64,000 nucleotides of DNA from Amoebophrya sp. A120 (taxonomy: Eukaryota; Protista; Dinoflagellata). The stretch covers positions 5,919,985 through 5,983,984 of the forward strand of contig CAJINV010000003.1 of NCBI GenBank assembly GCA_905178155.1, read 5' to 3'. The notes under the pieces are model-generated. The model made no database searches and was not told the origin of the DNA. It saw only the letters and a list, made by a program, of their open reading frames with translations. Shown here in pieces: positions 1-64,000 of the stretch. Within the stretch, counting starts at the first letter, position 1. Each line of letters starts with the position of its first letter. Both the position numbers and the translations under genes were made by a program.

Positions 1-1541
1 GTTGTTTTTGGAAAGACGGGCTTCGATTGTCGTAAAAGTGGTTGCGAACAGCATGGAAAATGTGGTAAAAAGAGTAAGAAAACATTCGATCTCAAAATTT
101 AGCTTTACATCTAGAGAAATCTATAGCGTTGGTTGAATCTATAGCGTTTTTATTAAACACGGTTGAAACAATTGCACCGTGCCCACGGCGTGTGGGAGTC
201 CTCGTTTGGACCTTTTTCTGAGAGAACTGAGAGCCGGGAATTTTTTGAAACTCCATCACAAAGCATGATGGTTGTCCAACTCCGCGTTCTCTCTTGGTCG
301 TCTCCGTGTTGAAGTCCCTTCGGCACCAGTTTATTGCTGTCATCGGGTTTGCAGCTTCCACCCGAACCCGCTTCACCCACTGGCTTTGGACAGCTTCCGA
401 GTGCAGCCATCTTCTTGGGATCCAGCCAGCAGCGCGACAAAAGGAAACAACCAGTGACCCAGAGCAGGCCGACATAGTCTGGGTAACCACAAGAAGGAAG
501 CCCGGGGTCTGTTACTGGTGATTTTGCTTTTTGCAGTTGTCGCGAGCGATCTGCTGCGTGGGAGGGTCGCCAGTTCTGGAAAGTGATACGACGGTGACAC
601 GACCACCGTGCCACCGGAGGATAACTCGCTGCTCTAGCCCTCCGGCCGGGCCCTGGAAGTAGAGACTACCTGCTGCTGCCGACGAACGGCGTTTGCCGTC
701 CCCCCCACTGGCCGGAAGACGCTAAAAGACAATAAGGATCCGGCGTCCCGCGTAGCAAGTGAACCGATCCCGACCGTCATAGTCCAGGGGTCCCCGACAA
801 AGGCTCCTGGGGTCGGGATTCGGCGATTTAAGACTACGCAAGCCCGGTCCTTGTTCGTCTCCAGCCAGGAGCGGACAGTGGAATTATCCTCTTACAAAGA
901 GGATTTTTACTAGCCCGGAACCGCGTGCCGTCGTGTCTGAAGACGAACAACCGTCCCGGAGGAGCGGAATCTGTGCAGGGCCAGCTCGTAGCTTAACCCT
1001 CTAGATCCTGCAGTACTATCGTGCTGAACTGCCGGGCACCTGCGTCGCCACCGTGCCCCACATTTCCACCGGAGGCCCAAACCGGTGGCGAAGACGACAC
1101 TTACCGTTCCCTCCGCTGTCCAGAAGACAATAAAATACAGCAACAGTTCCGAGGAAGGAGCAGCAGCGAAACGAAGAGGCGTGACCACCCGACGCACATC
1201 CACCCTTGCCGTCCTCCTGCCATAGCTGGTCGTCATAGTCCGTGCGGCCCCGACAAGGACGCTCGGGATCAGCGGGCTGGAGTACGCGCTACTGTCTTGA
1301 AGATCGAGGTGGTGAGCCGTAGTCGTGTGTGTTCACACTTTCTAGTCTCGTGCAGAACCCCCAAACAAAAAGATCCCAAAAAAGTAAAAGACGGCATCAG
1401 GGACAGTATACAGCTAGCCGCAAAAACAAAAGACCTCAAAAAAGTAAAAGAGTGGCAAGAGGCAACACAGAAATAGCCACCGGGGGTTCTGCTTTTCTCC
1501 GTTTTTCCTTTGCCAATATTGTCGCTGCGTCTCGCGATGAT

Positions 1542-2234
1542 ATGCTGCGCCGCCGGAGCCCGACAGCGATAGAGGAGCTCCTGCGGACAGGTGTGATCAC
1601 AGAACGCGAGGCGAAGGAATACCGCGAGAACACGGAGGAAACGAAGCAGCACCTAACCAGCCTGCACCACCTCCCGCTCCTCATCCCCTTCACAAGCAAC
1701 TATACCGCGTTGATAAAGGTTGAACGCGACCACGACAACCTAGCGCAGGAAACAGAGGAGAGACGCGGGTGGCTCCGGTCCAAGGAGACATCACAGCAGC
1801 ACTTCGCAGCGTCCCGAGGGGATTTCGCGCTCTTTGTCTACGAGTACTGCCCCTGCAACCTCATCGTGGAACTGACGAGGAACAGAGCGCCCGCTCAGGC
1901 CCTTGCCACGACAGAGTCACTACCGCTGTCAGTGCGCGACCTCTTGTGCTCCACCCAGCACGACAGTAGCGCGTTTCTGCAGGTTGAGCGGGTTGCCTAC
2001 GGCCAGTACAGCCTGGGCATCGTATACGACCCTTTCGGCGGCGACCCGGGCATTACGCTGCTCATCGAAAGGATCGAGGAGAAGGTCGCTCGGGACCTCG
2101 CTGAGTGGACACGAGCGGCGGAGGACCACAACGCGACGCTACTTCAGGAGCTCCACGCCTTGCGAAGGCTGAAGAGGGTGGGGGACACCGGGGGGACGCC
2201 GGACGTCGGGACTCCTGCAGGGGACGGCGAGTAA
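1542..2234 (+). CDS. LINE upstream ORF (ORF1-like), helical protein of unknown function
   Basis: Open frame 1329-2234 with first ATG at 1542 (MLRRRSPTAIEELL...). It lies inside the TSD-bounded element on the element's sense strand. No recognisable motif. Confidence 0.55.
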   Translation: MLRRRSPTAIEELLRTGVITEREAKEYRENTEETKQHLTSLHHLPLLIPFTSNYTALIKVERDHDNLAQETEERRGWLRSKETSQQHFAASRGDFALFVYEYCPCNLIVELTRNRAPAQALATTESLPLSVRDLLCSTQHDSSAFLQVERVAYGQYSLGIVYDPFGGDPGITLLIERIEEKVARDLAEWTRAAEDHNATLLQELHALRRLKRVGDTGGTPDVGTPAGDGE

Positions 2235-2517
2235 AGTAGAGCTGTCGCGCACCCCGCAGAGCCGTTTCGCCCCGCCGCGAATTTAGTGTCCCAATCCCGC
2301 CGGGCTAAAACTGCGCTTTCGGAGAAACGGGGACCCGAGATTCCCAGAAACCGCGGCTACAGCTCGGCGGGTTAAGGACTTCTTTTCTCCAAAATCCAAA
2401 CAACGACGTGAATCGCTACTCGGAAGCGGCGACTTTTCCTCCTTAGAGTAGTGCAGCGCAGAGGTCCGCCAGAATCAACCGGAACCTGCTGTGAACAAGC
2501 GGCTGCAGAAACGCGGC

Positions 2518-5500
2518 ATGTTCGGCACGGGAGGCAATCCGGAAGGCCAGTTCCGGTACCAGCAGTGGCCAACAGGCCCACAACAGCGGACCAACAACGT
2601 CGTGCAGCAAAACCCCCCGCAGCAAGGATGGGCGCAGCAAAATACACTACAGCAAACAAACCATGTGCAGCCACAGAGCGTCCAACCTCCCGCGCCAAAC
2701 TATGGGGGGCCGGCTTTGGGGCAGGGAGCCACTCCTCTTCCGACAGTAAACGACTACCTCGTATTACACTCGATGCAGGGAGCCGCAGGTGGAGGGCCGA
2801 CAGGATACCAGACCGCATTCCCAGTCGGGCAGCAGGGCGGCCTCCCGCGATCGGGTGATAGTCTCGGGGCACAGTCAGGCAACTTCTCCGCGCCTGCGTT
2901 TGGCAGTGCCTTCAACCGGCAGCAAGGTGGCGGTGCACATACGATGCTGCCGCCGGCACAGCCGGCGCCAACGCAGCAGACGTCTTTTAGTTTCCAAGAC
3001 GTGCAGAGACTACTCGCAGCACAACAGCAACAGCTGCAGCTCCAGCCGGCCGGAGCACAGACCGGGCAAGCGGTGACGCCGGCCACACAGGGTGTGAACC
3101 CAGCGGGAGATGCGACAGGACTCCTGGGGGCCATGACGCAGCACCACCAAGACGTGCGGCATCTGCTGGGGCAGCTGCAAGGGCGAGAGATCGCCGTTCC
3201 ACTGATAACGAGGAACGCTCTTACCGGAGAGCAGACCGGCTCGGAGCAGCTCGTAGCTTTGTCAGAGGAGATGCGGGAGGTCCGCAAGGTACTGGAGTCC
3301 ATGGCGCACAGCCAAAACGCGGCGGCCCACCAGCAACCCCCGAAGCCCGTCACGGAGGCAGAAGCCAGTGGTAGTACTGGTAAACAACAGCAGCAACTGC
3401 TGCAGCAACTGCAGCAGCAACTGCAAATGCAACAGCAACAGCAACTGCAGCAGCAACAGCAAACGCACCAGCAGCAGCAAACGCACCAGCAACAGCAACT
3501 GCAGCAGCAACAGCAGACGCACCAGCAGCAGCAAACGCACCAGCAACAGCAACTGCAGCAGCAACAGCAGCAGCCTCATCACCAACACTCCGACCAGATT
3601 ATCAGCACCCCGACAGCAACACCACCAACCCAAAGCACCTACAACGCGATCCCGCCGGGCGGTGGCATTGTCATCCCGCAAAGACCCCTCCCTGTTGGCG
3701 CCCCGGCAGAAGCGGCCCTGCCCAGGACAGGCGAGGTACGGGCGGGCACACAGCAGTCGCGAGCGACAGAACGCGGAGCTCGCGAGGAGGCCGCCTACAC
3801 ACGACCGGGGGCGCAAGGACCTGCGCCAAACGCCGGCGGCACCGGTACGATAGGGGTACATCAGCAGGGTGCGTGCTACCCCCACCAGGAAATGGACCTC
3901 GTGACGGTCCTGACCCTCATCCTGGAAGAGCAGTTCCGCCGGGTCTTCCGGGCCCTACAGAGCCACGGCCTGCTGGCGCTTGTCGTTGTCGCCGTCGGAA
4001 TAGCGGTGCAAATAAACTCGCACTACATGGCCAACCCGGGAGCTTCGATGATGATTGGGGGACACGCGGGGGCGGAGCTGGAGGAAGAGACGGTCGTCTC
4101 GGGCCAGATCCCGGGGCACCTTTACCTCGACCGGGAGGGAGAATACGGAAGCCCAGCGCTGCGCCGGGTCTTCCCGGACCTAAGAACGGGACCGGAGCCC
4201 AGTGCTGCTGCTTTCCACCATGGGCGGTGGCACCCAGACCCGTCGGTGCTGTCGCCGCTAGGCGCCGTCGCGATAGTAGTGTGCACGGGCACGGCGCTGG
4301 GGGTGGTATACGTCGTCGCAGACGCATGCCGGCGCGCCTGCTCGAACAGAACGCCGCCTCCAGGATGGGGCGCCGATGTAGCAGCGACTCCGATCCAACA
4401 CGCGTGTCCCCAGGCCCACGCAAATACCCCCGCCTCACACCAAGAATTGGTGACGCAGCGCGACCTGCTTCCTGGACACAGCAGCCGACAAGTAGGGGGC
4501 GCAATAACACAAATCCAGCAGGCCCCCCCTGCCCTTCCTGCACATGATGAAACAGCAGCGGCGAATCATCAGGATGGCAACACAGCAGCGGCGAGGGAGC
4601 CTGCTCTCCCGCGGGTCCGGCAGGAGCAGGAGGTCCAGCCAGAACAGACTCCTCCTGGCCTGGGGCGTGCTGCCGGGACGCAGGCCGCAAGCGGACCTGC
4701 GCAGGGGGAAGCCCTGCAACACATCTCCAACTCCGGAACAAGAGCAATGCTTGCAGCGGCGCACCCGACAGCAGAGCAACAGAGGCTCCTACGGCAGCCG
4801 CCCGGGCTGGAAGGCAGCGACGCCAGTGGCGTTGCAGCCCCTGTACTACAAGCGGATCAACTAAATCGCGTGCAAGGGGGTGGGAGTAGTAGCAGTAACA
4901 CAGGGCGCGCCAGTGTTGGCCTTGACGGGGACGAAGACCCGGAAGAAGCTGCGCGTGCGGTCGAAGGCGTTGTGTCGGTCCAGGACCTCCCACACTACCA
5001 GAACACCGAGTTCTGCGTTGTAGTCGGCCTGGGGGACACGCTAAAACAAGCAGCAGCAACACGGCGCTACTACTGCTCGCACTGCACGTACAGCCGCGGG
5101 TACGCGGGTAGGGTCCAGGGCTTCAGCGAGCACATCGCAAAGGCGCACAAGAAGTGCACCACCTTCCTCTTACCCGAGTGTAGCCGGGGGAAGGAGGTCA
5201 AGTACTACACCCGCCACGTGGTCGGGCCGGCCAAGGGCGCAGCGAAAAGCGAGGAAGAGCAGTACGGTGTCAAGCACCCAGTCGTGCAAGGGGCTGTGCG
5301 GGTCGCGCAGTGGAACTGCCAGTCGCTCAACCAAAGCGACGAAGCGGCGGCTTCTGTTAAGGGGGCGGCGCTGCGCCAGCTGCTTGAGGAGCACGAGGTG
5401 GACTTGTGCCACCTCCAGGAAACCTGGCGCGGTGAAGAGTTCCTCCGCGAGTTTCTCCAGCGCCACGTCCCGGGCTGGGAGGTGCTTGAAGTCTGTGAGT

Positions 5501-6192
5501 CCGAAGGCAGCGGGGGAGGGGCTGCCAGCATCGTACGAGAGGGGCGAGTAGGTGTCGTGAAGTCAGACCCGGACTTCCGCATTGTCGCGGAGGGCGGGAA
5601 GAACGTTGCCTCCACCTGCGCCACCCTGTTCAACCTCGACACGGGCAAGGAGTGGGGCGTAAGCGCGAACGTCTACACTCCTCCGGGAATCCCCGCCCTA
5701 CCGGCAATCAACATGCCGCCGGGGAAGGAGATTGCAATTTCCTGGGACGCGAACCACACACAGGAGCCGCGGGCGACCCAGGTGAAGACCTGGGCAACTG
5801 CGCAGGCGCTGGAGTTCTACACCACCCCGCTGCCGACCCGGCCTGCGTCGAAGACCTCGCCGGACGTAGTGTTGCTGACCGGAGGACTACTCGCCCGGGC
5901 TGCCGAACTACAGCCGCAGGGGCCAGCAGTGTGCCTCGTCGGCGGCGACCATGCGGCCCTGGTCTTCGACTTGGTGGAGCCACGTGCCGATCAGCGTCCG
6001 GGGAAGCAGAACTTCACCGCCAGCAACACAGCAAAAGACGACGCCGGGGGAGGAGGGGCGGGACGAGGCCGCGCTACTGGCTCGGGGCAGAAGGCTGACC
6101 AAGGCCTCCGGGGCACACAGGACGCCGGTTCCGAAACACAGGGAGCAGGAGGAGGGGGTGGGAAAGTAAATCTCACCGGGAGGCTAAAGTAG
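2518..6192 (+). CDS. LINE polyprotein, N-terminal part: Q-rich region, two hydrophobic segments, C2H2-like finger, APE/EEP endonuclease
   Basis: ATG at 2518. CSHC...HIAKAH finger. EEP motifs at ~5299-5975: RVAQWNCQSL, HLQET, GGGAASIV, NVYTPP, WDAN (GDFN equivalent), SPDVVL, GDH. Ends at TAG 6190-6192. Confidence 0.85.
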   Translation: MFGTGGNPEGQFRYQQWPTGPQQRTNNVVQQNPPQQGWAQQNTLQQTNHVQPQSVQPPAPNYGGPALGQGATPLPTVNDYLVLHSMQGAAGGGPTGYQTAFPVGQQGGLPRSGDSLGAQSGNFSAPAFGSAFNRQQGGGAHTMLPPAQPAPTQQTSFSFQDVQRLLAAQQQQLQLQPAGAQTGQAVTPATQGVNPAGDATGLLGAMTQHHQDVRHLLGQLQGREIAVPLITRNALTGEQTGSEQLVALSEEMREVRKVLESMAHSQNAAAHQQPPKPVTEAEASGSTGKQQQQLLQQLQQQLQMQQQQQLQQQQQTHQQQQTHQQQQLQQQQQTHQQQQTHQQQQLQQQQQQPHHQHSDQIISTPTATPPTQSTYNAIPPGGGIVIPQRPLPVGAPAEAALPRTGEVRAGTQQSRATERGAREEAAYTRPGAQGPAPNAGGTGTIGVHQQGACYPHQEMDLVTVLTLILEEQFRRVFRALQSHGLLALVVVAVGIAVQINSHYMANPGASMMIGGHAGAELEEETVVSGQIPGHLYLDREGEYGSPALRRVFPDLRTGPEPSAAAFHHGRWHPDPSVLSPLGAVAIVVCTGTALGVVYVVADACRRACSNRTPPPGWGADVAATPIQHACPQAHANTPASHQELVTQRDLLPGHSSRQVGGAITQIQQAPPALPAHDETAAANHQDGNTAAAREPALPRVRQEQEVQPEQTPPGLGRAAGTQAASGPAQGEALQHISNSGTRAMLAAAHPTAEQQRLLRQPPGLEGSDASGVAAPVLQADQLNRVQGGGSSSSNTGRASVGLDGDEDPEEAARAVEGVVSVQDLPHYQNTEFCVVVGLGDTLKQAAATRRYYCSHCTYSRGYAGRVQGFSEHIAKAHKKCTTFLLPECSRGKEVKYYTRHVVGPAKGAAKSEEEQYGVKHPVVQGAVRVAQWNCQSLNQSDEAAASVKGAALRQLLEEHEVDLCHLQETWRGEEFLREFLQRHVPGWEVLEVCESEGSGGGAASIVREGRVGVVKSDPDFRIVAEGGKNVASTCATLFNLDTGKEWGVSANVYTPPGIPALPAINMPPGKEIAISWDANHTQEPRATQVKTWATAQALEFYTTPLPTRPASKTSPDVVLLTGGLLARAAELQPQGPAVCLVGGDHAALVFDLVEPRADQRPGKQNFTASNTAKDDAGGGGAGRGRATGSGQKADQGLRGTQDAGSETQGAGGGGGKVNLTGRLK
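3385..3572 (+). repeat. CAG/CAA poly-glutamine repeat with a higher-order QQQQLQQQQQTHQQQQTH unit
   Basis: Visible (CAG/CAA)n tract inside the LINE ORF. Confidence 0.9.
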
Positions 6193-9100
6193 GTTCTTCG
6201 CAAGGAGAAGTTCGAGCGCCTTCGGGCCCAGCGCGCGAACAAGCACAGCGCGGACGCGCAGAGTAGCACAGGGGAGAAACGACTGCCGGTCTTGCCGGGG
6301 CTGGGTTTGCTAGTTGCCGCAGTCTCCGGGCTGGCACCGGTAGTCCCCTCATTTGGCGGCCCCACACCGGTCCCGACACCAAGCACAGAAACGCCATCTG
6401 CGCCGGCCCCCGGGGCGGTCGCGACCCTCCCGACGGACCCCACGGCAGCTCCGTGGATCCCGGACTTCTGGCAGGAACCACTCCCCACAACGACGAGGCG
6501 CACGCGACTGAACTTCAACCGGGCGGACTGGGACTTGTACCGCGCAGACATGCGCACCTTCCTCCGGGACCACCCGGCACCACTGTCGGTCGAGGCCAAG
6601 TTCGCACACATCCGCGCTGCGATACAAGCCGCCGCGCACAGGTCCATCCCACGCAGCAATGTCACGAGAAAGAGACACAGGCAGCCGCGGTGGCAAACAG
6701 GCACGGAGCTAGACCTCGCACTGAAAGAGCGGGGAGAGTGCATGAAGCGCGTGGCCTTCGCACCGCCGGCGGAGCGACTGTTCTGGCGCACCGCGTTACG
6801 GCGCGCGACGGCGCGTGTAGCAAGTGCCGAGGCCAGCAGGAGGGACGACGAGTTCGGGCAAAAGCTCGAGCAAGCGGAGCAGACAACCAGTGGGGCCTTC
6901 CGGCTTTTGCGGGAACTAGAAGGGCGGCCGCCGCCGAAACAGCAGACCACCGCGCTGCGATACGCGGGGAAGCTGGTGTTCAAAAAGCTCGCATGTGTCT
7001 TGGCGCATTTCTATGGGTCCCACCCGGTGTTGGACCCCGGGGCCGAGCGAGTGGCCTGGGACCAATACCAGCACACACTAGCGGAAGAGCTAGCGCCGAG
7101 CACAGCGCTGTGCTTGGAGCTGGACGACGTGGAGTTCGCTTTGCGGGGACAAAAGCCGGGCGGGGCTCCCGGGCCAGACAGCATCCACGGGGTGCTGCTG
7201 AAAAACCTCCCGCAACAGGGCAAGCAGCTCTTGCGCGCAACCTTCGAGCAAGGGGTCACCGAAGGCGTGACGCCGGAGGTAATGCGGCTAGAAGTCTGTG
7301 TACCAGTACCAAAGCCCGGCCGTGCCGCGGACCTTCCCAAATCCCTCCGGCCGGTGGCCTTGACGTCGTGCTTGGGGAAAGTCTGGGAACGCACAGTACT
7401 GCGGCGCCTGCGGCTAACCTTCCAGGCGGAGGGGGCCCCGTTGTACAGCAAGAACCAGTACGGGGACACACCCGCAAGAAGCGCGACGGACCACACGGCA
7501 ACGCTGGGGGCCCTGGCCTCCGACACCCTGCGCAAGAACCGCCGCAGGGCGACGTGCTTCTTGGACCTGAGCTCGGCCTTTGAGCGCGTGTGCCCGCCGC
7601 TGTTCCTCAACGGACTACTGGAGCGGCGGCACGAGTTTAAAAACCCGGCACGAAAACAGGAGTTCCTGCTGCTCACGCGGTGGATCTGCTCCTTCGTCAC
7701 CAACCGACGCCGGGTGGTGAGGTTCAACAACGAGACCTCCCAGGCCGTCCCGCTGCGCCAGGGGGTCCCGCAGGGCACGTGCCTCGGGCCGCTGGTCTGG
7801 TGCAGTTTCGCCGACGTACTGCTCCGAGAGCTGCAGAAGAAGTGCCCGAGGGTGCAAGTCCTCGCGTACGTGGACGACTTGGCGCTCACACTGGAGTACG
7901 GCCCCGGGGAAACAGGGGAAGCACAGAAACTCCTCCAGGCTGCCCTGGACGTGGTCGCCGACTTCTGCAGCCGGAGCAATATGGAGCTTTCCCCCGGGAA
8001 GTGTTCGTATATCGTCTTCCAGAACGAGTTTGCATGCGACTTGGATGAGCTCGCCCTGCACCACGACGGGGAGAGGCTCGTCTACGACCCCTACCCACGC
8101 TTTCTCGGTGTGTGGTTTGATCGCAAGTTGACATTCTGTCGGCACTTTGCAGTCATATCCGAAACCCTGACCAAGAGGATGGCGGCGGTGCGCATCCTCT
8201 CGCGTGCGTTGGGCGCCGGGTCGAAGTCCGTCCGGGCTTTTTACCAGTTATTCTGCGAAAGCGTCCTCACGTATGGGCTAACAACATACTGGAACGGGCT
8301 CGGGGCGAAGGAAGCGGCCGCCCTGAACAGTTTCCAGCTGGTGGGGGCCAAAGAAGTGCTGGGCTTTCCGAAGTTCAGACAGGTGAACCGCGCCTGCGCA
8401 CTTATGACGGCCGGCCTGTTGTCGCTCCCAGAGCTCTACCAAGTGGAAAGCACGGCGCTCACGGCCCGCGCTTTCTCACGCCCGCCCGGGGACGCGCTGC
8501 GGGAGGTCGCGAACACCTCGAGCGTAGACTGGCTAGAAACCGGCTTGCAAGTGATCGACGAATCAAACGTCGCGGCCTCGTCCGTTCTCCCCGAGATCGG
8601 CGCGAAGGCAGGGCGGGGGTGGTCCGTCCTCCACGAGGCTGAGGAGCAGGGCCGCTTCGAGGCGACGTGGAGAAACGAAGGCACGCCGGCGCTGGTAGAC
8701 ACCCTCCGGGAGTCCAGCCTGGTGCTGTATTGTGACGGGTCGGTCAAAGACTTTGCCGGGTCTTGTGGCGTCTTTCTGCATGGGTTCGGCATCCAGTGTG
8801 GGGCGGCGTGGCCCATCGGGCTCCACACGGATTCGTACGAAACCGAACGCATGGCGCTCATCGCAGCCTTCCGAGCGGTGGCACGCCACGCGCTGAAAAG
8901 CGAGCAGGTGACGATCTGCACGGACAGCCAGTCCAACGTGCGGGCGTTGCTCAGTCCGAGACTGCGGGACGACCTGGACACCGAGGTCTACACGGCAGCA
9001 GCGGACGCGCTGCAAAGCTGCGCCAAGCTGGTCGTCCGATATGTGCCAGGGCACTCCGGCATCGCGGGGAACGTGGTCGCCGACCACCTCGCGGGGTACG

Positions 9101-9618
9101 CCAACCGCAGCGACCTGCAGGAAGAGGGCGAGCCGATCACGCACAAGCAGTTCAAAACGGAGGCCCGCCGCTACGTGCGGAACGAAGCCCGCCGGAACCT
9201 GGCCGAACGGCAACGGGACGAAAAGACAAAGAGCAAAACAGCGCAAACGCTCCAGGAAACAGGGGGCTGGGGGCGTGATCTGGTGACCGACGCCGGCGGC
9301 CGCGTTGGCCAGACCATGTATTACGCCCTGCGCTTTGGGTTGTTGGCGGCGCAACCGAGTGGGGAAGACCTCGACTGTGCTCTATGTGGACAGGGGAAGG
9401 CGACGACGGCGCACTTCGTGCACGAGTGTCCGATCACGCAGCCCTTCTTCCGCTCCTGGGACCTCGGGCACATGGAAGAGTGCCGCGACAAACCGAACCA
9501 AGTCGCGAGGGCCCTGGCGGAAGCCAATGCAACCCTTGCACCACTCACCGGCCCCTTCCCAGCAATCCGGCACCAGTGGTGGTCTGACGCACGCGGCCGC
9601 AACGCGGTTGATGAGTGA
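6193..9618 (+). CDS. LINE polyprotein, C-terminal part: reverse transcriptase, RNase H, CCHC zinc knuckle
   Basis: Same frame as the upstream ORF and open directly after its TAG. RT motifs: PGPDSI, PKPGR, LRPVALTSCLGKVWE, FLDLSSAFE, GVPQG, YVDD (7867-7878), FLGV. RNase H motifs: YCDGS, TDSQS, VPGHSGIAGNVVADHLA. Knuckle CALC...HFVHEC. Confidence 0.95.
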   Translation, partial: VLRKEKFERLRAQRANKHSADAQSSTGEKRLPVLPGLGLLVAAVSGLAPVVPSFGGPTPVPTPSTETPSAPAPGAVATLPTDPTAAPWIPDFWQEPLPTTTRRTRLNFNRADWDLYRADMRTFLRDHPAPLSVEAKFAHIRAAIQAAAHRSIPRSNVTRKRHRQPRWQTGTELDLALKERGECMKRVAFAPPAERLFWRTALRRATARVASAEASRRDDEFGQKLEQAEQTTSGAFRLLRELEGRPPPKQQTTALRYAGKLVFKKLACVLAHFYGSHPVLDPGAERVAWDQYQHTLAEELAPSTALCLELDDVEFALRGQKPGGAPGPDSIHGVLLKNLPQQGKQLLRATFEQGVTEGVTPEVMRLEVCVPVPKPGRAADLPKSLRPVALTSCLGKVWERTVLRRLRLTFQAEGAPLYSKNQYGDTPARSATDHTATLGALASDTLRKNRRRATCFLDLSSAFERVCPPLFLNGLLERRHEFKNPARKQEFLLLTRWICSFVTNRRRVVRFNNETSQAVPLRQGVPQGTCLGPLVWCSFADVLLRELQKKCPRVQVLAYVDDLALTLEYGPGETGEAQKLLQAALDVVADFCSRSNMELSPGKCSYIVFQNEFACDLDELALHHDGERLVYDPYPRFLGVWFDRKLTFCRHFAVISETLTKRMAAVRILSRALGAGSKSVRAFYQLFCESVLTYGLTTYWNGLGAKEAAALNSFQLVGAKEVLGFPKFRQVNRACALMTAGLLSLPELYQVESTALTARAFSRPPGDALREVANTSSVDWLETGLQVIDESNVAASSVLPEIGAKAGRGWSVLHEAEEQGRFEATWRNEGTPALVDTLRESSLVLYCDGSVKDFAGSCGVFLHGFGIQCGAAWPIGLHTDSYETERMALIAAFRAVARHALKSEQVTICTDSQSNVRALLSPRLRDDLDTEVYTAAADALQSCAKLVVRYVPGHSGIAGNVVADHLAGYANRSDLQEEGEPITHKQFKTEARRYVRNEARRNLAERQRDEKTKSKTAQTLQETGGWGRDLVTDAGGRVGQTMYYALRFGLLAAQPSGEDLDCALCGQGKATTAHFVHECPITQPFFRSWDLGHMEECRDKPNQVARALAEANATLAPLTGPFPAIRHQWWSDARGRNAVDE

Positions 9619-11529
9619 CGCTCTGCAAATGACTCCAGACTAGTTGTTAATTTTTTCTCTCATAAACTCCTTCTTTTTCTCAAAGTCTCTGATTTTGACT
9701 TTACACACTTAGCAGAAAGCTTCGACTTCGCATTTAAATTTTTATAGTGATCAAAAGGTTAAAAAGCGACCAAAGTGTCGCGATCTCCCTAAGCACGGCA
9801 GGACTGGTTCAGCCTGCAGTCAGCTGTGCCTTTTTTCAACGACAGATGGTTATGGGCAGCAGTATCTTTTTCCAACAGGCCGCTTTTAGTTTTAAAGCAG
9901 TTGCACACTAGCACTACCGGGAGCAGTCACTGAGTATTTTTTCAAGCTTCTCTGCGTAGAGGGATTTTTATTGAAATAGCGCTAAAGAAAAAAGGTGAGT
10001 AATCGCGTTTCCACCTTACCGCATTTCTACAAACAAACAAACAAATCTATAGCGTTTAGTTAAATTTCCAATCGTCTGCTCTGAGGTGGGGGCTCCAATA
10101 AACTTATCAACATGTATCTGAATCGAGTTATTCTTATTCTTCTAGCTGTAAGTAAAGAGTGCTATTCCTATTGCACTGGTAGACCTTCCTTCGAGTGAGA
10201 CGACCTTCCACCTAGTCCTAGTCGACCTTTCGTCTATTCGATCTTTGGATGGTAAATTTGTTTTGTAGCTGCAGTGACTGAGTAGGTACTCAGCTGCAGG
10301 ACAAGAGGGTGAGACAAGAAAGGAGTCACTGGCTCTGGGTGCCTGCAAGAATCTTCTGAAAGGGTTGTATGTAGGAATTCGAGTTCTACTTTGCAGACGA
10401 GCTCACACAGAGCGCTACTTCTCGACATGGATATTGATTGTTTTCTTGAAGCAGCAGAAGGCATGCGCATGTATCGATATCAAAGGTGGAGAAATCTCAG
10501 GCTAAAGCAGACTAGCTCGTACACTTTCGACTTAATGTCAATTAAATTGACATTAAGTCGAAAGTGTACTGAAATTATTTCAGGATCCCGAGCAATATGC
10601 AATATGAACAACAAATAGGATTGCAGACCACAAGACTGACCAGCAGCGAGCTGCGAATGCGATGCCGGCATTCGAAAAAAAGAAATCACAATGTAGTCGC
10701 GACTTCCCGCCACACAGGCTGTGGCCTCCTAAAAGAAGTGGCGAATCGCAATCGCGATGGATCGAGTGCACCGTCTTTTTTGTGCTGAAATCCGCATCAC
10801 CACGAGGCGACACCATCCCATTCCCATCTGGAAGAGTAACTACTGCTCATTCCGCAGTTTTGTGTTTGTGCACTTTCGACATCCATATCAAGGAACACAT
10901 GTTGCGAGCACATAGTATACATAGTTCAATCATATTCCGTGCTAATGCTGCATGGCATCGCAGTACGTGGCGTTAGTACAAGAGGTTCTGCAATGGATTG
11001 ATACATTTGTTCAGTGGTACTTGACTTGAAGATGGCGCGCCCCACCCTTCGCAGCTCGCACTTCTGATGGTGAGACACCGCAAAAGGTGGCCAATGCTGC
11101 ACTTCTGATGGTGCACGTGAGGCTTGCCGCTGGTGCGGCGTCGGCTTCCTTTATGATGCGCTCCAGCGCCGCTTCCTTTATGATTCATTGTTCGTTCCCA
11201 GCGCTGGAGTAGCTCAATTCTTACAGCCCACCTAGGTGGAGAAAGCATCTTTCCCTCTGAAAACATTCGCGCTGCGTCGGGGAGCAATCGTTAGGAACAA
11301 CAGTAACGAGAAAGGAACAAACTTGTTGTGGTACAACTCCGGTAAGTACCTGAAAGTGGTGGAAACTGCAATCTTACATTTCTAGTTTGAGAGTGGTGCT
11401 TTGTCCCTTCGGACTCAGCGTGGATATTTGGAAATTTAAAGGAGCTCAAGTTCATTTCTAGCTGAATGCGGGCAGTAAGAAGTGCGACGTCAGGCGTCGC
11501 ACGCAATATAGCCTATGCGTGCCCCTGAC

Positions 11530-14500
11530 TCACTCCTTTTTCTTGCCGCCTTTCTTCTTTTTCTTCTTTCCCTTGTCCTCTTCCCCGAGCCGGAGCTGCT
11601 GCGCCTCTTTCTCTTTGCGTGCAATTTCCGCGAGCTCTTCTGGCTGGTAGAAGACTTCTTTCATGACGCGGGTCAAATACCGGTACGCCGGAATGACCTC
11701 CTGCACGGTAGCGCGGCTCAAAAACTCGTCCCAGTGGTTTACCAAGTCGATGGCCAAACTGTTGCCGTTTGTGTGGTGTCCCCGCTTGCGCTATCCTGTG
11801 CAAAAGCATCGCACTCGTAGTAATTGCAGTCATGCATTACAAATCTTCATCCCAAGGTAAAACAGCATGATAAATTCCATTTGTCATGCTGAGCTAATTT
11901 GTCATGCGATTTATACTAGTACGATACTTTTGCAGTTCATATGCGCTCGTATTCCACGATAACCGCCAGCGTGGTAATCAACGTGTCCAGCGTCTTCTGG
12001 TGTATCTTCAGTTGCCGCTTCGTGTTCAACAAAAACTCGGTGAGCGGTCTCCAGGTAAAACTGAGCGGCGCCTCCCCGTCCTGCAAAAACCTCTTGTGCA
12101 GGCTCGTGCAGGCTGCCAGCAGACCCTTGCACACCTGGTCGGCACACCCGCGCTCACAGATGATGCGGATAAACATGCGGCACGTGTCCCAGATATTGCA
12201 GGCACCCCAGAGGCCGTTGGCGAGAAAACGCTCGAAGCACACGCTGGCGGACGCGAACGTGTGCTGCAGGTTGTTCGCCTTCAAAGTCAAGGCGTTCACC
12301 ACGGGTACGTACGCAGTCTCTGGGTCGAGGAGGTGAAAGCCCCCCCGGCTGAGCGCGAGCAAACCCCAGCGGAGCACGTCGGGGTCGAAGGGGTAGCTCA
12401 TGCACGTTTTGAAGCACAGCTTGGGATTCACCACGGGTCCCTCCGCGAGGAGTCGGCAACCCAATCTGAAAAGATGCACTTGAAATTATATCAATTACAT
12501 TTGCTCATGCTCATTTGGAGGTCCTCGCAAAAAAATTCGAAATCAAATGCATGCGTTCAAGAATTACTATCCATGTCGTGGGACTGGAATTTATTTTCAG
12601 GAGTTGCAAAAAATAAAGTTGTATACATGATTTTCATCGTCTGAAAGATGAATTTGAATTTTACCTTGCCTCGTCAAGATTTTCCATGCGGCACCACCTC
12701 GGGAGGCCGGCGTTGAGCTGGACCAAAGCGGACAGGCTGCGCTGGCAGTCCTGAACCAGTTGTTCCGGATCCACCGCCACCAAGTTCGGACCGCACTGCC
12801 CAACCGCTTCCGTCTTGTCTGTGTACAATTCTTCTAGCTGATCCCGCCACGTTTTCGCGGAGATGCGCGTCCGTATTTTCATCAGCCGCGGTTGCTCCTC
12901 CGCCCCCCGGGCGTCGAGCCCGAGCTTCTGGTTATTCCGAAAAGACTGGCCGAGCTTGGCCAGGACCTTCCAGCCGCAGCGGTTGTTGGTGTCGCTGGTG
13001 TACTGCGTGAGCACCGGGAGTGCTTGCTTCTCGAGCTCGTCCAACCGCAGCACGGGCGCTATCAGCCCGAGCACCAGCACGGCCTCCTGCCGCATGAAGG
13101 CCTGCTCCGCACTGTCGGTCAACTTGTGGCTCTTCATCTTCCCGCCCGAGCCGCTACTCGCGTAGTTCGCGAGGGCTGCGCTCTTCGTGGGCGAATGGTG
13201 TCTCCGTGTGGGCGTGTTGTCGGCACCGGAGAGCTGCTTTGCCAACTCGGGGTCCAGTGCCCCGTCGTCTTCCTCCCCGAACATAGCTTCCTCCTCCTCC
13301 GCAACTTGCGGCAAAACCTCCTTCTGCGCCTTGTAACTCGCGTCCTGCTCCGTCTTGAACATCCAGGTCTTGTCGCCCTTCGCAAAACTCTGCCGCTCGC
13401 CTTCTTCCTTTTCGAGCTGCTGGCGCTTCTTCCCCAGCTTGCTGGTCTTCCCCGCGGCCACCACCTGTTTGCTTTTCTCCAGCGCCGCGACGGCGTCCTC
13501 GGACATGCCGCCCCCTTCCAGCGCGTCGATCAGGTTCTGGTCCTCTTCCGCCTCCTTCAGGTTCGCGCCCAGCCCAGCCTTCACGGTGGCCAAGCCCCCG
13601 AAGGTGTTGATGTCGGTTTTGGAGATCTTCGTGGACTCCCCCGCGATGATGAGCAGGATCAGGGGCAGAATACCAAAAACCCGCACTTTCATCAGCTCGG
13701 TGTGGTTGGCCACCTCCAGCACCGCGCGCAGGGACCACACCGCGTCCATCGTGGGCCGGTTGTAGAGCACAATGTACAGCGGGAGCCGGATCACCACGGA
13801 GTCCTCGTAATTGTCGTCGATGCGGATTTTCGTCCCCGCGGGGGCGGGCAGGTAGGTGTCGGATTCGCGGAACGCATCACCGTACTTGCGGTTGTACTCG
13901 TGCCAGAAGTGCGCGGGGTGCTTATAAAAATGAAAAATCATCCCCTTCGCTCATCCATATTATCCAGAACACAACTGCTCACGCTGGTGGACTTCTCGCG
14001 CTGTGACAAGCACGGGCTGTCTTGCTGTAAGTAGGAACTGCAGGCTCTTCGGGAGCGTAAGCAGGGTCTAGTAGTTGGTTAGCATCATGACAAGAAGAAA
14101 AGCCTGGTGACCTGTAGGCCTAGCAACGTGAGGAGTTATTTAAACTCCAAAATGCGGCGCTCTCCTCTGCACTTGCCTTCTTGCAGGATAGAAAAAGTTA
14201 GTTTGTGACCAGCAATCTGCGCCACAAAAAATTTTCCTTTTGAGTAAATGGAGATGGGGGAAGATTTTTCCACACAATAGCCCTTCTCGTGCACCGACTC
14301 GCGGACCATGGACAGACTGCCGTCGGAGTCGTCGGACGCGAACTTGAGCGCGAACATGTCCTTCTTCTCCTTGGCCGGGGGCGCTTCGGCCATGGGACGC
14401 AGCATCTCCTGCACGTCGATGCCGGTCATGGCTCTCGTCAGCAGCGGCCCGCGGCGGCCCCCGCCGTTGGCCGCGCCGTCCAAGCACGCCAGGGTGATGA

Positions 14501-17500
14501 ACTTGCACGAGGGCTCCATCTATCAAATGCAAATGTGCTGTCTGGGTCTGGAAACTTGTAATGCTAAAAGTGAATGAGACTGAGAGTTCCACTGCAATAC
14601 GGCGCCAAGCATGACAAATTTTTGGGATCCTATGTGTTGCGTGTTCCGCATGGCAAACTGCGTTTTTGCATGACAGGTAAGAAGACAGCTTCGTGCCCAT
14701 GCATCACAGATTCTTGGGCCATGTCAGACGTGCATGACAAGTGTAGCAATTTTCCAGACCCAGACACTTTTGCAATCCATACCATCCAGCACGAAGTGTA
14801 GCTGCCGTCCACGATCACAAAGGGCGTCCCGCACCGGTCCGGCGGCCCGAACTCAAAGTCGCTGGGCCGCAGAATCCAGTTGTCGGGCATCCCCACCGAG
14901 TTGCGCCACGTGAAGAACCAGCCGCCGTCCAGGGAGGTGTGGCCGACGTAGTAGACAAACTTTTTCCCCTCCATCTGCAGAAAAGCCTCCAAAATGTCCT
15001 GCGGGTGCTCGTCAGACACCTGCGAAAAGTCGTACTTGTAGATGTGGTCGGGCGGCACCCGGCGCCCGAGAAAGAACTCCTCCATGATCTGCACCCCCCG
15101 GTGGACCTGGTCGAGGTAGGTTTCGCGGCAGTACTTGCGCCACCGGGTGGGCCGGTTCAGGAACTCGTTGGACTCGTAGTAGTTGGCGCCTTTGCCGGGC
15201 AGGGGCTCTTCGTCCCAGACACTGTCCGCCTCGTCCAGCAGTTCACTCTCCGTTTTCTGGTGCAGCTCGTCGTCCTGCTCCACAGGGGCTTCCTCATCTC
15301 TGGAAGTTGTTCGGTGCAGCTCCATTACGTCGTCGTCGTCAGGTTGGGTACCATCGTTCACCGCGAACTTCGCTTTTGGCGAGGAACTACCGGGAGACCT
15401 TGTTTTAGGTCGTTTTTGAGACTGGCTGGGGCTGGTCTTTTTCTCGACGTTGTCTTCGGCACCATTTTGTCCTGGTGAGCCCGGCCGGCTCTTCGGTTTC
15501 GCCTGTTTGGCCCCGGGACTAGCGGTTGTTTTCCTCTTCGCCTCCAGTTCGTCAGCGCCCTGTGGCCCTAACACCGCGCCGGCAGTGCCCCCGCCGCCGC
15601 GTTGCGCCGCGCTCTCGGCCATGGCTTCCGCAGCTGCACTTTGGCCACCGCCGGCGCCGGGTCGTCGCCTCGCCGCCAGGCGAGCCTGCTCCTCCTCCTT
15701 TTGGCGCAACTTTTCCTCTCGGGCCTTGCGCTCCTTCTGCTCCGTGTGAAGGTCCTGGGCCTCCCCGTCCACCGGATCCAGGTTCCACATTTCGGTAATC
15801 AGCTGCTGCCGCCGGCGGAGAAACTCGTTGCGCCGGTCCTCGTTCTGCGACACGGCGAACTGGTCGTCCTTATTGTTGAACCGCTGGCTCTTGTGCAGGA
15901 GCCGGGACTATCAAATGTAAAAATGTCTGGGTCTGGAAGATTCTGAGACTTGTCATGCATGTTTTGCCTGGGCCATGATGTCTGTGATGCATGCCCTAGC
16001 ATCACATATTTTTTGAGGGCCTCGCGATGCCTATTCCGCATGACAAATGCCCTCTCCGCGTAGCAAAAATTACACTCCGTTTGCTGCTCATGCAATACAT
16101 ATTTTTTTGGAGTCCAAACTTAGCATCACAAGTTGAATTCTTCCAGACCCAGACATTTTTACATTTGATACGGACGCGGTGCTGGGGTCGGTCATGCGCG
16201 AGGTGCTGGAATCTTCCCCGATGCTCCGCATCACGTCGTCTTCGCGTATAACCTGCTCAGGTGTTACTATCTCAAACGTTACAATAGACTCTGGAATTTG
16301 TGTTGCAAGAAGTGCATGATCTACCCTACTCCCACAGGATTACGCATGACAAGTTCTGGAGTCCCAATCCGCACTACAATCTGCCGAAATTTGTATTGCA
16401 AAAAGTGGAATGCTGTCCGAGTCTATCATGTTGATCATGCATTAGACAAGGAAAATCGCCGCAGTACATGAAAAATCGACCACCCCCATTCGCCGGCGTG
16501 GTGGGGCGACGAGATCATTTGTCTGGGTTTCAGCTCGTAGCAGCTCGCCCAATTCTTGCAGACCTAGGTGCGTGGCGCAGGCGCGACGTGTTCCCGAGTG
16601 GAAAGGCCGCGCGCGTACCTGCCGCGGAATTGCTTCGCCTCGGCCGCAGCGAAGTCGGGAGCCCGTTCCCAAACTAGGCCGACCAAACAACGACCGGGGC
16701 CCCAGGCGGCGTTCAGGGGGCCCCCTCCAGGGGGGTGCTTAAGGGGGGTCCTTTTTTGGCTCCGGAAATCAGCCATTTTAGGTCGGGGAAAGGGAATCCA
16801 AGGGGGGTGCTTCTTGGGGGTGCTTTTTTTTCGGCAAAAGGGGGGCCTGTGAATGCTCCCTGCGGTGCGTCTTTCCAAGAGGCGGCCCCCGCTATCTGGG
16901 TGCGGAATGACCTGCCCGCAACATGCGAGAAATGGTATCGCGATAGTTCTCGGCGCAGTGACTGAGAACTGGCGCCAAAGTAGGCGGCGCTCGTCCTGGC
17001 GCGGAGTCCAGCGAACAAAGCCGCGGCCCCGATGAGGTCTACATAAGCCAGCCTCTTGCTCCGCCACCCCGCGGTAGGGGGGTGGTCGATTTTTCATGTA
17101 CTGCGGCGATTTTCCTTGTCTAAATGCAAGACAAATCTCAGATTCTATTGTAACGTTTGAGATTGTAACGTTTGACCAGGTCATATCGCGAATCAGCGTT
17201 TTCTGCTTCTCCTCGTACGAACTCCCCGTGCGGCGGAGCTCCTCCTCCATCGTAGCCGACCCAGTCGCTTTCTTCGAAAACAGCGACGCCGACGCAAGAG
17301 ACAGCGGGGGGACCTTGTACCTACAGATTCAGATTTCGAAAGTAGATTCTTTCGTGCTGCAGGGAACCTGAAAAAAAAAAAACTCTGGCCGAAGTTGTAC
17401 TTCGGTGTATGGCTTCGTTTGTGGTTCTCTCTATCTGATGATGGTGCAACTACAAACCAGAGAAAAATAAACTGACGTACATGAAAAATTGTATCCGAGA

Positions 17501-17797
17501 GATGAAAACAAGATACTTGTCCTGCAGGCTTGGCACAATGTGCGCGTGGAGGAGGTGTTCCCCCACCATGAAGCTTTCATCGCCTTCCGCTAGGCGCTCC
17601 GCGAGCAGGTCCTCTAAACCGGTAATAATGTACTCGGGTCCCGACAGCACCTCTCCGCCGCAAGAGAGAAGCAGGACCCGATACTCGCTGTAGTCGTAAG
17701 CGTGCTTCAGCATTTTGATCAAAGGAGCCCAGATGAAAATGTGGACGACGGGGGGCTTCTTCACTTCTCCTTCCTCGGGGCGAAGGTGGTTACGCGG
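11530..17797 (-). CDS. Large multi-exon hypothetical protein; approximate exons 17797-17517, 17320-17186, 16241-16171, 15903-14782, 14515-14280, 13917-12665, 12465-11942, 11786-11530
   Basis: The ORF fragments join in frame when GT-AG introns (17321-17516, 12466-12664) and five introners, each with one TSD copy, are removed. Junctions read DK|YKVPP, LIRE|DDVM, CWM|EPSC, EKG|PAHF, EAR|LGC and YER|KRGH. The 5' end is uncertain and no family was recognised. Confidence 0.75.
11792..11941. mobile_element. Introner (inverted-repeat non-canonical intron), family A, 150 bp
   Basis: TAT...ATA ends; IR tgcaaaagcatcgcactcgta / tactagtacgatacttttgca; TSD TGCGC at 11787-11791 and 11942-11946. Removing it restores the reading frame. 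Confidence 0.9.
13923..14279. mobile_element. Introner, family B (diverged, inverted relative to 38966-39287), 357 bp
   Basis: Ends tataaaaatgaaaaatcatcccc...ggggaagatttttccacacaata. Internal similarity to the reverse complement of 38966-39287. Degenerate TSD gtgct/gccct. Removing it restores the frame. Confidence 0.8.
14521..14781. mobile_element. Introner, family C, 261 bp
   Basis: IR tgtctgggtctggaaa / tttccagacccagaca; TSD CCATC at 14516-14520 and 14782-14786. Frame restored on removal. Confidence 0.9.
15909..16170. mobile_element. Introner, family C, 262 bp
   Basis: Perfect 32-bp TIR tatcaaatgtaaaaatgtctgggtctggaaga; TSD gggac/cggac. Frame restored on removal. Confidence 0.92.
16247..17185. 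mobile_element. Introner, family D (ctcaaacgttaca IR), carrying a nested MITE
   Basis: TAT...ATA ends; IR atctcaaacgttacaataga / tctattgtaacgtttgagat; TSD TCGCG at 16242-16246 and 17186-17190. Length is 252 bp without the nested element. Confidence 0.88.
16442..17123. mobile_element. Non-autonomous DNA transposon (MITE) nested in an introner, 682 bp
   Basis: Perfect 46-bp TIRs ttagacaaggaaaatcgccgcagtacatgaaaaatcgaccaccccc at 16442-16487 and 17078-17123; TSD ATGCA at 16437-16441 and 17124-17128. GC-rich interior without a credible ORF. Confidence 0.92.
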
Positions 17798-18632
17798 CTA
17801 GTTTTGAGTGTAGAAGTAGTTCTCGCCAATGTAGTACGGCACGCCGGCTGCAACTACATCCGAGTAGGCAGATATCGAGATGCATCGGACAAGACCGGGT
17901 GGTAGCCCTTGTGCCTTTAGCTTCTTGACGATCCGTCGTCACATCTGTCGACGGAAGATAGAGCTGACACTACGACGGGATCCACATCTCCGGTTGACGA
18001 AAACGATCTATGACATAATTTTTGTGATCTCTTTTTGTCAAGCTCAAGTTCGAATTCCAATACGAGAAACGCATCTGACAAGGGGTCAGCGCTTGTACTG
18101 TCTCATCGAGTTTCAATTTTCGCAAAGAAAATCAGGAGACATGCAAACTTCTTGAAGCCATGCTTCAAAAAATGGCATATCGATACTCATACTCGTTGAT
18201 GGACGCCAATGCTCAAATTCATGCAGCAGTTGAAAACTTTACGCCGTACACTTTGCAGCTCTCCTCTCTCTAACTTCTCGTCTCTATCAATGGCCGCGAG
18301 CTTTTTCCTACTCAGTCTCAGACCTCTCCTGCGCTCCTCTAAGGGCAACCGCAATCATTTTCCTGCGTAGACAGGTAACGCTCAGACACTCTAGCTTCAC
18401 GTGCGACACTCATCAACATCATGATGAGGGACAAGGAGGAATCAACAGAGACAAATAACAATTTGGAGTTGCAACAACGATCGGCCGAGCCGAAATGTTT
18501 TGGCCTGATTCCGAAGCGGGGGCGAGCTATTTTTCACACGCTGCACACAGGTAAGCCGAAACGGAAAGCCTGAAAATAAAACAGTTAAAATACATTGACT
18601 CAAGCGCTCTTTACTCAATCCGGTTCTTCGTG

Positions 18633-19712
18633 TCATTTGTTTTCTTTCGGCCGAGATGATGCGTCAGTAGGTTGTAGAAAATCGAATGCAACCGGCCCCA
18701 CGCCACTTGAGAAGCAGACGTGATCCGGCGGTCTCGTTGAAACGAGTCTGTGCACCAGTTGCGCTATTTCGGTTCGACTCGATCTCTCATCTGTTTGAGT
18801 AGCTCCGTGCTTGCTCTCGTCAATAGCCAATTGAAGATAGTCCAAGTCGGCGCGCGCGAGCGGCCAGGGGTCGTGCTGAACTCTGCCAGACAAACGGCCA
18901 CCGACGACCGCGCCGTCGCTGTAAACCCTGTACCGCTCCACCAAGTGCTTTGCCTGTCGCATCCAGTCTCCTGCATCTTTAGTTTTTTCAGAACTGTCAT
19001 CGGGCATTGTCCTGCCGACTGTCCATCCGCATTGGAAATCAAAGCGTCCTTCTGGATCCTGATATTGGGCGTTCGAATTCGCCGTCGAAAGCGCGCGATG
19101 CTCGTTATCGCCACTAGGTGGCAGCAGGACGGTCGTGTGTGTCGGCCCGTCTTTTGGTCGAGTCGTTCCCTCGAGACGAACACTTTGCAGCCGCATGCGA
19201 GAACCTTGTTGTCTACCAAGCTTCTGTATGAGCTGCGGATCGGGGTCAACTTGTTCGTCCTCTATTGACCCTGGACTATCACTTTTTGTTTTTTCCACCG
19301 CTCCTTGATGTGCTGCCTTTTCCAAAACAAAATCTCGTCGTATTTTCGCCATGCGGTACGGAATCCCGAAAATATTGGCACCCTGACTCGCGAGAAAGCT
19401 GTCACATTCGAGAGAGAAAAAGTAAATGCCATCGTTTTCGACGTAGGTCCGCACGTTGACACCGTGGTGAGTGATGAGCGCCGGCAAATGTAGCGTGTCC
19501 CGCAGCCACCTGCAGCCCCCGCGCAGGAAGCCGGGGCCCACATTCCGCTCGGTGAGGAAAACTAGGCCTAGCCAGACGCATCGATCCTTCGGGTCTTCGT
19601 CCAGATGGAAAGGGCAATGCTTTCGAAGAATGTCATGTTCCGGCGAGCCGAGGGGTAACTTCCAATGCACGAAGAGCACGTTTTCCCACGCATCGTGAAT
19701 CATAAACTTCAT
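18633..19712 (-). CDS. YqjF/DUF2071-family protein
   Basis: Intronless 359-aa ORF with family motifs WENVLFVHW, NVRTYV, GIYFFSLE, FGIPY, LVERY and HDPWPL. Confidence 0.8.
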   Translation of the reverse strand: MKFMIHDAWENVLFVHWKLPLGSPEHDILRKHCPFHLDEDPKDRCVWLGLVFLTERNVGPGFLRGGCRWLRDTLHLPALITHHGVNVRTYVENDGIYFFSLECDSFLASQGANIFGIPYRMAKIRRDFVLEKAAHQGAVEKTKSDSPGSIEDEQVDPDPQLIQKLGRQQGSRMRLQSVRLEGTTRPKDGPTHTTVLLPPSGDNEHRALSTANSNAQYQDPEGRFDFQCGWTVGRTMPDDSSEKTKDAGDWMRQAKHLVERYRVYSDGAVVGGRLSGRVQHDPWPLARADLDYLQLAIDESKHGATQTDERSSRTEIAQLVHRLVSTRPPDHVCFSSGVGPVAFDFLQPTDASSRPKENK

Positions 19713-19995
19713 TTTTGCAGTACTAGCTCAGGTAAGATAGAAACGCGCGTAGGGGTAGGAAAGGACGAGCAGAGATGATGGTGAAATAAGCAATCTTCCG
19801 TACTACCTGCTAGTTTATCGATACAAGAAAAACATAAGTCATTTAAAATGAGTCAAAATGCTGCATGGGTCCTGCTTGAACGGGAATGCATCACTGTTTT
19901 TCCCTATTCAGTTGATTTGCAATTCGATTTTGCAGATTCTTGTGCGGCTCCCTACTGTTTTGCGCAACATAAAAGTCGAATTCCGCGCTGTTCTG

Positions 19996-21351
19996 TTATT
20001 CTGTCCATGCTGACGAACTAGAGCAGTCTTTCCGGCGAACACTCTGATTGTGGACGTTGCAACTCGGTTCGTTATCAAGTATGCGGCTAGTACCACGAAA
20101 ATCTTCAACTTTAGATGTGGATAAGCTCTGCTGGGAACCGCAATCGTTCCCGAGAATGACACCGAAATTTGCGACAACGCACAGCGTAATGGTTGCTAGG
20201 AAGTAACAGATCCCGGCCAGGAAAAGCGGTTGGCAGACGAGAAAGACATCCTCTGCGAGTGCGCTCAGGGTGGATAAGCTTCCGCAGAAGCCGACCATTA
20301 TCAAGCGACAGGTCAGGATTACTGCCTGGCTGCTGGTGTTTGACATCTTCACACTCCACAGAACCTGCACGATAAGGCAAGCGAGAAGATTACACAGCAG
20401 CGTACCCGGCGCTTTCGTGAGCGTGATTGATGCATCTTTTCCTGAGCTCGATTTCGTCTCGGGTAGCTCTGCTGAGACGCCGAAGTAGTTCAAGCAGCCT
20501 GCCGGAAAACGCGCTGCGAAAATTTCGCGACGGAATTTGACTTGGGAAGACGCCCGGCAAATCCTCCACCGCAAGAGCGCACCGGCCGGAGCGGCAAGTA
20601 GACAAGAACTCAGTATCACCAGCAGGGCCTCGGAAACTGTCGTTGCTGCGCTCTGCGACGACGATTGCTCGAGGCTGATCGCAAAAACAAAACCGGGACA
20701 AACTGCACAAAGACCAAATGTTACCAAGAAGCAGTGCGGAAATGTGCGCGGACTCGACTGTTCTGTTTCATTTTCGTGCTTACTTTCGACATCAATCGGC
20801 GCAGGTGGGGCTGCAGCGTGGTCGGCCGTTGCGTCCGTCGCCTCTGCTGGGTCTGGATCTTCTGCTGCAGCGCCAGTGTCGTGTTTCGATCGCTGATCGT
20901 ACGTAGCAAATTCGACTTCAAGGGCTAAAGGTGGATGAGGCCCGTTCTCGGTATCAGATACTAAAAGTGAGAAGACAAGTCCGTATGCTGCTGCAAATGA
21001 AAAAAGAGACCCTACTAGACCTCCACCAAGCAGGAGTGCCAGAGCTGCGCCATCAGTGGTCGCGTTGCAATTCTGCAACGACGTTGCCAACTCAAGGTTC
21101 CACATGGAAAATGTCGTGAGAGCGCCACAAAATCCGGTCTTGCATACCGGAACCCACCACAACTTTTGGCGATGGCTCCTGAGCCGAACTTTCTCCGTCG
21201 CACATAACGCTCCCATGATCACACACCCAACAAAATTCGGCATGAGCGACGCAATCGTACCAGAATCCATTTGAACAGCAACGAGGTGTGCAAGCACAAG
21301 TCGTAAGAGGGCGCCGCAGACACTACAACCTGCAATGGCGAGTGCCTCCAT
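19996..21351 (-). CDS. crcB: FEX-type fluoride exporter (two fused CrcB/Fluc domains)
   Basis: Two hydrophobic repeats with Fluc signatures: GALLR...NFVGC...GFCGALTTFS and GALLRW...GTLLCNLLAC...GFCGSLSTLS. Confidence 0.88.
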   Translation of the reverse strand: MEALAIAGCSVCGALLRLVLAHLVAVQMDSGTIASLMPNFVGCVIMGALCATEKVRLRSHRQKLWWVPVCKTGFCGALTTFSMWNLELATSLQNCNATTDGAALALLLGGGLVGSLFSFAAAYGLVFSLLVSDTENGPHPPLALEVEFATYDQRSKHDTGAAAEDPDPAEATDATADHAAAPPAPIDVESKHENETEQSSPRTFPHCFLVTFGLCAVCPGFVFAISLEQSSSQSAATTVSEALLVILSSCLLAAPAGALLRWRICRASSQVKFRREIFAARFPAGCLNYFGVSAELPETKSSSGKDASITLTKAPGTLLCNLLACLIVQVLWSVKMSNTSSQAVILTCRLIMVGFCGSLSTLSALAEDVFLVCQPLFLAGICYFLATITLCVVANFGVILGNDCGSQQSLSTSKVEDFRGTSRILDNEPSCNVHNQSVRRKDCSSSSAWTE

Positions 21352-22254
21352 TTTTTCTGAGAGAGTTTTCTATCCAAATGAAAGATCGATATATCAAAAT
21401 TTCCGTTGCGTTTTAGCTTTAGAGATGGAATTGATATGAAGAGAAGTCAGATCAGATCAGATAGTTTTTTGTAAATACTCATAAAGAGTAAGTTTACAAA
21501 TGCTCGCTCGAAAGCGGCGGTAGGGACGTTGTGTAACTAGAAAAAAGCGATAAGGGAAAAAAAATAAAAAGGCTGTTGCACTTGCTTTTTGACTTAGGCC
21601 TGGGTCGCTCGCACGCTGCTACTACAGAAGCTGCCTGGTAAAGCTTTAAACTGGTCCTGACCTCAACTTTAGCACTGCTTGGCTTTTAAAAATGTTGCGC
21701 AACTACTTCCTCCGGAAAAAAAAAGAACCGCCTCTCAAAAATGCTAGTCGATCTATCTCGTGCCTCTTCTTGCGCAGTTGCACTTAGGACGGTATGCGTG
21801 ACGAGATTGAAGCTGCTTTGTCTTCACTCGCAGTTTTCGAACTTGGATACGCTTAGAACAACTCGAGAAGTTTTGATCATACCGTGCTGAGAGCATGTCA
21901 ACTGACCTAGAGACATCGAACGGCTTCTGTAGAAAATTATGCGCATGCTTAGCCAGGAAAGTTACGCTGTAGCCCCCAACCAGCGGACTCACGTTGACCT
22001 ACAAAGACCATCGCTTTCGGCAATAGAATTTGCAAGCCCCCAGCGCGGTTTAGGTAAGGGCGTTAGGCCACCCGGCGCATTTGTCTTAACTTAAGCCCTA
22101 ACATTAAGTGGGCGTCAGGGTTTTGAACATACAAATAACAGAAGATGACGTTTTCAAAAAATGATGAACCTTCAAGAACTTAACCCTGTAGGAGAGAAGG
22201 ACAGGTCCAGGAAACAGAAAAAACAAACCCACTACTATTGAGGCTTTCTACATC

Positions 22255-23508
22255 TTACGCTGCGGCTGCAGCTGCAGCATGCTCGCGCTCGCGACGCAGA
22301 GCATTGATCTTGCGGACATGTTCGTTTTTATTCAACAAAGTTTCCTCCTTCTCCTGCGCTGCAGCGTCGACGGCTGCCTGAACCTCCCCGAAGCGTTCCG
22401 GGCAGATAGATCGGGTTTTGTATACAATTTTTCCAGCAGTGTCTTTACCGAGCGGCACTTTCACAAGCAGTTTGTCGTCCTTTGTAAGGGATATGTGGGT
22501 GGGAAGGCGAATTGCGCGGAGGCCATCCAACAAACACTTCTTCGCGTTGGCCTTCACCAGCGGGTCGGCAGTTGGCGGCTTGCGGCGTACTAAAGGATCG
22601 GGCACAGCACCTGGCCCCTGCACCTGCTCTGCTTTCGTAACTTGCTCGGCAAACTCCCTGATGGCCTCACGCTCCTTCAGCTCCCGCATGTGTACAAAAG
22701 CGAGACGCAGGTTGCTGAACCACCCACGCTGGCCGTTATTGGCCTTCTTGCAGCTGTCGCACCCGCACGTGATCCACTGCAGCCGAAAGCGCACCGGCGG
22801 AACGCTGTCTTGCAGGAAATAGGCCCTGTACTGTGCAGGGTCGAAGGACGATGGTGAGCAACCGAAAAAAGGAAAAGCGCGAACCTCGTCGAGAATGTCA
22901 AAAAGCTCGTGGTGAAGGCCCTGCAGGTAGTGGTCTTCCTCCTCGGTGTGACCCGGTGTGCCTACCCGTCCGCACGTGGGGTGGCGCACTGTCAACGGGA
23001 CTGGTTGCTGCGTTCCAATGCAGTCCGTTAGCGCTGCGATGCCTATGTGCCTGGAAACTTTCCCCAGGAACTTCTTGTCATTAGTCCCGACCCCGTGCAC
23101 CCTTTCCTTTACGTTGTCCACAATTTGCTGGCGTGCAGAGTTGCTTTCTGGGGCCGGCGCGCAATGCCATCCATGCGACCAGTCCTGGGCTACTGGGCAG
23201 AGGGCGTCGTGCTCACTTAACTCGAAGTCACCTGTAGCCCCACCGACGATGTTCAGAGGATAGTGATCGAACTCCTCCCGTGCCCAATTCGCGTAGCCCC
23301 AAAACTCCTCCGAGTCTGCTACCCGGAAGCGATCATCCGGGCCCTGGCGATGAAAAGCGCATTTCTGGAGGTCGCCACATTTGCACCGAGTCGGGAACTC
23401 TAGGTCTTTGCGTACCTCCTTGCGCAAGTCCCGCAACTCACGCCCCAGCTCCGTCGTAGCCGAAAACTCACCAACCCGGATGTCAAACACTTCCCGGAAG
23501 ATATTCAT
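22255..23508 (-). CDS. Hypothetical Cys/His-containing protein with a possible C-terminal AP2/integrase-arm-like DNA-binding domain
   Basis: Intronless ORF of ~417 aa with CKC...C..H and CGCDSC motifs. The C-terminal LLVKVPLGKDTAGKIVYKTRSICPERFGEVQAAVDAA resembles a three-strand-plus-helix AP2-like fold (by eye only). Confidence 0.5.
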   Translation of the reverse strand: MNIFREVFDIRVGEFSATTELGRELRDLRKEVRKDLEFPTRCKCGDLQKCAFHRQGPDDRFRVADSEEFWGYANWAREEFDHYPLNIVGGATGDFELSEHDALCPVAQDWSHGWHCAPAPESNSARQQIVDNVKERVHGVGTNDKKFLGKVSRHIGIAALTDCIGTQQPVPLTVRHPTCGRVGTPGHTEEEDHYLQGLHHELFDILDEVRAFPFFGCSPSSFDPAQYRAYFLQDSVPPVRFRLQWITCGCDSCKKANNGQRGWFSNLRLAFVHMRELKEREAIREFAEQVTKAEQVQGPGAVPDPLVRRKPPTADPLVKANAKKCLLDGLRAIRLPTHISLTKDDKLLVKVPLGKDTAGKIVYKTRSICPERFGEVQAAVDAAAQEKEETLLNKNEHVRKINALRREREHAAAAAAA

Positions 23509-23753
23509 CCGCTCTCTCAATGTTCAGCTCTCTCAACTTCCCGGAAGTTCCGCTCTCTCAATGTTCAGCCGTTTTTCTTGGATATCAGCGAAAGAAGCTG
23601 ATCCAAACCTATCCAGAAGCATTGAAGTTTGATTGCACTAGCGCGGGTCTGAATCCCGGAGAACACAATAACAAAACCAAATTTTGATCTCGTAGTGTCT
23701 GTAGCAGCTTGAAATAGATGCCCGAAGTTGTAGCGAGCTTTCTCTGCCACTAC

Positions 23754-25664
23754 CTATCGTGGTGGCAGTGCCACTAAGCGTTCAGGGCCTGGGTGCGCCC
23801 CAAATGGCACATCAGGTGTGTATGCACAGGGAATGCTGCTATGCTCACTTAACGCTGGTGCGCCAAAGGCGTCCATTTTGCTTGCAGTGTGTGAGGCAAC
23901 ACTGCCGTCTTGCATTCGCCGCAACATGCTCGCGCGACTGAAATCAGGCAACGTCACATCCCGCGGCACGACGGCTTCATTCGCAACTCCTGCGAATTTC
24001 TGCGACGCAAGCGCATTTGGGTATAAATCTCGCTCAGGAGTAGAAGACGCACCCGGTCCTGAAAAGCTTGGTAGAGACGGGCCGGGACGATGGAGCGGCA
24101 GGAGAGCGGCTCCAGGAGGAGCGTGAGGTTGCGAAGATGTTGTCGGCCCTGCTGATTGCAGAGCCGGAGCGGCTTGCATCGTCGCGAGCGGGTGGGGATA
24201 TTGATCGGCTGCCGGGCTTGGGTTCCATCCCTCAAACGGGTTTGTTGCCGCTCTTTCGCCTGGGCTTCGTTTTTTCACATCGACGCGGGCCAAACTTTTC
24301 TGCAGCAGCCGTTGGCTGGCCATTTCCCGCTCTGCGTCCGGAATCGTTGTCTCTTGATACGTTTTGTTATCGGTCGGCGTTGTGGCTTGCGCCTGCTCCA
24401 CAGCGGGCGCGGCACACGCGGCGAGGTACGCAGCTTGGTTGTCGACGCCAAGGCTGAAAGCCGGCAAGTCATCTTGCTGTAGTTGTGCTGGACCCCCCAG
24501 AGTAGACGCAGCATTTGGTCTCGTCGGGCCGCCGGGATTAAGTGTTGCTCCTTCGGTGCCACAAGAAAACCCGGCAGGCCGAGTTGTTATCGACGGCTGT
24601 GTAAACTGTAATTGAAGTTGCTCGCCCAGGGGCCCTGGAACAGGTGGTCGGGTGCTGCTGCTCTGCTGCTCAATCATGAGCCCTCTTCCGGGAGGCTGTT
24701 GAGCCGGCGAATGATTAGCTGCGGTAAGTGCAGCTCCAGTTCCTCCTGGTGCGAACGATGGCAACTGAGCGATTGCATTGGCGCTTAATCCGCTCGGTGC
24801 GGCAAACGACGGCACGGTAACTAGTGGGTGCGGCGGCCCGGTCGTGGAAATCGGCGTCGCGGTATTTGTCGTGATATGTCCCGCCGCTGTCGCACCTCCA
24901 CCAGCAGAATCTTGTTCACCAAGCAGGGTTTCTCGGAAGTGATGCTCCCACGCGAGATTCAACGAGGCGAAGCGAACCCCAGTGGCTGTCTGCAGGTAGC
25001 TGGGCTTGCCACGTGTGGAGCGCGACTCCACCATGGTGAATCCCGGCGGCACCAGGGACTCGACGCGCGTCGCGTACTGTTCGAGGCTCCCGGCGGAGGA
25101 CAAGGGCGGGTCAATGGCTTTCCGAATGCAACTGGAGTGCGGACTCAGTTTTTTCTCTTTCAGCTCTCCGGTGGCGGGCAGCACAAAGCGGATGCAGAGA
25201 ACATCCGGGGTGCGGTCGTAGACAAAACCCGGGAACCAGGCTTGCAGGGAGCTGCTGTAGATGAGCAGAGCGGTGTGCCGGTCGTAACCGTCTGCCATCA
25301 CCGCCGGAGCTACGTTCGGCTCCGGTTGCTCGCCTGTTGAGGCAGCACGCCAGCTACTTGACCGGCCCGCAGAGCTAGCGGTCGTGCCGCCACGTGGTGG
25401 CGCGAACGCAGTTGGCTGCGAGTTGTGTGGAGCTGCAACTGCATAGCGCCCCGGGTGGTCCGGTCGACCAAGGGGAAGATCTGGTAGAGAGTTTTTCTCC
25501 GGGCTCCCTGACCCCCAGTCTGTCGCAGAGTTGTTCTCTTCATCCCCACTGGAGCCCCATCGTCCGTCCACACCACTTATCGTCTGCAAGGGACGGGGTT
25601 GTGGCAATAAATCCTTCTTCAAACCCTCGACAATTTCGGAGACACCCTCGCGGATCTTCTGCAT
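23754..25664 (-). CDS. Hypothetical low-complexity (P/A/S-rich) protein with a small beta-barrel-like domain and a WW-like segment
   Basis: Long ORF of ~636 aa from the first ATG. Globular-looking segments LLIYSSSLQAWFPGFV...LKEKKL and VPPGFTMVESRSTRGKPSY. Confidence 0.65.
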   Translation of the reverse strand: MQKIREGVSEIVEGLKKDLLPQPRPLQTISGVDGRWGSSGDEENNSATDWGSGSPEKNSLPDLPLGRPDHPGRYAVAAPHNSQPTAFAPPRGGTTASSAGRSSSWRAASTGEQPEPNVAPAVMADGYDRHTALLIYSSSLQAWFPGFVYDRTPDVLCIRFVLPATGELKEKKLSPHSSCIRKAIDPPLSSAGSLEQYATRVESLVPPGFTMVESRSTRGKPSYLQTATGVRFASLNLAWEHHFRETLLGEQDSAGGGATAAGHITTNTATPISTTGPPHPLVTVPSFAAPSGLSANAIAQLPSFAPGGTGAALTAANHSPAQQPPGRGLMIEQQSSSTRPPVPGPLGEQLQLQFTQPSITTRPAGFSCGTEGATLNPGGPTRPNAASTLGGPAQLQQDDLPAFSLGVDNQAAYLAACAAPAVEQAQATTPTDNKTYQETTIPDAEREMASQRLLQKSLARVDVKKRSPGERAATNPFEGWNPSPAADQYPHPLATMQAAPALQSAGPTTSSQPHAPPGAALLPLHRPGPSLPSFSGPGASSTPERDLYPNALASQKFAGVANEAVVPRDVTLPDFSRASMLRRMQDGSVASHTASKMDAFGAPALSEHSSIPCAYTPDVPFGAHPGPERLVALPPR

Positions 25665-26639
25665 GTTCGTCTTGCTTTCTTGTGCCGTACTCAAAAGAAG
25701 TTAGTTAGTACGTCGTGAAGCATATTTCTGTTTCTGTAGCCTTCAGTGATACTAAAAAAAATCCATTTAGCCGCTACCATGAAGTAGAAGAAGGTAACTT
25801 TCACGGAATTGAAGCAGCAGCATCGGCGTTTACGGTTGTGCCTGGTGACCTTCTTGAGTGCTGTGCACGAAGCGAAGGAAACAAAAACTCTGCTTCGCTC
25901 GGCAGTAACAGCCGTGGCGGTTCGTTGAACATGTCAGCGACTATTTGATTCTGCGGCATTCCGGTCCCCCGGTAAGGACTGCCGGTCTCACTCTCTTTTG
26001 TCCACCGCCCTATTGTACACATAAAAATATGATCATGTGAGGCAGAGGCACGATATCCTCACAGGACAGAAATTGTCAGTTACAGTTCTCAAACAAAGAC
26101 AACCTTCGGTTCTGTTTGCAAAAGCGGCTACCGCTCCTGAAGGAATACATGCGAGAAGGTACTTAAATTTTTATCCATATGTGTCATATATCTACATAAA
26201 CTTCAGTCAATGTTCCTCGTGTCAGTCGGCAGAAGTGTTGCATGTTGTCCGGTCGCTCACACATACCACCGTCGTGGTTCTATTATGAAACTACACTGTC
26301 GCCAGTAGTTGAGACCCTCGGTCGACTCGGGCGGATTTTTCATACGTCAAGCTTATTTGAGGCAACAAAAATGGCCGATAAACATAAGTCGCATGCATGG
26401 CGAGTGAAACTACTCCTTATGTGCCACCTTCACATTTATTTCTGCAAGAATATCAGCTCTCTGTTTGTGTTCGACTTCGATAGATGCGCCACACAAACTA
26501 TCTAGTAGAGGGGAAGGGGTCGTAAATGGTTATTCTACTAGCAGAAGCAGTCGGAATATCACTATGTGCGATAGGCCAGCACTCCTTGTTTCATAGTCGC
26601 CTCGCTTTATCAAGATTTCGTTTACAACAGCATCATTTT

Positions 26640-27818
26640 TCAGGCATCGCCCTGCTCTCCTTCGACCGGAATCAGTTTCCAAGTGAGGTCCAACAGCAGC
26701 GGGCGGCGGTTTGATGCCGTCATCTCCGCGTAGCAGTCCGAAGAGCTTGGACGGGGGCGATGACGCTTTATCATCTTACGCTTTGCGTGGGACTTCGCGA
26801 CCGGCCATCCCCCCGGCGGCGGAGCCGACCTGGGCCGTTGCAAATTCGGATTGTAGACCGGCAACGTTGCCCGGAAGAGCGCATTCGGCAGAGCGCTGCG
26901 GTGGGAGGCAGGGTGTTGCCCAGCCACTTCGTGCGGAAGAGCTAGCTTGATAGCTGGCGATCCGGAGCGTTGGTTCGGCAACACGGGTTCGGAAGCACTG
27001 GAAGCGAGCATCGTACTTACGACGTTTTGGGCCGTCTCGCAATCAGATTCGCAGCTGGAGAATTCGCAGGAGAGATGAATGTCATCCGCCTGATGGTTGT
27101 CGTGATAGTAGTTGTGCGACCCACCAGTGGTCGTGCGGGGCGGGAAGTCCCCGATGGGGCTGGGCGTTCTGCTACCTTTGAGACGACCGGCAGGGCTCGG
27201 CAAGGCAGAGCGCGGCCGCGCCTTGGCAGCTTGTTTTGTTTCTGCCGTGGCCGTACATGTTGAAACCATGCCGGCAGTTGTTGGGCGTGGCTCCTGCAAC
27301 TCCAAGTCTGTCGTTGTCAACGACCTGAAGGCAGGCACATAGGGACTGCTTGCTGGCGTGGACCTTGCGGCCGGCCCGGGCGCACCTCCAGTAGGTTTAT
27401 GTGGTCGCAGAGCATGAGCTCGGTTGAGACACTCGGTCATCCGGGCCATAGTAGAACTTGAGGTGGATGCGAACGAAGCGGCTCCGCCAAGTCTGGTGCG
27501 TCCGGAGGGCACAAGCGAGTCCAAAGCGGTTCTGCCCCCTGCTGGCGGCGAGGGTCTCGTGGGCCGTCGCGAAGCAGAACCACTGGCAAGACTTTTTGAG
27601 TATGTCGAGCCACTTGATGTTCTTCTGCTGTTGCTACCTCGGGAAGCGGACGATGACGTTGCGCCAGAGGTCGCCATTTGATCAAAGAAAGACCTCGATT
27701 CGCCCATGCGCACGATGGCACCACCGCTCCAAAGCGCGAGCAAAAATCGGCATTTTTTGCCTAACATACCTGGCGAACAACGCTCGCGCTGTCGTTCGGC
27801 TGGTGCGTTTCCCCAAGA
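26640..27818 (-). CDS. Hypothetical S/R/P-rich protein
   Basis: ORF of ~390-400 aa on the same strand as its neighbours. Start uncertain; no domain recognised. Confidence 0.5.
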   Translation of the reverse strand, partial: SWGNAPAERQRERCSPGMLGKKCRFLLALWSGGAIVRMGESRSFFDQMATSGATSSSASRGSNSRRTSSGSTYSKSLASGSASRRPTRPSPPAGGRTALDSLVPSGRTRLGGAASFASTSSSTMARMTECLNRAHALRPHKPTGGAPGPAARSTPASSPYVPAFRSLTTTDLELQEPRPTTAGMVSTCTATAETKQAAKARPRSALPSPAGRLKGSRTPSPIGDFPPRTTTGGSHNYYHDNHQADDIHLSCEFSSCESDCETAQNVVSTMLASSASEPVLPNQRSGSPAIKLALPHEVAGQHPASHRSALPNALFRATLPVYNPNLQRPRSAPPPGGWPVAKSHAKRKMIKRHRPRPSSSDCYAEMTASNRRPLLLDLTWKLIPVEGEQGDA

Positions 27819-28561
27819 CATACTGATACTCGACTTCCTCAAAACACTTTTTCCTTTCGTTTACTTGGTAGAAACGTAGCAATGGGGTCTTGTTTCATTC
27901 ATCTTGGACGGAAGAAAGCGAGATTGAGACACACGAACGCGCTTTTTAAATACGAAACTTGAAGAACGCCGCGGCCATCATCGGACCAACGGATCGCCGT
28001 CAAACAATCGACGCTCCTGTTTTCATATAGAAGATGAACGCAAACCAATAATCTGAACCAAAAATGGAGAGAATTGCACACAGGAAGTACTCACTTAAGA
28101 AGTAATGGAACAAAAGAGCAGGCGCTTTTCCTTTTTCTCGACACAGAGTTGATTTTCCGGTGGAGTGTATTCTTTAGGATGATGATAATGTCCAAAAAAT
28201 GTAGTCCTGCTAAGCATTTCGATTTCGACAATCATTCGATTCCAACTTCTGAAACATTGAAATGCACGGTAGCATGTTCTAGATCCTACAATGCGTGGTG
28301 TTATGAGGACTCGCACGGGATATGTATTTCGCTGTATTCCATCCACCCGTGTTATCGCCGCGGGTACCGATGGAGTAGAAGAACATTGTACATATTTTCC
28401 ATTTTCCGACACTATTAATTTCCTCCATCCTTCGAGCGCGACTCACAAGAAAAATAAAAAATGATTTAGAAGTTATTTATCGATATCGGCTGCATGTGCA
28501 TAAAGGTGGATTAACACAAACATATAGAGGTGATTCGCAAGCCCAAGCCCACGCTCTACCA

Positions 28562-31500
28562 TCATCGATTCTGGTGTCGGATGCTCTTGATAGCCAAAGC
28601 GCCCAAGGCGGAGAAAATGACCAGTTGCAGCGCCACCATGCCGAGGCACGCCCAGGAGTTCCCCATGATGTCTCCGTGCAACTCGTAGAAGTGCAAGACG
28701 TTGGTTGGCCTGTTTTCACGAAAAAAGAGCGGTAGGCCACCCGGTTCGGTAAGGTTGTCGTCTTGGTAATTGTTGATCATGATGGCGCCCCAGCTGTATC
28801 GCAGGAAGCTGATCCAGGAAAACCAGTACCAGCCATCCGGAATCTTGGAGAAAATCATGAAGAGTCCGCCAAAGTACATGCACACGGTCACGTAGGTGGG
28901 CAGCAGTGCGTTGGCTGCATCAATCGTGGGACACACCGCCGCACACAGGTACGCGAGTACGATGCCCACCATGGCGGTGGTGTAGTAAATCAGGATCAGC
29001 ATGAACAGGTTTCCACTCAAGCTGCAACCATAGTAGACCGGGATCATGAGCAGCAGCGAGGTGGTGGAGCAGAGAACGGACTCTTCCACGAACTTGGACA
29101 GGTAATAGGTCAGCGGACCTGGAATTCACGAGTTTTCATTTTATTTTGCTGGTTATTTCGGCAAGAAATTTTGAATAAACAGAGATTTGTTGTGGATGTT
29201 GAAGCGCAATAAGCACACACAGACATGAGTTTGAGTAGAGAAGGCGCATGCTGAGAACAAACACAAACAACTCTAAAGAGCTGAAATGCAATTTAAGTAT
29301 GCATGGCATGATGGTGGATAACAATATGTGTATCGAAAAAAATTCAAACTTTTCTTGGGCTTCCTTTTTGAATACCGTAGCATCCGTCGGCAGTCTCGCG
29401 GTAGTACAGCGGCCGGTCGAGCGTCAAGCTCGGGACGAACGCGGCAGCGCCGTAGCCGCAGAGCGCCACGATGAAATACAGCATGGCTGCGCAGGAGAGT
29501 ATGGACTGCGCGTCTTTCTGGGACCCAATATCCCAGTATAAGGAGAGGATGATGAAGCCCATGAAAATTTTGTCGCCGATGCGGGGACCGAGGAACTCCG
29601 GGTCCTTGTAGTGCGCGCGCATCCGGTACCGCAGCAAGGTTTTTAGTTTCGAGAACGAGCTCGGCGGGTTGTACCCAGCCGCGAGCTTTGCGGTACGGTC
29701 GTCGTTGGGGTCGGCCTTTTCTAGTTCGCCGACTTTATTGAGCAGTTCAGAGTAGTCCGGACTGCCAGCAAAGGCTGCGACCAGGTCGACCGCTTCGAAA
29801 GAAAAGGCTGGCTTATTATCTTTCGTCGCCCCTGCGACCACGGGCGTGTCCTCTTTCGAGGAACTTCTTGCCAGGAGTTCCGCGGGTGACGCCTCCTCCA
29901 AGTCGTAGGTGGTCTGGGACACGTTTCCGGAAGTGACATCGACGAGCCATTCCGGCAAACTGAAAGAACCAAAGTCAATGCGCTTTGGCTTGCTTTTCGA
30001 CCCCGCAGAGTCGTTCGTCACTACGCGCTGTCGCACGGTAGTGCCGTCCGCGACGTGCTTGTTCATCAATTCTTGTTCCATGGAAATCGCAACGTCTTGC
30101 TCGTCCTTCTTCTGTGCGGATGCCGTGCCGTCCGCGGCTTCGGTGGGAGCCACTGCGCCACTGCTATTAAACGGGGGCTGCACTACTTCCGGTAGCTGGA
30201 GTGGCTTGTCACCGGAGGCAGTAGTTGCGGCGAAATTTCCTTCAGAGGCGAAAACCTTTTCGAAGTAAGGTTGCGCTTTTCGCAATTCGCCGTGATAGAG
30301 CAAACACCCGTCCCGGAGCATCACCAACTCGTCGAACAGGGAAAAGGCCAAAGCTGTCGGACTGTGAATCGTGCACACGACGGTTCGCCCCTCGGCAGCC
30401 AGCGCTTTCAGCAACATCACCACCTCGTTCGCGGTGTAGCTGTCTAGGCCGCTCGTCGGCTCGTCCAGATAGATCACAGCCGGTCGGGTGATCAGCGCCA
30501 TGGCTATGTTCGTGCGCTTGGCCTATGATTATTTCCACATTTACAATTTTCACTGTTGTGCGGTCTTATTTTCATGATGAAGACTAGACTTCTAATTCCC
30601 ACTTGTAGCTCTTCAAACTAAAGACGAGCAACATTTTTATGCTACCGATCTCCTTACGACCAATAGAACTTTCAATGCAACGACATCGTTTTTGTCAACT
30701 TCTAGTGAATATGCAACATGATTGAAAGAACTTGATCAAGGCGCACCTGGCCGCCGGATATGCCCCTCTGCAGTACGGTTCCTATCTTCGTATCGGCGCA
30801 GGGCTGGAGGGAGAGTTTTCGAATTACGCTTTCCACGAGCCCCACGCGCTCCTCCCTGCCGATAGTCCTCGGGAGCTTCAGCTCAGCCGTGTAGAGGAGC
30901 ATCTCTCGAACTGTGAGTTCTCCCGCGAGGGTGTCAATATGGATGTGTCAGAGTTGAAATCGACAAAGTTGAAATAACTTCAACTTGTAATGCATAAAAT
31001 GCGACACAAAAAATGACTCTATTGCAGAGGACGTAAGGGAGGCAGATTATAGTCCTGGTAAGGGTCAAAAGTTGGACTGCTGACTAGCATGACAGAAGGC
31101 AGCTCTTTTGCCCTAAACCGCATGACAGACTCGCTTCCAGGACCGGGAAGAATTTGTCATGCACCGACTACAAACTGCAGGTCTAACTGGCATCCATTTT
31201 ATACATTTACATTGCAAATTATTTCAACTTTGTCGATTTCAAACCTGACACTCCCATAGTCAAACTGCTCGACGTAGCCGGTCACCATCGACAACATCTC
31301 CCGCTGCAAGGGCTGTCCAGCGTAGCAAATCGAGCCTTCGGTGTGCGCTTGTTGCATGGTTTTGCGTCCGGCCAGGAGGTCCATAAGTGTGGTCTTTCCG
31401 CTACCGGAGGGGCCCATCAAGGCAGTCAGCTTGCCCGGCTGGAAGCAGCCGGTTAGATTCTTCAAAATCTGCAACTGCTTCTTGTTCCCACTGTCATCCT

Positions 31501-31603
31501 TCGTTGGGAGCTCCACACGGTACGACAGATTTCGAAACGTGACCGGAATGCGCGCATCCGACGCATCCACGGTCACCGTGGTGCGTCTTTCGGGGGGCAT
31601 CAT
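28562..31603 (-). CDS. ABCG (White-type) half ABC transporter; exons 31603-31259, 30932-30747, 30522-29376, 29118-28562
   Basis: Walker A GPSGSGKTT; Q-loop YVEQFD|TLAGELTV; signature ISGGQ|AKR; Walker B YLDEPTSGLD; H-loop CTIHSP; C-terminal TM domain. GT-AG introns at 30523-30746 and 29119-29375, plus one introner. Confidence 0.93.
30938..31258. mobile_element. Introner, family E, 321 bp, in the ABCG nucleotide-binding domain
   Basis: ~40-bp IR with core ttgaaatcgacaaagttgaaataa; TAT...ATA ends; TSD GTCAA at 30933-30937 and 31259-31263. Confidence 0.92.
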
Positions 31604-33886
31604 CTTCTTGGCAAGTTTTACTTGATGACCATACAACTTCTGCTGGGAACCGAGGACTACTATCTCAATAAATGCGACTATGACTTACCAAAAGTGCAGT
31701 GGCGCGGCACTGTAGCGATCTCAGTGTCTCGAAACACGGCGTTGGAGACGTTGAAGGACTCAGCTCTATTAAGCACCTGTCGGGTTGTTCTAGAACGACT
31801 CAATAGGTTTGCGAGCGCAGTACAGGGACAATTTCTGCGCTTGCGATAGGGTTACGAGCAGGATGATCCTGCTGCACGGGGACCTTGAAGTTGAACGAGA
31901 AATAAAATCTATCACTTCATCCACACCCACCGCGGCGACGACCGCCCTTTGTATGACAATGGTTTTCATGCTCCTGCTCGCCTGGCGTTCTGGTTTTACA
32001 AAACAATCCGTTTGCGTTTTGCCCTGCGGAACGAATATTATGACAAAAATTGCAGCAAGGAATCAATCGGATCGGCGCGGCGTTTTACCGCCTTGGTGGT
32101 GTGGTGACCCGTACTCGGGGCTGCACGAGCTCCGGCGAGAGTTTTCATGAGCTAAAATCGACGAACTTTTCATGAGCTAAAATCGACGCTTACTGCTATA
32201 GGAGAGGCGGCCATCGATGAACTTGCACCCCTCCCACGATCAACCTTGGTATCGATGAACCTTGATAGGCTCGCACGCACTTGGTGTGGCGGCACAGCAG
32301 TTTTTTCTTTAGACACCTCGGAATAACCAATGAGATAATCATGTATCACTGCTTCGTAAGCATCTCAAGAGGTGCGTGAACAACGAGAAACCGATGTTAT
32401 GGAGTCATTCCGAAAATCTAACTTCGTCCGAGTAGTAAGTTGTACCCCGGCGGTATCTAAAATCGCATCCTGGGTGGAACACACATCCATATTATCCATT
32501 GGGCGTTGTGAGGTATGATGACGGTACGCGAACGGTGTCAGAGATCAACGTCCTTGGTCCCGTGTTGGTGTTCGTTGCAACAATCACATAGCAAATTTTG
32601 TTTAACAAGTCTACTTGTCGTTCTGCTTCTGTTAAATTGTCGAATGGTCAATACATATGTTTCATACAATTCTCTTCGATACATGCGGTAGATATTTTCA
32701 TGTTCAAACAAATTCTTGTTTTTTGCACTTCATACCTTCGATTCCGATGGGATTTCCGGGTTGTTTTTCAAGCACTGAGACTGGGCATGCAATCGCCGTC
32801 TGCGCTGAAAAACATCAAATCGCAACAATCCTCCAAGAAGTATGTGAATTGTCTTTGTGATTATACTGCATTTTCCAAAAAAATTTCAAGACTTTGTTTC
32901 GTAAAAGAGACAGCCTTCGAATTTATTTCATAAACCTACTTCCTCCCTGTCGACGACGCTGTTTTTGAAGATTTTGCCTTTCGCTAGTAGTTCGTAAGGT
33001 GATATTAACAAGTATTGAGATACAACTGCGGCTTCGATATCCGCAAGCTACTACCCACAGGAGCTCCGAAGACTGCGATTCTATTGTCTATGAAGCGCAT
33101 GTGCATGCAAATGCAATCCTCGATGATTTCGAAACATTTTTTGCTTTTTCGAGCAGACAACAGATGCAGATTGTAGAAGTAGTAGAAGTTGTACATGTAC
33201 TGAAAACATAGTATACTGTACATGTGTAGTTTGATGTCCTCGTGATCGTTGATGCACTTTCGTATCGAGCGAGTATTTTTAACTAGTAGTACTGAAGCGT
33301 TTTCTTCCCGCGGCGCCACATCCTCTGGCACCAGCATCTTCGATACTTAGAGGTGTTTATTTGCTCGGTTTCATACAGGTAAAGTATCTAGCAGTTTTCT
33401 GTATCCTGTCGACACGACCCTTTGTTCTACTTTGTTCAATGCTACATGAAAGAAAGTAAATTTGCGATGGAGAAGCCACTTCATTGGCATCGGATTCCGT
33501 TCATCGTCAGCCTCGCCAGGTGTATAGGTCTGTGTGCGCAGGGGCAGGCAAGCCGGCGGCAAAGCCACAAGATGATTCGGATTGGCACTGTTCATTACTT
33601 AGTCGAGAGGAAGCGACGGGCAGGTTGCGTTCGTGAAGCTCCAGTGTCGTGGTCGGCTACTTCTTGCCTCCTTTTCCGTGTGCGCCTCCCTTTTTCCACC
33701 CTTTGTAGCCCTGCTTCCCGTATCCCTTCCCAACGGTAGAGTTCGCAGCGTACCTGCAAATATAAATTTTCATCTGGCAAAAAATCACCACCTTTCTTGC
33801 CCCTAAAAATTCTGAACGTTAGAGTCATATGATACTGCTAAGTCCTTACGGAGGACGATGCCGAGGAAACAAAAAACACGGGAGCA

Positions 33887-36800
33887 TCAAAAGTACTCTT
33901 TTCCTTCTTGATTCGCGGCTTGGTCCTGACCATGGTAAGAGCCGCCTCCTGGAATCTGCCACATGTGGTCGCTTCCATTCCAGTTTGCCCGTTGCGGGTA
34001 CAGGGGATGATGTGGCTGGCCCTGTTGCGGCTGGGTTTGCTGAAGCTGATATCCCCCCATTTGCTGCCAGTGGCCGTGCTGTGGTTGACCGGGTTGGGGC
34101 TGCTGATGGTCATACGCAGCCGGATTCTGCATCATGGAACCGTTTTTATTGAATACCGGCTGACCTCCGCGGTTCCCCGCAGTTTGTTGCATGTGCGCTG
34201 CTCCACCGGGGTGCTGGCCGTACATTTGCATGTGCTGTTGATGCTGCTGCATTTGCACGGTCGTTCCAGGGTGTTGTTGCGGAGCAGCAGATTGTAGTTG
34301 GACAGCACTACTGGCTCCTGGGTGCGGTTGGGGGTTCTGATACATGTTGTATCCCGCGCCGGCTGGCGCGCCGCCTTTATTCATGATATTTCCGCTGTAC
34401 AGGTCAACAAAGCCATTCGTCGGGTCCGGCTGCTGCATTTGGCCTGGCGTACCCGCCCAACTTGGGTTCTGTCCAGCAACTGCACCTCCGGGTGGAGGAC
34501 CCCCTCCGTAGGGACCTGGTCCGGCAAAGGGAGCGCCCTTGTGCTGCTGATGTTGCTGCGCACCGTCGAAAAATGGGTGAAAATCTCCGTTGCCCGTCCC
34601 CGGCGCATGAGCATGCTGAGGACCCCCTTGGTTGGCGTTGGGGTGCGGTCCACCCATCAAATTGTGGTACTGCTGGTGTTGAAGTTGGCCACTGTGGTGC
34701 AGCGAGCCTTGTTGCGCTACAACCTGAGGACCTCCACTACGCTGGTGCTGGTTCTGAGGGTGCATTCCACCAGTGCTGCTGTAGGCGTGTGGGTGCTGCT
34801 GGTGGTCTACTCCTTGACTACTACTGCTGCTTCCCCCTTGTCCATTGTTGCGATGTTGCGCGGCCAGATGGAGTTGGTCCCCTGCGTTCATCGTTCCCGC
34901 ACCCTGTGAGCTGTTGTGCGGTTCGCCTAGATGGTGCTGGTGTGCCGATCCGCTGCCTCCGTGCTGCGAGGTCGTGGCCGTACTCAGATGTGTGTTCGCG
35001 CGCGAAAGGTTGAAGTTGTTATTGGAGGACGTTGCGGCCGATGCGGCGGAAGTTGAGTCCATGGACTCCATGCGGAAGCGGTTGCCCGGGTGATGCATTT
35101 TTGCGCTGTTTGGAGGACCCCCGTGCAGGTGATGTTGCCCTCCACCACCGCCCCGGGCGAGATGACCACCTCCACCGCCGGAGCCATGATGGTGGCTGTT
35201 GTTCATCATGTTGGTCCCTCCACCTTGCGGGTTGATGTTGTTTCCCCCGCTCATCATCACCGTGGAGCTGCTGTTGATGTTTGGAGGTCCGCCGGTACTA
35301 CTAGGCAGCAAGGTGCTACCGCCGCATTTCCCACAACCGAGCTCGAAGTCTGGGCGGCCCGCGACCAAGTGGGAAAAGGAGAGCCGCATCTTCGGCAGGC
35401 AGTGCCCCGTGTTCCAGAGGTGGGACAGCGCTTTCGCGTGCACCTCCATGCCGGGGCGCGTGGCGAACGTGTCCTGCAGCGTCTGTGTGACATCTCGCAT
35501 GCGCAGCAGCGGTTTTTGCCGGGGCAGTGGGTCGTACACGCGCGCAAACGTGGGTTCAAATTTCACTTCCTGCTGCCAGTTGTACGTGTCCGGCAGCGGG
35601 CTGTGGAAAGAGTTGATCGCATCGTCCAAGAAGTCCAGATCGACCTCCGCCTCATCGCAGGTACTGCTGTCGTCCTCGTGCTGAAGGTTCTGCTTGTGAT
35701 GTTCCTCCAAAAAGGAGCGCACGCGGAGCGCGGCAGCCGCGTCCGGCACCGGTTTCGGGCGGAACGCGAGGTCCTCCGGCTCCCGGGCGTGAAACGCGGT
35801 GTTCAGGAAGTCTTCTGACCCATACTCTTCAGACAGAGCGAACAGACCCACAGATTGGGGGTCCTCTGGCAGTTCCGCTATTTTTAAACTGGCTTTTTTC
35901 TCGCTCATTTCCACCATGTGGCCTTCTTCTCTTGCACTTTTAGGCCGTGCTGAGGTAGACACTTCGCTACTGTGTTCCTGCTCGTCTTGCTGATTTTCAG
36001 ATGAAGTATTCAAGCGGTCCTGTTGTGCGGCTGTTTTTTTGTCTTCTGGTGCGTCGCCGTCGGCACGACGGTGAGCCCCTTGCTGTTCATCTACGGATTT
36101 ACCTTGTGCGACTAGAGCGACAGTAGAATGCGCTCCTGTTCCGACAGTTTCAGCCACTTCTTCTTCTCCGGAGGAGGAATCGCCACGGCCAACCGCGGAT
36201 GGGCAGGAACTACCTGATCCATTATGTTCTACCTGGTCTACTGGCGTTGTACTGCCGAAGGAGTCAATCGGAGAACTGCCCTGGAGTTGTTCTTTCTTTG
36301 CTCGTGGCTTGGTCACTTTCGGTAGCAAATGGTAGTACAAGCAGAGCCCGCGAAGCAACAGCACCTCGCTTCCGGTCTGATACATCACGCCGCGCTCGTA
36401 CGTGGAGTCGAATCGGTTCTCCGTTTTCATCAGCTGTCCAAAATCCCACACGCCCGTTGCCATGGCACCTTTGTTTTTCCAGTTGTTGCTCATGTCCATC
36501 GTAGCAAAGGGGCCCTGGAATGTGAGCACGGGAAGACGATTTTGACCATTCGTGAGCTCGTGGTGCTGAACCAGGCGGCGGACGCTGTTTAGATTGATTG
36601 AAGGACGATCGCCAACGTGCAAACAAGACCAGTACCGTAATGCGTAAACTCGAGCAGCAGTAGGGACGCACCACATGCGCGACGTTAATACGTCTTCACA
36701 GAATCTTGATGGGGGCTCTTGGCATATTGAAGTGGACTTTAGGCTAAAGTAGGTACTGTAGACACATGAAATCAAACGTAAACCAAACCGTTCTTGGATT

Positions 36801-39294
36801 TCCACAGCTGGGAACAACAATGAGTGAGAGTCTCCGGACGAGGATTCGCCTTGCATTCTTCGCTGCAAACTCGGCGAGAAGAGCAGGTGCTTGAGGTCTA
36901 CACGGCTGGGAAAGTTGGCGACGACGGACGTTTGAAAGCCCTGGACACTCGCAGGGAGCTTCAAACTCGGCGCCAGCGCTTGGGTCAGGAAGGCAAAATC
37001 CCGTTGGCTGTCGAAAGAAACCCACGTCAAGTGATCCCTGGGCATCGTTTTCAGCATCTCGCCAAACGCCTTCAAAGTGATTCCCTCACTCTGGTGTCGC
37101 CACCAATTGATCGAAGTCCGCTCGTTCCAGAATCGTGCAGTTTCTGCGTCATGCTTGTCCTGCAAGGAACAACAGATGAAATTCTTTATCGCAATTTTTC
37201 CAAAACTTTTACATTCTACGAGGAACGTCGATAGGGAGACCACAGCCCGAATCAGGTAAAAAATCTCACATGATTGAAACTCCCTTGAGAAGAACTTTGG
37301 CACTCTGAGCATTATACCAGCGTAGACTCGCGATCTGAGTTCAATTCCAAGGCCGATTTACCGGGGTGCGTGACGTGAAAGAGGTCACTGACTTCCGTTT
37401 TGTCGCGGAGATCTCGGGTCCAGTCGAAATGAAACAAGACCTGCCAGACCAGCGGCAGCCATTCCTTCGTAGCTCGCGGGAGGTTCATGCTTTCTTTGCC
37501 CGGAATGTTCAGGTCTTCGCCCGTAAAGCAAAAGGACAACTGCAGCAGCTTGCTTTCATATTCGTTCACGTTAGTTCGCACCGTCGAGTAGTTCTGCACG
37601 TTGGCAGGAATCGTGGGCTTGTAGTTCTTCGACGTAGAAGTTCGTTGTTCATCTTCATGATCTCCTCGTCCCACTTCGTGCAGCTTGTCCCCCGCTGGTG
37701 TTCTTGTAGAGTCTTGTTGTCCACCTCGGGCGGGCACCATAGGAACATCACCGGCCGGCGCGCCACCGTCCGTCTCTGCATCGACGTGCTCCGGGTCCGG
37801 CGAAGGAAAAAAGCCGTTGACATGCTGCCACCCCGAGGCCATCGAAGAAACAAAGCAGTACTTGGCACGGGACGCGGTGTAGTTTATCAGCTGGAACTCG
37901 ACTTCCAGGTTTTTCGTGGTTACCTCGCGGACATTCAGCCGCCGCAAAAACCGCTGGCGCAGCTTGCCGTGAGAAGCGCGGTCTGCTTGCTTCTTGTCAG
38001 CGGCTGCCCGTGCTGCCGCATCTTCCTCCGGGCACGACGACCTGGTTGTAGCCGCGGTGGTACCTCCACCTCCTCCCGAGGCAGCAGTTGTACTGGCACC
38101 GGTGCAGGAGTCGTCCTGCTGATGATGTTTCTGCTGCTCTAGTACTGAAGCAGCGGAAGTTGGTGCTTTCTCTGGGGGTTTTAGGACTGTCTCAGAAGCA
38201 TTGTTGTCCTCGGCGTTAACCAGGTCGTCCTGACCTTCTTGAGCTTGACCGCCGGTGGTCTCATCAGGATTTTTCCCCTCGTCCTTGTTGTCGCCCCTGG
38301 CGGGCCAGCCTGTATCGGCGCCAGCGGTCGGGTCCTGATTCAGATCCTCCTCCATGGAAGCGTAGCGGGTCCGCCGTCTGGTTTCCAGCGCGCTCACGAA
38401 CTCCGCGTGGTCCCACTGATCGTCCTGACTTACGATATGCAAGAAAAAAGATTGTCAGTGTAGCTTTGTGATATTACGCAACATGATATCAGGAGGCTGC
38501 GTCTGTCATGCTGGTCATGCAGCTTGCAGGGTCCATGTCCATGATTGATAAGATCATGCGCGTTTTCACGTTCTATTTGCGCATGACAGGTTTTTGCTAT
38601 CATGCCAGACACATTTGTGACGCAGCTACACTTCCACACGACTTTTTTTCTTCGATACACGACAAACAGCTCGCATATGGGGCTCTCAAACGTTACATTC
38701 TCAACTGTTACATGATTTGTCATGCAAAATGACCATGACCCGCCAGACTATCAAACTGCTTCGCATGACAAATGGCCGGAGGGCTAAATAGCACTGTACT
38801 CCGCACCAAACCTGTAATGCAAGACGCGCAAGGGTCTCCCTCTCACCTGTGCTAGTCTTGCATTACAAATTCATGCAACAGTTGAGAATGTAACGTTTGA
38901 GAACGCCATATCGCAGTCCTCGTCGTCCCCGGTCTTCGCTGCAGCTCGCCGGCGTGCCTACGTTCTATTGAGAGGCAAAATCCCCCCTCCCCATATCGAA
39001 AAGGTATGTTTTCAAAAATTTGTGTTGCGGATTTGAGGCCACAAATCGCATCTGTCTTGCAAGAAGACAACTCCATAGGCTCTGCCGCATTATGCAGGCG
39101 GTTTGTGATGCTCTTGGGCCTACAGCATAGTCGTTTTTCATGCAAGGCGCCTAGGCCAAAAGCTCTCTACTCAGGCTTTGCAGGAGCCTGCAGTCCTCTA
39201 CTGCAAGACATACCTGATTTGTATACGCAAATCCAGCATCAGAAACTTCCTTTTCGATATGGGGAGGGGGGATTTTTCATTTTGATACGTTCAT
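33887..39294 (-). CDS. CAF1: Divergent CAF1/POP2 (CNOT7/8-like, DEDD fold) CCR4-NOT subunit with a long Q/G/H-rich C-terminal tail; multi-exon
   Basis: Caf1-like segments: VREVTTKNLEVEFQLI, NYSTVRTNVN..KLLQLSFCF, VWQVLFHFD, GITLKAFGEML, WVSFDSQRDFAFL, FPSRVDLKHL, YQTGSEVLL. The 5' exons read MNVGTPASCSEDRGRRGLRAVCRVSKKKS|QDDQW after removal of three elements. Intron at ~37160-37374; a probable in-frame intron near 36600-36820. Confidence 0.8.
38432..38639. other. Non-canonical intron, probably a decayed introner
   Basis: Direct repeat GACTT at 38427-38431 and 38640-38644; residual IR agtgtagct/agctacact; several GCATGACA/TGTCATGC motifs. Confidence 0.6.
38676..38910. mobile_element. Introner, family D-related, 235 bp, in the CAF1 5' region
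   Basis: ~50-bp imperfect IR (tatgg..ctcaaacgttacattctcaactgtt); TSD TCGCA at 38671-38675 and 38911-38915. The empty site is seen in the upstream array copies. Confidence 0.92.
38966..39287. mobile_element. Introner, family B, 322 bp, just after the CAF1 start codon; copies at 40014-40335, 41062-41383 and 46079-46400
   Basis: IR aaaatcccccctccccatatcgaaaagg / ccttttcgatatggggaggggggatttt; TSD CGTTC. The empty site cctacgttcatg is seen in other array copies. Confidence 0.93.
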
Positions 39295-39456
39295 GCGCTT
39301 GATTCATTTCCACGAGAGAAACGTTTTAGCAATGAGAGAATGCTGCATAACTTGACACTACGCAGTTGGTAGCAGTAGTCAGTTAGAGAGAGTGGCATAA
39401 TCTCTACAATGACTAGCTAAAAGTCAGAAAACCCATTATCTAATAGTATCCCGCAA

Positions 39457-39665
39457 TAAAAACAAAGAATAGAAACGAAAAACAAAAACAAAGAATGGAA
39501 ACGAAAAACGAAAACAAAGAATGGAAACAAAAAACGAAAACAAAGAATGAAAACAAAAAACGAAAACAAAGAATAGAAACGAAAAACAAAAACAAAGAAT
39601 GGAAACGAAAAACGAAAACAAAGAATGAAAACAAAAAACGAATAGAAACGAAAAACAACAACAAC
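39457..39665. repeat. 26-bp A-rich minisatellite (aaaacaaagaatRRaaacRaaaaacR); copies at ~40505-40713 and ~46570-46882
   Basis: Visible tandem units. The third copy is 104 bp (4 units) longer. Confidence 0.9.
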
Positions 39666-39699
39666 GAAATGCAGACAAAGTGCCCAAGCTTCTAAGCGG

Positions 39700-39927
39700 C
39701 GAAGCCTCGAAACGATGAGGCCTCGAAACGCCGAAGGAAGCAGCGAAGCCTCGAAGCAGCGAAGCGTCGAAGCAGCAAAGCCTCGAAGCAGCGCAGCCTC
39801 GAAGCCGCGCAGCCTCGAAGCCGCGCAGCCTCGAAGCAGCGAAGCCTCGAAGCAGCGAAGCCTCGAAGCAGCGGAGCCTCGAAGCACCGAACAAGCAACG
39901 AAGCCTCGAACAAGCAGCGAAGCCGCG
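39700..39927. repeat. 8-bp-unit minisatellite (gaagcctc/gaagcagc); copies at ~40748-40975 and ~46917-47144
   Basis: Alternating gaagcctc and gaagcagc units are directly visible. Confidence 0.9.
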
Positions 39928-42485
39928 AACTTTTTTTCTTCGATACACGACAAAGAGCTCGCAGTCCTCGTCGTCCCCGGTCTTCGCTGCAGCTCGCCGG
40001 CGTGCCTACGTTCTATTGAGAGGCAAAATCCCCCCTCCCCATATCGAAAAGGTATGTTTTCAAAAATTTGTGTTGCGGATTTGAGGCCACAAATCGCATC
40101 TGTCTTGCAAGAAGACAACTCCACAGGCTCTGCCGCATTATGCAGGCGGTTTGTGATGCTCTTGGGCCTACAGCATAGTCGTTTTTCATGCAAGGCGCCT
40201 AGGCCAAAAGCTCTCTACTCAGGCTTGGCAGGAGCCTGCAGTCCTCTACTGCAAGACAAACCTGATTTGTATACGCAAATCCAGCATCAGAAACTTCCTT
40301 TTCGATATGGGGAGGGGGGATTTTTCATTTTGATACGTTCATGCGCTTGATTCATTTCCACGAGAGAAACGTTTTAGCAATGAGAGAATGCTGCATAACT
40401 TGACACTACGCAGTTGGTAGCAGTAGTCAGTTAGAGAGAGTGGCATAATCTCTACAATGACTAGCTAAAAGTCAGAAAACCCATTATCTAATAGTATCCC
40501 GCAATAAAAACAAAGAATAGAAACGAAAAACAAAAACAAAGAATGGAAACGAAAAACGAAAACAAAGAATGGAAACAAAAAACGAAAACAAAGAATGAAA
40601 ACAAAAAACGAAAACAAAGAATAGAAACGAAAAACAAAAACAAAGAATGGAAACGAAAAACGAAAACAAAGAATGAAAACAAAAAACGAATAGAAACGAA
40701 AAACAACAACAACGAAATGCAGACAAAGTGCCCAAGCTTCTAAGCGGCGAAGCCTCGAAACGATGAGGCCTCGAAACGCCGAAGGAAGCAGCGAAGCCTC
40801 GAAGCAGCGAAGCGTCGAAGCAGCAAAGCCTCGAAGCAGCGCAGCCTCGAAGCCGCGCAGCCTCGAAGCCGCGCAGCCTCGAAGCAGCGAAGCCTCGAAG
40901 CAGCGAAGCCTCGAAGCAGCGGAGCCTCGAAGCACCGAACAAGCAACGAAGCCTCGAACAAGCAGCGAAGCCGCGAACTTTTTTTCTTCGATACACGACA
41001 AAGAGCTCGCAGTCCTCGTCGTCCCCGGTCTTCGCTGCAGCTCGCCGGCGTGCCTACGTTCTATTGAGAGGCAAAATCCCCCCTCCCCATATCGAAAAGG
41101 TATGTTTTCAAAAATTTGTGTTGCGGATTTGAGGCCACAAATCGCATCTGTCTTGCAAGAAGACAACTCCACAGGCTCTGCCGCATTATGCAGGCGGTTT
41201 GTGATGCTCTTGGGCCTACAGCATAGTCGTTTTTCATGCAAGGCGCCTAGGCCAAAAGCTCTCTACTCAGGCTTGGCAGGAGCCTGCAGTCCTCTACTGC
41301 AAGACAAACCTGATTTGTATACGCAAATCCAGCATCAGAAACTTCCTTTTCGATATGGGGAGGGGGGATTTTTCATTTTGATACGTTCATGCGCTTGATT
41401 CATTTCCACGAGAGAAACGTTTTAGCAATGAGAGAATGCTGTATAACTTGACACTACGCAGTTGGTAGCAGTAGTCAGTTAGAGAGAGTGGCATAAGCCC
41501 CACTTGCCCGCACAGGAAAGACAGAGAAAAGCCCTCAAAACCCGCAAGAACAGTCCTACTCCAGGACGCGCAAACACGCTACCTAGAGCGACCCCTCGAC
41601 GTGCAGCGTCTCACTACCGCAGCTACTGAAAACCCTTAAAGCGCACCGAAAAGAACAAGCGTGCGAAGGTCGTACAGACAAATCTTTGCCCTTCCTAGCT
41701 CGAAGCAAGGGCTTCTAGAGAATTCCCCGTCCGCGAAAGATCGTCTGTCCGGTGATACAAACAACCGCAGCGCAAGCTCCGGCTCGGCTGCGCGGACAAT
41801 GAAAAATTCTGAGGACCTACCCAGGGAAAAACCGAGCGCAAACGTGTCGGCCTCGTGCAACGGGTCCCCAAGACCACACAAGGGAAGACGCTCCGGCTAT
41901 TGACGCTTCCGGAGAGAAAACGCAAATGAAAAAAGGGCGACAACATGCAAACGAACGAAAGAAAGTCCCCAGGTGGACCGGAAAGACGTGACGTGACTAC
42001 TGGCGAGGTGTGGCAACATCGCGGGGCAAAAAGTGCCAAAATCCCCTTCCATTCATAGGAAAACCAGCGCAAGCGGTCGTAGAAAATGATAGCGAATGCT
42101 CAACCGAGAAAACACTGCGGACCGGGGTGTGGCAAACGACAGGGGGAAGGACAGGAGCAGCTCTAGAGGGCCCAGAAAAGGTAGGCCTAGAGGAAGAAAA
42201 AGCAACGCTCCGTCGCCCCCGGAGTAGAAAGTCAAACAAGCCTGTCTCAACAGACAAACAGCTCGCAGTCCTCGTCGTCCCCGGTCTTCGCTGCCTGGAG
42301 TAGAAAGTCAAACAAGCCTGTCTCAAATGCCGCGCCCGGCCAAAAATCAAATTCCACTGCAGACAAACCACGGGAGCGCCCCGGCTTGAAGCCAAATCCG
42401 TAGAGAAAAGCAAGTGCGATCCAGCAAAACACCCACGCAAGCATAGGTCAAGGAAGGGCTGGCCGCCCGAACGCTTAGTATCTCC

Positions 42486-45400
42486 TGCATCATGTGTAAA
42501 TCCGAACCAACAAAGCCAAAAGAACAGCTTATTCGCGAACACTAGCACACGGCGCGAACAGAGAGAATCCAAAACCCCACCTCTGTGAGCACGGTAAACT
42601 TCCAGACCTAAGTACCTCCCAAGAGCAGACCGCCGATGGACGAGGACTCATCTCGTCCAACTGAAATTACACACAAAGCCCGTCCCTTACTGGGCGGCAA
42701 AGAAGCCTCGCGGAAAACCAAAGCAGAAAAGTTACTTCCTCAGAAGAGCAAAGGAGCCTATCGGTATCAACCCTGATTCAGAGTGGCAAACCACCTCCCC
42801 ACCTGGGGAATTCACTTCATATGAAGCCAGCAACCCAACACAGAGGCGAGGCACGCACCTGGCGTGAATGCTGTTCCCACGACAGCTACAAAGCAAGGGA
42901 TCCGCCTCAAGCGGGCCGCGCAGCCACTAGACCAGAGCGAACAGCGGGCGATCCCCGAGCACGTCAGGCTCCATCATGCCGGCGAGTGTGACGTGGCTAC
43001 CCCCAGAACCATCACCGCCGTGATGAACGATAGCGCGCCCACCTACTGACACTGAGCGTAAGCCTCGGCCAACCGCGCCTCTAAACCTAAAGGGAAGACA
43101 CAGATAAGGTGGCGTACGCATGAAGAGTAAATCAGAGAAAGCGCAGCCACGCATAAAGAGCAGCCACGCGTGGCACGTGCTAACACCTCATCCGAGAGCC
43201 GCGTAACCATACCGAGACGAAACGCCGCCCAACCCCGAGCGATTCTTGTCGATATATCCGACCAGAGGAACACTTAGTGCGCGAAGAAGCGGCGAAGGTT
43301 GCGTCCTACCCCCAAGCCAAGTGCTACGGACAAATCCCCTGCAGAGCGAAACGGTCTAGCAACCGGCGGCGCAAAAATCCGCAAGCCAACGAGCTCCAAA
43401 CTCCGGAAACGGCCCCCCGCATGGGAAAACAGGCACAGAGTTGGCGGCAGGGCAGCGCTGAGGCCCCCCAGGAGGCCCTCCAAAAGCCGGAAAAACTACG
43501 ACAGTAGATGCGTCCTGGCCCAGTTCCCTTCCGGAGAAAATGTCGCTAATAGAAAAAGACAAAGAGCTCGCAGTCCTCGTCGTCCCCGGTCTTCGCTGCA
43601 GCTCGCCGGCGTGCCTACGTTCATGAAATGAAAATAACCAAGGTCAGAATGACGCCCCTTGTCGAATACAACGGAGCAAAACCTTGCAAGTAGACCTCGA
43701 GAAAGAAGCCTGCAATAGCAAGCACACCTCGAAAATGAGTAATAAAGTGAGACCCACAAGAAAACCAAAGCCGGCAGAAGCCGGAAAATAGAGTAGAAAA
43801 GCAGCCTGCAGCTAGGCCCTGAAATCCTTCTCCGCACCCGGGAGAACCTGGGACAATAGACTTCTCGCCCTCACAAGTGGAAATCCAAGAGAACCCACTC
43901 CCCGAGCGGGGAGAGTGGAGAAACCCCCGAAGAAACGGCATAAACGCGGCTGATGCTCCCTCACCAGCACGAGAGATGTGTGGCGATAAACTGCAGGACT
44001 GAAACACGCTCGCTGAGTGACGCAAGGGGGATACTCCGACTTGTACGGGAAAAGCGCGAATGCGAAATCAAGCAGAAACTCACTCCGCCATCACAAACGG
44101 ATGCGGAAATCAAATAAAATCGACCCCGAAGGGGAAATGGATTCCCGACTGTCTCCTCGCAAGGGGGGAATAGGGGGCCACTCCCTGTCGTCCCCGGTCT
44201 TCGCTGCAGCTCGCCGGCGTGCCTACGTTCATGCGCTTGATTGTGAAGTGCAGTGAAGTGAATATGCAATGTCCAGGTTCTCCTTGGGATTCTAGGATTG
44301 CCAGGGTGTGGACCAGAATCAGTAACCAAACCGGCAGGGGGGAACAAGGTTCTCACAGTAGGTTGCCAGGGAGGCGAGCCGGGCCCAGGCCCACCGGGAT
44401 GGTGGCGGGACAAGCGGTCGACCCCGAGGAACTGTGTGAGGCAGACCAGGTTCCTATTTAACCCCCCTCCCTTCCGACACCGATGGGTGGGGGCGGGCCG
44501 GTCAGGAGGACCGACAGCGCACCGTCCTCAGGGGGGGAAGCAAGGCGATAAGGTGATCCAAAACACTACCCCCAACCGAGAACAGAGATTCCTGCACTGA
44601 TTTTTTGACCGTCAGGTCGATTGGGTACGGGTAGGCGGGATGAAGAAGAACGCATGACAAAAGAGAGCAGCTCCCGGGTGGGAGGGAAATCCAGAGCGGG
44701 CAACGTCCATCATGGGTGTCCCGCGCGCTTGTGCATGTCATGCAACGCAATTGATTTTCCGAAACCTACTTCAAAACAAAACGCACACACAATGTGGGGA
44801 GGACAAGCACCTGGCAAAAGATATGCCCTGGTGGATACGTCAGCCCATGCATGCCTTGAGCTAGACAAGCAGCGTCAACATGCATCGACGAGAGAGTCCG
44901 GAAAATCAACAGCCGCCACTCCCTAACAAGTTGCAGGAGATGCACAGCGCATATTCTGGAAGAAATCACGCAAGGCAGGGAACGAGGGTGGGGAGGGTGA
45001 CGGAGGGCTACTCCATGGGCAAGGGCCAGATACGGACACAAGACCTGGCAAGGCTGAATAGACTGGGCGAGGCAACAAACAGCTCGCAGTCCTCGTCGTC
45101 CCCGGTCTTCGCTGCAGCTCGCCGGCGTGCCTACGTTCATGCGCTTGATTTCGATGCGTTCCTTCCGAGTGTTATCCAGAGCAAACACCCAAGCGGCCCG
45201 TTGGACCGCGCCTGATGGGGCTGGGCGAAGCAGGCCGGGCCCAGCTTCCGTAGCGGGGTCCGGCCCACTCCACCACCACCTGGCCCCCAGGGCAAGACCC
45301 CCCAGAACCCCACCTCCGGTGGTTGAATGGGGGGAAACGCGCCAGCCCCAGCCCCACTTGCCCCCACGGGGAAGACAGGCAACCGACCGAAGCCATCCTG

Positions 45401-46078
45401 CAAAACATGCTAAACGGCAGCACAAAGACGCTCGGCAGCAAAACATGCTAAACGGCTGCAAAACATGCTAAACGGCAACCTCCGGACGCCGCTCGGCGGG
45501 GCTCAAGAGCTCGAAATCTTCCAGCAAGAAAAATAACCCGAGAGAGAGGGCGGAAAGGAACCGTGGCGCAGAATCCGAACAAAACAATGACTACAGACCA
45601 CGAGTTGGTGGACCGATGGGTGGGACAGACTGGCTCGGCCTGGGAAAGGACACAACGAGCAGCAAGCTAAGAAAACAATGGACCCCCACCATCCGCGGGG
45701 TGCCGCCAAAAACTCGCTTACCCGCCCTACCGAGGGTTCCCTTCTCCTCAACAACCCAGCTCGAGGACTGGTTGAGGCGGACCCTAATCGAGTCGCCGCC
45801 CCCAGGCAACCAGATAGGCAAACATCCCCCTGCCCCCACCATGGGCAAACGCAAGCGAACAAACAAAACTAGAGCCCCACTCAATGGGAACAGAGGACGA
45901 AACGTAGACACTGAACCGCCGGCCATAGCCTGGGGACAAGTTCGCAAGGGTAACGGATTGGATACCGCCAGTGCCAAACGACCCCTGTTCCCGAAGCAAG
46001 GCGGGACCGAAGTAGAGCAGAGCTCGCAGTCCTCGTCGTCCCCGGTCTTCGCTGCAGCTCGCCGGCGTGCCTACGTTC
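42486..46078. repeat. 3.6-kb direct repeat; second copy at 47232-50824 (offset 4746)
   Basis: All spurious ORFs recur at +4746. Only isolated SNPs were seen (anchor gcagtcc>gcggtcc near 48318 and gcagctc>gcatctc near 49863). Confidence 0.95.
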
Positions 46079-49000
46079 TATTGAGAGGCAAAATCCCCCC
46101 TCCCCATATCGAAAAGGTATGTTTTCAAAAATTTGTGTTGCGGATTTGAGGCCACAAATCGCATCTGTCTTGCAAGAAGACAACTCCACAGGCTCTGCCG
46201 CATTATGCAGGCGGTTTGTGATGCTCTTGGGCCTACAGCATAGTCGTTTTTCATGCAAGGCGCCTAGGCCAAAAGCTCTCTACTCAGGCTTGGCAGGAGC
46301 CTGCAGTCCTCTACTGCAAGACAAACCTGATTTGTATACGCAAATCCAGCATCAGAAACTTCCTTTTCGATATGGGGAGGGGGGATTTTTCATTTTGATA
46401 CGTTCATGCGCTTGATTCATTTCCACGAGAGAAACGTTTTAGCAATGAGAGAATGCTGTATAACTTGACACTACGCAGTTGGTAGCAGTAGTCAGTTAGA
46501 GAGAGTGGCATAATCTCTACAATGACTAGCTAAAAGTCAGAAAACCCATTATCTAATAGTATCCCGCAATAAAAACAAAGAATAGAAACGAAAAACAAAA
46601 ACAAAGAATGGAAACGAAAAACGAAAACAAAGAATGGAAACAAAAAACGAAAACAAAGAATGAAAACAAAAAACGAAAACAAAGAATAGAAACGAAAAAC
46701 AAAAACAAAGAATGGAAACGAAAAACGAAAACAAAGAATGAAAACAAAAAACGAAAACAAAGAATGAAAACAAAAAACGAAAACAAAGAATAGAAACGAA
46801 AAACAAAAACAAAGAATGGAAACGAAAAACGAAAACAAAGAATGAAAACAAAAAACGAATAGAAACGAAAAACAACAACAACGAAATGCAGACAAAGTGC
46901 CCAAGCTTCTAAGCGGCGAAGCCTCGAAACGATGAGGCCTCGAAACGCCGAAGGAAGCAGCGAAGCCTCGAAGCAGCGAAGCGTCGAAGCAGCAAAGCCT
47001 CGAAGCAGCGCAGCCTCGAAGCCGCGCAGCCTCGAAGCCGCGCAGCCTCGAAGCAGCGAAGCCTCGAAGCAGCGAAGCCTCGAAGCAGCGGAGCCTCGAA
47101 GCACCGAACAAGCAACGAAGCCTCGAACAAGCAGCGAAGCCGCGAACTTTTTTTCTTCGATACACGACAAAGAGCTCGCAGTCCTCGTCGTCCCCGGTCT
47201 TCGCTGCAGCTCGCCGGCGTGCCTACGTTCATGCATCATGTGTAAATCCGAACCAACAAAGCCAAAAGAACAGCTTATTCGCGAACACTAGCACACGGCG
47301 CGAACAGAGAGAATCCAAAACCCCACCTCTGTGAGCACGGTAAACTTCCAGACCTAAGTACCTCCCAAGAGCAGACCGCCGATGGACGAGGACTCATCTC
47401 GTCCAACTGAAATTACACACAAAGCCCGTCCCTTACTGGGCGGCAAAGAAGCCTCGCGGAAAACCAAAGCAGAAAAGTTACTTCCTCAGAAGAGCAAAGG
47501 AGCCTATCGGTATCAACCCTGATTCAGAGTGGCAAACCACCTCCCCACCTGGGGAATTCACTTCATATGAAGCCAGCAACCCAACACAGAGGCGAGGCAC
47601 GCACCTGGCGTGAATGCTGTTCCCACGACAGCTACAAAGCAAGGGATCCGCCTCAAGCGGGCCGCGCAGCCACTAGACCAGAGCGAACAGCGGGCGATCC
47701 CCGAGCACGTCAGGCTCCATCATGCCGGCGAGTGTGACGTGGCTACCCCCAGAACCATCACCGCCGTGATGAACGATAGCGCGCCCACCTACTGACACTG
47801 AGCGTAAGCCTCGGCCAACCGCGCCTCTAAACCTAAAGGGAAGACACAGATAAGGTGGCGTACGCATGAAGAGTAAATCAGAGAAAGCGCAGCCACGCAT
47901 AAAGAGCAGCCACGCGTGGCACGTGCTAACACCTCATCCGAGAGCCGCGTAACCATACCGAGACGAAACGCCGCCCAACCCCGAGCGATTCTTGTCGATA
48001 TATCCGACCAGAGGAACACTTAGTGCGCGAAGAAGCGGCGAAGGTTGCGTCCTACCCCCAAGCCAAGTGCTACGGACAAATCCCCTGCAGAGCGAAACGG
48101 TCTAGCAACCGGCGGCGCAAAAATCCGCAAGCCAACGAGCTCCAAACTCCGGAAACGGCCCCCCGCATGGGAAAACAGGCACAGAGTTGGCGGCAGGGCA
48201 GCGCTGAGGCCCCCCAGGAGGCCCTCCAAAAGCCGGAAAAACTACGACAGTAGATGCGTCCTGGCCCAGTTCCCTTCCGGAGAAAATGTCGCTAATAGAA
48301 AAAGACAAAGAGCTCGCGGTCCTCGTCGTCCCCGGTCTTCGCTGCAGCTCGCCGGCGTGCCTACGTTCATGAAATGAAAATAACCAAGGTCAGAATGACG
48401 CCCCTTGTCGAATACAACGGAGCAAAACCTTGCAAGTAGACCTCGAGAAAGAAGCCTGCAATAGCAAGCACACCTCGAAAATGAGTAATAAAGTGAGACC
48501 CACAAGAAAACCAAAGCCGGCAGAAGCCGGAAAATAGAGTAGAAAAGCAGCCTGCAGCTAGGCCCTGAAATCCTTCTCCGCACCCGGGAGAACCTGGGAC
48601 AATAGACTTCTCGCCCTCACAAGTGGAAATCCAAGAGAACCCACTCCCCGAGCGGGGAGAGTGGAGAAACCCCCGAAGAAACGGCATAAACGCGGCTGAT
48701 GCTCCCTCACCAGCACGAGAGATGTGTGGCGATAAACTGCAGGACTGAAACACGCTCGCTGAGTGACGCAAGGGGGATACTCCGACTTGTACGGGAAAAG
48801 CGCGAATGCGAAATCAAGCAGAAACTCACTCCGCCATCACAAACGGATGCGGAAATCAAATAAAATCGACCCCGAAGGGGAAATGGATTCCCGACTGTCT
48901 CCTCGCAAGGGGGGAATAGGGGGCCACTCCCTGTCGTCCCCGGTCTTCGCTGCAGCTCGCCGGCGTGCCTACGTTCATGCGCTTGATTGTGAAGTGCAGT

Positions 49001-50965
49001 GAAGTGAATATGCAATGTCCAGGTTCTCCTTGGGATTCTAGGATTGCCAGGGTGTGGACCAGAATCAGTAACCAAACCGGCAGGGGGGAACAAGGTTCTC
49101 ACAGTAGGTTGCCAGGGAGGCGAGCCGGGCCCAGGCCCACCGGGATGGTGGCGGGACAAGCGGTCGACCCCGAGGAACTGTGTGAGGCAGACCAGGTTCC
49201 TATTTAACCCCCCTCCCTTCCGACACCGATGGGTGGGGGCGGGCCGGTCAGGAGGACCGACAGCGCACCGTCCTCAGGGGGGGAAGCAAGGCGATAAGGT
49301 GATCCAAAACACTACCCCCAACCGAGAACAGAGATTCCTGCACTGATTTTTTGACCGTCAGGTCGATTGGGTACGGGTAGGCGGGATGAAGAAGAACGCA
49401 TGACAAAAGAGAGCAGCTCCCGGGTGGGAGGGAAATCCAGAGCGGGCAACGTCCATCATGGGTGTCCCGCGCGCTTGTGCATGTCATGCAACGCAATTGA
49501 TTTTCCGAAACCTACTTCAAAACAAAACGCACACACAATGTGGGGAGGACAAGCACCTGGCAAAAGATATGCCCTGGTGGATACGTCAGCCCATGCATGC
49601 CTTGAGCTAGACAAGCAGCGTCAACATGCATCGACGAGAGAGTCCGGAAAATCAACAGCCGCCACTCCCTAACAAGTTGCAGGAGATGCACAGCGCATAT
49701 TCTGGAAGAAATCACGCAAGGCAGGGAACGAGGGTGGGGAGGGTGACGGAGGGCTACTCCATGGGCAAGGGCCAGATACGGACACAAGACCTGGCAAGGC
49801 TGAATAGACTGGGCGAGGCAACAAACAGCTCGCAGTCCTCGTCGTCCCCGGTCTTCGCTGCATCTCGCCGGCGTGCCTACGTTCATGCGCTTGATTTCGA
49901 TGCGTTCCTTCCGAGTGTTATCCAGAGCAAACACCCAAGCGGCCCGTTGGACCGCGCCTGATGGGGCTGGGCGAAGCAGGCCGGGCCCAGCTTCCGTAGC
50001 GGGGTCCGGCCCACTCCACCACCACCTGGCCCCCAGGGCAAGACCCCCCAGAACCCCACCTCCGGTGGTTGAATGGGGGGAAACGCGCCAGCCCCAGCCC
50101 CACTTGCCCCCACGGGGAAGACAGGCAACCGACCGAAGCCATCCTGCAAAACATGCTAAACGGCAGCACAAAGACGCTCGGCAGCAAAACATGCTAAACG
50201 GCTGCAAAACATGCTAAACGGCAACCTCCGGACGCCGCTCGGCGGGGCTCAAGAGCTCGAAATCTTCCAGCAAGAAAAATAACCCGAGAGAGAGGGCGGA
50301 AAGGAACCGTGGCGCAGAATCCGAACAAAACAATGACTACAGACCACGAGTTGGTGGACCGATGGGTGGGACAGACTGGCTCGGCCTGGGAAAGGACACA
50401 ACGAGCAGCAAGCTAAGAAAACAATGGACCCCCACCATCCGCGGGGTGCCGCCAAAAACTCGCTTACCCGCCCTACCGAGGGTTCCCTTCTCCTCAACAA
50501 CCCAGCTCGAGGACTGGTTGAGGCGGACCCTAATCGAGTCGCCGCCCCCAGGCAACCAGATAGGCAAACATCCCCCTGCCCCCACCATGGGCAAACGCAA
50601 GCGAACAAACAAAACTAGAGCCCCACTCAATGGGAACAGAGGACGAAACGTAGACACTGAACCGCCGGCCATAGCCTGGGGACAAGTTCGCAAGGGTAAC
50701 GGATTGGATACCGCCAGTGCCAAACGACCCCTGTTCCCGAAGCAAGGCGGGACCGAAGTAGAGCAGAGCTCGCAGTCCTCGTCGTCCCCGGTCTTCGCTG
50801 CAGCTCGCCGGCGTGCCTACGTTCATGCGCTTGATTCATTTCCACGAGAGAAACGTTTTATCAATGAGAGTGAGAATGCTGTATAATTTGACACTACGCA
50901 GTTGGTAGCAACAGTCATTTAGAGAGAGTGGTATAATTCTAGAACACATGATGAATTTTTTCTAC

Positions 50966-53540
50966 TCAGACCAACAACACGGTCACGGAATCAAGAGATA
51001 CCTGCTCGCTCATCCAGGCCTGTAAACTGGCAGGCCGCGCTGCGAAAGTGCCAGAACCAGCCGGCGAGTCGGGAGAAGAGGACTCTGGACCGCGTGATGA
51101 CGTTGATGTCTCTCCTGAGGGAAAATAAACAACGTCCCTAGCCCAGCTGAAAAATGCTTGCACGATGCCCCCCTCCGAAACGGGGCTGACGCTGCTCGCG
51201 GGCGAAACGGTTCGACTGGAAATCTTCCGCAGCTTGCGCAGTTCGTGCCGTTTCTCCAGCAGTGCTAGCCGATTTCCGGCGTTTTTGAAGCGGAATGTTT
51301 CGATGGTGGACGTGGCCGTTGGCGGCGACTTTCCGTCGCGATGATCTTGGACAGAAGTCGCGTTTTTTGCGCTCAGACTCAGCCAGCGCGCCACGTCGTC
51401 GTCTTCCTCCGAGAATTCGGCTGACTTGAAGACCTCCTGCCATTTCGCTTGCAACGCGCTGAGCATGTGTTCTACGACCGCTTTTATGCGTACATCCAGT
51501 ACCGCGAGCTGGACACCTAACCACTCCTGCCAAGTCAGCCGGGCTTCTTGTCGTCGCCGAGCTGGAAGCCCACCCGCCGTCGTCGGGACAAAGGGCGCGG
51601 CTCGACGACCTTGAAAACGTGGTTTGTGGAGGTTAGACTCCGTGTCTCTTCGAAGATTTTCACTGCATGCAATCCTCGGGAACTACGGCTGCGTTCGTAT
51701 ATTGCAACAAGAACTACAACTCGGCGGCTACTCTCCAAGCGAGACGAGCTACGTACGTACACAGTGGGGATGAAATTTCTAAAAAACTATCATCTATAAA
51801 AATTTTCTATACGAGCTAGGAGGAGCGTGAAGGGATCCTCGCCGTTGCGACTCGCTCGGCAGGCTTCGCGAAAAGAGGCCTTGTCAGCGGCAAAGCCGAT
51901 GCAGATGGAAAGGATGGAGAGCAGAACAGCCAGAATCACGAAGGCCACACGCTCTCCGCACTTGCGGACCTTGGCCCTCGCGCCTACCGTGCACGAACTG
52001 CCTTTTTTCATGGTAAGTCCAGGCGTTATTTGCGTCTGCGCGTAGTCCTGCTCCATCACCCCGCCGCCGCCCAACTGGATAATTATCGGCTGCTCCTCGG
52101 GGTCGTCCCCACCACCCATTTCCGGGTCGGTGCTCGGCTCGGCAATCTGCAACACAATGTCGCCTCCTATGCCGGCAGTGGCCTGTTGGATCATCTCGTG
52201 CAGTTGCTCGCTGATCACGATGCCTCCGTCCTGAGTTATGGTAACGGCGGACGCAGGGATGTGCACGATCGTCGGGCCGCCAGTCGGGAGAAGAGTTCCA
52301 CCTGCTACGCCGCCGCCCCCAAAAAGTGGAACCTGTTGCGACATCGCTGGATCTGGAGTTCTATTGCCTGCCGCGGAAGCCAGATCGAACGCTGCCCCCA
52401 AACTCGGATCATCCAAGGCGGAGGGGAGAGGCGCCGCCGCAAACTCAAGAGGGGGAAGGGGCCCTTCGGGAAACCAAGCTTCATTTGTGGACGCCCCAGG
52501 AGCGGGATCAGTTCCTGCCAGAGGAGGTTGTGCTGCATCTTCTGAGTTCTTCTTGTTCTCGGCCTGTAGTTCTTGTTCCTGCCTTTGCGCAATCGTGTAG
52601 GACGAACAGGAACCGCAGAAGTAAGAAGCGACGAAGCGAACGGGCAGAACGCCAAGGGACCGCGTGCTGGAGACTATCACGGCAGAGCCGACAAGAATCC
52701 CGATGAGAACTGCACAGAAGGAGACCAGAGGGCGCGCTCTTTTCTTGGTCATCAGGACCGCCAAGTCGCTTGTGCCTGCGTGAGTCGGTCGGAGCCCCTT
52801 GGACGCGCTGAGCATGGTGCTGCGCGGAAATGGCAGACGGATTGATGTTGACGGGGAAGATGAAGATGTTGCTCCGAACGAGGCTGCAGCTGCTGGTCCC
52901 GAAGGAGCGCCCGATGTTGTAAGGAGCTGGTGTCCGCCTCCGCTGCTGGCCGTGGAATTGCTGTCCAGGAGGCTAGTACCGGTCGCCGCCAAGGGAGGTG
53001 GGCCCAGTTGCCCCAAGCCACCTCGAGCTCTACCTAGTGCTACCGAAGAACCGGACATTGACGCGGGCCCCGGAGGCGCGGGAACGCCCGGTCGCTCCTG
53101 CCCACCCAAAACCTTTGCCAGATGAACCGGCCGGGTGGCCATCCGCTGGGCGAGCAAACTTTTTGCGGTGCCAGATGCTGCGCCCCGTGCAATTCGTCGT
53201 GTGAGTTTCGAGGCGGCGGGGGCGGCAGCGCCACCTGAGTGTCGTGGGTGCTTTGTGCCGTAACGTTTGTCCAAGCGGAGAAAAAAGTACGAGGACCGCA
53301 GACTGAAGTTGCTCTCAATAACTCTACCTGCGAATCGTACAACTTGCATATGCATATATTAGCAGGATTCTGTTCGTGTTCTTGGAATGTGAAGATCATG
53401 GTCATGCATACAAAACAAAGGCACGTATTAAGGGCACCTGCTCCACTACCGGCCGCAGGCTCGTCGCCATTGTTCGAAAAACCGTCCGAGGTAGAGCTAC
53501 TCGATACCGATACCTCCTCAGGATTTGGCACAGTGGTCAT
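50966..53540 (-). CDS. Hypothetical membrane protein (two TM segments); exons 53540-53438, 53234-51813, 51609-50966
   Basis: GT-AG introns 53235-53437 and 51610-51812 join three ORFs in frame (GAG|GAAAP; LLAR|RRAAP). Hydrophobic helices LVSFCAVLIGILVGSAVIV and VAFVILAVLLSILSICIGF. Confidence 0.72.
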
Positions 53541-54524
53541 GATTTTTGTTCCCAAGACGGAGCCGTGGCAGGGGAGCGGTTGTCCTTAAAGAGCAGGTGT
53601 TTGTTGTTCATCGTGACACCAACGCGGCCGCACACGGACATAGTTTATTTATCTATGTTTTCTCTATAACTAGATCTTCATCTGCCTCTGCAACGTCGAT
53701 GTCTTTCTGCTTCTCAATTTCCGAAGCTACATCTGCAGCGCATTGAATTTAATTATGTCTGGAGACGAAGAACTGCTTAGAAAAGTTCTACCAGTACTTC
53801 TCCCATGTCTTGCTACGTATTGGTCCATACTCAATGCTTGGCGTTATTTCATGCAGCCAAAACAGCCATAAACAGTGACGAAAGGTTAAAAACGCAACCG
53901 GAACGATGTTACGTATTTCTAACTACGGCCATATTTCTAGCAAGCTCAGAGCTGCGGCTGCGGCATGTAGGCAGCATGGCCATGGTATTTCAACTTGTCC
54001 TTGCCGCTTTGTGACACTACTTCCCGATAATTCATCTCAGGTATGCCGAAGAAGGCAAACTCTATGATGTCGTGGGCCAACATTTTATCTTCGCACTTTT
54101 GCAAAACTCAGGTCCTACTCGTTGAAAAAGAGAACAGAAAACTCACAAAGAAGCGAAGCAGACACGAACACACAAAGGCAAAGCTCAAGTAGACGAGCTT
54201 GATGCCGATTTGGTGTGCTAATGCTAGATAGCGGTAGCACTAGCACTTACTGTTTTCTGAAAGGAAGTTTCAATTATAGATGGAAGCGTTCGATGAGAAA
54301 GGATGCGCGTCGCAAAGGAGATCGCCATGAAAACTTGTCATCTGTCGTGTGGATCTATGAGTTCAAATTAGGTTCGGTTGCGATATGAAGACAAGCATTA
54401 GAGCCAGAAAACGACTTCGTCCATCTCCATGTCGTCCGCCTCGAGCCAGGAGGCGATTCTATCTAGCAGTTTACATTTTTTCCCGAGAGTTTTTCTGCTC
54501 GCTCAACCTGTGGTCGTGCCAGCC

Positions 54525-57500
54525 TTACGGCCTCGGTACGTTCGACGCAGAGGTGGCCGGCGTGCATGTGTTGTTAGAGGTTCTTTGTAGGCAGCGCAGA
54601 GCGTAAACTATTGCAACCGCTGTCCACATGGAGGCAAACGCGTCGGTACCGGTGCGCTTCAAAACCGCTAGAAGGGAGAGAAAATGGCCGCGCAGGTTCG
54701 TCGTGGAGTTCTTCGTCGCACTCGTCGAGGCGAGACTACTGCTACTCCCTGCAGCAGCTTTTGTCGCCACTGGAAGAAGAGCCACCGCACCTCGTTTGCA
54801 GAGGAACAAAACGCCCCACGCGAGGTAAAACTTCCAGTTACTCGTCAAGCTGTCTTGAATCTCTTTGCGTCCGAGCTTCTGCGCAGTCAGCCAAGCGGTC
54901 TTCCAGACAGACGCAAGCAGTTGCGTTACCCTCTTCCGCACCAGGCCGTGCAGAATCGGCACAATCCGCGGGCGCCCGTACTTGTCCAGGAGCGGGTGCT
55001 GCTGTGCCCTCTTGCGTGCGAGATTTTGCAGCTTTGTAGGACCGTCGATATTATCGCTATGCCGTCTTGTTGTAGTCTGCCTTGCTCTATTACCCTCGCT
55101 CGTTTCATCGGCCTCGTCTGGAGAGCAGTAAGCGTGTGCGTCAACTTCTGAAACGGGTCTAAAGGGACTGGGCGTTCCAGGTGCAAGACGACTGCCAACG
55201 GGACTGCCGTCGGGTCCGGAAATAGTCGCTGCCTGCAGCCTGTCGTCATCCGGTTGTTCGCTATTCCGCTTCACTTCAGTTGCAGAATTCATCTCATCTG
55301 CGGGACTATTCAATGCACTCGGGGCGTTGATGCGACCGACTGCGCTCAAAAGCATGCCTCCGAAGGTGCCATCACTTTCAGCGTCGTGAAACTCGTAAGA
55401 GGATTCTATCTGGTGCTCGGCAGAAACAAAAGTGCTGTCCTTCTTCACGTTCTTCTCGGGACCAACCGGAAGATGAAATGTTGATGTTATTCCGTTGTCG
55501 TTTTCCTGTAGTACCTGTTCCGAGGTGTGATTTGGCATGATCTTTGGAACCGGACGCGACCTCGGGTCCGTCGCTGCTGCACCGCCAGCCTCGTATTCCA
55601 ACATTCCCGTGGCATTTTTGGGAAAAAGTTTTCGAAAAACCTTGCGGAAGAACTTCTGTGGGCTGAGCGCAAAGAAGCGGATAAACGTGGGGTGGCAGCC
55701 CGCTAGCACCTGCTGCGCTTCCTCCGCACTGAGTGAGAAATTGACGAGGATGAAAAGCCGCTTCACGTGGTATTGCAGGTCGCCGCGTTTCAATCGGCGT
55801 ATGAGCAAGTCCAGCAGACTGAGTTCCTCCTCCGCGAACAGCGCGTGGAGGGCCTGGTGAATCTTCGGCAAATTCACCCACTGTACGAAGCCCGTCCAGA
55901 CCGTCAGCCATCCACACCACAACAAAAAGAAGCACATCACGCTGATCCAGGTGCAGTTGAGGAACAGAAAGGCAAAGAAGGAGAGAATCATCAGGGTGCA
56001 CCCGATCCGAATGGCCCCGCGCTCGTACACCAGTTCGACGACCCAGAAGGCGACGTAGTCGGGGAAGTGGCCAAGTTTCTTGTTGAATCTGCGTGGGACG
56101 AAGCGGTACCGCACGTATTGCAGTGCCTTTTCCTTGGTCCGCCAGTGGCGGGTGCACGACGAGCAAATTCGCCCGAGCCCGAGATTCGAGGCGACGAAAA
56201 CAACGGGCGTGGTGATGAGGTGGAGAACTTCTACCCCCGTAGAGGGCGGCGATCTTTTGCTTGCTTTCCTAGAAGAATAACCATTCTGTCGGGGCGAGGA
56301 TCCGGACATGGAGATCATGTGCGCTTCATGCTGTCCTCGTCGTAGATCATGATGGCTCGTGGCATGGAAGAATAAGTTTTCATCACGGGGAGTCGGGGGG
56401 ACTGAAGACGCCTTGGATGATGCCGAGGAGGAGGCGCTGCTCCGACTCCACGGTAGGTCCTCGTGGTGGTCATCGTCCAGCGAGATTTTGGCGCGCGCAC
56501 TGCGATCAAAAAGCGGACTACTTGCTTTATTGTGCCCGCGCCGTAGCTCCGTGCTCCGCTTCCGCGGCTGGAGGGGACTACCGGCAAAAATACCAGTCGG
56601 CGATTCCGAAAAGTCCATCTCGCGCACGGAATCATCGGCTTCATCCACGCCAATTCGCCGGCCCGGGCCGCTCTCGTCCGTGGTCTCATCAAACCAGCGC
56701 AGCAGCAAGTCGTGATTGGCAAGGCTGAGAGTGGATGTGGTCGTCTCATTGTTCATCTTGCTCTTGGTCGATGACAGGAAACATAATTGTTCCTGGTGCT
56801 GATTTTGATTTTCGGGCACGGGCCTGGTATAGCTTTTATTCTGCACCTGCCCACAGTCTGTATTGCTCTGGGTCTGGAACAAACTTCGAGTTGTGCTGGA
56901 TGAAGACGATGCACTTTTCTCGCACGACAAGAAGGGTGGCCGCATCGACCGGGCGGGTGAGGATCCGTGCCGGGAGGTTTTGGTTTCGCTCGATTTTTCT
57001 GTCGACGGGTTTTGCAACCTCTGCGGTTCTTCGTTCTCCAGGTCCAGCCCGCCGGTCGCGAAGGTGAAGCTGCGGGGGTCATGATAAGTACTATCCCAGT
57101 GTGAGCTTGACGAGCCTGTGGTCACCAGTTCCTCACAACCTGGCGCCATCTCCTCGTCTTTCTGCCTGGTACTTGAAGACACGTACTGTCGCCCTGCGGC
57201 GGTTCTTCGCACGTTACTGCCGTTGATGTTCACAGCGCTCCCTTGTTGAGACTTGTCGCGCTCGGTTCCTGGCGGACTTTCTGCGTCCTCGACATAACCA
57301 GCTGAGGCGAAGTAGACGCTGGTTTGCTTGAGAGCCACAGTGTCGCGTTGACTTGCAGAATCCTCGTGCTGCATTAGAGCTGTATCGTCGACTACAAGAG
57401 CATGTTCTGTTTGGCCAAAAGCGCCGCTACTGAACCTGTGGTCTCCACGCAGCTCCTCGTTCTCCGCCACCATTGTTTGGGGAAATGCCACTTCGCAGCC

Positions 57501-57629
57501 GGCGCCGCTTTGAATGTCTTTCGACGAACAGGGTGTGCAATCTAGGGTGGTAATGGTACTAATGCCGTCGCCATCCTCGAGCTCGGCCTCGTCGGCGGTT
57601 GAAGTCACGGTGGTCGCCAGCTTCATCAT
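54525..57629 (-). CDS. Hypothetical membrane protein of ~1030 aa
   Basis: Single long ORF with a low-complexity N-terminus and a central hydrophobic block (IGCTLMILSFFAFLFL...FFLLWCGWLTVW). No family recognised. Confidence 0.7.
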   Translation of the reverse strand: MMKLATTVTSTADEAELEDGDGISTITTLDCTPCSSKDIQSGAGCEVAFPQTMVAENEELRGDHRFSSGAFGQTEHALVVDDTALMQHEDSASQRDTVALKQTSVYFASAGYVEDAESPPGTERDKSQQGSAVNINGSNVRRTAAGRQYVSSSTRQKDEEMAPGCEELVTTGSSSSHWDSTYHDPRSFTFATGGLDLENEEPQRLQNPSTEKSSETKTSRHGSSPARSMRPPFLSCEKSASSSSSTTRSLFQTQSNTDCGQVQNKSYTRPVPENQNQHQEQLCFLSSTKSKMNNETTTSTLSLANHDLLLRWFDETTDESGPGRRIGVDEADDSVREMDFSESPTGIFAGSPLQPRKRSTELRRGHNKASSPLFDRSARAKISLDDDHHEDLPWSRSSASSSASSKASSVPPTPRDENLFFHATSHHDLRRGQHEAHMISMSGSSPRQNGYSSRKASKRSPPSTGVEVLHLITTPVVFVASNLGLGRICSSCTRHWRTKEKALQYVRYRFVPRRFNKKLGHFPDYVAFWVVELVYERGAIRIGCTLMILSFFAFLFLNCTWISVMCFFLLWCGWLTVWTGFVQWVNLPKIHQALHALFAEEELSLLDLLIRRLKRGDLQYHVKRLFILVNFSLSAEEAQQVLAGCHPTFIRFFALSPQKFFRKVFRKLFPKNATGMLEYEAGGAAATDPRSRPVPKIMPNHTSEQVLQENDNGITSTFHLPVGPEKNVKKDSTFVSAEHQIESSYEFHDAESDGTFGGMLLSAVGRINAPSALNSPADEMNSATEVKRNSEQPDDDRLQAATISGPDGSPVGSRLAPGTPSPFRPVSEVDAHAYCSPDEADETSEGNRARQTTTRRHSDNIDGPTKLQNLARKRAQQHPLLDKYGRPRIVPILHGLVRKRVTQLLASVWKTAWLTAQKLGRKEIQDSLTSNWKFYLAWGVLFLCKRGAVALLPVATKAAAGSSSSLASTSATKNSTTNLRGHFLSLLAVLKRTGTDAFASMWTAVAIVYALRCLQRTSNNTCTPATSASNVPRP

Positions 57630-58575
57630 AAATCGTTGTGTGACACACGTGCTTTTTTGGTGCTGGTGGTGGTAGCTGCAGGTCAAACTTACGCAAGGTC
57701 AACATACAGAGCTCAGAGGACAACTCGCTCGACCAGGAGGAGCTTACTAAGTTCTACTATTTTTTTTAGTTACACATACAAATGAAGAACGAACTCAACA
57801 AGTCAAATCATGGATCTTTCTCTTTCCTGACTTTCTAATTCTAAGGTCTTGGTAATGAAGATGAAGTGGCAGGTACGATGTTGCGCGATTCCACAAATGA
57901 TACTGTATTTTTTCAGAGATACAAAAATGAATGGCCATACCGGGGAATCAAAAAGTTAATGTGGGAACCTGGTGGTGGGGACGTACGAGCAGGTTTGATG
58001 TGAAGAAATAAGATGCTTTTCTAGCACATGCACGACGAGCAGGCCGACGTACTATTTCTACTTCGAGCCGTGGACGAAAAAGTGAAGTTGGACGTGAAGG
58101 TCTTACGGTTTGCAGTTCTCTTTCTCTTGCGAGCTCAACCACAAGCTGTGCCGAAAATTGCGCGTTCTCCATGGACGACGACAACATGCTGACCTTGTGG
58201 TCTCTAGTCTACGCTGTCGCTGCTCGAAGGCACAATTCCTTTCTGTTCGTGCTGGTGAGTAGATACCACCGAACGAAAAAAACGTAAACCGAGATCTCAC
58301 GTATTTTTATTTTAGCTCTCGCAAGGTACAGATAAAGTCTTCGTTTTTGCATTCACTTCTCGAAGTAAAAGTAATCCGCAGTCCGAACACAGTTGACGTT
58401 CTCTTTTGGAAAAAATAAACGGAAATAAGTAAGGACAAATGCCTGTGCCTCATGGCGTGCTGTCGATATCGAATGCAGCAATGCGGATGATGAAGTGGCG
58501 GGATCTTCCATGCCAGTAGATACATCGATTCTTGCATTAGCGCCGTGCCGACTAGCAGCGCGCTTGTTGCCATTT

Positions 58576-61500
58576 TCAATCCGGTGCCAAAAATGCGACG
58601 TCCCTGTCCGAGCACTTTTGGTCGACATCGTTGACCCAGTCTTGCAGATAAGCCCGCAAGGTGTGATCTGGCTTGTGCACCAAAACTGGAGGTCCATGTG
58701 CGTCATCACACCAGAACATAGTGACATCTTCCGTGTTATATATTGCAAAAGTATCGCACTCGTATAAATGCATTACAAATTTCCTCAGCAAGAGAAATGG
58801 AATTTGTCATGCTGATTTGCCTTGGCAACAAGATTTGTAAATGCAAGACTTGCATCTATACGAGTACGATACTTTTGCACAGGATACGTGTGTACCATGT
58901 ACCCCCACCGGCACATAGGGAGAAGACGAACAGTCAGACCTTCCTCCTCAGCGTTTGTGTGCTCGTCTTTCATTGTGTTGTGCTCGACATCATGATCATC
59001 TTCTCCAGGAGGGGAACGTGCACTGCTGCTGCGTGCTGGATCTTTCGCAGGAGCATGTGACGTCCTACGTGTGGTCTGCGCGTCAACTGCGTCGCTGCGA
59101 CGTCGTCCAGCATTTACTTTAGTATTGCTGGACCACGGCGCCCACACTTCTTCCCTCGCAGCAGCCCACTCCTTGAACTTCGTATGCCTCTGTTTCCAGT
59201 GCGGGAGTATGTGGGTCAGGATGTAGCCGGAGAGTCCCTGGGCCAATCCGGTGAAGGGCGCGTACCAGTTGTTCCCCGGAACCCCGAGGAGGTGGTTTTT
59301 CGGCACTTCGTGGGGTGTGTGGCCCAACCGCAGAAACAGCCAGGAGCTCGGGTCCTGGTGGAGCAGCTCCTTGGAACTGGTCGTCGCTGCTTTGTGCTCC
59401 AGGTGGTGCCGAAACGCCTGCAGGCTGAAGGTATGGCGGAAAGGGCTGTTATCCTCGTCGTACACCGCGTCCTCGGCGAAGTAGTCGTTCCGCGCGTCCA
59501 GGAAGTACCCGCGATCAAGGTCGTTCCAGGCACGGCATAACAGATCATGATGTTCCTGATCCTGTAATGAGTCTTCATCCACGTTGTAGTTCGTCGCCCC
59601 TCCGGTGGCCGCGGTGGCAGAAGTTCTCCCTCGCCATTTCGACGTCCGGCAACCCCCTGTTTCGTTTCTGAAGACCGAAACCAAGGGCGCATCATGCCCG
59701 ATTGTCGCCAGCACCGACTTGTGCGAGGGTTCTGGGTGCCCGAACACATTGTGCGTGTAGTAATCTCGCCCCCGAAATTTTTTTCCATTCGGAGACAGCT
59801 CTTTGGGAGGAAGCGCAAGTGGTGCGTTCAACGCATCATCACGATGATCGTGTCCTGCTCTTTGTTCTGCGCTGTCATAATTCTTGTCTGCCTCGTCGTC
59901 CCTATATTTCCAATTTGAGCGATCCAAAAATGCTTCCTGCCTGTCTCGAAACATTTTCCTGCCGTTTCTCACACGGAGATTGATCTCCTTGGACCAGCTC
60001 AGCGGGTGGATGCGATTTTGCGCCAGGGGGCTGGCGGCCCTAACGAATTGCAGTTCGTGCAGTTGCTTCCGTTTCGCTTTCTGCGCTAGTTTCCAGGGCA
60101 GGAACTCCATGAGGTAGCGCGGCGGATAGAGCTCCTCCCCGGTCCTGCCGTCAAACACGCGCGCGACGATGCGCCGCCACGCTTCCTGCACGGCCTGCGT
60201 TGCGTTCCACGTAATCGCGCTGCCCAGCAAGAGGCTGAAGTGCAGCGGGGGACCGGGCATCAGGGCGACGAAGTTTTCCTTTGCTGACGCGAACACGAAC
60301 AATTGGAATAGGCGAAAGGGTATGCATTGCACAATGTTTCTGGGCCCTCTGGTGGAATCTTGTCATGCAAGTGTGTGAATGTTTATGTTGGTGAGCAGAC
60401 GAGACCACGATAGGAGGCAGAAAAGCAAAAACAGATTTTTTTTGAGCAGCGTAGACTACTACAACATGACAAGGTGTTTTGCTCTTACATGAGAAACAAA
60501 AAATGCCACTGCATGATCGCCATGGGCATGGCAGATTTTTCATTTCATTTCTGTCCTGCCAGCCAAGCCTCACAAGTCTTGCATTCTTCCAGACGCAGAC
60601 CCAGACATAGTTGCATTTGATAAAGGGCTGCACGATGTGGTATTCCGAATCGAGAGCCAACACCGCCTCGTACTCGTTCGCAAGTTGCAGAAACGCAAGC
60701 AGGCGAAACGGAAACACCGTGTTGACGTTATACGCATTCTGCTTCGTCACGAAATTCACGAAAAAGTGCGAGTCGTGGTACTGCGCCAATATGTCCTTCC
60801 GCAGACTCCAGTCTCTCCGTATTTTTACCTTCAGTGGTCCTTTCAGTTTTTCCTCTAGCTCGTCCGTCAGCGGAAAGTTCGGGGTGTCTTTGGGCAGTGC
60901 CAGGACTCGGTCCAGCCCTCTGGGTTTCCCAAACAGGCCAGTTGTCAGCTTCTTCGTAAAAGTGTCCAGGTAGTCCAGCGCCGCGCGGTTGACTTGCCAA
61001 AAGTCGATTTCTGAGAACGTGTAGGAACTTTTCTTCCTCGTGTCGCTCCACAGCGACAAGCTACGTTGCTTCGTCCAGCGATGATCGTACGCAAATGCGG
61101 TCAGGTCAAAGGTCTGCAAAATCGCAAAGTAACCCTTGCTGCCGTCGTCGTACGTCTCTTCGCGATTCGTCCTCGTCGCAGGATCTTCACGGGCAACTCC
61201 ACCGGCCTGAATAGACGACGTTGCGGCACGAGGCCGCGGGGGCTCGGCATTTCTCGTTGAAGACCTGGGTGCCAGCTCCGGATCGCGCAGGCAGTTATAC
61301 CCCGTGGCAGCGTAGAAGCCGTTGCAGTGCCCACTCAATCCGTGAGGCCAATGCGTTGCATTCCTGATTGCCAGAATCCGTTGCACACTGCGGCCAAGAA
61401 CAGCGCGCACTATACGATCAGTGACGGGTTTGGCTGCAGCAGCTTCTATTTCATCGGTGCTCGTAGGAGGAGCAGCATGAGTATTGTTTAATTTCTCGCA

Positions 61501-63486
61501 GTCTGTTAAAGTCGCGCCATGATCTTCATCGTGCGTCGCTGCGGCCAATGCGGTGTCCCCAGGCACTCTTTCGGTTCCACCACTTGTAGAGGCCGGGGCA
61601 CGCAGGTTCGAAGTCCGATCAAAATCGAGGCCACTCGTGTGGTGTGGCGGAATGCTTTTGTCAACAAGTCCCCAGACCGGCGCGTGGTCACGAATCGGAG
61701 CCCTTCCGAGCCAGTGGGCGTCAGCCTCCTGAGAGGACGCTCGGTATGCTGCATTTTCGCCCTGGTCCTGGTTCTGAACGGGCTCTTGCAGGTGAGTAGA
61801 TTTTACAGGTGTCCTTGTCAATGGTCGTGGTTGCATTTCTGGCTGCGGCTCTCCGGGCAGCTTGAATAACTCCGGAAGGCCTCTGTCGAGAAGGACATGC
61901 TGGTCCGGTAGCGTACACAGCCTGGACACTACATTTCGGCGAACATGATTCCTCACGTCGACGGTGGCGAAATGCTGGTGAAATGCGCAAACTGGAGCTC
62001 TTCGCGCAAGCATGGTGGACGCAGTAAGCAAGGCCGTAGCGGCGGAAACGCGATAGTGCCGCTTCAGCTCCTGGAACAGTTCCGCGTGGACTCTCGCATT
62101 CGTGCTCTCGAAAGCTGCAATCGGCAAAAAGAACTCTCTGTCGAGGCGAGCGGTAGGCGGAGGAGCGTCTCCATCTTCAGCCTCGGATAGTTTCTCAGGG
62201 TTGCCTCTTCGTGCGTTCGCTAGGCGTCTGCGGAAATGTTGCGTGGATGAGAGATAGCGGAGCTGCAGACTCACTTGCAGTGCCAGCAGACCCGTCTTGC
62301 TGCGCATCTCGTCCTCCTTGCAGGCAGCAGGGACGCACAACAGCAGCGTCGTCTGCGTCAAGGCTAGAAATGTTGTGGGCGGTGTCCTCTGTGTCCCTGG
62401 TTGATTGTTCTGCGTATTTTCTTCTGCAGCCCTTGCTCGCACCTGCACCGCAAACAGCCGCCCTTGTGCGCGCTGGCATTTCTCCGCATACCGCGTTACG
62501 TAGTTCACGAAATATCCGGCAGTTTGCAGCTGTGGGTGAATCTTGTTCAACAACTCGTCGTTAGATGTTGCCAAGGTGTCCGAGGATCCGGCACTTCTAC
62601 CCAGTTCTTGCAAGACGTCGTGCTCCGCTGCCTTTGTCAAAGCAAAAAATTTCGATAGCCAGAGGAGTGTAAGCAGACTATCTTTATGACAATTGTTCCC
62701 TTGATGAAGGTCAGCGGGATCAGTACATCGCTTACATCTGTGATTTATGCTTTACGTAAAAAGAACTATCTCTTCTGTTCTCATGACATAAGTCTACGAG
62801 GAAGGAACTCTAGCCATCGAGTCGCAGCGTTTCCCAACATTCAGGGCGTCCTGGGGCGCTAAGGCAAAGGGCAGGTTCAGTTCGTCGACTGCCCACCAGT
62901 TCCACAGCTTCGAAGAGCAACGACCCTGTGGCACATAGTCAACAAACACCTTCGACGGGGTTCTGTGCGTGTTCGGTGCCGCTGCCGCAGTTCCCTGGTC
63001 AAAGTTTTGTCCTTGTTCTGCTGCAGAAGCAAAATATAATACACGTTCAGTTGCTGTTGCTGCATCAGCATCTTCGTCTGCTTTTCTAATTTTCGCACTG
63101 TGCATCTTCTCCGCCAGTTGTTCCCGTGAACGCATTATATCATCAGCGCCGTCTTGTCCTTGTCCTTCTCCTTCAACATCAATCTCGGTCGCACCAACGG
63201 GCACAAGTTCATCCTCGTCCTCGTCATGTAGGGTGTGCTCAATGATCTCACGCTGTGCACCCATGACCCAAGCCGTTTGTCGGCGAAAAATCGCCGAGAA
63301 GTCATCCGCTGCGGGGGGCGGCGACAACGGTGGCGGGTCGCATGCGAGAAAGGTGGTCCAGGCTGTTGCCCGGCCGCTCGCCGGACAAGATGGCGAGGAC
63401 GACGGTGGCGCATGAGTGGTGCTCTCATTCGGTGTTGCACCGACGAGAAACACGCAGAGCGCGGATACAAAAAACGGCGCGACCAT
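58576..63486 (-). CDS. Large hypothetical, probably secretory-pathway protein; approximate exons 63486-62806, 62631-60623, 60315-58887, 58731-58576
   Basis: Hydrophobic N-terminus MVAPFFVSALCVFLVGA. ORFs join in frame after removing two introners (VQPF|RLF; MVHT|EDVT). The link to the 63-kb ORF through a GT-AG intron is plausible but unproven. Confidence 0.62.
58737..58886. mobile_element. Introner, family A, 150 bp, inverted relative to 11792-11941
   Basis: IR tgcaaaagtatcgcactcgtata / tatacgagtacgatacttttgca; TSD CGTGT at 58732-58736 and 58887-58891. Its reverse complement aligns end to end with 11792-11941. Confidence 0.92.
60321..60622. mobile_element. Introner, family C, 302 bp, inverted relative to 14521-14781
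   Basis: Ends tatgcattgcacaatgtttctggg...cccagacatagttgcatttgata; TSD AAGGG at 60316-60320 and 60623-60627. Frame restored on removal. Confidence 0.88.
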
Positions 63487-64000
63487 GAGTGCTGAGGCAT
63501 TCAGTCTAGAAGCGATCAGCGTCACCCACCGTGATCTACATCTAATTTTGCAGGATCACCCAATGCCAATTCTACGAAACAAAAAACGCAAGCGCAACCA
63601 ATAGGCAAAAGTAGAATAAAAACAGCACGGTGAAGATCCTGAACCACAAACAGTACTAAGTAGTAGCTCCGCGGAACAAGGGTGCTTGGGCTTTATCTTC
63701 TTTTATCTTTATTGAAAGTTTCACCCTCAAGATCCATTACTTAAGGTGCAAAACAAGGAGCAACAAGAGCCAAATCAAGAGAAACACTACCTGGTCGCTC
63801 GCCATAGAAGAAGAGAACTTTTCTTGAAGAAAAGAAAAACAAACCGCACACCAGGCGGCCCCAACGGCTCGCAGCCGATACTACTGGTCCAACAGGAATG
63901 GAGGATGAATGGAAAGGACAGCGACATGTAGTTGTAATGTGATATTGAATTTCAATAAAATTGAAACCGACGCTACTACTACTCTCACTTCGCTATTAGA

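What the first reader, a model, noticed from the sequence alone, without database searches (positions are those of the whole stretch)
38641..50936. Repeat-and-cassette array built on a host gene's own first exon (CRISPR/integron-like architecture in a eukaryote)
Seen: 12 extra same-orientation copies of the CAF1 5' segment (minus strand: ...ATGAACGTAGGCACGCCGGCGAGCTGCAGCGAAGACCGGGGACGACGAGGACTGCGAGCT...) are separated by largely unrelated non-coding cassettes. The cassettes are S1 39401-39928, S2 41497-42252, S3 42295-43557, S4 43626-44186, S5 44243-45074 and S6 45151-46018. Their order is S1,S1,S2,S3,S4,S5,S6,S1,S3(part),S4,S5,S6. The anchor core is almost invariant, while its ends vary by a few to a few tens of bases. 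This is not a simple satellite or segmental duplication: foreign DNA was repeatedly joined to one fixed ~60-bp sequence. Inference: a site-specific acquisition locus, either through repeated insertion with long target duplication or through templated repair/RT template jumping. It is not a CRISPR: there are no cas genes and the spacers are far too long.
Basis: partly seen in the sequence, partly recalled or inferred. Interest (0 to 1): 0.92.

Follow-up and report, generated by a model that had tools for sequence, protein, structure and literature searches.

The report
Insertion trap at a splice acceptor
In a marine parasite (likely Amoebophrya), about five unrelated pieces of repeat DNA sit at one intron-exon border of a gene, each between long copies of that border, and assembled transcripts lack the whole 12-kb pile and keep one exon copy; it is likely a retrotransposon landing spot that splicing makes harmless, not a CRISPR-like memory.

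Summary
The array is real: 13 same-orientation copies of a 42-198-bp host segment separate cassettes S1-S6. The anchor is not a first exon. Spliced contigs of three likely-RNA runs (2 samples, 1 study) join an upstream exon (51002) to one anchor copy and on into the weakly CAF1-like gene, in frame. The anchor is an intron's 3' end plus a 58-nt internal exon, and the array lies in one 12,044-nt GT-AG intron with 11 extra copies of the acceptor. Cassettes are non-coding and lack terminal repeats. S4, S5 and S6 have relatives elsewhere in the genome, and S2 and S3 are one interrupted element. The junctions fit five insertions with 51-198-bp target duplications, not polarised, followed by unequal crossing-over. 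Best mechanism: trans-mobilisation by LINE machinery at a preferred nick; break repair is the main rival. The element orientation is unresolved. DNA depth supports two copies of S3 and S6 but not of S4 and S5. Earlier notes of this scan report similar long-duplication stacks elsewhere in this genome; the duplicated acceptor is what this locus adds.

The parts
33890..38435 (-). Downstream exons of the host gene (weakly CAF1/POP2-like)
   Evidence: ORFs; PF04857 E=0.012, below cut-off; RNA contig loose end matches 38405-38434
38436..38657 (.). Old introner 'int0' (TAT...ATA, duplication TACGA/CACGA), absent from the transcript; S1's right anchor carries 18 nt of its end
38658..38957 (-). Anchor copy 1: the 58-nt internal exon, split by young introner A (38676-38910, 5-bp duplication TCGCA); A is absent from the transcript and from the other 12 copies
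   Evidence: RNA contigs carry the C allele of this copy
38958..51001 (-). 12,044-nt GT-AG intron that contains the whole array (donor CAG|GTATCT at 51001; acceptor placed at copy 1 by inference)
   Evidence: joint with CT..AC ends in X3 and X6; loose ends in X4
38966..39287 (.). Introner B (TAT...ATA, duplication CGTTC), 8 nt from the acceptor; also in copies 2, 3 and 8 (40014, 41062, 46079)
39288..39401 (.). Long duplicated intron flank (+59..+171); also 40336-40449, 41384-41496, 46401-46514; 6-7 substitutions and a 4-nt indel against the native copy, all beyond +94
39402..39928 (.). Cassette S1 (minisatellite-rich; copies 40450-40976 and a longer one at 46515-47145); duplication -26..+171
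41497..43557 (.). Element E = S2 (41497-42252) + anchor copy 4 (42253-42294, no acceptor) + S3 (42295-43557), with an exact 30-nt overlap across copy 4; its start is related to S6
   Evidence: X1 depth 27.5 for S2, near single copy
43626..44186 (.). Cassette S4; duplication about +11..+61; a diverged relative is present in DNA and likely-RNA contigs
44243..45074 (.). Cassette S5; duplication -5..+70; inner part has diverged relatives
45151..46020 (.). Cassette S6; duplication +1..+70; both end blocks belong to a many-copy family with a sharp left end
   Evidence: summed contig depth 852-1074 at the ends against 24-28 for single-copy DNA in X1
46021..50766 (.). Second unit: copy 8 + introner B + S1' + copy 9 + S3part (47235-48303) + S4 + S5 + S6; 47229-50824 repeats 42483-46078
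   Evidence: the X1 unitig breaks where the duplication starts and has depth 46.5
50767..51001 (-). Anchor copy 13 with the intact native 185-nt intron (50817-51001)
51002..53700 (-). Upstream exons of the same transcript, with two ordinary 203-nt GT-AG introns
   Evidence: joints 51607-51811 and 53231-53435 in X3; frame open for 1067 aa across the array

Best explanation
One intron-exon border of a host gene carries five distinct non-coding inserts, each between copies of 51-198 bp of that border, likely left by repeated insertions made in trans by a LINE-type endonuclease and reverse transcriptase at a preferred nick and then likely multiplied by unequal crossing-over, and the spliced transcript lacks all of it. 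Shown: the repeats, the junctions, the spliced product with one exon copy, and relatives of S4, S5 and S6 elsewhere in the genome. Inferred steps: (1) one cut falls at the exon's downstream end, mostly at ACACG^AC, and the other 50-200 bp away inside the intron, so each duplication spans the acceptor AG. (2) The gene-proximal copy therefore keeps acceptor and full exon, the insert becomes intronic, and each new copy is a fresh harmless target. (3) Crossing-over between anchor copies made the S1 tandem and the 3.6-kb duplication and homogenised the cores. (4) The 12-kb intron is likely spliced to copy 1 after introner B is removed, either skipping 11 identical acceptors or using them as AG|GC ratchet points; these data cannot separate the two.
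For: One exon copy, with the C allele and continuing into the gene, in contigs of X3, X4 and X6; joint ends CT..AC; reading frame open for 1067 aa. 12 of 13 copies keep the acceptor; the exception lies inside element E. Right junctions of 4 of 6 cassettes (3 of 5 events) lie within 1 nt of the two ACACG^AC sites of the target (binomial p 0.003 to 0.0003; motif chosen after seeing the data). Left junctions come in pairs: +170/171, +70/+70, about +61/+61. All six cassettes have the same strand bias (AT skew +0.26 to +0.73), the bias of sense strands in this window. The five inserts fit pure target duplication in 3 of 120 orders. S4- and S6-family sequences occur in likely-RNA contigs from other loci. 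An RT+RNase H LINE lies in the window, with a possible (CAAA)n tail that resembles the ACAAAC junctions of S2 and S5. Long duplications by LINEs are published: R9 126 bp, Dualen median 900 bp (PMC9977147, passages).
Against: No cassette matches the window's LINE, so no mobiliser is identified. No poly(A) tail or common tail marks either end. Orientation signals conflict: strand bias, the right-hand motif and the left-truncated S2 point to 3' ends on the right, whereas an S4-family contig in X3 starts at S4's left end and runs 493 nt past its right end, S6 has a sharp left end, and S4 and S5 have short repeats at their left ends. The order test is weak: 1575 of 7200 shuffled junction sets (22%) also allow an order. 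No empty site was seen in any strain. X1 depth for parts of S4 (18.8) and S5 (22.3) is single-copy although the window has two copies. The RNA label of X3, X4 and X6 is the tool's guess, and they come from 2 samples of 1 study.
Confidence: 0.5

Rival explanations
1. Break-repair scars: a fragile spot, perhaps nicked by the introner transposase (three introners lie within about 75 bp of native sequence), was repaired repeatedly by synthesis that switched to repeats elsewhere and back, duplicating part of the site each time.
For: Element E is interrupted by a 42-nt piece of the target with a 30-nt re-copied overlap, a template-switch signature. There are no tails, and the cassettes look like fragments of longer repeats (X3 contig runs 493 nt past S4). 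Junctions cluster beside the end of introner int0 and the site of introner A. Templated insertions at breaks are published (PMC11724301, search listing and abstract start only).
Against: All inserts share one strand bias (1 in 16 by chance for five events). Junction positions recur to the base in unrelated cassettes (S5/S6 at +70; S2/S3/S5 at -5/-6), which suits enzyme-defined cuts. An RT with RNase H can also jump templates and leave an overlap of this size (inference).
Confidence: 0.33
2. The second unit (46021-50824), or its S4-S5 part, or the S1 tandem is over-expanded in the assembly; the true array is shorter.
For: Copies are 99.9-100% identical. X1 and X2 depths over parts of S4 and S5 are about single-copy (X1 18.8 and 22.3 against 23.9; X2 48.4 and 38.7 against 48.7 for S2).
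Against: S3part has twice the single-copy depth (46.5 against 23.9) and its unitig starts exactly where the two units diverge. The S6 middle is 1.6x (X1) to 1.9x (X2) and the anchor-S6 junction 2.2x. The units differ at 3 sites and in S1 repeat number. This rival changes copy number only, not the five-insert structure.
Confidence: 0.12
3. All cassettes are pieces of one transposable element scrambled in a single event.
For: S2 and S3 are contiguous, and S2 is related to S6.
Against: No other cassette pair overlaps or aligns on the same strand (z below 2 for the other 8 of 10 pairs among S2-S6). Their abundance in DNA runs differs about 40-fold. The long flank has diverged 6-7 substitutions plus an indel from the native copy while introner A came later, so the events are spread in time.
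Confidence: 0.04
4. A CRISPR- or integron-like acquisition locus that stores foreign DNA in polarised order for a function.
For: Repeat-spacer look; inserts come from selfish DNA, and the intron is transcribed antisense to their A-rich strand, which could in principle feed small-RNA silencing (inference, untested).
Against: No polarised order fits. Repeat ends vary by up to 150 nt. No Rfam match of note and no enzyme gene at the array. Three 21-22-nt cassette patterns found nothing in viral contigs (exact-match, weak).
Confidence: 0.02

Closest known systems
Retrotransposon hot spot (RHS) genes of Trypanosoma with Ingi/RIME insertions (PMC7563717, passages read)
   Same: One site in a protein-coding gene collects one or more LINE/SINE-type elements; later unequal crossing-over and conversion.
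   Different: RHS insertions make pseudogenes in a multigene family, and their duplications are about 12 bp (recalled, not from a call). Here the gene yields an intact mRNA, duplications are 51-198 bp and include a splice acceptor, and no autonomous element is in the array.
LINEs with long target duplications: rotifer R9 (126 bp) and Chlamydomonas Dualen-4b (median 900 bp) (PMC9977147, passages read)
   Same: Duplication length far above the usual few bases.
   Different: Those flank recognisable LINE copies. Here they flank unrelated non-coding pieces, stacked at one single-copy site; neither was described, in the passages read, as duplicating a splice site.
Intron gain by tandem duplication of an AGGT site (Hellsten et al. 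2011, PMC3265369; abstract and Discussion read)
   Same: Duplicating an AG|G-Y junction lets splicing remove the intervening DNA and restore the peptide.
   Different: Here the duplicated site is an existing acceptor (AG|GC), foreign DNA lies between the copies, and there are 12 copies of it. Whether the copies act as donors is untested.
Amoebophrya A120 introner elements (Farhat et al. 2021, PMC7789003: passages, sections 10-11, one supplement file searched; Gozashti et al. 2025, PMC12130899: passages)
   Same: int0, A and B fit them: TAT start, inverted repeats, 5-bp direct repeats; int0 and A are absent from the transcript. Gozashti et al. also attribute some A120 introners to non-LTR elements.
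   Different: The cassettes have no inverted ends and 10- to 40-fold longer direct repeats; the passages read describe no stacked long-duplication arrays.
Stwintrons (nested introns; PMC8469720, passages read)
   Same: Introner B sits between the likely branch region and the acceptor of the outer intron and would have to be removed first, or be bypassed.
   Different: The inner element is a non-canonical introner; two-step removal was not shown here.

Membership tests
CRISPR array | Constant-length 23-55-bp repeats with spacers of similar length | tested here: not met
   Repeats 42-198 bp with variable ends, spacers 0.5-1.3 kb
CRISPR array | Polarised addition at a leader | tested here: not met
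   0 of 3 (0 of 15 with tolerance) compatible orders is polarised
CRISPR array / integron | Dedicated integrase or cas genes beside the array | tested here: not met
   No such Pfam hit in the 19 segments scanned; not every ORF was scanned
Integron | Cassettes are ORFs with palindromic attC sites | tested here: not met
   Longest ATG ORFs 71-135 aa, no Pfam hit in 5 frames scanned; no inverted repeats at cassette ends
Amoebophrya introner (cassettes S1-S6) | Terminal inverted repeats, TAT...ATA ends, 3-5-bp direct repeat | tested here: not met
   End-to-end inverted scores 8-15 against 79, 58 and 21 for A, B and int0
Amoebophrya introner (A, B, int0) | TAT...ATA ends, inverted repeats, 5-bp direct repeat, removed from mRNA | tested here: met
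   A and int0 absent from RNA contigs; B lies inside the removed intron, so its own removal is not shown
Non-LTR retro-insertion (LINE/SINE, RHS-like hot spot) | Inserts flanked by target duplications at a recurrent site, one orientation | tested here: met
   (orientation judged by strand bias only)
Non-LTR retro-insertion (LINE/SINE, RHS-like hot spot) | Defined 3' end with poly(A) or short-repeat tail, 5' truncation | tested here: inconclusive
   No poly(A); signals for the 3' end point to both sides
Non-LTR retro-insertion (LINE/SINE, RHS-like hot spot) | Shared ends with an autonomous RT-encoding element | tested here: inconclusive
   No match to the one LINE in the window; no whole genome held
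tRNA- or ribozyme-derived SINE | tRNA/7SL/5S head or structured 5' RNA | tested here: not met
   ARAGORN 0 genes; Rfam only weak chance-level hits; three cassette ends fold no better than shuffles, z -0.5 to +1.0
Recursive splicing / stwintron | Stepwise intermediates at AG|GY ratchet points, or inner intron removed first | not testable with these tools
   Contigs drop rare forms; raw-read runs X9 and X11 gave 0 reads

The most novel reading that the evidence does not exclude
Amoebophrya has a retro-insertion pathway whose 50-200-bp target duplications copy a host 3' splice site, so that each insert becomes a recursively spliced GC-AG intron between zero-length exons. Splice acceptors then become self-renewing safe harbours that collect unrelated selfish DNA, and this 12-kb intron is removed in up to 12 ratchet steps.
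Probability: 0.15. Interest if true: 0.8.

Novelty: new variant of a known kind. Interest (0 to 1): 0.5.

Why it matters
The locus shows how very long target duplications can turn insertions at an exon edge into silent intronic DNA, and how one single-copy gene can become a repeated landing site without losing its mRNA. It is also a natural test case for 3' splice-site choice in an organism reported to lack a detectable U1 snRNA (PMC7789003, section 10): the donor has an intact native acceptor 185 nt away and ten more identical ones, yet the mRNA holds only one exon copy, whose 3' end comes from 12 kb away. It gives no support for a eukaryotic CRISPR or integron.

Tried and rejected
No whole genome is held, so cassette families could only be probed through public contigs. 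Rfam (five weak hits, all below gathering), ARAGORN and Pfam on five cassette frames gave nothing. Exact-pattern scans found 0 matches: S6 left end in metagenome contigs and viral contigs, S3 and S5 22-mers in viral contigs; weak negatives. No relative of the downstream exon in metagenome contigs (446 pattern matches, none confirmed), in the protein collection (longer proteins only) or in the PDB, so no empty site was found. The window's LINE has only distant relatives (23-32% identity) and no link to the cassettes. By-sequence look-ups in earlier findings gave nothing, nor did one word look-up. Rejected readings: anchor as first exon or start codon; anchor as spliced-leader or snRNA gene; cassettes as TIR introners, solo LTRs or tRNA-SINEs; ribozyme-like ends; exon taken from copies 2, 3 or 9 through the partial int0 end, because these carry G where the RNA has C.
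Full report
Observation. A 20-nt core occurs 13 times between 38923 and 50782, always on the same strand (family D6). Numbering the A of AGCTCGC at 50767 as +1, the copies begin at -26, -6, -5, +1, +4 (copy 1, beside introner A) or about +11/+15 and end at +35, about +61, +70 or +171. Two later duplications inflate the count: a 1048-nt unit (anchor, introner B, flank, S1) in tandem, and 42483-46078 repeated at 47229-50824 with 3 differences. S2 and S3 share an exact 30-nt overlap on either side of copy 4, so they are one interrupted element, E, and the start of S2 is 70% identical over 86 nt to an inner block of S6. Five distinct inserts remain: S1, E, S4, S5 and S6. Nothing in the array matches the rest of the window.

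Organism. Three elements at the gene-proximal copy have TAT...ATA ends, inverted repeats and 5-bp duplications (int0 38436-38657, A 38676-38910, B 38966-39287), as described for Amoebophrya A120 introners (PMC7789003, section 11). Earlier notes on this genome also name Amoebophrya. I obtained no sequence hit that names the organism, so the name rests on these two leads.

The anchor is not a first exon. In three runs that the tool guesses to be RNA (X3, X4, X6; 2 samples, 1 study), one long contig (7817, 7646 and 5788 nt; depth 38-47) carries a single 58-nt anchor. On one side it continues at window 51001-51002 and on the other at about 38434. The skipped part ends CT..AC on the + strand, that is GT..AG on the gene's strand. 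The X3 contig also lacks two 203-nt GT-AG introns upstream and matches 2294 exon bases with no difference, so it is spliced RNA of the same or a near-identical strain. X4 also holds a low-depth 152-nt contig identical to the low-copy middle of S6, which suggests that the array is present in those cells. A model of the spliced product is open for 1067 codons across the junction. The RNA carries C at position 0 and runs straight into the downstream exon, which fits copy 1 and excludes copies 2, 3, 5, 9 and 10 as the source of that end. The simplest reading is one 12,044-nt intron (38958-51001) that has grown from a 185-nt intron still intact at copy 13. Twelve of 13 copies keep the acceptor GAACGTAG|GCAC. 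The host gene is only weakly CAF1-like (PF04857, E=0.012; nothing).

The cassettes. They are non-coding (longest ATG frames 71-135 aa; no Pfam hit in five frames), have no terminal inverted or direct repeats, and show no tRNA or Rfam family. All are A-rich on the + strand (skew +0.26 to +0.73), the bias that sense strands show in this window. In DNA runs X1 and X2 (one sample, possibly the source of the assembly, so not independent) the two end blocks of S6 reach summed contig depths of 852-1074 in X1 against 24-28 for single-copy DNA, with many different flanks and a sharp left end at 49894-49896. The tool warns that such sums are no copy number, but they indicate a many-copy family. S4 and the inner part of S5 have diverged relatives, whereas S2 looks single-copy. 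S4- and S6-family sequences also occur in the likely-RNA contigs. At least three cassettes are therefore pieces of the genome's own repeats, not foreign genes.

History. Treating each insert as a pure target duplication (S1 198 bp, E 177, S5 76, S6 70, S4 51), 3 of 120 orders fit the junctions, all with S1 and E early and S5 before S4. None is polarised, also with 2 nt of tolerance (15 of 120). This fit is only mild support, since 1575 of 7200 shuffled junction sets also allow an order. Copy 13 and the long copies differ at 0 of 94 positions in +1..+94 but at 7 of 77 beyond (Fisher p=0.003), which points to conversion among the cores or to selection on more than one copy. Introner A is only in copy 1 and so probably came last. 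S3part is best read as a deletion derivative of E. Depth supports two copies of S3part (46.5 against 23.9, with the unitig starting where the units diverge) and of S6 (1.6x-2.2x), but parts of S4 (18.8) and S5 (22.3) look single-copy; sequence bias or an assembly over-count are both possible.

Mechanism. Four of six right junctions (three of five events) fall within 1 nt of the two ACACG^AC words in the 89-nt target window (p 0.003 to 0.0003, post hoc), and the left junctions recur in pairs. Recurrent cut positions, one strand bias and transcribed families favour trans-mobilisation by a LINE endonuclease and RT with widely spaced nicks. Duplications of this size are known from R9 and Dualen (PMC9977147, passages). 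An RT+RNase H LINE lies at 2452-9618 (relatives with AP-endonuclease domains at 23-32% identity), with a possible 14-bp duplication and (CAAA)n tail, but it shares no sequence with the cassettes. Against this reading: there are no tails, no partner element, and the orientation signals conflict (an S4-family contig runs 493 nt past the right end; S4 and S5 have short repeats at the left). The 30-nt overlap in E fits either an RT template jump or DNA repair synthesis. I give 0.5 to LINE machinery and 0.33 to break repair near introner ends. In both cases survival is explained the same way (inferred): the duplication spans the acceptor, the gene-proximal copy keeps a whole exon, and every other copy is an intronic decoy that can take further hits.

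Splicing question. How the donor passes an intact acceptor 185 nt away is open. Either only copy 1, which is followed by spliceable introner ends, is recognised, after or despite introner B 8 nt from its AG; or ligation at a copy recreates CAG|GCACGC as a GC donor and splicing ratchets along, as in intron gain by duplication of AGGT (PMC3265369, abstract and Discussion). GC-AG introns are 1% in A120 (PMC7789003 Table S4). Contigs cannot show the intermediates, and raw-read runs X9 and X11 gave no reads.

Comparison and novelty. It works like a trypanosome RHS hot spot (PMC7563717, passages) combined with long LINE duplications, but it leaves the mRNA intact. It fails the tests for CRISPR, integron and introner. 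Nine literature searches showed no description of stacked long-duplication inserts at a duplicated splice acceptor. The library lacks most subscription papers, and I did not see the supplementary figures of PMC7789003 or Dataset S2 of PMC12130899, which may list such elements. Earlier unreviewed notes of this scan report inserts with 35-76-bp duplications and stacks of them at other loci of the same genome. I could not check those loci; they are leads, and from two of them I took the break-repair rival. Verdict: real, a new variant of known retro-insertion hot spots, interest 0.5.

Noticed in passing
window 136-10057 (ORFs 2452-6192 and 6193-9618, +): Apparently intact LINE with RT and RNase H, only distant relatives; a 14-bp direct repeat at 136 and 10044, the right copy preceded by a (CAAA)4 run, may mark its ends.
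   Followed up: partly
window 11792-11941 and 58737-58886: Two 150-bp TAT...ATA introner-like elements with 5-bp duplications and related ends; four to five more in the window (14521, 16247, 30938 and others).
   Followed up: no
window 16247-17185: 939-bp TAT...ATA element with a second long inverted repeat inside (16442-16507 / 17058-17123), probably one introner nested in another.
   Followed up: no
window 38436-39287: Three introners of different ages within about 75 bp of native sequence around one 58-nt exon; B lies 8 nt from the acceptor.
   Followed up: partly
window 33890-53700: One 7.6-7.8-kb transcript joins the ORFs at 51790-53358, 50966-51682 and the CAF1-like ORFs, so these are one long gene with a large N-terminal extension.
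   Followed up: partly
window 39455-39930: S1 consists of a 13/26-nt A-rich minisatellite followed by an 8-nt repeat; the copy at 46515 has four more 26-nt units.
   Followed up: no
S6 family: A likely-RNA contig joins the S6 left block to its right block, skipping 695 nt: the family has internally shorter members with conserved end blocks.
   Followed up: no
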